A DNA stretch of 64,000 nt from Eledone cirrhosa. Lineage: Eukaryota. Positions 1-64,000 of this stretch are shown here, in pieces; the first letter of the stretch is position 1; each line of letters opens with the position of its first letter. Position numbers and translations under genes: made by a program. The stretch is taken from contig OZ024740.1 in the NCBI GenBank assembly GCA_964016885.1, forward strand, positions 107,446,001 to 107,510,000. Reading direction: 5' to 3'. The notes under the pieces are model-generated. The model worked only from the letters and a program-made list of their open reading frames with translations. It searched no databases and was not told the origin of the DNA.

Positions 1-348
1 TGGACTGGAGCAACATAAAATGAAGCATCTTGCTGAAGGTCACAACCCATCGCTTGGTTCAGGAATCAAATCCTTGACTTTATAATTGTGAGTCCAACAC
101 CCCAACCTCTAGGCCATGCACCTTTAATTGGTGGTTATATTTCATAGACACCGAGGTAGATTTGGGCTGGTTGGTTAATATTTTGTGGGTGGTGGTTTTT
201 TTGATAGCAGATCAAATGTTTTTATAATGTGTCTAATAATGTGTGAATCTGCTTCAGAAATTCGTTTTTTTTAAATTTCTACATGAAACTCAGCCAGTTT
301 TACTATTGTTTACTAAAGTCTAAATTCTGTTGATCCTTTTTGCTTCAG

Positions 349-429
349 ATCTTTGCTGCCAAATTTTCCGAAGATCAACTTTGGTACCGGTGTATTATCA
401 GAGAACAGCAACAACTTTTGTCTAGCAAG
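349..429 (+). CDS. STK31: STK31-like exon (Tudor: IFAAKFSEDQLWYRCIIREQQQLLSSK)
   Basis: ttcag|ATC ... AAG|gtaaat; 81 nt; Tudor aromatic-cage residues. Confidence 0.9.
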
Positions 430-3400
430 GTAAATGGATCTTTTTGAAGGTCACCATCATCATCATCATCATTTAACATCCACTTTCCGTTAGCAAAGGT
501 TGGATAGGTTGTCAACTGACCAGCTTGGTACTGAAACAGAATTACTGATCCCTCAGATAAGCTGAGAGGCTGCATTTGGCTTACATACAATCCTATGCTC
601 CACTAAGTACATATTATTGTGGCACCAAGACTAGAGAGATTATCATGTCTTTGACACAACTGAAGAGTCCTCCTGATCCCTGTCTTGTGTTAGTAAAATA
701 ATTGTTTCTACTTTTTGACACAAGGCCAGCAATTACCCAGTGCATTACTGGTACTTTATTTTATCGACCCCGTAAGGATGAAAGGCAAAGTTAACCTCGG
801 CGGGATTTGAACTCAGAATGGCAAAGCAGTAACTCTATGCGTCAAAGCATGGCATCCGACCCTCTACCGATACTGCCAATCCACCTTCTAAATTAAACTA
901 TTATCAAGGGCCATACATTTGTATGGGTGAGGGAATAGTTGATTTACCCACCCTCTTTGTAGATTTGATACTTATTTTATCGACTCTAGGAGATGATAAA
1001 AGTTGACTTCTATAACATTTGAATTGACAGCATGAAAGAAATATAACTAAATATGCCAAGATATTGTGGCCATTGCTTTACCAATACTGCTACTCACTAA
1101 CATTTGTATGTATTATGTTAATGAGATGGTGCCATTAACATAATGTATAATATGTGTTCTGTTAATAGATTTTTAGCTTGTTATGGCTCCATTAGTTTGA
1201 AAAATAATGTTGAATGTATAAAATAGGAAACTCTAATATTAATTGATTTTGAATCTGAAATAGGTTCCAACAAATTCTTTTGTGTACTTGCATACTTTGT
1301 AAAAGTAAAATCCATTACTGCTATTTTTTTGTTACTATTTTAGGTTCGCGTATCGTTTGTTGACTATGGAAATGAAGAAGAGACTTGTGTAAATAATCTT
1401 GTTGAGGTTCCTGCAAATATTTGTGAATTTAAACCATTTGCTCGCAAAGTCATCTTGAACCTGACAAAATCTAAAAAGTACATGGATGAGAAAGTAAGTC
1501 ATATTTTAATCACTAATTTATGATATTTAGTAATAAAATCATGAAATATTTGGTAGTTAGGTGTTTGATAAGATAAACATGGCTGAGTAAGTTACAAAGT
1601 TCCCTTTGCAATCATGAAGGCCTGGGCTTGATCTCACTGCATGGCATCTTAGACAAGTGTCAACCCAAGCATTATGAGTGAAATTGGGTAGACAAAATCT
1701 GTGTAGAAACTGGTTGGATGCATTGTACCTGTAATTCAAAAGTTATTATGCCATACTGATTCTGCCTGTAAATTACTTTACAGGTACATGTGTCTGTGGA
1801 ATACTCAATCAATTACATGTTAAATTCATGAGTCAGACACCCGGTTGATTGAACGACTGAATGCTCATTATCAAAACCAAGACAGGTTCCATCGTTTGGT
1901 ATTGAAATATTTGATAATGTAACCATGAGGTATTGTATATACTTGCGTATAAGTCACACCTCCACTTTGCATACAATAATGCACCATATATTTTTAATTG
2001 AGGTTTTGTAGGTTCAGTAGATAAGTCTCATTACTGTTTTTTCAAATTGTATTTTCTTGGAAAAAGCTGGGACTTATATACTAAATCTATACAGTATTTA
2101 GTTATGAGATAGCTGTCAATTAATTGTCATTCAATATAACCATAAGAACTCAATTGTTAAGTTTTTTTCTTTATTTTGTTTTTATTTTCTATTTTTAACT
2201 TTTTTTTAGGGATTGGCTTTTGTAAAGGAATTCACAAATGGAAAATTATTAAAATTGCATCCAGCCGGTCGTTTGTCCGATGGCACTGGAATATATGGGG
2301 AATTGTTCTATGAAGGCTTTAGTCTCAGTGATCTATTTGTCCAGGAGGGCTACATTGTTAAGAAGACACTTCCACAGAAAAACAACATGCAGAATTCACT
2401 TAGTTCGCCCAATATGATGCCATTAAATTGCTCCCATCAGTCATCACGTCCTTCGTCCAGTTTGGGTAACCACACACCTAGTCTCTTACCAACTCCAGGT
2501 AGTAGCAGTAGTAGTCTGGAGCAGGTTAATTATGTCAACAAAAATACATTGACACAGTAAGTATTACTATTGTTGCTACTACCAACTCTACTTCTACTAT
2601 TTCTACCATCACCTGCATAGCTTGTGAGGGAGGCTATCTGTATTATAGAGGACAGGTCTGAGAGAGCCACCACAAACAGTAGTCACCTCAACATGGTTCC
2701 CTGGAGCATACCACTTGTTATTGATGTTTCTTTTGAGGGGGCCCCATAGACTGCAATAGTCTGGCTTCTGTCTTTTAAGAAGTTATGAAGTCATTCACCT
2801 AGTTTTCCAACTATGCCAGAGCTACGTAGTTTGTGATATATCAATCTATGATCAACCTTGCAAAGTCAAGATATATCACAATCATGTTCAAACAGTCTAG
2901 CAACTGTTTCAGTACCCAATCATAATGCTGTAAAAGCGGCATAAGGCAACTTCTACCCAGGTGAAAGCCATGCTGGGTGTCAGTTAGAAGACCATTCTCT
3001 TCTAGGAAAGTGATCAATTTCCTTCTGACAATTCGATCCATGACTTTGCTGATATGTGAGGTCAGGGATACAGGTGTGTAGTTCTTAGCAAATGCTCAGC
3101 TTCCTCCATTATGAATAGGACATATGCCTTTTTGGTTTCCAGGCTGTTCACCACTTGCAAGGGAGATTTGAAAGATAATCTGCGGTGGTTTTGCTAAGGT
3201 TCATTTACATGTTTTTAGGAGGATTGCTGTTATTTTCCAAATTATATTTTTACTTTTAAAAATATTTTGTATCTCTATGTATTGAGATAGCTTAGACAAA
3301 CAATTGTGTGTTCTTTATAAAACAGTTCCTATTCCTACCATGTGCTCCTCTAGTGACCTGCAAGACCCTATTCCTATGTGTTCCCCTAGTGACCTGCAAG

Positions 3401-6400
3401 ACCCTATTCCTACCATGTGTTTCTCTAATGGCCTGCAAGACCCAGTTCCTAGTCTTACCATGTGCTCCTCTAATGACCTGCAAGACCTTATTTCTATTCT
3501 TACCATGTGTTCTTCTAGTGACCTGCGAGACCCTATTTCTAAATTACATGGCTGGGCTTCAGATGGAAAAAGCACATTAGTCCAACTACAATCTGAACTA
3601 GCATCAACAAAACAAGAACTTGCACAGATAAGACAAGAAAAAGATGCCCTTCTGTTAGAACTTAACAATACACAAAGTAAACTTAAGGTATGCTGTTATT
3701 TATTTATTTATTGATGTTTCTTATTTTTTAATAATATTGTTTTTATCATATTTAAGTATTTGGCTGCAATCCTTGGGAGTGGACAGGCTCACTTGTCCTT
3801 ATCCACCCCCCTAAAGTTCTCGTGTCTGGTTCCAAATGCTGCATCCTGGTAAACTATTTCAGACTGCTTCAGCAGGCAGGTTAAATGACGAGGAGTGGGT
3901 GATGTTGACACATCATCACTGGGTGGTTGGATTTCTGTCTTTAGATCCAACAGCTAAGGAGGACGTGTTTCCTAGAAGAAACTCAAAGGCCACATGTCAA
4001 TGGCCAGAGTAAACCACTTTGTTAAAGGATATTGGTCATGGTCATGAGAGGATTTGTTTCCAAAAAGAAAATCAATGGCCACATGTCCATGACCAGAGTG
4101 GACCACCTAGTTGAAGGATATTAGCTGTGGTCAAGAGAGGGATGGGCTCCTTCAAGCTGTATTTGCCCAATATATATTGCATAATGCAATGCCCCAATGA
4201 CCCTCAAGGGTCAAGTAAAAAGTGTAATGAAGTTGATTGTGACTTGATTTATTACTGCTGGCCATTGAAACTATTATTCCACATCTTTTTGTCGCCCACG
4301 GTTTGTTATTAGAAATAAGTGATTATGTATGTGTCAGTTTATAATCACTATTATAATGTGTATTAGGAAAAAATTCTTAACTCTGAATGGAGTTGTAGGG
4401 ACACTATTGTGATACACAATGTTTATTGGGCATTTTAAACCTGGTGTAGTCCATCCCTCTTCTTGTTGGGGGACAGTTGATTTCTTCCATAGAAAGAGAG
4501 AGAGAAAGAAAGGGATTATGAAAGATAGAGGAAGAATTGACCCCAGTACAACACTGGTACTTTATTTATCAACCTCAAAAGGATGAAAGGCAAAGTTAAC
4601 CGTGGCAGGATTTGAACTAAGAGTGTATACTGAGCTGTATCAAATACCTAGGTATTTAATTCAGTGCCCTGACAACTTTGCCAATTTGCTGCCTTATAAT
4701 GCTTATACTGTCATCTTTATAATCATTACATTCTGAGTTGAAATCCTGCTGAGTTTAGCTTTGCCTTTCATCCTTATGGGGGTCGATAAAATAAAATAAA
4801 CAAGTAATGCACTGAGGTCGATTTAATTTACTTTCCTCTTCCTCAAAATTGTTGACCGTTGTCTAAATGAGAAACCATTATTTTGGCAGTATCAGTAGAG
4901 GGTCGGACGCCATGCTTTGACGCATAGAGTTACGGCCCTTGCCATTCTGAGTTCAAATCCCGCCACCTTTCATCCTTATGGGGTCGATAAAATAAAGTAC
5001 CAGTAATACACTGGGTAATTGCTGGCCTTGTGCCTAAATCAGAAACCATTATTATTCATGGTTTGAGAAACGTATTAAAAGTTTCCTCTCTTAGAACAAG
5101 AATTAAGTACTCCTTGGAGATTATGTACAGAAGATTTTTCAATGTTAATGAAGACGTTCAAGGTTCATAACTGGTGTGAGAATCTCTAACAATGTTTATA
5201 GATCATAATATTACTATGTTCTGCCATGTAAACATTATAAGCATGATAGTATAAACATCATAATAATTGTTTCTACTTTAGGCACAAGGCCAGCAATTAC
5301 CCAGTACATTACTGGTACTTTATTTTATCGACCCCCGTAAGGATGAAAGGCAAAGTTAACCTCGGTGGGATTTGAACTCCAACCGTAAAGGGACGTAACT
5401 ATGCTAGAAAGCATGGCGTCCAACCCTCTACCGAAACTGCCAATTCACCGCCCTAGACATCATAATAATGATTTCTGGTTTAGGCAAACGGCCAACAATT
5501 TCCTCCTAACTCCTCTGCACTATTATAATGTTATTATTGTGTTTATATTAATAATAATAATAATATATAAGGCAGTGGATTCGCAGTATCGGTAGAGGGT
5601 TGGACGCCATGCTTTGCAGCATAGAGTTATGACCCTTTACGTTCCGAGTTCAAATCCCACCAAGGTTAACTTTGCCTTTCATCCTTATGGGGTCGATAAA
5701 ATAAAGTACCAGTAATGCACTGGGTAATTGCTGGCCTTGTGCCAAAAGTAGAAACATTTATGTTTATAATTAGTATTGTTCTCCATAAGAAGGTAGGGAA
5801 GAGCTGTAAAAATTGTTACAAATGCTGAACTACAAAAATTCTGTTTTGTACATTTCTGATATTAAATCGTGTGGAGTTTGATGTTGCTCCTTCATTCCTC
5901 CTGGTTCAATAATTAGCCATCATGTGCAGAGGAGTTAGGAAGAAATTGATTTTATTTTTAATTTTTTTAATTTTAGTTTTTACAATGACTTTGTCAGTGG
6001 AGATTAGTAGCAGCTGTGACTCTTTTCTGTGCTTCCATGACTTGTGGGTGGAAGGGAGGAAGTTATCTACTGCCCAAAACTAAATGTTTGTACCATAGTG
6101 GACATTGCTAAAAGCATGCAAAGACCAGATGATGGTTTTAAATGAGGAAACATTAAATCTACCACCCAATATCCGAAACAGTCACCCCAACAATTTTCTA
6201 CACAGTTTTTTTTCTATCAAATTTTTACTTATAGAGCTTTAGTTTACCCAAGGTACTATACTGTAGGTTCAAACAATTTTCTTACATGCAAATTTGTGGC
6301 CTTGAGTCAATGTAAGAAGTTCTTATGATCAATTATAGGATACTTGATTGAGAGCTTGTTTGATGGTTGATGTGTTCACATACTACGACCTTCATCATCG

Positions 6401-9400
6401 TAATCATCATCATTTGACGTCCGTTTTCCCTACTATCAAAGGTTGAACAGGTCTTCACAAACTAAATCAGTACTCAAGTGGATTTAACATCCTCTTAGTT
6501 GGCATGGGGCCTCCATCTCACTTACGTACATTCCTACACACTACAGAGTGCACAGGGAGCATTTTATTGTGGCTTCAGTACTAGGGAAGTTGTCGTGTAT
6601 ATGACACAGCTGAGGGATCCTCCCAACTTTTTGTTTGGTAGTCCAAGTTGGCACAATGGCCGTAAGGTATTATATGTATGTGTGATGTATACACACTCAC
6701 TCACACACACGTGTGGGATTTTGAACACCAATCAGGCTATTAATTAGGTCTATATAAACAGTAGACCCAAAAGACTAATCACTAAATGTGTGACCTAGTG
6801 GACTCATGATTAAAGGTCTTGGGTTTGGTTTCTGGACTGGGTGGTACATTGTATTCTTAAGACATTTCATTTCATGATAAGACTGGGACATCAGAGAAAC
6901 CTATGATATGCAACTTTATAGGAGGCCAGCTAAACAGTTGCAGCAACATATGTATATATCTACTAACTCACTCATCACTCTCCTCTTCTCTTTCTTTCTC
7001 ATATATACACCACTGTCTATCTAATTTGCTTTCTCACACATCTTGACCACTCTCTCTTTCTCTCTCTCTCTCACACATATCACACTCTCTCTCTCTTGTA
7101 CCACTGTCTATCTATTTTGCTCTCTCATAGAGGCACATGGCTTAGTGGTTAGAGCATTGTCCTTGCAATCGAAAGGTTGTGAGTTCAATTCTCAGACCGG
7201 GTGATGTGTTGTTTCCTTGAGCAAGACACTTTATTTCACATTGCTCCAGTTTACACAGCTGTAGAAATGAGATGATAGGGACTGGGGTCCCTATCATTCC
7301 ACTGCAAAGTGGTCGTGGAGGTGCCACGGCAAAAAAGCACCCAGCACTCACTGTAAATGAGGTTGGTGTTAGGAAGGGCATCCAGCTGTAGAAATCAAGC
7401 CAGAATCAGTTCCCGTCCCACCCTTGCAAGCAGGGAAAAGTGGACGTAAAATGAAATGATACATATCACTCTCTCTATGTTTAACCTTCCTTTATATACA
7501 AAAAAAATCAAAACCATTTCTTAAGTATATTCAGCTTTTAGAAATAAAATTTGATTATTTTCCTTTATTCATCCATAATTTTTTTTGTTTCTCTACACAG
7601 AATCTTCAAGCAGAATACAACAACAAACTTTCTGAAAATTCCTATCACGAACTTGTGAGTAATTAATAGTTTATTTTTGTTTAATTAAATGAGTCAGGAT
7701 AAAAGATGTGATTGCTGTTAAACTTTGAATGACATCTTTGACTGTCAGATTGGCATAGCTGATGCTCTGAACATCAACAGAGCTCAAGAAGGATCTGGAG
7801 TCTGCTCTGAATCTTTGTAAGAGAATGAACACACTAAAGACATCCAATGATAAGACGGAGTGTTGTTAGATGTCTTTTTGCATAGGAATATACAATTTAG
7901 GTTAACCAAAGATAAATGTTAGGTGAAGAAAGCAGCTTCTCAATTGAACCTATCTCGTATACTTTAACCCTTTTATTGCTAAACCACCTGAAACTGTCTA
8001 TGGTTATACAATATAAAAGTGTTTTAAAGTGTTTATATTTGAAAACCTTCCATCATAACGCTATCTAAAAATCTTGGTTAAAAAAAGCAACTTAATAATG
8101 AGAAAGTTATATTAATAAATCCCTCCAAATTCTTGACTATTTAAAATAATTGGAAATTATAGGCAATCTAGAATTTGAAGAGACTTAGTAATATCACTAA
8201 TTTTCTGGTATTACATAGAATTGTAATGGAAGGTTTTTAGATAAATATACATACTTTGACCCTTTTGTTACCAAACTGTTTGCAATACAAAGCTGTTTAT
8301 TTTAAAGAGTATATTTATCTAAAAACCTTCCATTATATGTTTATGCGGTGGATTGGCAGTATCGGTAGAGGGTCGGACGCCATGCTTTGACACATAGTTA
8401 CGTCCGTTTACGATCTGAGTTCAAATCCCGCCGAGGTTGACTTTGCCTTTCATCCTTACGGGGTCGATAAAATAAAGTACCAGTAATGCACTGGGTAATT
8501 GCTGGCCTTGTGCCTAAAGTAGAAACAATTATATGTTTATGCAAGGCAGTGAATTGGCAGTATCGGTAGAGAGTCAGACATGCTTTCCAGCACAGTTACG
8601 TCCCTTTACGATCTGAGTTCAAATCCCGCCGAGGTTAACTTTGCCTTTCATCCTTACGAGGTCGATAAAATAAAGTACCTGTAATGTACTGGGTAATTGC
8701 TGGCCTTGTGCCAAAAGTAGAAACAATTATATGTTTATGCAAGAAACTTTGTTAAACTATTTTCCAAACACTAGCTTATTAGTGACAAAGTTAATTATTT
8801 TACTAAATACCCTGAAATTCTCAACTATGATTTGGAAATCATAAGCAGTGTCTTTCATTAGAAAAATGGTAAAGAAAAAGTTAAAACAGTTTTGCATTGT
8901 AGAACCAGCTGTGTTTGTAGGCAGTTTAGTATCATATAATGGTTAAAGTTGATTTCATATGAGAAATTCTTCATTAGTCTCAATGTAAATTAAAATTCCT
9001 GTTTAAATGAAATGGTTTGTTTTCAGACTCTTCTAAACTATCTGTAATCTCTACCATAGATGTCACCATTACATCTAACATATAAGCTTATATGAGGGTC
9101 GGCTGAAAAGTTCGTAGGCTAACCAAGATACTCTCATGGAATGTCCAAATGAGGTTTATTTTTCAACATAGTTCCTGGAAAGAAACAATGCAGTTATTAA
9201 TAAGAAGAGTTGAAATTAATTCATGGAATATTTCACAGCTCTAGCATCACTTGTTCTTAGGCTGACCAAGATACTTTCATGGAATGACCAAATGAGGTTT
9301 ATTTTTCAAAAGTCCCTGGAAAGAAATAATGCAGTTATTAATAATTGTTTCTACTTTAGGCACAAGGCCTAAAAGTGTTGATTAAATCGACCGCAGTACA

Positions 9401-12400
9401 CTACTAGTGCTTAATTTTTCAACCCTGTAAAGATGAAAGGCAAAGCTAACCTTATTAATAATAAGAATTGAAATTAATGCAAGATTTCACAGCTCTAGCA
9501 TCATTCCTTCATAGTCAGCCTATGAACTTTCCAGCTGACCCTCGTAGAATAATAAAACAGTATATTTCACTATCTAGCAGAAGTTAATTCATTTCACTGC
9601 TGTCCAGAAATAGATCATTGAAAATTTCTGAGATATTGACTATTTTGTAATAATGGTTTCTGATTTAGGCACAAGGCCAACAATTTTTGGGGAGGTGAAA
9701 GTCAATTAAATCGACCAGGTGCATTACTGGTACTCTATTTTATCGACCCTGTAAGGATGAAAGGCAAAGCTAACCATGACGGAATTTGGACTCAAAACAT
9801 AAAGGGCCTTAACTCTATGCCACTAAGCATGTTGTTTGATCCTCTACTGATACTGTCAATCCCCCACTCTAATAATAATTTCTGATTTAGGCACAAGGCC
9901 AGCAATTTTGTGGGGGAAGACAGTCGATTAAATGAACCCCAGCATGCTACTGGTGCTTTATTTTATCAAACCCCATAATAATAATAATAATAATAATTGT
10001 TTCTACTTTTGGCACAAGGCCAGCAAAATACCCAGTGCATTACTGGTACTTTATTTTATCGACCCCCGTAACGATGAAAGGCAAAGTTAACCTCGGAGGA
10101 ATTTGAACTCAGAACTTAAAGGGCCATAACTCTGTGCTGTAAAGCATGGTGTCTGACGCTCTACCGAATAATATGTATACTACTGTTGTTACCATCATCA
10201 GTGTTTATGACCATGTGTCTATACCAATGTAGACTGATAGGATGTACAGTGTAGTATAGTTTATCACTGGGTGTCCTTCCTATTTCATTCCTTAAGAAAC
10301 TAAACTAATTTTCTGTTTTGCTTTCTGTTTATTCACTATTTTATATATTTATTTGAATTGCTATTAATAATAATAATAATATAATTCCTTTTTCTAATTC
10401 CAGACCAAAACTATAATAACACTTACTGAGAAAGTAAGAAAGTTGAGGTAAGTAATAATATATCATCATTACCGTTTAATGTCCATTTTCCATGCTAGCA
10501 TGGGTTAGACGGGTTGTCCTATTTGAGGCAAGTTGAGGTCAGATGACCATGTCTTGTTCATATAGAACCGATTTTGGCTTGGTTTCTACATCTGGATGCC
10601 CACATTTACAGGGTGGACTGGGTGCATTTTGTCGTGACACCTACATGGCCACTTTACAGTGTGGGCTGGGTGCTTATTGTCGTGACACCTACACGACCAC
10701 TTTACAGTGTGGGCTGGGTGTTTTTTGTTGTATCGCCATCACGACCACTTTACAGTGTGGGCTGGGGGTTTTGGTGGGAAGGATGTATGAAGATTAGTCT
10801 CCAAATGCATTTTTCAGTGTTCAAAATTGGTGAAATGTTAATTGGCATCAGATAAAGCAAATTTATTTTTTACGCAATCTTTCTTGACGGTTGACAAGAA
10901 AGATTGTGTAAAAAAAAAAATTTTGCTTTGGAAACTTTCAGTTAAAAAGAAAAATCTGCTGTCTCGCTAATTACTATAATGTAATTACTGTTTATACTTG
11001 TGTGAAAGTCGACCCCGATTTTCTGCCCCAAAATTTGAATGTTTCTATATACTTCCTGTAAAAGTCAACCATAGTACTTAATGGACAACAGGTCAACATT
11101 TGTGAATCATCATTGTTTAACATCCATTTTCCATGCTAGCATGGGTAGGACGGGCTGTCCCTTTGTGAGAGATCAGGTTGGAAGACCGTGTTACTCTCAC
11201 ACAAAAATGATTTTGGCTTGGTTTCTACAGCTGGATGCCCTTCCTAACACCAACCACATTTACAATGTGGACTGGGCAGTTTGTGTCGTGATTTCTACAT
11301 GGCCACTTTACAATGTGGACTGGGCGCTTTTTATCGTGACTCCTACACGACTACTTTACTGTGTGGGCTGGGAGCTTTTTGTCGTGGCACCTCGTGAAGG
11401 TATTAACCTGAACATAAAATGTTTTGATAAGGAAATAATTTTACTATACTATTATGCCCTGATGTATACAAGTGGAAATATTTATAAGAGCTACATGGCC
11501 TTATTTATGTGTTTTGGTTGTGTGAAGTGTGTTTTGATACATAGAAATATCTATGTTACTGTATTTCATTGTTTTCATCATCATCATCACAGTTTTACGT
11601 CCGTTCTTCCACGCTAGCATGGGTTAGACGGGTTGTCCTGTTGTGGGTAGTGTCTGGTCGGCTGACCATGCCTTGCTCATACAGGAACTGATTTGGCTTG
11701 ATTTCTACAGCTGGATGCCCTTCCTAACACCAACCTCATTTACAGTGAGTGCTGGGTGCTTTTTCGTGGCGCCTACACGTCCACTTTACAGTGTGGGCTG
11801 GGTGCTTTTTTGCCGTGGCACCTCCACGACCACCTTGCAGTGGGAGGTGGTGGGGGCATATTGTCTATATGCTTCAGCTTGTACCCATGGGAGGTCGGGT
11901 ACTCTGTATTACTGCGTGACGCCAGAGGTCACGGACATGTGTCATCGCCTTTGAGAGGTGTAATTGGGTAAGGTCGGCTTTTATCACCTCATCCCAGGTC
12001 ATCTTGGGTCTCCCCACTCCGCGGTTTCCATCGACTTCTAGTGCTCTGCACCTTTTTATGCAGCTGTCATCCTTCATATGCATCACATGCCCATACCAAC
12101 GCAACAGCCTCTCCTGCACACAGCATTTGATTCCTCTTATGCTCAGTCTCTCTCTCAATTCATTTATGCTTTGTCGTTCACGTATATTACTATTACACAT
12201 CTATCGGAGCATGCAGGCTTCGTTTCTCTCTAATCTACGTAAGTCTTCCACCTTCAGCGCCCAGGTCTCACTACCATGTAACATTGCTGTTCGGATACAT
12301 GCATCATACAGTCTGCCTTTCATTTTGAGGGAGAAGCCTTTTGCAGCTATCAGTGGTAGTAGCTCCCTGAACTTCTTCCATCCCGTTCTTACCCTAATTA

Positions 12401-15400
12401 TTGTACTTTCTGAACACCCACCTCCCAGAGATTGGTGGTACTTGTTTCCTGTGGCTGTTTGCTGTCCCAGTACAGCTGCTGCATGTGAAGCCTACATTCT
12501 TAATTAAGCTTCCCAAGATCCCGCTACATCTCTTGTGTACCCATTGTTTGCATTTGGGGCAGAGAATGGAGTTCCTACCTACACCTTTCCTACATACTGA
12601 GCAAGGCCATTTCCCTGAGGGGATCTGGGTTCTGTTTTCTCGTCTACTTACAAGGACCTTAGTCTTTGTTATGTTGACTTTGAGACCCTTTCTTTCTACT
12701 CCCTGCTTCCAGGTTTGGAATTTCTTCTCTAGTTCTACCATAGATTCAGCTATAAGTGCGAGGTCATCAGCATACAGGAGTTCCCATGGGCATCCGGTCT
12801 TAAACTCCTCCGTTATTGCCTGCAGGACTATGATGAACAGGAGAGGGCTAAGAACAGAGCCCTGGTGGACCCCAACCTGTACGCTAAATTCCTCGCTATA
12901 CTCATTGCTAATCCTAACTTTGCTGACTGCTCCCCTATACATGGCTTGTACAGCTTTCACAAGCCATTCATCTACTCCTAGTTTTCTAAGAGCCCACCAG
13001 ATTACAGCGCGTGGAACTCTGTCAAAGGCTTTCTCGAGATCGACGAATGGCAGGTAGAGTGGCTTACTTTTAGCTAGGTACTTTTCCTGTAACTGCCTCA
13101 CAAGGAAGAGGGCATCAGTGGTGCCTCTTCCTGGTACAAATCCAAATTGCATCTCATCTAGTTTCACCCGGTCCCTAATCAACTGTGCTATAACTCTTTC
13201 TGTTACTTTCATGACCTGGTCCATCAGCTTTATACCTCTATAGTTTCCTCTATCGAGTGCATCACCTTTACCTTTGTAGCAGTTGACAATGATGCTACTG
13301 CACCAATCTTTTGGTATGACACCTAGTATTACCTGGTTAACAATACGTGTGGTTATAGTGTGACCTACAGACCCAGTTGCCTTCAGCATCTCGACAGCTA
13401 TACCCGATGGACCGGTTGCCTTCCCCATCTTCATATCTTTGATTGCCTTACTACGCTGCTGCTGACTTGTACTGCTGGCCCCTCTATAGGGTCTACTTGG
13501 GGTAGGGTCTCTTCTTCCCATGCATTCTCCTCATTTAGTAATCTATCATAATGACTCTTCCATGCATCTTTCTTCTCAGCACTTGTGAGGGCAAGTGTTT
13601 TACTTTTATTTAGTTAGTTTATTTGGGCTTCTGTTTGTGAATACAGTATTTTGGATTATAGTGTGATTTTCAGTCCCTCGAAAATAGTATCCATGAAATA
13701 ATCTGCTCCTAAAGAATGTTTTAAAATTTGACTTTTACATGAGAATATATATGGTAATATATGGTACACAAGTACCACCAATCACTGGGAGGGCTCTGTA
13801 GAAACAGTAGACAGCTTCTGCTACCTAGGTGACCGAATTAGCAGTGGAGGTGGGTGTTCAGAAAGTACAATAACTAGGGTAAGAACGGGATGGAAGAAGT
13901 TTAGGGAACTACTACCACTGCTAGCTGCAAAAGGCTTCTCCCTCAGAATGAAAGGCAGACTGTATGATGCATGTATCCGAACAGCAATGTTGCATGGTAG
14001 TGAGACCTGGGCGCTGAAGGTGGAAGACTTACGTAGATTAGAGAGAAACGAAGCCTGCATGCTCCGATGGATGTGTAACAGTAATATACGTGAACGACAA
14101 AGCATAAATGAATTGAGAGAGAGACTGAGCATAAGAGGAATCAAATGCTGTGTGCAGGAGAGGCGGTTGCGCTGGTATGGACATGTGATGCATATGAAGG
14201 ATGACAGCTGCATCAAAAGGTGCAGAGCACTAGAAGTCGATGGAAACCGCGGAGTGGGGAGACCCAAGATGACCTGGGATGAGGTGATAAAAGCCGACCG
14301 TACCCAATTACACCTCTCAAAGGCGATGACACACGACCGTGACCACTGGCGTCTCGCAGTAATACAGAGTACCCGACCTCCCATGAGTACAAGCTGAAGC
14401 ATATAGACAATATGCCCCCACACCCTCCACCGCAAGGTGGTCGTGGAGGTGCCACGGCAAAAAAGCACCCAGCCCACACTGTAAAGTGGACGTGTAGGCG
14501 CCACGAAAAAGCACCCAGCACTCACTGTAAATGAGGTTGGTGTTAGGAAGGGCATCCAGCTGTAGAAATCAAGCCAAATCAGTTCCTGTATGATCAAGGC
14601 ATGGTCAGCCGACCAGACACTGCCCACAACAGGACAACCCGTCTAACCCATGCTAGTGTGGAAGAACGGATGTAAAACGGTGATGATGATGATGATGTTT
14701 ATGTATGCTATGATATCTAATTAGTTAAAATCATGCCTAATTTATAGATTACCTTAACATGTGGACATTTTTCATACATAGGAGTCAATTCCCAACAAAT
14801 GGAGAAAGCAGCTCCAGTACTTTAACAAAAGCAATAGAACTGGCAACCAGCCGGGAAAGAATGCAGACGTTGTCCCCCAGTTCTCTCAATACTGTAAACA
14901 ATATAATTTCTGTGTTTAATGCTTCACAGAAAGAAATTTTAAACAGTGACAAAAATCAGGTAAGTTCATAGTTTATATTTTATTAACTAAAACAACACAA
15001 TTATAATTTCACTTTACAAATATTTATTTTTATTTCCGTTTCTTTGGTTTTTATTCTTGTTTCATAAAGTAAGGCAGATATGTTTAATTTTCATTTAAAA
15101 TAACTTAAAACTAGTTTTTGTGTTAGTTTTTTTCCTTTCCTGTCTTGTATACTACTTATGAGAAAAAAATGAATCATCATCATTGTTTAACATCTACTTT
15201 CCATGTTAGCATGGGTTAGACGGATTTGTCCCATTTGAGGCAAGTTGGGCCAAGTGAACATGTCTTACTCATATAGGACTGCTTCTGGCTGATTTTCTAT
15301 GGATGGATGCCCTTCCTAACACAAACCACCCACATTTACAGTGTGTGCTGGGTGCTTTTTGCCATGTCGACTACACGACCTCTTTACAGTGTGGGCTGGA

Positions 15401-18400
15401 TGCTTTTTGTCGTGACACCTACATCCAGTCTGGACTGGATGAATATATATATAGATATCGTCATCATCATCACCATTTAATGTCCAGTTTTCCATGCTAG
15501 CATGGGTTATATGAGTTGTCCCGTTGTGAGACAAGAATGATCAGGTGACCGTGTCTTGCTCATAAAAATTTGGTTCTGGCTTGGTTTCTATAGCTGGATG
15601 CCCTGCCTAATGCCAACCACATCTACAGTGTGTACTATATGTATGTATATGTATATATAGGGATATAGTGCGATCTCCAGCAGGCTGATGCTCAAGTGCA
15701 GCAAGTAGCAAGAGCCCACAGGATACTAGCTTCTTCAAATGCCCAGAGGGCTCAATAGGAGTATTAGCTAGTGTCTGTTACCTGGATGACCAAATTAGCA
15801 GTGGAGGAGGGTGTTCTGAAAGCACAGTAGCCAGCGTGAGAATGGGTTGGAGAAAATTCAGGGAGCTACTACCTCTGTTAACTACAAAAGGTTTTCCCCT
15901 CAAAATGAAGGGCAGATTGTATGATGCTTGTATATGAATAGCAATGTTACATGGTAGTGAGACCTGGGTGCCGTGTGCAATAGACCTGTGAAAATTGGAA
16001 AGAAATGAAGCTTCCATGCTTTGATGGATACATAATACAAGAACAGCAAATCATAAATGAACTAAGAGAAACTGAGCATATGAGGGATCAGATGCAGTGT
16101 GCAAGAGAGGAGATTGCGTTGGTTTGGACATGTGATGCATATGAAGTATGACAGCTGTATAAAATGGGGCATGGCGCTCAAAGTTGATAGAAGCTATGAA
16201 GTAAGCAATGATGCAGGACTGTGATCTCTGGCATTATGCAGTAATACAGACGGCCTGCCTTCCCATGTGAATGGGTTGGGGCATACATCTTGTATGCGCC
16301 ACCTTCCCCTCAATCACCCCTTCTATACACTTCCCATGTCATAACACCCATGCCTCTAGATCTACCTTCCCAATCCCCATGCACCTCATCCACCCAAGTC
16401 CCCAGTCCACACTGTAAAATGATCATTTTTTGGTGCCACGGCAAGGAACACCCAGTCCATACTGTAAAGTGGTTGTGCAGGTGTCATAACAAAAAGCACT
16501 CAGTACACGCTGTAAATGTTGTTGGTGTTAGGAAGGGCATCCAGCTGTAAAAATCAAGCCAAAATCAGTTCTGTATGGTCAAGTCATGGTCATCTGACCT
16601 GGCTTATCTCACAATGAGACAGCTCATCTAACCCATGCTAGTGTGAAAAATGGATGTTAAACAGTGAGGATGATGATGATGATGACATACATATATTTTA
16701 TATATGTACATACCTAGGAGATCAGATTAGCATGGGAAGGGGGTGTTCCGAGGCCATAGTATCTAGAATAAGGATGGGTTGGAAGTAGTTTAGGGAGCTG
16801 CTTCCTCTGCTGACGAAGAAGGGTTTCTCCCTGTGTACGAAAGGCTGGTTATATGATGCCTGTGTGAGGAGCGCGATGCTGCATGTTAGTGAGACTTGGG
16901 CAGCAACTGCGGAGGATATGCGACGGCTGGAAAGAAATGAGGCAAGCATGCTCCATTTGATGTGCAATGTCAATGTGCGTGAACAACCCAGCATGGATGT
17001 GTTGAGAGAGAAACTGTGTCTGAGAGGGATAGAATGTAGTGTGCAAGAGAGGAGACTGCGGTGGTATGGACATGTGATGCGCATGGAGGATGACCGATAG
17101 GTGAAGAAGTGCCAGGAAATGCCAGTTGAAAGAAGACGTGGTAGAGGTAGACCATGAAAAACATGGGCAGAGGTGGTGAGAACAGACCTCAAATCGCTGA
17201 AGCTCACGGTGGAGATGACGAAGGACCATGACAAGTGGAGAGATGCTGTGCTGCATAAGATCCATCCCACCCTTGCAAGCAGGGAAAAGTGGACGTAAAA
17301 TGCTGATGATGATGATGATATATATATATATACATATACATATATCCCTGAGATAAGCTTTCACTACTTCTTTCCATGTCTTCCTCTTCCACTTGGATAT
17401 GTGTGTCACTTTTACCTGTCTAACATCCTCCATATGTATTGCGTATCCATCCCAGCTCAGTCTCCTCTTGCACAATATATCTAATTCCTTTTATATCTAG
17501 TTTTTCTCAGCTTATTTCATTTAGTAGAGAATGCCCATATCATTTCTTTACAGTTTATGTACATCCTCTTTATTCAGTATATATGTTTCACTACTATAAA
17601 ACACTACACTTCATAAATAAGTATCGTACAATCTGTCCTTCATTTTGAGAGAGAATCTTTTTGTTGCCAGTAGAGGTAATATACTCCTGAATATATTTTT
17701 ACACCACATTTACTCTACCGACTATGTTTTTAAAACACCCATCTCCACCACCTCTGTATAACAGAAGCTGTCAACTACTTCTACTCCAAGTTAGTGGAAA
17801 GACTTATTACATCATGGGTGTTCTTACTGCTAACTACTTTGCTGAAACTGCTTCATAAGCAGTCCTCCTTCTCTATAATTTTGTTTGTGATTCCATTCCA
17901 CCTATTGTTCATTCATAGTTTACATTGGGTACATCATATGAAATTCCTACCTACTCCTTTTCTAACTATTAAGCATGGCTACTTTACAACTGGTTGTAAA
18001 GTCCTGTCTTTCCTTCTAATTAAAATATTTGTCAATGTTAGGTTTACATAACGACCAATAGTTCGACATTAACCCTTTTGTTACCATATTTCTAATGAAA
18101 AACACTGCTTATAATTTTCAATTACTTTTGAAAATATTCGAGAATTTAGTGGGATTTAGTAAAATAACTTTCTCATTATTTTTCTAGTATTTTTACGATA
18201 ACTTAAATGTTCTTACATGATGGAAGGTTTTTAGATAAATATAAACATTTTAAAATAAACAGCTTAGTATCATAGTACCAGGGACTGTTTCAGATGGTTT
18301 GGAACATAACTTTACAAAGGTTCTTCCATAAAATTATGCTTGGAGGATTTTAGAAAAATATAAACACTCTAAAACAAACAGGTTTGTATTGAAGAACCAG

Positions 18401-21400
18401 GGGTATTTGGAACATAACTTTACAAAGGTTCTTACATAAAATTATGATGGAAGATTTTTAGATAAATATAAACATTTTAAAATAAACAGCTTAATTTTAT
18501 AGAACCAGAGGTGGTTTCAATCTGTATGATATCAAAAGGGCTAATAAACAAAAATTTAAACAAAACAGTGATATATCAATAAACAGAACCAGATACTTTT
18601 TGTTCTGGTTATCTTGGCAACATTTTACTCTATAAACAATTTCAATATTGCCTTTTTCTCAGATGGAAAATTACTGTTGTAGACATTTTAATAAAAATGT
18701 GTTAGAAAACAAATGATAATAGTTTGGTGGATGAGTGGGGTGTCACTCAGAGAGGGAGACAAACAATGGATTATCGAGAATAGTGGGAATCGAGTCAGTA
18801 ATAAATGTTCTGAAGAAAAATGGAATGAGATGGCTGGGTCATGTTTTGAAAGATGATAGTGACTGAATGAGAGGAGTGATGGACATGAATGTGGAAGACC
18901 AAAAAAAAGACATACCTAAAAATAATGGAGGAGAAAATGAAAGTCAATGGGTTGGTGAAAGTTCATGCAGATGATAGGGCAAAATGGAGAAGATTGTCAT
19001 CGAGCTTGCAAGCCTAAGCTCCTTTTTTAGCTAGGAAAATGACCTTAACCCTTTACCAATTACATCACTTTATACTTACTCTTGTATTTTTGTGGTAAAG
19101 GCTTTATCTCACATAATGCCAAAGTTACAAGATTTTGATGCTATTTATTTTGAGAATGATACCTTATCATTGTTACGAGTGGCTGGTTAGGGCTGGTTTG
19201 AACAGAAAGAGGCGAGAGAATTCTGGCCAGTTTAAATGCTAATGGGTTAAGACGCTTGTTGTATATAAACAAAAATTAGTTATCTTTCTCGAGATATTAA
19301 CAAATATACAAGGGTTTTAGAAGCTACCCTTTTACTCCTTTTCAGTTCAGATAAACTCAGAAACCTGGTGATAATGTCTGCTCCATCTACTCCAACAGTT
19401 TTTTTCTCTCTCTCTCTCTCTTTGTGGAATGAAGCTTTGATGGGGAGACCATGAATTTACCAGTTTTGAAATCTCCTGTTAAATGGGTCCCTCTATTACC
19501 AACCCTTAATTGCCAAATATCAGTAACATTGGATTTGATACAGACAGGTAGGTGTCACCAGAGATGCCTTCACCATGCCTCAGCTAAGCCCTCATCACAC
19601 ATACATTTCCATTAAAACACTATTATACTGCTCAATACTAATGCTCAGATTACATTTAAATCTGCACATTTTCTACCATTTATTTTTACCCTATTGCTTT
19701 ACTTTTAGAAGAAAATATATCCATGGAATATTTTTGCCTCTCTTAGCAGCTTCTATTTTTCTCTTTGCATGCTTATAAAAATTTCCCCTTTATTCTTTAT
19801 GCTATCATTGCTGCATATATCCAATTTAGTATTATATCCCTGCATGTTGTAAGAGACAACTGAAAGGGTTGGCACCAAGAAGGACATCTGGCTGTAAAAC
19901 ATTGCCCCCAAAAGGACTCCAAAATGACCAGGTGACGGTTGTAACTTGAGAAAGGGAATCCTAATTTCATTATATGTAAGAAAGAGGAGAAAAATTGGAC
20001 TTTTAATAGTTTAGTATTCTTTAAGAATTGATATAGTAATGAATTTTGGAATAAGATAAATGTATAGTGGAGTAAAAGATCTGGAAGGAGATAGTGATGA
20101 TTAATTTATTGTGGGTTTAGAGTAGGATATATGAATTAGTGTAGGATAAATGTATAGGGGAGTAATTGGTATAAAATAAGATAGAATAATTGTTTCTACT
20201 TTTGGCACAAGGCCAGCAATTACTCAGTGCATTACTGGTACTTTATTTTATCGACCCCATAAGGATGAAAGGCAAAGTTAACCTTGGCGGGATTTGAACT
20301 CAGAATGGCAAGGGCCGTAACTCTATGCGTCAAAGCATGGCGTCTGACCCTCTCCCGATACTGCCAATCCACCGCCCTCATAAGATAGAATAATGGTCTC
20401 CAATATGGGTTCATACTTACCAAAAATTTCACTAAAATATTTTTGGTATTCAATAAAAAAAATGGTTTCCCCATGGGGTTTGACAGTTCTTCATGATATT
20501 CTAAAGCTTCTACTTTAATATGCTAGCGTGGAAGATGGATGTTAAACGATGATGATGGTATATATAATATATACTATAAATGAGAGTGTATGTGTGAATC
20601 GTCTAATAAAATGGATCTTCCCTGGTGCCATCCCTGAGACCCACAGTGGATTCAGAGCTGGGCGGAGTACTATGGACATGATTTTCTCAGCCCGTCAGCT
20701 AAGAAGTGTGTTGAGCAGCAAGTGTCACTATACCAAGTATTTGGGGACCTTACCAAAGCCTTTGATACTGTTAATCATAGTGCATTGTGGGTCATATTGG
20801 GGAAACTTGGATGCTCTCATGAGTTTGTTGGAATATTCAGAACCATCCATCAAAATATGAAAGCAAAAGTGAACTTCAATGAGACACTTTAAGAGCCAAT
20901 TTCAGTGGAAAACAGTGTCAAGCAAGGCGACATATCTGTACCCATTCTGTTCTCCATTTACTTTGCCGTGCTGCTGACATATGTCTTCCAAGATTTCAAA
21001 ATCGGTGTATACTTGCGAATTAGAATCCCTGGCAAAATCAGTTTAACACCAAGTCCAAAGCGTTTGGCACTCTTGATAGGGAATTCTTGTATGCTGATGA
21101 TGCAGATTTTGTGGCTCACACAATAGAGGACATGCAGACTGTTCAAGTGTCACATCTGTGAACGTACCTGCAAAACAAAAGCGTGTCTGAAAAGTCATCT
21201 GTATGCACATGATCGTGCAATGTTCAATGTGGTGGTGGTGGTGGTGGTGGTGGTGGGAGTAGTAGTGGTGGTGGTGGTAGTAGTAGGAGATTTTAGACAA
21301 ACTCTCCCAGATTTGATTGATCAAATCCAAGCCCGTTTGAAAAACATTGACACTTTGGACTTCTATCAAAGTTTTGAAGCTCACTACAAACACAAAGGCA

Positions 21401-22198
21401 TATCTTGGTGGAGATGAACAATCAGAGTAGTTCACCCAGAATTTATTAATGCTTGAGGACGGAAGACTTCCTGTAGATAACAAGGGAGTTATTGACATAA
21501 GTCCCATAGGCACGATAGTGGAATCATTATTCCATCTCATAGAAAAAGTGTTCCCTAATCTTGAATATCAGTTCGCAAGTCACAAGGGCTGTATTGGCCC
21601 CGAAAAATATGAATGTGAAATTGGTAAATCAAGAGCTGTTAAAAAGAATTTTAATGGTTTCAAAGCTCTATTGATCTGTCGACTCAACTCTTTAGAACAA
21701 TCAGGAATGTCTCCACATGTCCTTCACCTTGAAGAAGGAGCACCCATCATGTTATTGAGGAATTTGGACCCACCGAGGCTATGCAATGGCACTCGATTGG
21801 TTGTGAAAAATATGTATCCAGACGTAATTCAAGGCGCCATTTTAACAGGATGTGTTTGTTCCAAGAATTCCTCTTCTCCCCACTGATGTCCCACTTCAAT
21901 TTCTAGTGAGTCTTAGTTTTGCTATGACCATCAACAAATCACAAGGACTAACATTTTTGCTTACCGGTTTACACCTTGGTCACCCATGGTCAGCTTTACA
22001 TTGGATATTCAAGAGTAGGAAGTCAGAAAAATCTTTACATCTATGTGACAGATGTAAAAACAACAAACGTTATAAATTGACTAATTAATAAAGAAATCCA
22101 TCCTTCCTTTGAGGAAGACATGGTCTGACATGGAATAAAAAAAAATTGAAATAAAGGCATACTTTGTGATTATTGCCCAGCAATAAAGGGCTACTCAG

Positions 22199-22230
<32 letters not shown>

Positions 22231-25200
22231 ACGAAGGAAATGTGGTAAGGAACCAGGTGGACCATAACGCACCAAAGTACTCAATACTTGAGGTAGTAGA
22301 GTAGGTAATAGGAACCAGTAAGACCCCGACAGCTGAGCTCAAGCCGTTTCGACGGCTAATTCTGGACAATTCTGAGTCCAGAATTAGCCGTCGAAACGGC
22401 TTGAGCTCAGCTGTCGGGGTCTTACTGGTTCCTATATATATATATATATATCATCATCATCATCATCAGGTTTAGCGTCCGTGTTCCACGCTTGCATGGG
22501 TTTGGACGGGGGTTTTCCCACTTGAGGCAAGAGTGGTTGTCTTGCTCGCATAGGACTGTCTGGCGTGTTTTCTACAGTTGGATGCCCTTCCTAACACCAA
22601 CCACATTTACAGTGTGGGGCTGGGAGGTTTTTACCGTGTTGCCTACACGGCCACATTACAGCGTGGACTGTCTGGCGGGTTTTCTACAGCTGGATGCCCT
22701 TCCTAACACCAACCACATTTACAGTGTGGGGCTGGGAGGTTTTTACCGTGTTGCCTATATATTTAATAAAATAAAATAAAAAATATCTGTACATATATAT
22801 TCTATTATCAAGTTTAAGGGCTCAGTAATATTAGGGGTGCATATTAAAATAATAATAAAAATTGTGTACAGTGCTCGGGTGCATGTATAGTACATAGAAT
22901 ATTGTACAAATGTCAGGAAAGTGAACAATTTGGGAGTTATAATATACACACACACCCATGCGTGTGTGTATGGAGTGGGAATATCAGATGTAGTGTTGGC
23001 AAATTTCAGGAAGCATGGAAGTTTTGAAGGACAGTGTCCCGACAGCTAATAACTGATGCAGGTAGTTTGTTCCATGCTTCAGCAACTCTGAATGTGAAAT
23101 AACGTTTCCGAAAGTCATGGGAACTGTGCTGTTTTCTGATTTTGTAAGCATGTCCGGGTGTTAGACACATGGAATTCAAAAAGGTGCTCAGTGTTGTTGT
23201 TGGCAAACTGGTTAATAATTTTGTGGGTATCTACTAAGTCAGTTGCCAGACGTCGGAGCTTTAATGTATCCATGCCCAGGGAAGCAAGGTGTTCAGAGTA
23301 TGGTAGATGCCCGACGGAGGGTATTCACTTGGTTGCACGTCTCTGATCAGTTTCCAGGACGTCAATATTCTGAGCAAGATTGGTGATGCAAATTCGCTGC
23401 TGACAGTAATGCCCAGGTCATGTTTACAAGACGACTTCTTGAGATTAGTGTTGTGAAGGGAGTCTGTGAACGCTGGGTTTTTCCTCCCAAAATGCATGGT
23501 GGTACACTTGTCCACAGCCAGATTGAGTTGCCACTCTGTAATCTGCATTGTGCCCTTGTCTGAATGCAGGAAAGATCTATGTCATACAGAATCTGTCTTT
23601 CTTATCTCAAGACTGTGAGAGTTCCTGAAGTTCCAAAGTGTTTCTCTAACACAGGACTCTATCAGTTTCATGATGCAGCTAGTAAGACTGACTGGACGAT
23701 AGTTGACAGGTGACATGCGATCACCCTTTTTGAACAGAGGAATGACACTGGCAGTTTTCCACTGCTCTGGGGTAACACCGTTGTTAAAGCAGAATTGAAA
23801 GAAGAGTGAAAGCTGGTGCAGAAGAAAGGACTCACCACGTTTGAGAAGTAGGTACATAAGACCATCAAGACCAGGAGAGGCATAGTTGCACTTATTCTTA
23901 AGGTGGCGTCACAGCATTGCGAGTGTAAATTCCATAGTTGCTATAGAATTTGATGGTAGAGATAGTACATTTTGATTTTCAAGAATAAAAATGCCTGCAT
24001 AGCATTCAACAATGAGTTCTGCGCATTCTTTGGGATCATCAGTAATCTGGCTTGTGTGGGGATTGCGAAGAGGATCACCTGGAGAGTGAGGTCTCTGCTT
24101 TGAATGCATATTTTCAGAACACTTTGCTGTCAGGGTAGGTTGCTATACGCTATTCAAATTAAAAAAAAAAGATTGGAGACCATTGAAATAGAGAGATGAA
24201 TTTTGGAGTAGAGGGGCAGAGAGTATGGAAGGAGAGAGATACTATTATCATGTCAAGTGGCCATATAAAAGCTCCCTTGTTAAGGCCTCAGTAAGTAGCG
24301 TGTTGGTGATAAGATGTCCTTAAAGTGGGAGTAAATTAAAAATATTGTGAATATCTTGTGAATGGAAGGCTCTCATATTTTATGAGATCTATCGTGAATT
24401 GAAGATGGTTTCTTGAATTATATGTGTAAACTCACATGAAGCTTCTTTATCTTCTAGCAAGGTTTCAGAAAAGATTAACCCTTTCATTCCCATATTTCTA
24501 ATGAAAAACACTGCCTATGATATAAAAAATATATTTTTAAATAATCAAGAATTTGGAGGGATTTAGTAATGTAACTAACTTTCTCATCATTAATCTAGTG
24601 TTAGGAAGATAACAAAGGTTCTTACATAAAATTATGTTGGAAGGTTTTTAAATAAATATAAACACTTTGAAATAAACAGCTTTAGATCTTAGAATCAGGG
24701 GGCAGTTTCAAGAGGGTTAAACTTTTAGATATGAGGTTTGTGCTTTATTTATAATCTCCTTTTATTTCTTCTGAAAATTAGCATTCTTCATCATAACTTT
24801 TTTGTTTTACAATCTTTTAATTAAATATTTAAATAAAATTTATTTCTCTCTGTATATCTTATGATTTAAATTGAATAGGTTCACTGTGTCCCTATAACAT
24901 AGGGAAAGGTAACAACGTAACCTGACAAATCCGATGAAGGAAAGTATGTTTCCATTGGTCTTTCAGTTACTGATATTATCATTTGGTTGAAACTCTTGGC
25001 AGAAGCATCATTTTCCGGTGAGGTTAGGTGGGTAGTTGAATTCAGAACATATACCATAAAGCAGTGGTCGCCAACCTTTCTAAAACTGAGGAACCCTCTA
25101 AATATTTTGAATTCTTCACGGAACCTATACAATACAAAACTTTTCAAAAAAAAATAATAAAGTATTTATTTATTTTAGTGTTTCATGCGTGTGTATGTAA

Positions 25201-28200
25201 TCGAACACAATTAACTAGTGGCTTTTCTGCTGCTGCGCCTTATCAGTGAGTTGAGAAAATCGAGGTTCAACACTAGTTAATGCCAGTCTCATACACTCGT
25301 CAATTGCTGAGAGTTTATTCATCTTCTTTGTGCTGATTTCTACCAACTGTAAAAACCCTTTTTTGCACAAGTAGCTAGATGGGAATAAAGTAAAATATTT
25401 CAATGCAAATTGGCTGATTTCATTAAACTACCCAATCAAGAATAAGTCAATCCATAGTTCTTTCTTTCTGCTTTTGAATATCACTTTCAGGTCTTCGTTT
25501 GAATTCAAATCCATCAACTGATGTAAGCATTGTGCAGGTAGTAAATTTTTACAATTTCCAGCGTCATTTTCTGACACTAACTGCTCGATCTCGGTGAACG
25601 GGTTTTTTATCCATAAATTTCCGCTAACAATATCTTTTTCCATCAAGTCAAAATAATCTGAAAAACTTGTGGAAAGCACATTTAAATGAGAAAGAATAAT
25701 CTTCTTTTTAAGCTCTATTTCAAGGTTTGAAAGTAATGAGTAATTGTCCGATTCAATTCTTTGTATAAAGATGTTTAATTTTGATTGAAAATATGTAATA
25801 AAATTGATTGAAGTAAAAATATCTGCATTGTTACCCTGAAAACACTTATTTAGTTTGTTCAGTTCACCAAAAATGTCTACTAAATAAGCGAGTTGCACAT
25901 TCCATTCATTGGTTTCTAATACACTTGCTCTTTCATCATTGTTTTTTTAGAAAAACTATTATTTCTTCTCTCAGTTCAAAATCTCTCTTCATAGCATCCC
26001 CAAAGGACAGCCAACGCACATCATTGTTCAATAACAATCTATTATAATTACTTCCAGAAGATTCACAAATAGATTCAAACATTCTAGAATTTTTTGCTCT
26101 TGCAAATTGATAATTTTGACAATGTCTTTCAGCTGGTCATTTAATATTTGAGCATCTCTGTCTTTAAATTTTTTTGAACACAAAACCTCTCGATGAATCA
26201 TACAATGATTTGAAATACAATTTGGAGTCTGTTCTTTAATTTTTGCAATCAAACCAGAATTTTTACCAGTCATTGCAGCTGCTCCATCTGTTGTTATTGA
26301 AGTCAACTTGCTCCAAGATACACCATTTAAAAAAAAATACTCTTCAATTTTATTGAATATATCTTGACCTTTAGTTGTGTTGTCTAATACCAGACAAAAC
26401 AAATACTCTTCTACTCATTCTTTTTTATCAAGGTCTACAAACCGTACATAGCAAATTAATTGAGCCTTGTTACTAATATCCGTAGTTTCGTCCACTTGCA
26501 GACCAAAACATGTGCTTTTCTTTAGTGCAGTTAATATCTGATTTTCTATATCTGAAGAAATATCAATTATCCTTCTTTTTACGGTATTTGCTGACAATGG
26601 TAACTGGCTTAATTTTTCTTTGTCCTTAATACTGCAGCTTTCAAAAAGATTCTCTGTAGCAATTTTTATACTTGGCAGAATTAACTGTTCTCCTAATGTA
26701 AATGGTTTCTTGTCTTTACCAATCAAATGTGAAATTTCAAAAGATGTTCTTGTTAAAGCTTTATTTCTATCTGACTTTTCACAAAACAAGTCATACATAT
26801 TAGCTTGTGATTTTTTGATGTAAAGTATTCCAGTGACTTGTTTTTATCATTGGTGTGATTAGTATCAAGGTGTCTTTTAAGTTTTGCAGGATTTAAACAG
26901 CTATTTGATAGAACTTTTGAACATAGCAAACACATGGGCTGATCTGGTGTATCTTTTTTAAATCCATATCTAACAATCATCACACCACTGTCTAACCTTA
27001 CTGCTGGTATCTAACTTCAGCTTCTTTGCAGTAGACATCATATCAATGTTATTTATCTACAGTTAACATTTTTAATATGACATTAATAAACAAGAGGGCG
27101 ATATCCAATTTTAGCGGCCTAAATGCCGCTTACTTCAATGTATGAGGCTATTCCAACAAATTTACATTCCCCCCTTTTTTTAGCCGTTAAAAGAAATATA
27201 GATTTTTTTTTTTTTTTTTTTTTTTTGCGATTTATTAGAGAGGGGGGTGCTCCCTTCTCTTACCTGTACAAGCCGATATAGAGAGATGGCCCACGTACAC
27301 GGGCCATTATTGCTACTTTCACCCATCTTTCATGGAATTGGCTGGGACTGAGTGCCTTTTTCTCCAAGAGGACCATTTGTTGGCCGGCGACATATCCCCA
27401 CAGTTTCCTCGTTGCAAACGCATCTGGGACATTTCTTTTCCAAGGGGTTTCCGTCCCGGAAGAGCCTTTCCCGAACAGGCAGGGCCCCTCGGTATAATAG
27501 TAAGTATTAGTGGTTGTAATAAAAATGCAATCAAAATATAATAAATACCTTCACTGATTTCGGCGATATCCAATTTTAGTGGACTAAATGCTGCTTACTT
27601 CAATGTATGAGGCTATTTCAACAAATTTACATTCCCCTTTTTTTAGCCGTTAAAAGAAATATAGATTTATTTATTTTTTTTTTCTTTTGCGATTTATTTG
27701 CCACTAGAGCATTAGGCGGGGGAATTTTTTTTACAAAAATCAAGTACAAACATTTAACGAGTGATTAAAAAGGAATATAAAACATTAAGTCCTCAATAGA
27801 GAGGCAGCCTTTTGGGGTCGCACACACCCCCGGATAAAGTGTGCTCCCTTTCTGCCAGGGAGCACAGAGAGAGGGGGGGTGCTCCCTTCTCTTACCTGTA
27901 CAAGCTGATATAGAGAGATGGCCCACTTACACGGGCCATTATTGCTACTTTCGCTACCCGCCTAATGCTCTAGTGGCAAATAAATCGCAAAAAAACAAAC
28001 AAACAAAAACGTGGCAAATAAAGAAATCTATGCCCCAGTGGCAAATAAATCGCAAAAAAAAAAACAATAAATAAATCTATATTTCTTTTAACGGCTAAAA
28101 AAAGGGGAGTGTAAATTTGTTGGAATAGCCTCATACATTGAAGTAAGCAGCATTTAGTCCACTAAAATTGGATATCGCCCTGATTTCTTTCCTTATATTA

Positions 28201-31200
28201 TCAACCAAAGTTCGCTTTGTATGTTCCCAAATAGCAGTGAATTTTGATAAAATTGTTTTCTAATTCCTTCTCCACAGTAAGACAAATATCCATGTGTAGT
28301 TGAAGAGGATAAGTATGAGAGAACAGTCATTTAAATTTACAGGACAGATGTGTTTGGCAGGGTTTGAGATATATAGAAAAATAATTATTTACAGAAAAAG
28401 AAAATAATAATAAAGAATTATTATAATTTTTTTTAAAGATTTATATCTTTTTGGACTTTTGGAAGCAAATTTTAAACTGTATATCGCAACAATAAAAAAG
28501 AAAAAAATATTTCTTTAAACAATATATTGTTCCGATATACAGTTTAAAATCTTTAGGAAACATCTACCGTCTCCACCCATAAAGCTGTCATTTCGCCACC
28601 GCCACATGAATTAATTCAAATATGACTGAAACATGGGTCGGCTAGTGCCGTTTATTTTTTTTTTGGCATGAGACCAGAGTCCTTCAATATGTTGGGTATG
28701 CGTTCCTGATACCGGATCGACAAAATTTAGTGAATGATTCACTGTAGAGTGCTGATAATTAACAGGCATATGTTGTATGGGATTGTATGCACACCATCGG
28801 TCCGTATGTATCATGGATCCACTCAGCACATGGTTTTGTATAATGGGTAACAGGGTCTCAGCAGTGCGATCTGGGATTTCTTGAAGAAAAATTTTTCTGG
28901 GATTATTGGTATCGATCCCACCAATGACCCAATGGCCTTCATGCCAGGTCCCACGAGCGTACTTTCGATGAAAGTATTTACTTTCATCGATTTGTACAAC
29001 TATTGGGACTCCGTCATCATCCATTCCACCGAGTTTTGATGGGTTTCGATCCACCCATTCACTGCACACTCCCGTAAAAAGTTGCACCAGTCAATAATGG
29101 TGTTTTCACTACACCGAATCTCGTCGGCAATAATAATATTTTCGAACCCAATTGACCAGAAGTAAATCATATAAATCATTTGATGTAAATCTAAGTGGCC
29201 TCGAAAAAAAAATGACCCAGAACGGACAGATTTTCTTAAACTGCATACCTTAAATTTCCATCGAAATTGGTCGATTCCTTCTTTGTAACTTACAAACGAA
29301 CAGGAAATATTACATGAAGGACAGTTCATAGTGTTTGAAAGTAATCGGTTCCGAGCGATAAATTCGATAATACTGAGTTTGTTTGCAGTTAAAATCGCCA
29401 GTTCCCTCATTTTCAAATCCATATTTAACGTCTGCTGTGATGAATTAACATTTTCAACAATGAAAATTGGTGCAGGTGGACGTCCAGGCATTTTCTTTAT
29501 TCAGAATTTCAGTTTAAAATCAATTAGAACTATGTTATTTCACCTTTAACAATATCTGCATTGAAATGACCGGCAGGGAGCTAGTTATGCCAATTCGTGG
29601 AAAATACCCAAAGATTATGTATATTAATATAAGTTTCACTTTATAAATTTCAGTTTAAAATCAATTATAAGATAATCACCGACAGAGGGCTAATATTTAT
29701 AATTTTGGGTTATTTTCCACAATAAAGTGAAACTTATATTAATATATTGTTATACTTTGGGAGGGTCATGTTGCCAATAAGAAACACACGCACCAGTTGC
29801 TTTCACTTCAATTTATTATAATAAATTTATAAATTTCTGGTTGGTTGGTTGGTTCCACAATCAGATAGTTGTTTATATATAGTCATAGTTCTTTCGTCAC
29901 ACACTCTGTGACCTCTTCAGTGACTGGGGATTCCTTTCTTTGTTTCTGTGCCTCTCCTTTGTTCTGTCCTACGCCATTTTGTTTCTGTGTGTGTGTTGTG
30001 TGCTCAGTCCGCGCATGCGCCACATCCGGGTGTCTGTGTGTTTATGTTCATTTATTTATTTACATGTTACTGGTTGGTTGTTTGTTCTATGTGTGTGTGT
30101 GTTTTCATTTTGTCCTTAATTGTAAGTTGTGACGTTGCTGTTCCACTCATATTTTCTATTTAATTTTGGTTGTAATTCTTTTATGTTTATTGCCTCTGTA
30201 ATTTGTCTAAACATTGCGTCTTTTCTGTGTGTAGATTCTATTTTTATTTCTATGTTCTCTAATTTACCCTTGTGTTCTATTTTAGCATGTTGGTAGAGTA
30301 CGGATGATTCTTTATTATCTTGAAGGTCTCGCCAGTGTTCATTTATCCGTTCCCCTACACTACGAGCTGTCTCACCTATGTACACTATATTTTTGTCTCT
30401 ACATTGTCCTTCAGTACATCTTATGCTATACACTACATTTCTAGTTTTACAGTTAATATGGAGGCTTATTTTACAGGTTATACATTTCTTATCTATACAT
30501 GAGGGTCTTTGAAAAGGGTATGTCTTGCTAATAAGTGTTTTTACGGAGGTACCTGGTCTTTCTACTATCTTAATATTGAGTTTATGTTTATTTAGGGCCC
30601 TTCTAAATTTGTAAGCTAATTCACCTCTAGGGGTTGTATCGATGAACATTACACTCTGGTATTTATTGCTATCATATTATGAGTTTATTCTATTAGCCTT
30701 GTTCCTAGTTCTTTCTATTCTATTCCAAAATTTGCTCCTATACAAGGGGGCAGGTCCCATTTATGTCATTATTTACCATTTTTTCCCATTTGGTTCTGTC
30801 ATCGATACAACCCCTAGAGGTGAATTAGCTTACAAATTTAGAAGGGCCCTAAATAAACATAAACTCAATATTAAGATAGTAGAAAGACCAGGTACCTCCG
30901 TAAAAACACTTATTAGCAAGACATACCCTTTTCAAAGACCCTCATGTATAGATAAGAAATGTATAACCTGTAAAATAAGCCCCCATATTAACTGTAAAAC
31001 TAGAAATGTAGTGTATAGCATAAGATGTACTGAAGGACAATGTAGAGACAAAAATATAGTGTACATAGGTGAGACAGCTCGTAGTGTAGGGAAACGGATA
31101 AATGAACACTGGCGAGACCTTCAAGATAATAAAGAATCATCTGTACTCTACCAACATGCTAAAATAGAACACAAGGGTAAATTAGAGAACATAGAAATAA

Positions 31201-34200
31201 AAATAGAATCTACACACAGAAAAGACGCAATGTTTAGACAAATTACAGAGGCAATAAACATAAAAGAATTACAACCAAAATTAAATAGAAAATATGAGTG
31301 GAACAGCAACATCACAACTTACAATTAAGGACAAAATGAAAACACACACACACATAGAACAAACAACCAACCAGTAACATGTAAATAAATAAATGAACAT
31401 AAACACACAGACACCCGGATGTGGCGCATGCGCAGACTGAGCACACAACACACACACAGAAACAAAATGGCGTAGGACAGAACAAAGGAGAGGCACAGAA
31501 ACAAAGAAAGGAATCCCCAGTCACTGAAGAGGTCACAGAGTGTGTGACGAAAGAACTATGACTATATATAAACAACTATCTGGTTGTGGAACCAACCAGA
31601 AATTTATAAATTTATTATAATAAATTGAAGTGAAAGCAACTGGTGCGTGTTTCTTATTGGCAACATGACCCTCCCAAAGTATAACAATATCGGTTTCAAC
31701 ACCCGATTTCAGATAAAGAATCTTGCTAAACAAATTCAGAAACGAAATATATTAATATACATAATCTATATTTCTTCCCGTGTACGTGGGCCATCTCTCT
31801 ATATCGGCTTGTACAGGTAAGAGAAGAAGGGAGCACCCCCCCCCCCCTCTCTAATAAATCGCCAAAAAAAAAAAAAAAAATCTATATTTCTTTTAACGGC
31901 TAAAAAAAGGGGGAATGTAAATTTGTTGGAATAGCCTCATACATTGAAGTAAGCAGCAACTGCAGCAAGTAAGCGGCTTAAATGCCGCTAAAATTGGATA
32001 TCGCCAACAAGAGAAATTAAGTTCTTTTTATTACAAAAAGTACTTAAATTAACTTTAATTTTAGATATTTGGAAAAACTTAACTAGTTAAAAAAAAATTT
32101 TAATTTTTAAAAATTGAAATTTCTCCATTTTAGGATGGCAAACATATTATTTAAAGTCTTATAATAATATTAAAATATTAGGGGTTACTGAAAAAGGTGC
32201 AAATTTATAAACAACTAGAAGAAATTTTTTTCAGAGTTCAGCACTTCCTGCATATACTACTTTAGGGTCGTATTAAATATTATTGGTAATGTAAATATAT
32301 TTAAATATCCGCCATACTAAAAGATGCAAAAAATGAAAATCAGCTGATAGTGTAGAAAATGTGACGATGGTATTGGAAATTTATTCAGATATCTTCTATC
32401 TATTTTGACTCAAAGTTAGATATAATATAAGAAGGTTTTAGGCTGCGTTAAACATATATTAGATTGGAACAAATAAAGTTTAGTCAAATGTTTGTAGACA
32501 TATATATTTATTATATAAAGTAATTTCTCAATTGTGAATGCAGATGTCATCAAATGAATACATAATTGTGTGGCAAAGTTTATAGTGTATGCATGGAATA
32601 CAAAATTACCTTTGTTAGTAGTCGAAACTTTACAGGCGTTATATTTTCTGTGCAAAGTACAACAGAATGTAACGTGTTCTTATTTAGAATTGTCTGTGGA
32701 ATTGGATGCATGTTGAAAACGACTAGTAAGCGAGTTCACTCTGTGAGGAAACTTTAGGCAACTTTAAAGCTTTTGTGAGGACAGCAGATTAAAACGTGTT
32801 CTATATTGAAAACATTCTACTGAACTTACGTTGTGAGAACAGCGAACTGATCCTGTCTCTCGGCTGAGAGACCTCGCTGAACTGAGGTTTTCAGTTTAAA
32901 GTTATGCTGTCATTGACCAACATTTACTTGTTTGTGATTGGTCAATTTCTAAGTTCAATTAGTAGTAGTCAAATTCTCAGAATTCAGAAAACTATGTCTT
33001 TCCAAGAATTGATGTGAAATTGAAAGTATTCAATTTCCACGAATCTCGGAACAGTGTTTTTCTGCTAATTCAAGTAAGAAACTGAAAGTAGTGTTTTCTA
33101 CGAATAGGAGTGGAGAACCTGTGTACACTACAATAGTACTCGTTCATTTATACATTGCACCTTTTTCAGAAAACCCAAAATATTAAAGGTAATGTAAATA
33201 TTTATTTTTTTAAGGAACGCGGAGTTTGCTTTACGGAACCCCAAGGTTCCGCGGAACCCATGTTGGCGACCACTGCCATAAAGCACCCCATGTAATCCTT
33301 TAACAATTCCACTAATCCACTGCTCCTGAACTTGTACTTTTATTTATTGAGCCTCAGCAGTATTTGAATTCAGAGCACAGAAAGATGGAAATATCATCAC
33401 AGTTGTTTTTACATTGACTTTTCCATGCTGGCATGGGTTGGACAGGACTTTTTGAGGCAATGTTTTACAGCTGGATGCCCTTCCTGACATCAACCATTTT
33501 AGTCACTTCTTACATCATGCAGGAATACAGTGTACCTATTCTAAACCAGATACACACAGACTTGATAAATACCACAAACGATTCTTGTCTGCCACCCCAA
33601 CCATGCTGCCAATTTACCACCATTAGGTAACATTGACAAAGAAAAACATGATAAAACAAGGGAAATTACTTTAGAATATTTAAACCATTCTTTTCTTCTC
33701 CTGATCATCAATCCCAAAACTCCTAATGGGTAATGTTATGATAAATGATGTATCTTGGGCATTTTAAACCTGGCAGCGACCATCGCTTTCCAGATTTGAT
33801 CACAGTGATTTCCACCAGAGAGAGAGAGGGAGAGAAGGTTAGGGAACTACCCCTTTCGAGATTTGATCACAGCAGTTTCCTCCAGTGAGAGAGATAGAAG
33901 GTTAGAGAATCATCCCATTCCAGATTTGATTACATCGGTTTCCTCCAGCCAGAGAGAGAGCAAAAGAAAGAAGGCTAGAGACAAGAATCAATCCCAGTTT
34001 TGTAATGGTACATTATTTATTAACCCTGAAAAAATGAAAGGCAAAGTTGGCCACAGCAGGATTTGTGCAAAGAGCCAGAAGGCATATTGCAAAGTATTCC
34101 ATCTGACACCCTAATGACTCCTTTTTCCTCCTCTTCCTTTATTCTAATATTTAATCTTTCATTATTTATCCAGTATTCTGTCATTGTTTGTCTCTCGACT

Positions 34201-37200
34201 CTTCTGGTTAATGTTTAACTCTTCTTTCTACTGCTTAGAAGTTTGGTAAGTGACTTCTTCTGAAACTGTGTTGAAACTAAAACAATAACATTATGGAACA
34301 GTCATTTTAGCCATTGAAAAATGCACTAAGATGATTAAATTTACTTTCCATTTAATTTATGAGGTGTCAAAACTTTCTACTGCAGTGAAATTATGCAAGT
34401 GAGCAGCTTGCAGCACAGTTTAGCATTTAAACTGGCTGTATCCAGCCAGAATTCTTTCACCTTTTTCTGTACAAACTGGCTGTAACCAGCCACCCAGTCA
34501 TATAGTTATGAAATAAACTTCTTAACCACACAACTATGCTTGTACTCAGTTTTAACCTTTTAGCATTTAAACTGACCATATCCGGCTGGAATTCTTTCAC
34601 CTCTTTCTGTTCAAACTGGCTGTAACCTGCCACTCATACCAATGTTTAGATATTATTTTTGAAATAAATATCAAAATCTCATAGATTCGATGTTATGTGA
34701 GGTAAATACTAAAATCTAAATACTAAAAGGTTACGGCCATTTTCCTTACTAAATTAGGGCTTAGTCTTGAAGGCTCCATGATAGACTTCATTATCATCCT
34801 TGGGTTCTTTTTAAGGCAGTATATTTACAGCTGGGTGCCTTTCTTGTTACCAGCCCTTTTAGTCACCTCTTATGACATACAAGGAAACTAGTTATTCTAA
34901 ACTGTGTAAAGTGGTTGGTGATAGAAAAGATGTCCAGCTATAGAAACAATGCCAAACTGAAATGTTTGTAAGCTAGATGTAGTCTCCAACCTATCATGGA
35001 GGACAATAACTCCAATTAAGAACTGACTTTGTCTGAGATGACCCATCCAACCCATGCCAGCATTGAATAATGGGTGTTAAATGATAATTGTTTCTACTTT
35101 TGGCACAAGGCCAGCAATTACCCAGTGCATTACTGGTACTTTATTTTATCGACCCTGTAAGGATGAAAGGCAAAGTTAACCTCGGCGGGATTTGAACTCA
35201 GACGATAAAGGACTGTAACTCTATGCTGCAAAGCATGGTGTCCGACTCTCTACCGATACTGCCAATCCACCGACCATGGGTGTTAAATGATAATGATGAT
35301 CATACAGTGGTGTGACGAAAATTTCGACACCTAACAAAATGTTAGTTTTAATGATGAATGTTCCTGTTATTTGATCAACAGAACAGCCTGCTTGTGAAAT
35401 TAACGTGTAAGTGACTGAGCATTCTACAGAGATATGTACACTTAATGTGATAGGAAGGGCATCCAGCTGTAGAACGCTTGCTAAACAAAGGATCGGGAGG
35501 ACCCTTCAATCATGTTAAGGATATGACAGCCTCCCTAGTGTTGGTGATGTATATAATAAACTCACTCAGTACATACTGTAAAGTGTTTGGTGATAGAAAG
35601 AGCATCCAGCTGTAGAAATCTTGCTAAACAAAGGGTTGGGAGGACCCTCAGTTGTGTCAAAGACATGACAAAGTCTCTTGTGAGACCGTACATAGACAAG
35701 ATGACAGATTGCAGGCCTGTCTGGGAGATCAGTAGCTGCCACTCCAGTACTGACTTAGTCTATGTAGATCCATCTAACCCTTGCTAGCAGGGAAAGCGGT
35801 TGTTAAAACAATGATGTCAATGATGATGATGGTTCAGCATGACTGTATGTAATGAAGCTGGTCCTTTGAATTACAGTTACAGTCCATTTGATGGGCTTCC
35901 AAACAGTTTCCATCTGCACAGTTTTGCTCACAAGGTTTGTGTCAAACTGAAGCTATGGTAAATGACATTTGCCCATGAGTCCATGCAGTGGGATTGAACC
36001 CAGGACCTAATGGTTGCGAAGTGAACTTTATAATCATTCGGCCCTGCTGAGCCTGCAACTTAAAATAAATGGAAAGTGAATATAACATGTTTTTAGATGG
36101 CTAAAATTACTCTTCCATGAAGTTATTTTTTTCTAGACTTTGTTAACTTAATCTTTTATAATTTGTTCTACCATAACCCATTATTCTGTTTTAACATTTA
36201 AATCTTATCTTTCCTTTCAATTTGTGTGGGATTCTGTTCATATTTACAAAATTATGATTTACTCTGCATTATGAAAGTATTTTGCTTCATTCAACTGGAA
36301 GCAATTTTTATTATATTTCCTTACACATTGTTTTCCAGGCTGACCTCAGCGACTTGATTGAGACAAGAGACAGCACTCGTGTAAAGTTATGTGAAAGTCT
36401 TAGTATGTGTTTAGCTGATCTTTCAAACATTCCATTAGAAGAGAAACTAAAACAAATGCAAGTAGGTATCAATTTGTAGTTATTGAATATTTCTAAATAT
36501 GTACTCTATGTGAATTAATAAGCATTATCATCATTATTTTCCATCTATTTTTCCATGATGGCATGGGTTGGACACATCATTATTGACCAAGTTATTACAT
36601 AATTAGAACTATTGTTCTTCAATATGGACCATGGGTCACATTTTACTCACATATCTTCCAGTTTTAATACTGTTTCTACAGTCCTTTCAACCCTTTGTTT
36701 GGCATAGTTACTGTTATAATTGGACCTGTTTGTATCTCTGTATGAATGAAGGTAAAACCAAAGTATTTATCAGACGTAATTTCGAACTATCAATGAGATC
36801 ACTACGAGCCTCCATTTATACAGTCTGCTGACAGTTCACTTCAGTTATTATTTATAGACATTTCGCCTAGCCCACATTTAGTTATGCGGGCGTGTTCAGG
36901 GTTTTTCTGTACAACAGTTACTACAGATGGATGCCTTTCCTAATGCCAACCACTTTTCAGAGTGTACAGAGTGCTATTTATTGTGTCTCCTGACATGATT
37001 GAAGAGTCCTTTCAACCCTTTTTTTGGCATAGTTACTACAATTGGATGCCCTTCCTAATGCCACCCACTTTACAGAGTGTACTTGGTGCATCTTATCATG
37101 GCACCAGCATTATGGAGGCTGTCATATCCTTTACATAAATGAGGAATCTCCAACTAATAATATACACTTGCTGTTATATATAAATCTAAAGACTAAACTA

Positions 37201-40200
37201 ATAATAAACGTTTGTTGATATTTTAATATTGAACCAACAATATTGTCTTTTGTGCAGGATGTTGTGAATAATTTAGGTATGGAATACAAGAATTTCCTTC
37301 ATTTTGCTGTTCATTCTGTTCCACCATTGGCTGATCTGTTACCAGCATACACTGACTGGAAGGTAAGTTTTCAGTTCTGTCTACTACTATCATCATATAA
37401 GACTATTGTTTATTGTTAATATTATCAAAGGGATTCTTCCTGCAAGAGAATATCAATGTTGGGTGACAAATGCGACATTGGCAGTGAATGCAAAGGATAT
37501 GTGAAGGCTAAAGAGAGAAATAATCAAGCATGCTCCATTGGATGTGTATTGTTAGTGTGTATGAACAAAGAAGCACAGATGAGATGAGAGAAATAAACGA
37601 GCATTAGAAGAATCAGATGTTCCATGCAAGAAAGAAGACAGTGCTAGTGTGGACTTGTAATGCATATGGATGATAATTGATGGGTGAATAAATGCCAGAA
37701 GTTCCAAATATTAGAGAAAGCCATGGAAAAGGAAAACCAAGAAAGATGTGGACAGAGGTGCTGAAACTTATATATATCTTTGTGGACAGAAAACAAAGGA
37801 TTGACTAGATAAATTTCAACCAACTTTTGTATTGAGATTACATCAGCGATCGAGTACTCTCTATATCTATAAATGTATAGTGTAGTGCAGTTTAGCTTTG
37901 AAGCAAGACATTTACATATCAGTAATTTATTAAGCTTTACAACTATCTAGCTATTTGCTAACTATCTATAAATATGTGGTGTAGTGCCGTTTAGCTTTGA
38001 AACAAGACAACACACCAGTAATGTATTAACCTTTACAAATATATAACTACTTATTAATTTATTTATTGATGAATAGCTTTTTTTTCATTTATTATTAATA
38101 TTCTATATTATCCCCTTCTCTGATTCTCTTTCTCCCTGCCACTGTCTGTGTATCCCTCTCATTCATTCACTTACATAATCATTTATATATATGAAACCAC
38201 AGGTCTGATGAGCTATCGATTCCAGAATTGGGCATGATCAATACTGATTATACCTTCAGTTGATCTATCGCGAAATGTGCAAATAAATATAATGATGATA
38301 TTTTGATGCCTCGTTCTTTCTCATTATATATGGCAGAATGGCCCGGCATTGCTTGGGATTTGCTCTAGGGTTCTTATATATTTGATATATATTTATCCTT
38401 ATCGAGACTCGTGAAATAAATACGTTTGTTTATATTTTGTTATTGTGTATGCAAAAATATCTGTACACGAATACATAATAGTACAGAGAAGTACGGAATA
38501 CCTCGGCCTCGGGATGGTGTCTACATTTTGTGCTTATAAAAAAAATTTGTCGTACATTACCTGGGTTTTTTTCCTTGTGAAGAAAATCAATACTTTATCG
38601 CGAAATAAATACTTTTGTTTATATTTTGTTATTGTGTATGCACAAATATCTGTACACGAATATCTATATATATATATATATATTAAAATAACAGATTAAA
38701 GTTTCAGCAAAGAATCGCTGCTTTCATCCTTAACGGGATCTTCTGAAACTAAAATAAAAAAATCAATCTGTGAACGCAGATGTAAATATTTCGAAAAACG
38801 TTGCAACCGAAGGAAAACAGGAAGACGATACTTTGGTTCGTGAAGATGTTCCCTGGCATAAGAATATATACATATATACACACACACTGATCGTGTCATA
38901 ATGACGTAATGCAGACAGACAGGCATACAAACAGATATTATAAAGGCGCAACGTAATATCTATGTATCTATCTAAAAAGAGAAAGACTAAGAGAGTGAGA
39001 AAGATTGCCTAATACAGTCCCTAGGGCATTGAAAATTTTAATTTTTTTGCTCAGAACACTCAATAGGACCATAAGTATTACATGTGTAAAGTTTGAAAAC
39101 AATCGGTTGGGTGGTTCTCGAGTTTTAGTAATTGTACAGATAGACAAACAGACATTCTCTGTTTTAGTAATATAGATATCAAGGGTGGTGGAATGGCAGT
39201 ATCGGTAGAGGGTCTGACGCCATGCTTTGCAGCAAAGAGTTACGGCCCTTTATGATCTGAGTTCAAATCCCACCATGGTTAACTTTGTCTTTCATCCTTA
39301 TGGGGTTGATAAAATAAAGTACCAGTAATACACTGATTTAATTGCTGGCCTTGTGCCCAAAGTAGAAACAATTATATATATATATATATCATAGCTGAAA
39401 AGCTATACCAGTAACTCAAAGGCCAAAAGTTTCATGCTTGATGCTGCTATAATAAATTATACATTGCTCAATCCATGTATTGAGTTTAGTTTCTCTTGTT
39501 TGCACAGACAAGCCTCTTTCTCTCTTATATATCTATATGTATGTGTTTATTTATTTATTTATTTTGCATTTAGAAAAAGAAAGAAATTGAATTTGAAAAG
39601 GTTCGTTCTGACACAGATTCTTGTCGAAAGAAACTTAGTAACACTCTGTCTTTGATTGAAGCGGTGAGTTTCCAAATCCTGACATTTTTGTTTATTTTAT
39701 TTTTTTCTGTCTTTGGGAAATGACCATGATATTTTTCAGGGAGACCCAGAGATTGGTGGAAGGAAGAGAGGGAGGAAGTTGTCTTCTGACTGGAGACTTG
39801 GCCTGAACACTTACACAGTAGTAGACCAGAACTAATAGCACCTGGAGATCGGTGTCAATAACACCTGTAGACCAGATGTTAATAGCATCTGTAGACCAGG
39901 TATCAATAGTACATGTAGACCAGATGTAAATAGTAGCTGTAGACCAGGTGTTGATGTTAAACTGGGCAACAGATTAACACTTTCCTTATCATATTTTAAT
40001 GAAAAAGGCTGCCTATGATTTAAAAACAATTTGGAAAATCAACAAAAATGTGATTTAGTAATATAACTTTCTTTTTATTGTGCAGGTATTTGGACAATAA
40101 GTTAGCTTCTTACATGAGATTATGATGGACGGTTTTTAGATAAATATAAACATTTTAAAATTAACTACCCAGTGTCATAGAACAAAGAACAGTTTCAAGC

Positions 40201-43200
40201 GATTTAGTATCAACTGGTTTGAACTGGGTGGCAGATTAGGTCTGTCACCATAAACTGGGATGACCATCCCTCCAACTGGCTTCCACACAGTGCTATCATA
40301 TTTCATTCACAGGCATTGATGTACCCATCTATGGTAGAAGACACTTTACCAAGGTGCTTCACAATGCGAGTAAACCCTAAGTTACGTAATTGTGAACCAA
40401 ACTTCTACAAGTATCCATCACTGCTGCAGTTCTCTTATTTTACTGAAATAGACATTTTTTAAATCTCTGTTTAACTGTTTGCAAAATATGATATAAAGGT
40501 CATTTCAATCCTGCCAAGTATGTTAATATTTCTAGTGTTGGTGCCATGATAAAATACAAGTTGTAGTGCTGGTGCTACAATAAAATATACTTGGTATACT
40601 CAGTAAAGTTGTAGTGCTGGTGCCACAATAAAAAAAATGTGGAGCACTTAGTAGCATGATAAAATACACTGTTTACTCTGTAAAGTGGTAATGTTGCCAA
40701 TAACATTCATCATTAGAAACCATGCCAAAATATGGAATATAGGAGCAAAATTTGGTTATCTGACCCGTTTTGTCTCTGACTGTAATGTCCTGTCCAACCC
40801 ATGCCAGCATGAAAAACAAACCTAAAATGATGATAATTTCTCCCTTATCTTTTGTTTGATTGTCTTTCTTACTGTTCCTTATTTCTAGCATCTGAAACTG
40901 AACAGTGCTCCAAACATAATTGAAGAGGTTCCTAATATTGGTTTATGGCTGCGACAATTTACTCAAGTCTTACAACATGAAGTTGCTATCACGGATTTGG
41001 TATGTAATATCTATATTCTCTCTCTCTCTCTTTTTTTCTCCCCGCTGAACCTATAATTTCCGTTTTTACTTTGCTTTTCAATCCAGTTTAGAATAGGCAC
41101 ACTCTATCCTTGCATGTAAGAGGCACCAAAAAGGGTTGATTCCTGGAAGGAGAAAGAGTACCCAGCTATATATCATTACCTCAAAAATGATCCCATTAAT
41201 GTGTATGAAACCTGTTATGGAGCCTGCAATGCTACCCCTGCTTTAGCAGAGAAAATGCCCTTAAAATACTTCTATTCTTTGTTTTTGTTTTGTTTTTTAA
41301 TTTATGAATATAATCAATTTCTTTATGAAAGAATTAAATTAAGATTTGACAGATTTCTTATTTAACTCTTTTGATACCAACCAAGCCTTGTTCTTTGATA
41401 TAAAACTGTTTATTTTAAAGTGTTTATATTTGTCAAAAAAACCTATCATAATTTTCTAAAAGAACATTTGTTAATTTATGCTCCACACACCATCTTAATA
41501 ATGAGGAAACTTATTTTACTAAATCCATGTAAATTCTTGATTATTTTCAAAATGATTTGATAATAACAGGGAGTATCTTTCATTAGAAATATGGTAACAA
41601 AAGAGTTAAGAATACTACCGCAACTCTGAATAAGAACTGATTTTAATAATGCAGTTTCTTTACATTTTCTGTGACAATAGTAATAATTTTTTATTTCCAT
41701 GTTTTCTTTCCCTGTGTGTGTCTTCTCCTCTAGGAACATAGTCGAAATGCTACTTTTATCACATCCATTCTACATGCTGTTAAACGTGAGTTGGATGAAG
41801 AACAAAAGACATTTTCTGGTCTACATCGTTACATCACAGAGTTCTTGAAGCTTAAAGAAGACTTATCTCCTTGGCTACAACAAAAAGCTTCTCTTACTGA
41901 ACTCCAAGAATCAAAGAAGAAAGTGCGGCTGCTGAAATCTCAGCTTCGACACAGACTTGCTGACCTCCAAGATGTTGAAGAAGTAAGTTTTTTTATAGAG
42001 ATCTTGCTGTTTTTACTAAAAGTAAATCATAAACTCCATTAGAGTCAAGACTGTCTTAGAATTTGATGTTCATCATCCTCCTCATTTTAACATCTATCCT
42101 ATGAAAGAAAAGTCTAGATTATGTCCCCCTTTAAAAAGTCTACATCTTCTCAATTAAAGCATAAATATCATATACCCCATTAAAAAGTCTATATGATATA
42201 CACTGTTAAAAAGTCTTGATCATATCTGCCAAGTTTAGATCATAAATCCCATTAAAAAGTATAGATGGCACACTCCATTAAAAATAATGTTTATTTTTTA
42301 TTTTTTTTATTTTTTTTAACAAATGTATTTGAATTTAGTTTTTCTTTAATTTTTACTATTAATTTTCTAAATGTTGAAAACTAAACATGACTTCTTGGTA
42401 TTTCCATGTGAAAGTTTAAACAATGTTTTTCAAGAATTACTGTTAAATATATGATGAAAGAGAAAGTAACTTCCAACTGTTATAATGAACATGGAAACTG
42501 CCAAGATTTCCCCTGCAAAATTTAAAAATTTCTCTTCTTTTACTACCAGAATGAAGGTTATAATGAACATCATCACGAACTAAAAACTAAACTTGACGAA
42601 GTCAGAGCAAATTTACATGAATGTATGGTTGAAGAAGATCGACACATGGTAGGTTTTTTTAAAAAACCCCTTTGATGCCAAAATGTCTATGATACATAGC
42701 TGTTGCTACACACACACACATCCTAGATCACAATTAAATAATGCTTTCACGTTTGGGGCAATGCTGCACACACATCCAGGATAACTCTGTGTGTGTGGGT
42801 ATATAACAGCAGCATTGTCCCAGATGTGCGAGAAGTATTCAATTGTGGATCTAGTATGTGTAACAGCAGTATTACTGTACTAGATATGGCACCAGTACTC
42901 CATTGCTTGTCTTATACAAACATTGTGAAGCATCATTCTTGACTGATTAAAATAGAAATAGTTTCCCAAATCCAATCAATGATATTTCCATTGTTTTTAT
43001 AGCAACAGATAGCTGATCTTGCTGAACGACATTTCCCAGAGTTATTACTACAGAACACAGATCTTGGTATAACCAGCTACTTGGTAAATATTGATGATAA
43101 TTTATTTCCAATGTTTCATATTTTTGTGTCGACTCATATAATACCTCCTTCAAAATAGTGGCATTGCTAGAGTTTGTGCTACCCAGGGCAGTCATTCAGT

Positions 43201-46200
43201 TTGTGACCCCACTTCTCACAAAAAATATGATGTGATTCACATTAAACATCCTTGGTCCTTTTGTTACCACAAATGCCTGAAACTGTCCTTGCTTCTATGA
43301 TACAAAACCACCTGTTTTTAAGTGTTAATACATTAAAACCTTCCACCATAATTTTATGTAAGAACCTTTTGTTATGTTCCAAACATTGGCTTAATAATGT
43401 CAAAATGTTATATATTTTATTAAATACCTCAAAATATTCAAAAGTAATTGAAATACATGGGCAGTGAATTTCCTTAGAAATATGGTAGCAAAAAGGTTAA
43501 ACAAAAAGTGCCGGTACAGATTGTCATCAACAAAACGTACGCACCTGGTATGGTGCCATTGCAGTATAGACCACTTGGTCAGTTGAAGTCAAATGTTGAA
43601 AATTTAAATTTGTGGAGAATCCAACTAAAAATTTGGTCAACTGATTTTACTAGATGAACAAACTTTGATTATCTTCAAATGGTTTTCTCTGCTTTCTGAA
43701 AGAAGATACTTGCTATACATTTTATACCTTTTGATACCAACCCACCCAAGACTGTTCTTGGTTTTAGGATACAAACCATCTTCCTTAATATATTTATATT
43801 TGAATTTATCGTAAGATTTTTTATTTACCAAATACACTCGAATATAAGCCAACCCCACTATTTTATGTTTGAGAAATGGGCAAAAATCAAAACCATATTT
43901 ACATAGCATTTGAAGTTGGTGAAAATCATCAAAATATAAGCTGACCCTCTTCTACCATCAACTTTTTCACATATCACTTGGCTTATATTCGAGTATATAC
44001 GGTATGTTCTAAACACCAACTTAATATGAATGTTAATTATTTTACACAAGCCCTCAAATTCTTCATTAAAATAAAATTGAAATTCATTTCTACAGAATTA
44101 TAATGGAATGGTGAAAGCTGGAAGAGAACCAGATCATTATTGTTTAGAAAAGCAGATTGCTTCAGGAGTCTACCAGACATGGTTCAATTCTGAAGAAGTT
44201 GTAATACAAGTAAGAACTCACCCATTGCTACATTTTTAAAATCTTTTATTCGAAAACTGATTTTAGTCGTTGGACTGGTTGGATTGTGGTCAACATGAGG
44301 CATCGCCTTCAAAAGATTTTGTTGATTATATTGACCTCAGTTTTTTGTGCTAGTTCTGTTGCTGTAAATTATGCCATTTCTTTGGCATTAAAATGGTTAA
44401 TACTAGGAGAGATTATAAAACATTAACTTTCATCATCATCACCGTTTTACGTCCGTTCTTCCATGCTAGCATGGGTTAGACGGGTTGTCCTGTTGTGGGC
44501 TGACCATGCCTTGCTCATACAGGAACTGATTTTGGCTTGATTTTTACAGCTGGATGCCCTTCCTAACACCAACCTCATTTACAGTGAGTGCTGGGTGCTT
44601 TTTTTCCGTGGCGCCTACACGTCCACTTTACAGTGTGGGCTGGGTGCTTTTTTGCCGTGGCACCTCCACGACTACTTTGCAGTGGGAGGGTGTGGGGGCA
44701 TATTGTCTATATGCTTCAGCTTGTACCCATGGGAGGTCGGGTACTCTGTATTACTGCGTGATGCCAGAGGTCACGGTCGTGTGTCATCGCCTTTGAGAGG
44801 TGCAACTAGGTAAGGTCGGCCCCTATCACCTCATCCCAGGTCTTCTTGGGTCTCCCCACTCCCCGGCTTCCATTGACTTCTAGTGCTCTGCACCTTTTTA
44901 TGCAGCTGTCATCCTTCATACGCATCACATGTCCCTTTATTTATATATACATTTAAGTTTGGTGGTTCACCACTGGATACAACTGGTCTTTCCGTATAGC
45001 CAACCATGATGTAATAATAGGAAAAGCACTCAACGTTATGCAACTCGTCCATCTTTGATGTTGAATCTTGTTGGTAGCGCAAGAACGGAGTTAATTATTA
45101 TTGAGTAAAATGACAGGAGGCCGGAATGGTGAAATTACTTCAAAGATTTATTTCACTGGCCTGTTTACGTTAAGATCCTGGTGACATCATCAGGTGTATA
45201 TTGCATAATAGTTATATAATAAAGGAATAGTGGTAAACATAATCCAAGAGGCTATAAGGAGAGAAAGTAGAGAAAAATTTTTTGACTCGAAGGTGATCAA
45301 GAGGGCCAGTTGTCAGTTTGGCTGTATATATATATATATATACACACATGCGGCGACCCTCTCTCTCTATGATGGCTACCCCTCCTCTCTATCTTTCTCT
45401 CTATGATGGCTACCCTCTCTCTATCTATCTCTCTATGATGGCTACCCTCTCTCTATCTATCTCTAAGCCACCCATTACCTCCCGTTCCCTCTTCGCCCAT
45501 TCCACCTCACTCATCTTGAAGCTATTGAAAACTGAAAGGCTAAAATGAATCACTAGAGTTGATTTGGCTTCGTTCCAGTCATCCATCTTGACGGCGACCC
45601 TCTCTCCCTACCTCACAATTAATATTATTGATGTATTCTATCGGCTACTTTGCCATGCGGCGACCCTCTCTCTCTATGATGGCTACCCCCCTCTGTATCT
45701 TTCTCTCTATGATGGCTACCCTCTCTCTATCTATCTCTAAGCTACCCATTACCTCCCGTTCCCTCTTTGCCCATTCCACCTCACTCATCTTGAAGCTATT
45801 GAAGACTGAAAGGCTAAAATGAATCACTAGAGTTGATTTGGCTTCGTTCCAGTCATCCATCTTGACGGCGACCCTCTCTCCCTACCTCACAATTTCCCTT
45901 CCCCCACCCCCACACACCACCATAGCCTATTCGACCAATCAAACCTCAGCATGCCATTTCTTCTGCTACTACTACCTAACTAACTCTCTCCCCCCCTGTC
46001 CCAGCCCAACACACCCTGCTATTATCCCACCACCACTGTTCTTCTAGCCCTCAATTTTCCTACCGTTATGGATGAATGAGCTGAGAATAAATTTGAGCAA
46101 CTCTGAATTAATAGATGAAATATGAATCTGCGAGCTACCAAGCACCCATGTGAAGCGCCAATCCAGAGACCCTTCCCTACGAGTGTCGACAAATGCCCAA

Positions 46201-49200
46201 AACTCAGAGTTGGTACCATCAATGTAGGCTCAATGAAAGGAAGAGCAGGAGAAATCGTAGACATGCTAGAGCGAAAGGAAATTGATGTATGCTGTGTGCA
46301 AGAGACTAGATGGAGAGGAGAGTCTGCTAGAGTCCTTGTAGGAAAAAGTTGGTGCTCCAAATTTTTCTGGGTGGGAAATGACGATGGGATGGGTGGTGTA
46401 GGTATACTACTAGCTGACAAGTGGGTAGATAAAGTAATCTCAGTGTACAGGGTAAATGCAAGAATCATTAAACTCAGACTAGTCCTGAATAAAACAATTA
46501 CCACAATAATATCAGCTTACGCACTCCAATCGGGGCTGCCAGACGAACTTAAGGATAGGTTTTACGAGTCCCTAATGCACACTACTGCTCTAACAGACGA
46601 CAATGACTTCCTAATCATCGCAGGAGATTTTAACGGACACATAGGTAAACACTGCGACGGCTTCAATAGAGTACATGGAGGCCATGGGGTTGGCACAAGA
46701 AATGAGGAAGGATTCAGACTTCTAGAATTCTGCGACGCCAATGACATGTCGATATGTAACACAAACTTATGCTAGCATAGCAGCATAACCATTAATTGTT
46801 ACAAGGGTAAAGGTGATGCTCTTGGAAGTAGTGTAAGTATTGTGTAATATAAAATCTAAAACCAAAAATATGGAATACCAAATTTAACCCTTTAGCATTT
46901 ACATTACTCTATATTTACTATTGTATTTTCACAGTAAAGGCTTTACTTCACATAATATCTATGAGATTTTTTATATTATTTATTTTGAGAACAATACCTT
47001 AATATCAGTACGAGTGGCCAGTTATGGCTTATTTTGAACAGAAGTAGGTGAAAAAATTCTGGCCAGATAAGGCCAGTTTAAATGCTAAAGGGTTAAGAGA
47101 TCCAACTTGTGTTAGTAAACAGTTCTGCTGAATAATTCTTGTTCACTCCTACTTTTTTTACCTTTTCAGGAACATCTAATTAGTGACAATGCTCCTGTAA
47201 GTCGAGAGGAATTTCTGCAGAATGCTAAAACTTATTACGGCATTCAGTCACCTCACCTTGTCCCACTACAAGCAGTGTTCTTTTCAAAGGTAAGTTGTTT
47301 AATCTCAGGTATTTGACCAATTTTGCCTTCTCCAAATCTTCCATCTTCCAACATCAGCCTTCATGCCAAACTCTGAAATTCATTGTCACTGCCAAATTGA
47401 CTCCCCTAACAACTCTGACTATAAACGACCTTCCATTAGTTTCTTCATGCTCTCTACTGTCTATGAAGTAAACTTATCCATGATGTGTTCATACCTGAGC
47501 CCCTCCTGCGATGGTGTAAGCTGTGAATTGACAGTTAAAAACATAGATTGGCATGATTGTTAGATCTTCAGCTAATATCTTGTCCTCACATATATGGTGT
47601 TCACCATTGGAATTGTGACTGGCTGATAATATCTGCGCTGGACATCTGTGATTACCATGCAAGGGAAGCCACTGTTTGCAAAGTTGTGGATGCACTGGTT
47701 GGAGTGAGCTTAACCCAACATAAGTACAAGTAAATGCTAGGCCATTCCTAATTCAGCAGACCTATTAAAATTGTTCCAGCTGCAATGACCATCCTGTCTT
47801 TCATTCATAGAAAGTGTAGCTAGGATTACATTGTCTAATGTGTTCTCTTTTTTTAATTCTTTTGTAACCATATTTCTAACAAGAATATAGTGCTTTAGTG
47901 TTTTAGTTATTAATATAATCAAGAATTATGAGAGATTTAGTCAAAATAACTAACTTTCAATTTAATAATTGTTTCTACGTTTGGCACAAGGCCAGCAATT
48001 ATCCAGTGCATTACTGGTACTTTATTTTATCAACCCCGTAAGGATGAAAGGCAAAGTTAACGTCGGCGGGATTTGAACTCAGAATGGCAAGGGTCGTAAC
48101 TCTATACGTCAAAGTATGGCGTCCGACCCTCTACCGATACTGCCAATCCACCAAACTTTCAATTTAATAATGATCTCAGATTTAGATACAAGGCCAACAA
48201 TTGTTATTGTCCCAAACAACTTAACCCTTTTGATTTCAACCTGCCTAAAACTGCCTCTGTTTCTAAGAAACAAAACCATCCATATAAAAAGTTCCTAGTT
48301 CACGACAAAAAAAAACACAGTCCACGCTGTAATGTGGCCGTGTAGGTAACACGGTAAAAACCTCCCAGTCCACACTGTAAACGTGGTTGGTGTTAGGAAG
48401 GGCATCCAGCCGTAGAAAACCCGCCAGATAGTCCTATGCGACCAAGACAACCACTCTTGCCTCAAGTGGGAAAACTCCCGTCCAAACCCATGCAAGCATG
48501 GAAGATGGACGTTAAACGATGATGATGATGATGATGATTTTATATAAGAACATTTAGTCATGTTACAAATATCATCTTAATGAAATTATAATATTAGTAA
48601 ATCCTTCCCAAATTCATGAATTAATTTTAAATACTGGTAATTATCTCATACTGAAAGAGTTTTGTTACTGTATTTGATAATAGCAGTTTAATTTTTTCCC
48701 ATGTTTTATGAGTTTCTGAAACCTTGCTAAAAGTTAACCCTTTAGCATTTAAACCAGCTGTATCCGGCCAGAATTCTCTCACCTCTTTCTGTTCAAACTG
48801 GCTGTAACCAGCTACTCATATTGATGTTAAGGTATTGTTCTCAAAATAAATAATATCAAAACCTCATAGATTTGATATGTGAGACAAATTATGTGAGGTA
48901 AAGCCTTTACTGTGCAAATATAATAGTAAATATAGAGTAATGTAAATGCTGAAGGGTTAAAAGAAGCCTAATATCAGTTTAGACTTATATAATTTAAGAA
49001 ATAATCTTGGATTTATAATGAATCTCATAAAATAAACTTAGCTAAAGCATTTGTAGCAAGATTAATACGACTTATCATATATAATCATGTATTAATCACA
49101 TCTCCATTTTACATACAGCATTTACAATACACTATATATTTAAGGTTTTGTAGATAAGTTGCATGCTGTTTTCTCATGTTTTATTTATGCATGTCTATAT

Positions 49201-51778
49201 ACAGTATTTTGAATTGATGTTTTGTAGGTCTAATAGATAAGTTACATGTTGGTTTTTCACTTCATATTTTTATGAAAAAGGGTATAACTTATACATGTGT
49301 ATATACAGTACATGAATTTACTCCTTTTAAATAGATATTAAAAAAAAAAAAAATACTAAAAAGTATGTTTTTATTTTATTTACTTATTTTTTCTTTTACT
49401 TTTAGAATCAAAGACAGATATTTGTGCAGTTGCCATTAATAGGCCAACCTTTCGCAGATTACATTGGAGAGAGCTTTTCGGAAAAAGTATTATTATCGTT
49501 GTGTTACATTCTTATATTCAAAACCATTTTGATTTCCACTAATATAATTCATTTTTATATTTTTGGTTTTTTGGTTTATTGGCTTTAAAGAATTTTGGTA
49601 AATTTTTAGACATAAAAAAATTTATATTCTTTATGTAACTTGTAAAAATGGTTCCATCTTGTCTAGGGTAGTAACTCAAGCAGGCTTTCTAAAAAACTTA
49701 TTAATTTTATGATCCTTCTTCCTTTGGTTGAACTGTGTATCTAGCTGGAGTAGGTACACCATATCCCAGCATGTTATAAGCAGCTAAAAAGGTTAGCACA
49801 ATTAAGAGCATCTGGTTGTAAAATATTGCTTTAAAAAAGCACCCCACCCCCTTATGTCATGGAGCCTACATGGCTAACTCTTACTTTAATAGTGGGGAAA
49901 ATGGTCATAAAATATTTGATCTTCTTTTGGTTATTAGATTAGGTTAGTAGATTAGTTTGCTATTTCATCATCATCATTTAACATCCACTTTCCCTGCTAG
50001 CAAGGGTTAGACAGGTCTACATAGACTAAATTAGTACTGAAGCGGGGCTACTGACATCCCAGAGAGGCTGAGGAGGTCTGTATCCTACTTACATATGGTC
50101 ATTATTGAATGCAAAGAAGTTGTGTCTTTTGACACCAACTGAAGGATCCTCCTAACCCCTTTGGCAAGCGTTGTACAGCTGGATGCCTTTCCTAACACCG
50201 ACCACTTTACAGCATGTACTGGATGCATTTATTGTGTAGCTCACCAACATTAAGGAAGGGTGTCATGTCCTTGACATAACTAAAGGATCCTCCCAACCCT
50301 TTGTTTCGTAAGCTTTCTATGGCTAGAAGCCCTTCTTATCAGATGGAAACCAGATGGAAACAGATGGAAACCAAGATGGCGACAAGGAAGGTCGCTTGAC
50401 CACGTCTTGACCAAACAAAATATAATATTTTCACCAAAAACTGCCCTTTAAACACATGTCAGATGGATTACAATATTCATTATTACAATTACTCTGACTG
50501 TTCCCTGACAACTAGTACCAGCTTCAACATAGAATTATTTTAACAAAGTATATTTAATTTGACTTGATTTTTGCCAACAAACCACGTGTGGACATGAACG
50601 GGGAAAAAGGGAAAAAAACAAACAAATCACTACATCCCTTAGGGATCGCAGTAAGTACTTCACAAAACATATAAACAACAATATACACACAGATTTATAT
50701 ACAGATATATACCATATGCATATACACACACGTGAAAAGAAACCACACTATTTCGTGTGAGACACTATACCAGCCAATCTTACGTACATTGGTAAAATAT
50801 CTCTCAACATTGACTTCGCTTCTAACCCACATACACCTTTTAATTATATATATATACTAGCAGCTGAAAGTTAATAATTTGAAAAATATTATTGAAAGTT
50901 TATTATAAAGAAGCAGTATCAGAAAAAAAACGTTATTTCGCTGTTAATAAACTGTTGCCTTCTACAGTACGTTTCATTTAACTTACGCAGCATATTTATT
51001 TGTTTACATGCACAGACTCTTCTGTACACACACAACATTTAGGAAAACGGAAACAAAATACACAAAAAAACAAAACAAAAAACATCAAGTGTGTAATCGA
51101 GTGCGCTAAACCTATATTGTTTACATTCTGTGTTTTTCTACGGATGGGTAGAAATAACAAAATTGCCATGGTGATATCCATCAATGAAGTATGCGACAAA
51201 ACTGATCGATGTTCCAAAATAGAACATTGCCCAGAAAACCACATCTGCCATATCTGTGCAGAACCCGAAAACTCGTTCCGTAATCTCTGGGTCGAATGTG
51301 GAACCTGTCACATCTCTGTCTGCCTTCAATGCACCACAGGCTCCCGGAGGATCCCAGGCCCAAAAAAGAGACATCATAAAGCTATGATGGATGGAATCTG
51401 GGAGATGGTCCAGCTAAAATCCTGGTCCTTTCAGACCTGGCCTGTGTGCCTGCCTCCACTAATGTTATTGAAAAACAACAACAACAACAAAAACCAATGA
51501 CTGTGTCTTCCTCTACCATTGTTACTGAACAATGGCAAAAACCTATGACACTGGCTTCTACTGCTATTCCTGTGGGAGAACATCAGAAACAACAACAACC
51601 CATGTCTTCCGCTCCCAGTACATCTCGACACCAACAACCTGCGACTGTGTCTTCCCCTACCATTCCCGTGGAGGAACATCATCATCACCACCAACAACAA
51701 CAACAACAACAACAGCAGCAACAACCTGCGACTGTGTCTTCCCCTACCATTCCCGTGGAGGAACATCATCACCACCAA

Positions 51779-51809
<31 letters not shown>

Positions 51810-54800
51810 AACAACAACCAACCAGTACAGATTTTGCAGAATTGCAACTAATGATTTCTGCTTTAAGAAGGGAAGTAACAGGAATAAAGGCAAGCATTCG
51901 GGTAGGACCCCACAATGAGGGGTCTTATCGGAATGCCTTGTTAAAGAATCTCCCTGTACCTCTTGCCGTATCTGGCCACACTGAAAAGACTGCGGAATCT
52001 GCTACCCATGAAGTGATTGCCATTGGGGTACCGGAGGACAAGGCTGATCTTCAGGCATTTGCTGCCAGCTCAGCCAAAGACCTAGGCTGTGTTCCCCCAA
52101 AGGGTGCTCTCCGCCTTCGTCGACCTGGTCCAAAACCCAGACTCATCAGGCTGTCTTTTTCGGACCCCGCTGAGGCAGCCTCATACCATCTGGCCTCTGT
52201 TAAAGCTGGGCGTGAAAATCGGATTACCTTCCGAACACGCCCAGGCCTACCACCCCATGTACGTCCAAAGCTCCGTGCTGCAGCTTCCTTGAATCGGAAC
52301 TCAGCACAACATGAAAGTTTTAGTCTGCATGATGATGGGCAGATCTGGAGGTTTGTCAAGGCTGGTGAAACGTGGAAGAGAGATACCAGCTGGTCTGAGT
52401 GTGATCTACCCACAATAACTGGCAATGAAAAAACTGCAACAACTCTGGGAAACTAAACCAGAACAACCTGCCATCCTCTACACACCATCATAAACTGCAA
52501 GCAGGGTACAAATTGTTGTCCTTAAATGCTCGCAGTTTATGCAACAAGATACATCTGTTTAACTCCTACGTCAGAAGCATCGACCCTGACTTCATCACAG
52601 TCACAGAAACATGGGCACATTCCTTACTCTGTGATGGGGTTTTCAGCATTACTGGGTACAACCTTTTCCGCAAGGACCGCATTAATCGCCGTGATGGTCT
52701 ACGTTCGTTCAATTTTTGGTAATTCCTTGCGTTGATTTGAACGAATCACAGGAAGAAGTTTTTTTCTGTGACATACGTATGACCATGTCAACACTTCTGC
52801 TTGGTGTTGTTTATCCCCCCCCCCCCCCCCAAACTACCATCAGGACACAGCTTTGCGATATCCTCAGAGTTGCTGCCAAGAAAACAGCCACTTATGTGTT
52901 TATTGCAGGTGACTTCAATCATCCTGAGATCGATTGGGAAACCTTTCGTTGGCCACAAGGTGCAAACGATTTCCTTGAACTAGTGCTGGACTCAAACTGG
53001 TCACAAGTAGTCACCTCTCCAACAAGAGGTGACAACACTTTGGACCTGATCTTCACCACTACTCCTGAAGTGGTTATCAGTTGTACTACTGAGGAACCTC
53101 TAGGCGACTCTGATCATGCTATGATCATTGCCAATCTGGCACTTGAGGGCAGCAACAAAACGCAGAGCCATCTCCAATCTGCTTGCTTTGATTGGAAGAG
53201 GGCGGATTGGAACTTGTACTGCACTGAGCTACAGCACCCAAACTGGCATGAGATGTATAACTCTGGAGATGTGAACACTATACTCCAGAGCATGCTGGAC
53301 TCAATATGGATAGCATGTGCAGCATCGGTGCCACGTAAGCGGAAAAAAAACCACCCCAAAAGTGCAATTTGGGAAACTTCAGCGGTCCGACTTGCCAGGA
53401 AAGAACGTCGGAACGCTGAACGGGAATATAAACTGCATAAATCAGATGCCAACAGAAAAAAGCGGAATAAATCTTCTAACCATCTCAAGCAAGTGACAAA
53501 GAAGGCAGTGCTTGAATTTGAACAGTGCATAGCAACCAATCCTGACAGTAAGGTGTTCTGGAAATATGTTCATTCAAAGCAGAGACCTCACACTCCAGTT
53601 GGTCCTCTTCGCAATCCCCACACAAGCCAGATCACTGACGATCCCAAAGAATGTGCAGAACTCATTGCTGAGTGCTATGCAAGTATTTTTACTGTTGAAA
53701 ACCAGAATGTACCATCTCCACCATCTCTAACATCAAATTCCATAACAACTATGGAATTTACACCTGCAATGTTGCGACGTCACCTTAAGAATAAGCGCAA
53801 CTATGCCTCTCCTGGTCTTGATGGTGTGACATACCTGCTTCTCAAACGTGGCGGGTATTTCCTTTTGCGCCAGCTTTCTTCTTTCAATACTGTCTCAACA
53901 ATGGTGCTACTCCGGAGCAGTGGAAAACTGCCAGTGTCATTCCCCTGTTCAAAAAGGGCAACCGCATGTCACCTGTCAACTATCGTCCAGTCAGTCTTAC
54001 TAGCTGTATGGCCAAACTGATGGAATCCTGTGTCAGAGAAACACTTTGGAACTTCTGGAGCTCTCACAGCCTCATCTGGCCCTCACAGTTTGGATTTATC
54101 CCTAACTCCAGCTGCTGTGATCAGCTTATCGAGTTCCTTGAAGACATCACCCGGATCACTGACAACGGCTCATGGGTGGATGTTGTTTACCTTGACTTTG
54201 CTAAGGCTTTTAATTCTGTGCCACACAAAAGGCTTATGGCAAAACTCTCTGCAATGGGTGTGAGGGATGATCTTTTCGACTGGTTGAAATCCTTCATTCT
54301 CAACCTAAAAGAAATAGTCACGGTTCTAGGACAGCATTCTTCACCATATGAGATGTCATCTGGTGTACTACAGGGATCTGTTCTTGGTCCTCTTTTGTTT
54401 GTGGCATATATTAATGACATAGATGCCAACTTACAGAATGCCACGGTACTGAAATATGCAGATGACATCAAGCTGTACCTTGAAATCAAAAGGACTGATC
54501 CTGAAATTTACAACTCTTTCCTACAATCAGACCTGGACACAATGCAGCAATGGATCACAGACTGGCAACTGAAGCTGGCTGTGGACAAGTGTACCACCAT
54601 GCATTTTGGAAGGAAAAATCCAGCGTCCACATACTCCCTCCACAACACTGATATCAAAAAGTCCTCTTGTGAACGTGACCTGGGCATTACTGTCAGCAGC
54701 GATTTGCGTTGGACAAAGCATGTCTCTAAGATTGTCAAGAAGGCCGAGGGTGTCTTGGCATCACTCAGCAAGACCTTTGTTAGCCACTCTCCAGCTATCT

Positions 54801-57800
54801 ATTTAAAACTGTATACAGCTATAGTACGACCACACTTGGAATTCGCATCATCAGTCTGGAACCCCTATCTTGCTCAGAACATTGACCTCCTGGAAACTGT
54901 TCAGAGACGTGCAACCAAGTGCATACCCTCCATCAGACACCTACCATACTCTGAACACCTTGCTTCCCTGGGCATGGATTCATTGAAGCTCCGACGTCTG
55001 GCAATGGACTTGGTGAATACCCACAAAGTTATTAACCATCTCGCCAATTGCAACCCTGAGCACCTTTTTGATCTCCATGTGTCTAACACACGTGGACATG
55101 CCTACAAAATCAGAAAACAGCACAGCTCCCATGACTTTCGTAGACATTTTTTCACGCTCAGAATTGCTGAAGCATGGAACAAACTGCCTGCGTCAGTTGT
55201 TCGCTGCCGAGACACTGCATCCTTTAAGACACTCATGCTTCCCGAAATACGCCAAAACTACACCTGAGGGTGGAGTCTTCGACTTGGCCTGAGCATGGAC
55301 TCAAACTCAAATGAAATGAAATGATGTACCCCTTCCATACACATGCACACGTGTGTATCATGACTCGTGCACTGTTCATTTTACTGATGTTTGTGCATTG
55401 CCCTATGTACTGTACATGCACCTTTGATGAGCTGTAGTGCACCTGAGCACTGTACACAATAATTTCATGGATTGGCAGTGTTGGTAGAGGGTTGGACGCC
55501 ATGCTTTGACGTATAGAGTTACGGCCCTTGCCATTCTGAGTTCAAACCCCGCCAAGGTTAACTTTACCTTTCATCCTTACGGGGTCGATAAAATAAAGTA
55601 CCAGTAATGCACTGGGTAATTGCTGGCCTTGTGCCTAACGTAGAAACAATTATTATTTCATTATTATTATCACTAACCACTTTACAGCATGTATGGGGTG
55701 CTTTTTATCACTAACCACTTTACAGCATGTACGGGGGTGCTTTTTATCGTGTAGATTTCCAACACTAGAAAGGTTGTTGTCTTTGACTCGGCTGAAAGGT
55801 CCTTTCAACCCTTTTAGGCATGGTTTCTATAACGAGGTGCGCTTCATGTCGCCAACCACCCATTTGGAGTGTACCAGATTCAGTTTCGTAGTACTATCAC
55901 TAGAGAGGTTGTTGGTCATAGACCCAACTGTAGATCCCTCTCAGCTGTGGGGAGGCGCAATATGGAAGGATGGGTAGGGGTGGCTGATTAGTGTTTGGGG
56001 ATGTAGTGGTGTGGAGGATAGACTCAATAGAGAGGGGGCTAAGGGGTGAACAAGGGATAGAGAGAGTAGTTACTCGGGTGCAATGGTGAAGAAGATATCT
56101 AAAGTTTTTAGGGGTGGTGTAGTAGTTAAGGAGTGGTTCTGGAGAGGAAAAGGGTGGTGGGTGCAGTATTGGTGAGGATAGATAGTGTATAGTGCCGGTG
56201 GGAGGGAGGTAGAGTGGCTCATGCATGGGTCAGGTGATATTGTATACTTCTGGCCAGGTCATCACAGCATAGTGCCAGCACTCTCGATCCTTTGTCGTCT
56301 CAGTTGAGAAGCTTAGTTTCTTATTTATTTGATAATAGTAAGTTATAATTGTTGGTTAACTAAAACCGTTTATTTTTTTAACAGGAACGCCAGTCTATGG
56401 TACGTGGTCTGTGTGAGGGTTTACACAAACTTCACAGCAGTGGCATCATACATGGTGAAATCAACCCTTCTACTCTTTTACTCAAACCAGATAGAACATT
56501 GGTTATAACTATGCCAGATTTCTCAACACCTTTGGTAAATTTTCATCACTTTTTGTTTAATGTCGTATATATTTATTAGTATATTTCATATCACTATCAT
56601 CGCTTCCACCACCACAAACACACAACAGGCTTCCTTCCAGTTTCTGGCGGTCTACTCAAGGCTGTAGTAGAAGACACTTGCCCAAGGTATCAGCCAGTGA
56701 GACAGAACCTAAAACCAAGTGATTGCTTAGCAAAGCTCTTAACCACAAATTTCTGTACCTCTTTATTACTACATATTAATCTATAATGGCCCCATAATCT
56801 GTATATTACTATATGTTAACCTATAGTGGCTCTATAATCTGTATATTACAACATATTAACCCTCAATGACCCCGTAGTCTGTATTTCACTACATGGTATG
56901 ATATGGTGTAGTCCTGTAACTCCTGATGGAATTGTAGGAGCACCATATTGGCATACAGCATTTCTGAGAAGCATGATGACTGTGACCTTCTTCAATTCAT
57001 GGTTATGTGGCAGTATATCAGATGATTCCAGACTGTTGAGAAATTCAACGGGATAATGAACAGCTTCATCCTCATCAACAACTTTGTCGATATATTTATA
57101 GGTCTGGCTACCTTCAGAGATCATATGTGAGAGATTTTGATTGATGGCATTCACTATGATGTTTTGTGGGGCAACGATTGCTCTTTCACACAGCCACTCA
57201 TCATTGGAATGGTGGATTTCGAAATTGGGGAACACTTGATTAAATTTACAATGTTTTCCACGACAGTACAAAATAATGAAGGATCAAAACGTCCTTCAGT
57301 ATCAAGGGATTACTTTTCTATAAATTTAAACAGCTGAAAGGTGCTTATCTATAACTCTGTGTGCCCCTCCCTTCCCCCTCTATATAAATGAAGGTGACAT
57401 CATAACTTTCTGTCACCTCAAAAACACACAACATTCCCTTTTCTCTATCTATGTACATATTTCTTACTTGGTGCTCCTCCTCTATATAAAGTGAGCGTGA
57501 CGGATGAAGTAATAGATGGACAGACATACAGCACTCTTATTATAATATAGATTACAAATTTGCAAATTCTGAGATTTCTTTCTTAACTTTCAGGTTTCTC
57601 GAATTCGGAACAGGTATGTCTTGTTGAATGGTTATTCGTTCTTAGCTCCAGAATGTCAGCAACAATCTTCAATAGAACCATGTCCTGCTACAGATGTCTA
57701 TCAATTAGGCTTAATGACTTTACTGGTAATTATACTTTCATTTATCTATTCTATGATAGCAATCTTCTTTTGGCACCATAACAGTTTTTTTTATAGCAAC

Positions 57801-60800
57801 TCTCCTGAAATTATCTCTTATCTTATACATACATATATATATATATATTAAAAAAAGCGAAAAATGTTATATCATAATTTTAGGTTAGAACCTCTTATGT
57901 TATTTTCTAAACATTGTTTTTATAATGACAAAGTTATTTTACTAAATCACTCCAAATTCTTGATTAAATAAAATAAATTCAATTCAATTCAATTAAATAA
58001 ATCAAATATTTTATTCCAATGACTTTGTTTTTCAGTGGCATAATCCAGATAACAAGCTTTCTAGTCTTACTGATTTATCAGAAACAGATTTTGTGAGTAT
58101 ATTTCATTTGATATATTTTTAATTGTTTTACAAAAATTTAAAGAATAGCCTTTCCATTATACTGTGGCCTCCTTCTCCTCCTCCTCCTCTTTTTCTTCTT
58201 CTTTCAATTATTCCTGGGAGGGTCATTGGGTCAGAGTCCTCAACACTTCTTCCAGCAGGTCCTGTCAGAAGCAACTGTCTCCGATTGATCTGGCTGGATT
58301 ACCAAGCGAGATCGGCTAAGCTCATTGATGTTATCCAGCCATCTTGCTCAGGATCTACCTCTAGGTCTCCTGCTAGTTGGTTTTGCCTGTAAAATCTGTT
58401 CAACAATTCTTTCCTGAAACATTATAACGGATACATGTAATATCAGAGCTGTGATCTCTCAATTCGGAGAAGTAGCAGCTCTACCTGTAGTGACTCTTAT
58501 CTTCGAACTATGCACTCTATTGAGTAATGTAACTGCAAAGACCCTTCCTGTGACCTCTCTGTACTAGGAAGCAATGCTTTTAGGTATTCTATTATTTTAT
58601 TGTTAATGTTGTTTCATTAAAAAATCCCAAATCTCTAAAAAAATAAATAAAAAACAGTGTATAAAATTGCTGTAAAATATCATAAAATCTTGTTATAAAT
58701 AATTCAATTTTCAGCCAACTCCTGTGAAAGTTTTCCTGCAGTACTGTCTTCGAGAAGATCCACGTATGAGAGTATCAGTGAATCAACTGTTGGCATCAGA
58801 ATATCTTAATTTACAAATTAATGAAACACCTGCAGACTCTCATGAACAACAAACGAATACAAAGTAAATATTTTGTAAGATATTTTAATGTAAAGTAGCA
58901 ACATAAAACATTAGCAATCTAAGGAGCTATTTTTAGCTTTAAAAAATTAATATAGGTGAAGGCATGTCTGAGTTGTTAAGGAATTTGCTTTTTAACCATG
59001 TGGTTTTATCTTCGCCCCTGCAGCATGGCGCCTTGGTTAAATTGTCTTCTACAATAGCCTCAGGCTGACCAATAACTTGTGAGTGGCATATGGTTGATGC
59101 AGGAGTCCATTCTATATATTTAAAAAAAAATGTGTGTGTATGTGTGCGCGCGCATCCATGCATATGTCTATAGCTTAGTGGTTGAGCAAAAAATAAATAG
59201 ATTGATAAAAGAAGTACTAGACTTGAAAAAATATGTACTAGGGGTCGATATGACTAAATCCTTTTAAGGCTGTGCTCTAGCATATCGGCAGTTAAATGGC
59301 TGAAACTAGTAAAACAATAATTAAGACTATATCAAAGCTGCATAATATTTATTATAAACAAAAATACATATGAGGGTCAGCTGAAAAGTTCATAGTCAGC
59401 CTATGAATTTTTCAGCCCGCCTTTGTACAAGAAAACCTGAATTTAGCTAATTACTCTGTGTAGCTTTTGGCTTTGAATCATATCTGAAATTGCTTCAAGT
59501 CATAACTTTGCATGGAAGATTAAATAAAATTGAAAAAAAAAAAAGAAAAAAGAAAAAACAACACATTTCTGAGTGTCAAGGAGCCACTCAAGCTACTGTT
59601 TGGAGTATAACTTAACACAGATTCCTACTTAAAATGATGATGGATGATTTTTAGATAAATATAAACACTTTAATATAAATAGTTTTATATTGTTAAACCA
59701 GGGGCTGGGAGAATAAACTTGATGAAGTTGTAACCTCACTACGTTTTTATTTTAACCTTTTTGATATCAAACTGCATGAAATTGCCCCTGCTTCTATGAT
59801 ACAAAACATTTTTAAAGTGCTTGTCCTTATCTAAAAACATTTCATAATTTTATATAAGAAACCTTTGTTAAGTTCATCATCATCATCATCATCGTTTAAC
59901 GTCCATCTTCCACGCTTGCATGGGTTTGGACGGGAGTTTTCCCACTTGAGGCAAGATTGGTTGTCTTGCTCGTATAGGACTGTCTGGCGGGTTTTCTACG
60001 GCTGGATGCCCTTCCTAACACCAACCACGTTTACAGTGTGGACTGGGAGGTTTTTACCGTGTTACCTACACGGCCACATTATAGCGTGGACTGTGTTTTT
60101 TTGTCGTGACACCTACACGACCTCATTTGTTTCGGACTAGATATTGTGGTACCAACATAACTTCACATTGAAGGGGGTGGTGTGGATGGGGTGGGGGTAG
60201 TGGGACAGGGGTGTATTTTTGTTAGAGGTGCCTACTGACTGTAGGTTTCGCTTTGTACTTAGGCAAGGCGGCTCTTCTGTATTACTGTGTAGTGCCAAAG
60301 ATCTCGGTCCAGTTACATTGTCTTGGAGAGGTGTAAGTGTGTGAGGTCGAAATTTATCAAGTCGTCCCAGGTTTTTCTGGGTCTGCCTACTCCGTGGTTA
60401 CCGTCTATTTTTATCGCCCTGCACTTTTTTATACAGCTGTCGTCTTTCATGCGCATCACGTGACCATACCAACGTAGTCTTCTCTCGAGTAAACAACATC
60501 TGATCCCTCTTATTCCTAATTTCTCCCTTAGTTCGTTTATGCTTTGCCGTTCATGTATATTACTATTACACATCCAGCGGAGCATGCAAGCTTCGTTCCT
60601 CTCCAGTCTGCGTATATCCTCTGCACACAATGCCCAGGTCTCACTGCCATGTAACATTGCTGTTCGTATGCAAGTTATGTTCCAAATACAGCTTATTATC
60701 AAATCTCTCCATAGTTTTGTTTATTTTCAAAATTACTTGAAAATCATTGGCGCTCTCTTTCATTAGAAATATAACAAAAAGGTTAAAGTATTTATATTTA

Positions 60801-61744
60801 TCTAAAAACAGCCCATCATAATTTTATGTAAGAATTTTTGTTAGATTATGCTCCAGGCACCATATATATAATTGAGAAAGTTAATTGCTATTAAATCTTT
60901 AATTATTTTCAAATTTATTTTTAAATGATAGGCAGTGTTTTGCATTAGGGTAATGGCAGAGTTGATATTGATCAAATTGTTATGAACCTTTTTTTTTTTT
61001 TGATTCACTAAATACAAAACATTTTTTCTTTTATCTTCTAAAATAGCTCATCTTGTTCATCTTCCCAAGAAAGTCCTGTACAACTGAATCCCCCTTTATC
61101 TGGGTTAGCAAGAGTCCATCCTGATAACTACAGCTCAGCCACAGAGGATAATGGCTGCAAACAACCATCTATTTCATCTGATGATTCTATAGTAACCAGT
61201 ATTTATGAAAACCTGCAGTCTCCTGTTTCCAATGTTGTACAGCAGCTTTCTAAAATGATGCAACTTTCAGATTTGTATTCCAATTGTCATCAGTCTCCCA
61301 TTGATCTGAGTTCATTGCAGTTTGATAACCTCCAAGCCATATCTGACCAAGCTACAAACCAAATTAACATGGCACAGATGTCATTTCACCCAATGAGTGA
61401 AGTTGGGGACAACACTTCTGGAGGTTCAAATTTGCTTAATAACACAGCCCATGAAGAATTTTTTGATGGTTCAATCACAGACTGTGGGTTGAACTCAACT
61501 CCACCTCTTACTCCAATGCCAGCAGACTTTACTCAAACAAGTTCCTTCTCACACTCAGACAGTAGTGGAAATTCTTGTTCTTTTTCAAACGCTCCTAATC
61601 TTGAAGATGGACTTTGCCATGACAGCAATCATCTTGATAATGAAGATAATAGTTTATTACAAAACAGAGACTCTACTCAAATTCAACCTCAAGATACATT
61701 ATCTTCAACATCTCCTTTGCCACATCTTGACACAGCTTGTGTAG
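349..61744 (+). CDS. STK31: STK31/TDRD8-like Tudor + coiled-coil + pseudokinase gene (5'-partial, 22 exons in window)
   Basis: Manually joined GT-AG exons with compatible phases give Tudor (FAAKFSEDQLWYRC...VSFVDYGNEE), long helical/coiled-coil region, RHFPELLLQNTDLGITSYL, then kinase-like subdomains (IIHGEINPSTLL, PDFS, FLAPE, DVYQLG, CLREDPRMR). This domain order matches STK31; orthology not tested. Confidence 0.82.
1344..1493 (+). CDS. STK31: STK31-like exon (Tudor: VRVSFVDYGNEEE...YMDEK)
   Basis: tttag|GTT ... AAA|gtaagt; 150 nt; FVDYGN Tudor motif. Confidence 0.92.
2210..2556 (+). CDS. STK31: STK31-like exon (SN-like half of extended Tudor + Ser/Pro-rich linker)
   Basis: tttttag|GGA; open frame (ORF 2213-2560); strong donor CA|gtaagt at 2557 (phase 2). 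Confidence 0.8.
2820..3230 (-). mobile_element. Degenerate CR1/L2-like RT fragment
   Basis: LTDTQHGFHLGRSCL...VIYLDFAR. Confidence 0.75.
3291..3687 (+). CDS. STK31: STK31-like exon (repeat-containing 5' part, then coiled coil LVQLQSELASTKQELAQIRQEK); acceptor ambiguous (3291/3354/3390/3519)
   Basis: Donor AAG|gtatgc at 3688; four phase-2-compatible AG acceptors, three of them inside the tandem repeat. Confidence 0.7.
3326..3540 (+). repeat. Five imperfect 36-45-bp tandem units (ccatgtgytcytctagtgacctgcaagaccctattcct)
   Basis: Visible repeat; translates as (TMCSSSDLQDPIP)n in the exon frame. Confidence 0.9.
7130..7460 (+). mobile_element. tRNA-headed SINE with V-domain-like core and RTE-derived 3' tail
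   Basis: A-box tggcttagtgg, B-box gagttcaattc, core tccttgagcaagacactt, tail identical to the RTE 3'UTR (ggaagggcatccagctgtagaaa). Confidence 0.75.
7601..7654 (+). CDS. STK31: STK31-like exon (NLQAEYNNKLSENSYHEL)
   Basis: polypyrimidine + acag|AAT ... CTT|gtgagt; 54 nt phase 0-0. Confidence 0.8.
8346..8732 (+). mobile_element. Two tandem tRNA-derived SINEs (Meta-domain-like core). Further copies near 700-884, 4883-5050, 5265-5450, 5575-5760, 9655-10165, 20186-20375, 35085-35272, 39185-39372, 47965-48152, 55468-55655
   Basis: B-box gagttcaaatcc, core gcctttcatccttacggggtcgataaaataaagtacc, tail gtagaaacaattatt. Confidence 0.88.
9093..9544. mobile_element. mariner-like MITE with internal direct duplication
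   Basis: TA-flanked ~28-bp TIR (t/c)gagggtc(g/a)gctg(a/g)aaagttc; collapsed ~55-bp relative at 59370-59427. Confidence 0.75.
10404..10447 (+). CDS. STK31: STK31-like exon (TKTIITLTEKVRKLR)
   Basis: ttccag|ACC ... AG|gtaagt; phase 0-2, matches the next exon. Confidence 0.78.
11576..13600 (-). mobile_element. RTE-clade LINE, 5'-truncated (RT + Cys-rich region + 3'UTR, (cat)n tail)
   Basis: ORF 12394-13521: QFGF.PGRGTTDA, FVDLEKAFDRV, GVHQGSVLSP, YADD; RWYGHV downstream. Confidence 0.93.
13762..14697 (+). mobile_element. RTE LINE 3' fragment, same family, inverted relative to 11576-13600
   Basis: ORF 13948-14397 (KGRLYDAC...RWYGHV...GRPKMTW), 3'UTR and (gat)n tail. Confidence 0.92.
14782..14959 (+). 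CDS. STK31: STK31-like exon (SQFPTNGE...ILNSDKNQ)
   Basis: catag|G ... CAG|gtaagt; phase 2-0. Confidence 0.82.
15720..18060. mobile_element. Cluster of older RTE fragments (+ 15720-16690, + 16720-17320, - 17350-18060)
   Basis: Degenerate LYDAC/ETW/RWYGHV motifs and RTE 3' tails. Confidence 0.8.
20590..21215 (+). mobile_element. RTE (BovB-like) RT fragment ending in a C2H2-like motif
   Basis: GFRAGRSTMDMIFSARQL, VKQGD..PILFSIYF, YADD; FKCHICERTC...SHLYAH. Confidence 0.75.
21270..22203 (+). mobile_element. Helitron 3' fragment (PIF1-like helicase) with terminal hairpin
   Basis: GDFRQTLP, LNSL..SGMSPH.L.L..GAPIMLLRNL.PPRLCNGTRL, FAMTINKSQG; gccc...gggc hairpin and cagcta end near 22175-22203. 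Confidence 0.85.
22308..22435. repeat. Perfect 60-bp-arm inverted repeat with 8-nt loop
   Basis: 22308-22367 is the reverse complement of 22376-22435; flanked by (ta)n. Confidence 0.95.
22770..24160 (-). mobile_element. Internally deleted copy of the same CR1-like LINE
   Basis: Minus ORFs match 53500-55450 (LRNPHTSQITDDPKECAEL, MSPVNYRPVSLTSC, GHAYKIRKQHSSHDFR); RT core missing. Confidence 0.9.
25215..27040 (-). pseudogene. Frameshifted hAT transposase (BED finger, DDE, dimerization domain)
   Basis: Consecutive minus-strand ORFs: PMCLLC...KLKRHL (BED), LQVDETTDIS, TTDGAAAM, HCMIH, LAYLVDIF, FPSSYLC...MRLAL. Confidence 0.93.
27562..28179. mobile_element. Non-autonomous Merlin MITE inserted inside the Merlin element
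   Basis: Same ggcgatatccaatttta termini; long TIRs; own 8-bp TSD ctgatttc (27554-27561, 28180-28187); no coding capacity. Confidence 0.92.
28540..29491 (-). pseudogene. Merlin/ISXO2-like DDE transposase, frameshifted
   Basis: Zn ribbon CPSC, SVRSGSFF, VVQIDESKY (D), IHTDRWCAY (D), VNHSLNFVDPVSGTHTQHIEGLW (E), SYLN-EFMWR. Confidence 0.92.
29881..29925 (-). ncRNA. Mirror copy of the minimal hammerhead ribozyme
   Basis: Exact reverse complement of 31519-31563. Confidence 0.85.
31519..31563 (+). ncRNA. Minimal type I hammerhead ribozyme in PLE pLTR
   Basis: stem I AGTCA/TGACT; core CTGAAGA(G); stem II GTCACA/TGTGAC; GAAA; very short stem III; CUA cleavage triplet. Confidence 0.85.
36339..36461 (+). 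CDS. STK31: STK31-like exon (ADLSDLIETRD...LEEKLKQMQ)
   Basis: ttccag|GCT ... CAA|gtaggt; 123 nt. Confidence 0.85.
36766..36850 (-). ncRNA. Degenerate hammerhead-like motif (probable PLE relic)
   Basis: Minus strand CTGAAGT-GAACTGTCA...TGATAGTTC-GAAA-TTACGTC; 9-bp stem II, GUC triplet; A9 mutated and stem I eroded. Confidence 0.55.
37258..37362 (+). CDS. STK31: STK31-like exon (DVVNNLGMEYK...AYTDWK)
   Basis: tgcag|GAT ... AAG|gtaagt; 105 nt. Confidence 0.85.
38203..38285 (+). ncRNA. Degenerate hammerhead-like motif (probable PLE relic)
   Basis: CTGATGA-GCTATCGAT...GATCTATCGC-GAAA with partly paired stem II; stems I/III not intact. Confidence 0.45.
39574..39663 (+). CDS. STK31: STK31-like exon (KKKEIEFEKVRSDTDSC...IEA)
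   Basis: tttag|AAA ... GCG|gtgagt; 90 nt. Confidence 0.85.
39823..39958 (+). repeat. ~24-bp degenerate tandem repeat (agaccaggtgtcaatagcacctgt) x5-6
   Basis: Visible periodicity. Confidence 0.8.
40889..40999 (+). CDS. STK31: STK31-like exon (HLKLNSAP...HEVAITDL)
   Basis: ttctag|CAT ... TTG|gtatgt; 111 nt. Confidence 0.85.
41734..41982 (+). CDS. STK31: STK31-like exon (coiled coil ...KKKVRLLKSQLRHRLADLQDVEE)
   Basis: ctctag|GAA ... GAA|gtaagt; 249 nt; includes ORF 41791-42042. Confidence 0.9.
42550..42648 (+). CDS. STK31: STK31-like exon (NEGYNEHHHELKTKLDEVRANLHECMVEEDRHM)
   Basis: accag|AAT ... ATG|gtaggt; 99 nt. Confidence 0.85.
43003..43083 (+). CDS. STK31: STK31-like exon (QQIADLAERHFPELLLQNTDLGITSYL)
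   Basis: ttatag|CAA ... TTG|gtaaat; 81 nt; FPEL motif preceding the kinase domain as in STK31. Confidence 0.88.
43833..44004. mobile_element. Tc1/pogo-like MITE
   Basis: Inverted termini tacactcgaatataagcc / ggcttatattcgagtatatacggta; older relatives near 1935-2095. Confidence 0.6.
44096..44209 (+). CDS. STK31: STK31-like exon (kinase N-lobe start; ...NSEEVVIQ)
   Basis: tacag|AAT ... CAA|gtaaga; 114 nt. Confidence 0.85.
44433..44935 (-). mobile_element. RTE 3' end fragment
   Basis: Near-identical to 11576-12090. Confidence 0.88.
45346..46830 (+). mobile_element. RTE LINE 5' part: duplicated 5'UTR-like segment + APE endonuclease
   Basis: ORF 46122-46775: RVGTINVGSM, CVQETRWRG, GVGIL, ISAYA, GDFNGHIG, RNEEG; preceded by a ~250-bp direct repeat. 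Confidence 0.85.
46888..47092. mobile_element. piggyBac-like TTAA MITE
   Basis: ttaa|ccctttagcattta ... taaatgctaaaggg|ttaa. Confidence 0.75.
47170..47289 (+). CDS. STK31: STK31-like exon (EHLISD...REEFLQNAK...SPHLVPLQAVFFSK)
   Basis: ttcag|GAA ... AAG|gtaagt; 120 nt; alphaC-beta4-like HPHLV region. Confidence 0.88.
48738..48956. mobile_element. piggyBac-like TTAA MITE, same family, opposite orientation
   Basis: ttaa|ccctttagcattta ... taaatgctgaaggg|ttaa; reverse complement of 46888-47092. Confidence 0.75.
49406..49486 (+). CDS. STK31: STK31-like exon (NQRQIFVQLPLIGQPFADYIGESFSEK)
   Basis: tttag|AAT ... AAA|gtatta; 81 nt. Confidence 0.78.
51000..52456 (+). pseudogene. LINE ORF1 (PHD-like Zn finger, polyQ/H tracts, coiled coil, RRM-like part), one frameshift near 51450-51500
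   Basis: ORFs 51000-51500 and 51446-52456 overlap directly upstream of ORF2. Confidence 0.75.
52460..55267 (+). pseudogene. LINE ORF2 (APE endonuclease + reverse transcriptase) with ~2 frameshifts
   Basis: ORFs 52513-52722, 52716-54020, 53966-55267. Confidence 0.92.
56385..56534 (+). CDS. STK31: STK31-like exon (catalytic-loop region GLHKLHSSGIIHGEINPSTLLL...PDFSTPL)
   Basis: aacag|GAA ... TTG|gtaaat; 150 nt; kinase subdomain VIa/VIb/VII-like. Confidence 0.92.
56940..57340 (-). mobile_element. Helitron helicase fragment
   Basis: WLCERAIVAP.N..VNAIN, YPVEFLNSLE...LPH..ELK..VIMLLRN. Confidence 0.85.
57594..57725 (+). CDS. STK31: STK31-like exon (FLAPE...TDVYQLGLMTLL)
   Basis: ttcag|GTT ... 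CTG|gtaatt; 132 nt; APE and subdomain IX motifs. Confidence 0.92.
58036..58092 (+). CDS. STK31: STK31-like exon (WHNPDNKLSSLTDLSETDF)
   Basis: ttcag|TGG ... TTT|gtgagt; 57 nt. Confidence 0.82.
58715..58863 (+). CDS. STK31: STK31-like exon (subdomain XI: FLQYCLREDPRMRVSVNQLLASEYL)
   Basis: ttcag|CCA ... AA|gtaaat; phase 0-2. Confidence 0.9.
60190..60672 (-). mobile_element. RTE 3' coding fragment
   Basis: ORF 60313-60702: GSETWAL...RWYGHV...GRPRKTW. Confidence 0.85.
61047..61744 (+). CDS. STK31: STK31-like large exon encoding Ser/Gln/Asp-rich low-complexity tail
   Basis: aatag|C phase 2; ~232 open codons in frame with ORF 61255-61752; ends at G|gtgagt donor (or in-frame TAA 61750-61752 if unspliced). 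Confidence 0.75.
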
Positions 61745-62479
61745 GTGAGTAAAGAAAACTTCTCCACAAATCCTTTTATTAGTGTCACTGTCATGGGTGA
61801 TGAACATGGAGCATAAGTGTTCTTGTAAACATTGCTGTTATTCTGTATATCATTATCAACATCTTCATAATTGTTTAACGTCTGTTTTCCACACTTGCAT
61901 GGATTAGATGAGTTGTCGACTTGAGGCAAGTCAGGTCCGGAGACCACATCTTGCTCATAAAGACCTGTATTTTGGCTTGGTTTCTATGGCTGGATGCCCT
62001 TTCTAACACCAACTACGTTACAGTATAAACTGGTTGCTTTTCATCATGGCACCCAAACGATCACCTTACAGGGTGAACCTGGCACTTTTTGTCATATCAC
62101 CAACACGACCACCTTACAGTATGGGCTGGGTGCTTTTTGTCATGTCACCAGCACAACCACTTTATAGTGTGGACTGGGTGCTTTTTGTTGTGTCACCAAC
62201 ATGACCACCTTACAGGATGGACTGGGCACTTTTTGTTGTCACCAGCACAACCACTTAACAGTATAGTATTATCATTATAATGTTAGTAAAGATTACTGCT
62301 ACTCTCTACATGTAGCCATCTTTTTAAAAGGTGTATGATGCATGTGTGACAAGTGACATGATATATAGGAGCAAGACATGGGTGATGAACATGGACCAAC
62401 AGAACTGACTGGCAAGAATGGAAGTAATGGTTCAATGGATGAGTAGAGTATTGTTCAGAGAGGATGATAGGAATAAAGT

Positions 62480-64000
62480 CAGTGATGAATGTTGTAGAGA
62501 GAAATGGAATAAGATGGTTGGATCATGTATTGAGGAAAGATGACAGTGGCAGGGTGAGAGGAGTAGAGTCAGTAATGAATGTTGTGAAGATAAATGGAAT
62601 AAGATGGTTGGGCCATGTATTGAGGAAAGATGACAGTGGCTGGGTGAGAGGAGTAGAGCCAGTAATGAATGTTGTGAAGAGAAATGGAATAAGATGGTTG
62701 GGCCATGTATTGAGGAAAGATGACAGTGGCTGGGTGAGAGGAGTAGAGCTAGTAATGAATGTTGTGAAGAGAAATGGAATAAGATGGTTGGGCCATGTAT
62801 TGAGGAAAGATGACAGTGGCTGGGTGAGAGGAGTAGAGCCAGTAATGAATGTTGTGAAGAGAAATGGAATAAGATGGTTGGGCCATGTATTGAGGAAAGA
62901 TGACAGTGGCTGGGTGAGAGGAGTAGAGCCAGTAATGAATGTTGTGAAGAGAAATGGAATAAGATGGTTGGGCCATGTATTGAGGAAAGGTGACAGTGGC
63001 TGGGTGAGAGGAGTAGAGCCAGTAATGAATGTTGTGAAGAGAAATGGAATAAGATGGTTGGGCCATGTATTGAGGAAAGATGACAGTGGCTGGGTGAGAG
63101 GAGTAGAGCCAGTAATGAATGTTGTGAAGAGAAATGGAATAAGATGGTTGGGCCATGTATTGAGGAAAAATGACAGTGGCTGGGTGAGAGGAGTAGAGCC
63201 AGTAATGAATGTTGTGAAGAGAAATGGAATAAGGTGGTTGGGCCATGTATTGAGGAAAGATGACAGTGGCTGGGTGAGAGGAGTAGAGCCAGTAATGAAT
63301 GTTGTGAAGAGAAATGGAATAAGGTGGTTGGGCCATGTATTGAGGAAAGATGACAGTGGCTGGGTGAGAGGAGTAGAGCCAGTAATGAATGTTGTGAAGA
63401 GAAATGGAATAAGGTGGTTGGGCCATGTATTGAGGAAAGATGACAGTGGCTGGGTGAGAGGAGTAGAGCCAGTAATGAATGTTGTGAAGAGAAATGGAAT
63501 AAGATGGTTGGGCCATGTATTGAGGAAAGATGACAGTGGCTGGGTGAGAGGAGTAGAGCCAGTAATGAATGTTGTGAAGAGAAATGGAATAAGATGGTTG
63601 GGCCATGTATTGAGGAAAGATGACAGTGGCTGGGTGAGAGGAGTAGAGCCAGTAATGAATGTTGTGAAGAGAAATGGAATAAGATGGTTGGGCCATGTAT
63701 TGAGGTAAGATGACAGTGGCTGGGTGAGAGGAGTAGAGCCAGTAATGAATGTTGTGAAGAGAAATGGAATAAGATGGTTGGGCCATGTATTGAGGAAAGA
63801 TGACAGTGGCTGGGTGAGAGGAGTAATGAATGTTGTGAAGAGAAATGGAATAAGATGGTTGGGCCATGTATTGAGGAAAGATGACAGTGGCTGGGTGAGA
63901 GGAGTAGAGCCAGTAATGAATGTTGTGAAGAGAAATGGAATAAGATGGTTGGGCCATGTATTGAGGAAAGATGACAGTGGCTGGGTGAGAGGAGTAGAGC
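62480..64000 (+). repeat. 90-bp minisatellite, ~17 near-identical copies, runs off window end
   Basis: Unit atgaatgttgtgaagagaaatggaataagatggttgggccatgtattgaggaaagatgacagtggctgggtgagaggagtagagccagta; encodes RWLGHVLR, an RTE-type C-terminal motif. Confidence 0.97.

What the first reader, a model, noticed from the sequence alone, without database searches (positions are those of the whole stretch)
29747..31747. Penelope-like foldback insertion: ~0.9-kb near-perfect hairpin with a hammerhead ribozyme in each arm, carried inside a Merlin transposon
Seen: two near-identical inverted arms around a 153-bp spacer. Each arm encodes the GIY-YIG endonuclease C-terminus and a pLTR with an intact minimal type I hammerhead (31519-31563 +, 29881-29925 -). 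On the minus strand the spacer continues the PLE ORF upstream (PLYRSKFWNRIER...YQSVMFIDTTP). Established: PLE pLTRs carry minimal hammerheads thought to work as dimers, and PLE insertions can be inverted. Inference: in the STK31-like pre-mRNA this would fold into a long dsRNA, a potential ADAR/Dicer/piRNA substrate. The fold would also mask the sense ribozyme from cleaving the intron. It may act as a self-targeting silencing source inside a germline Tudor gene.
Basis: partly seen in the sequence, partly recalled or inferred. Interest (0 to 1): 0.75.

Follow-up and report, generated by a model that had tools for sequence, protein, structure and literature searches.

The report
Head-to-head Penelope insertion in octopus intron
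This 2-kb mirror-image repeat is a dead, back-to-back pair of ends of a very abundant Penelope-like jumping gene that landed in an older transposon inside a gene's intron; it is an ordinary copy, useful mainly because its readable landing site suggests the element likely copies itself from both cut DNA strands at once.

Summary
The foldback is real: arms 29744-30645 and 30799-31690 are 98.2% identical around a 153-bp spacer. Each arm has a GIY-YIG C-terminus and a minimal hammerhead motif. It lies in a Merlin copy inside intron 14960-36338 of an STK31-like gene of an octopod. It is the published layout of Penelope-like insertions (inverted 5'-truncated copy, tail on one end). The family's end motif occurs 27,081 times in this genome, and 54 of the first 100 matches form such pairs. 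The scan has noted the same layout at many other loci. The Merlin does not spread it: 11 of 12 matching Merlin sites are empty. The spacer frame is broken. No RNA data exist for the silencing idea, and the same gene holds another 851-nt inverted repeat. Two results add something. One arm has the long 3' tail and the other the short in 25 of 26 classifiable unselected pairs (P 4e-7). The known empty site shows a symmetric 6-12-bp palindromic duplication with no added TA repeat. Both favour priming from both nicked strands at two RNA sites 60 nt apart (inferred).

The parts
29735..29746 (.). Left copy of the palindromic target TATATTAATATA; its last 3 nt also fit the element end
   Evidence: single copy at 11 empty Merlin sites
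29744..30798 (-). Left arm plus spacer: 5'-truncated PLE 3' end (about 1.06 kb) ending at the SHORT tail site
30646..30798 (-). 153-nt spacer: upstream PLE coding sequence contiguous with the left arm, with a stop and a frame break
30116..30676 (-). GIY-YIG endonuclease C-terminal frame with CX4CxxC linker and CCHH motif (fragment, no start)
29881..29925 (-). Minimal type I hammerhead motif (antisense to host transcription)
30799..31750 (+). Right arm: 5'-truncated PLE 3' end ending at the LONG tail site
30799..31328 (+). GIY-YIG endonuclease C-terminal frame (fragment)
31519..31563 (+). Minimal type I hammerhead motif; predicted cut after CUA at 31558
31691..31750 (+). 60-nt tail present on the right arm only
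31748..31759 (.). Right copy of the palindromic target TATATTAATATA; its first 3 nt also fit the element end
27097..32005 (-). Merlin DNA transposon, ends GGCGATATCC..., 8-bp TSD AACAAGAG; transposase split over two frames at 28611-29500
27562..28181 (.). Nested non-autonomous Merlin with 8-bp TSD CTGATTTC
14960..36338 (+). Host intron (GT...AG) of the STK31-like RRM-Tudor-kinase gene

Best explanation
The foldback is a single dead insertion of an endonuclease-bearing Penelope-like retrotransposon, likely made when the element's nuclease nicked both strands of an AT palindrome and each freed 3' end primed reverse transcription of element RNA. Shown: two outward-facing 3' ends, one stopping at the short site and one 60 nt further at the long site; both junctions in mirror register on a 12-bp palindrome with 3 nt of overlap each; a 6-12-bp duplication; no added TA repeat; a blunt or near-blunt head-to-head joint. 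Inferred: a staggered cut with 3' overhangs, two priming events at the two AATAT sites, and end-joining of two truncated cDNAs. The insertion likely has no host function. Its predicted dsRNA would be one of many repeat duplexes, and its lone sense hammerhead is likely inactive.
For: Neither arm can be a DNA copy of the other: the left has 153 nt the right lacks and the right has 60 nt the left lacks. Of 27 pairs taken from the first 100 pattern matches, 25 are long+short, 1 is long+long and 1 runs on as a tandem: 25 of 26, P 4e-7 against 50%. Among 21 further pairs at loci picked by similarity, 19 are long+short and 2 are unclassifiable. Seven more partners found in 14 'solo' loci are all long+short. 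The short-tail arm reaches further 5' in 23 of 46 pairs, the long-tail arm in 18, and 5 are within 20 nt; this excludes copying of one arm from the other as the general route. Partner arms are among the closest 10% of sampled arms in 42 of 52 comparisons. The empty site is read at 11 other Merlin copies. An anole PLE protein cuts and extends both strands, starts at two adjacent RNA sites that bound the tail, and is predicted to be a dimer (PMC11167929, parts 1-2 of 4 read).
Against: All evidence is genomic; no intermediate was seen. One pair (L103) is long+long. In this copy all 6 arm differences are derived in the left arm, one is shared with 15 other arms, and the right arm is closer to another locus (2 of 886) than to its partner (6 of 889), which fits two templates as well as one. 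The anole study saw no difference in start site between strands and no primer-template homology, unlike the TAT overlap here. The cut geometry rests on one locus. No independent read crosses the joint.
Confidence: 0.72

Rival explanations
1. The inverted unit forms first as free or half-attached DNA by self-priming or fold-back, and the endonuclease then resolves it at two different sites, giving a tail on one end only.
For: Proposed in print: self-priming on an antisense template (PMC3846280, passages) and EN-mediated resolution of the intermediate (PMC8557442, passages). A few short pairs are centred on AT-rich palindromes with equal arm length (L078, L083, L109). A near-palindrome lies at this joint.
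Against: Simple fold-back copying makes the short-tail arm a subset of the long-tail arm, yet the short-tail arm reaches further 5' in 23 of 46 pairs, this one included. Only 5 of 46 have arms within 20 nt of each other.
Confidence: 0.15
2. Two independent insertions landed at the same palindrome in opposite directions.
For: The family is abundant and targets TA runs, where neighbouring insertions occur. The 6:0 split of differences.
Against: Head-to-head neighbours within 5 kb number 27 against 2 tail-to-tail in the first 100 matches (counted by eye). No target DNA lies between the arms. The long+short rule and the kinship of partner arms are unexplained by it.
Confidence: 0.03
3. One reading: the hairpin is a selected, self-targeting silencing source that also shields the intron from its ribozyme.
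For: An 885-pair duplex that includes the hammerhead is predicted. Mouse STK31/TDRD8 is germ-cell specific (PMC3929691, search listing only).
Against: The copy is young (0.7% between arms) and one of thousands by extrapolation. The gene holds other long inverted repeats. Sampled copies show no A>G excess over T>C on the element strand (3.16 vs 3.54 per 1000), although that tests only edits copied back into DNA. The same mouse paper's title says the gene is dispensable for reproduction. Octopod expression was not tested.
Confidence: 0.05
4. Assembly or chimeric-read artefact.
For: No listed record bridges the joint in 4 public runs.
Against: The arms differ by 6 substitutions, 2 indels, a 60-nt tail and a 153-nt extension; each end is a family-typical end; the target is cleanly duplicated; dozens of loci share the layout with different breakpoints. 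The runs are short-read contigs or RAD-seq, not known to be of the same individual.
Confidence: 0.04

Closest known systems
Inverted-pLTR insertion units of EN+ Penelope-like elements (Adineta vaga Pen2/Pen2a, PMC3846280; general scheme in PMC8557442 Fig. 2; D. virilis Penelope, PMC2377424)
   Same: Inverted 5'-truncated copy adjacent at the 5' end, tail on one end only, short TSD (8-10 bp there, 6-12 bp here), pLTR running into the ORF start, TATA-like motif in the pLTR.
   Different: Tail is 60 nt rather than 30-40. No direct upstream pLTR in this copy. The one-long-one-short pairing is counted here as a near-strict rule.
Neptune/Nematis-type PLEs (PMC8557442, passages)
   Same: C-terminal GIY-YIG with CCHH and a CX2-5CxxC linker; RT upstream with a DKS motif; (TA)n targets.
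   Different: No tree with reference elements was built, so Neptune and Nematis are not separated.
Minimal hammerheads of metazoan PLEs (PMC4209133)
   Same: [quoted passage not shown]
   Different: The 2-nt loop 3 (AA, or GA in 20 of 108 arms) is not palindromic, so the dimer helix III is predicted weak (+1.4 kcal/mol vs -4.8 for a palindromic control).
Anolis Poseidon PAc in vitro system (PMC11167929)
   Same: Two adjacent start sites bounding the tail; AT-rich target; both strands used.
   Different: PAc starts without primer homology and showed no strand difference in start site; here both sites end in AATAT that overlaps the target, and the two ends of one insertion differ.
L1 twin priming (recalled; PMC2837659 seen as listing only)
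   Same: Two primers from the two target strands give an inversion between TSDs.
   Different: L1 twin priming splits one copy into non-overlapping parts; here both arms carry the same 3' end.
Merlin superfamily (PMC8101967, passages)
   Same: 5'-GG ends, 8-bp TSD, DDE_Tnp_IS1595 domain.
   Different: Copies of this family are mirror-built with arms of very variable length; one has the transposase gene in both arms.

Membership tests
EN+ Penelope-like element | C-terminal GIY-YIG endonuclease with CCHH motif | tested here: met
   Pfam PF01541 in both arms; two Cys inside the core and downstream His residues visible in the translation
EN+ Penelope-like element | RT upstream of EN in one ORF | tested here: met
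   Not in this truncated copy. In sister copies 95-97% identical: 774-aa and 1169-aa frames with YVDD and DKS motifs; Pfam RVT_1 E 3e-4, below its cut-off, for one and no hit for the other
EN+ Penelope-like element | pLTR with optional tail; tandem or inverted arrangement | tested here: met
   tandem array of about 4.05-kb units at L072/L075
EN+ Penelope-like element | RT phylogeny places it among PLEs | not tested
   Homologue search gave 236 mostly unnamed proteins; no tree with named references
Neptune/Nematis type | CX2-5CxxC linker before the GIY-YIG core | tested here: met
   CIDKKCITC in both arms; does not separate the two clades
Hydra clade | CCHH absent, linker CxCX5C | tested here: not met
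   CCHH and CX4CxxC present
Naiad/Chlamys | N-terminal endonuclease, no canonical hammerhead | tested here: not met
   EN is C-terminal; hammerhead motif present
PLE minimal hammerhead | Conserved core, helices I and II, extra nucleotide after A9, NUH site | tested here: met
   core and stems nearly invariant in about 100 arms; common variation at N7, loop 2, loop 3, H17 (A/U) and the outer pair of stem I; no compensatory pair changes, flanks also conserved, so covariation gives no support
PLE minimal hammerhead | Palindromic 15.2-16.2 and loop 3 for the dimer fold | tested here: inconclusive
   G15.2-C16.2 can pair, but loop AA is not palindromic
PLE minimal hammerhead | Self-cleavage | not testable with these tools
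   needs an assay
Merlin | TIR with terminal GG and 8-9-bp TSD | tested here: met
   matching 8-bp flanks also at L028 and L034
Merlin | DDE_Tnp_IS1595 transposase | tested here: met
   62.8 bits; frame split in this copy
Composite transposon carrying the PLE | Merlin+PLE unit at more than one locus | tested here: not met
   1 of 12 exact target-site matches holds the PLE; none of 40 scored candidates of 43 extends into it except the window

The most novel reading that the evidence does not exclude
A Penelope-like protein dimer holds ONE RNA at two AATAT sites 60 nt apart, nicks both target strands symmetrically, and makes two overlapping cDNAs from that same molecule by strand displacement. 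This would fix one long and one short tail on every inverted insertion and explain the inverted-plus-tail layout that has stayed unexplained for the whole class.
Probability: 0.35. Interest if true: 0.6.

Novelty: new member of a known kind. Interest (0 to 1): 0.22.

Why it matters
As a locus it matters little: it is one young copy of a family with tens of thousands of ends in this genome. Its value is as a footprint. Nearly all sampled sister copies sit in TA microsatellites where the target cannot be read. This one sits in unique sequence with 11 empty homologous sites, so it gives the duplication, the symmetry of the two junctions and the absence of an added TA tail. With the near-strict long/short pairing, this makes a precise prediction for the existing in vitro PLE assay on how inverted insertions arise, which PMC8557442 calls undefined.

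Tried and rejected
Rfam scan to E 10 found no hammerhead; the motif rests on pattern, folding and PMC4209133. Search for tiny hidden inverted partners at the 5' ends of solo copies in the first locus set found none beyond those already mapped (the script stopped at its last record). An RNA-editing footprint in genomic copies was rejected. A bias of mutations towards the short-tail arm was rejected family-wide (173 vs 216 over 16 pairs), so this copy's 6:0 split may be chance. The Merlin+PLE composite was not found elsewhere. Whether the PLE entered before or after the Merlin reached this intron cannot be told. The far end of the tandem arm at L041 was not found in the next 10 kb. Literature searches for a counted long/short rule or a two-primer model for PLEs listed none by title or abstract start; this is a limited library and I read no supplements, where such detail may lie.
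Full report
Observation. The longest inverted repeat in the window has arms 29744-30645 and 30799-31690, 902 aligned columns at 98.2%, with six transitions and indels of 8 and 2 nt in simple repeats, around a 153-nt spacer. Each arm encodes a GIY-YIG C-terminal fragment (Pfam 23.1 and 23.4 bits, cut-off 22.6) followed by a pLTR with a hammerhead motif at the stated places. The spacer is element sequence upstream of the left arm: in other copies it runs straight into the arm sequence. It is not an open frame here; a stop separates the two quoted peptides and a frame break lies further up. The right arm continues for 60 nt beyond the mirrored part.

Setting. tblastn of a 1375-aa Octopus vulgaris protein named STK31-like (RRM, Tudor, kinase; 92% identical to one exon) maps exons on + from 340 to 61746. 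The insertion lies in intron 14960-36338. The organism is therefore an octopod; I did not try to name it further. A Merlin runs 27097-32005 with GG ends and an 8-bp duplication, and holds a nested 620-bp Merlin with its own 8-bp duplication. Its transposase (62.8 bits) is split over two frames. These features meet the Merlin criteria quoted in PMC8101967 (passages).

Target site. Twelve places in the genome match the 26 nt ending in the target palindrome exactly; eleven continue as plain Merlin and only the window continues as PLE. The empty site has TATATTAATATA once. The window has it on both sides (29735-29746 and 31748-31759). At each junction the element's last three letters also fit the palindrome, in mirror register, so the duplication is 6 to 12 bp. 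No TA repeat was added. 'Carried by Merlin' is not shown.

Family. A 26-nt end motif occurs 27,081 times (0 for the reversed control) and the hammerhead pattern 16,061 times. Longer copies have RT upstream of the endonuclease and form tandem arrays of about 4.05-kb units. A CX4CxxC linker and CCHH motif point to the Neptune/Nematis type (criteria from PMC8557442 passages); no tree was built. Of the first 100 listed end matches (first 21 Mb of one contig), 54 form 27 head-to-head pairs within 5 kb, against 2 tail-to-tail neighbours (counted by eye; the pairs were fetched). Extrapolated, that is about 7,000 pairs; this is an estimate from 100 of 27,081 matches.

Tail rule. Copies end at one of two sites, both finishing in AATAT and 60 nt apart. 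Of the 27 pairs, 25 have one long and one short end, one has two long ends (L103) and one runs on as a tandem: 25 of 26, P 4e-7 against one half. Of 21 other pairs at 37 loci chosen by similarity, 19 are mixed, one has a broken end and one runs on as a tandem. In 14 loci fetched as solo matches, 7 partners turned up, all mixed. The short-tail arm reaches further 5' in 23 of 46 pairs, the long-tail arm in 18, and 5 are within 20 nt; these 46 include the window and one tandem arm counted as long. Partner arms rank in the closest 10% of sampled arms in 42 of 52 comparisons (26 pairs with at least 150 nt overlap).

Mechanism. Neither arm of this copy contains the other, so both came from a longer template. 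Both outer ends are element 3' ends joined to target DNA in mirror register. The simplest reading is a staggered cut with 3' overhangs, target-primed reverse transcription from each strand, one at each RNA site, and joining of the two truncated 5' ends. These steps are inferred. They agree with the anole PLE protein, which cuts and extends both strands, starts at two adjacent sites bounding the tail and is predicted to dimerise (PMC11167929, parts 1 and 2 of 4). Against a single RNA template in this copy: all six differences are derived in the left arm, one is shared with 15 other arms, and the right arm is nearer to another locus than to its partner. The same study saw no strand difference in start site. 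Published alternatives are self-priming on an antisense template (PMC3846280 passages) and endonuclease resolution of an intermediate (PMC8557442 passages); simple fold-back copying fails for the 23 pairs whose short-tail arm is longer.

Hammerhead. The motif matches the minimal PLE type: short helix I, long helix II, an extra nucleotide after A9 (PMC4209133, first two of four parts). That paper also reports pairs on opposite strands and no detectable cleavage by a single motif. Helices I and II form in isolation (pair probabilities 0.5-1.0 depending on context), but the AA loop 3 is not palindromic and the dimer helix is predicted weak. Core and stems are nearly invariant in about 100 arms, without compensatory changes, and the flanks are conserved too. 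In the full foldback the sense motif is paired to the antisense arm.

Function. No RNA data of this organism were available. The window holds 40 inverted matches of at least 150 nt and 85%, one of 851 nt at 96.8% in an upstream intron. Genomic copies show no A>G excess. Nothing singles this locus out as a silencing device. An artefact is unlikely for the structural reasons above, but no independent record crosses the joint.

Prior art and verdict. The layout is described as typical of PLEs (PMC8557442, PMC3846280, PMC2377424; passages). A repeat annotation of O. vulgaris lists recently active Penelope and Merlin families (PMC13282606, passages). Eight earlier notes of this scan describe the same layout at other loci of this genome, and one already suggests two primers (unreviewed, looked up after my own counts); none lies near this window. 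Verdict: a new member of a known kind, interest 0.22. The readable target site and the counted tail rule are the parts worth keeping. Supplements of the cited papers were not read and may hold related counts.

Noticed in passing
window 27097-32005; L022-L035, L118-L129: This Merlin family is itself mirror-built. Copies have two arms of very variable length around a 77-bp centre bounded by a 25-33-bp inverted repeat; L022 has the transposase gene in both arms, pointing outwards. The centre occurs in both orientations relative to the transposase among copies.
   Followed up: partly
window 11575-14695: An RTE-like LINE also lies as a tail-out inverted pair (851 nt, 96.8%) with (CAT)n/(ATG)n at both outer ends, ending 85 nt before an STK31-like exon; it may be a second case of priming from both strands.
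   Followed up: partly
window 27562-28181: Nested 620-bp non-autonomous Merlin with perfect 8-bp duplication inside the larger Merlin.
   Followed up: partly
window 25428-27010 (-): Decayed hAT-like transposase fragments (weak DUF4371 hit, E 0.0015); the Merlin appears to have inserted at the edge of this element.
   Followed up: no
L072 and L075 (G000:C4 about 94.73-94.75 Mb): Tandem array of at least three about 4.05-kb PLE units, one with a 1169-aa open frame rich in Asn/Thr/His in its N-terminal part, like the N-rich inserts described in rotifer PLEs.
   Followed up: partly
window 62372-64000: 90-bp tandem array (about 17 units) derived from a LINE 3' coding segment that keeps a 421-codon open frame.
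   Followed up: no
window 3286-3714: The STK31-like exon carries a short internal tandem expansion (repeats of about 13-16 residues) relative to the O. vulgaris protein.
   Followed up: no
window 21043-21886 and 56846-57283: Two PIF1-helicase-like fragments by eye, probably Helitron relics; label recalled, not tested.
   Followed up: no
window 51380-55267: Long LINE-like element (ORF1 with Gln/His runs, endonuclease and RT frames) with an inverted 85% relative at 22984-24163.
   Followed up: no
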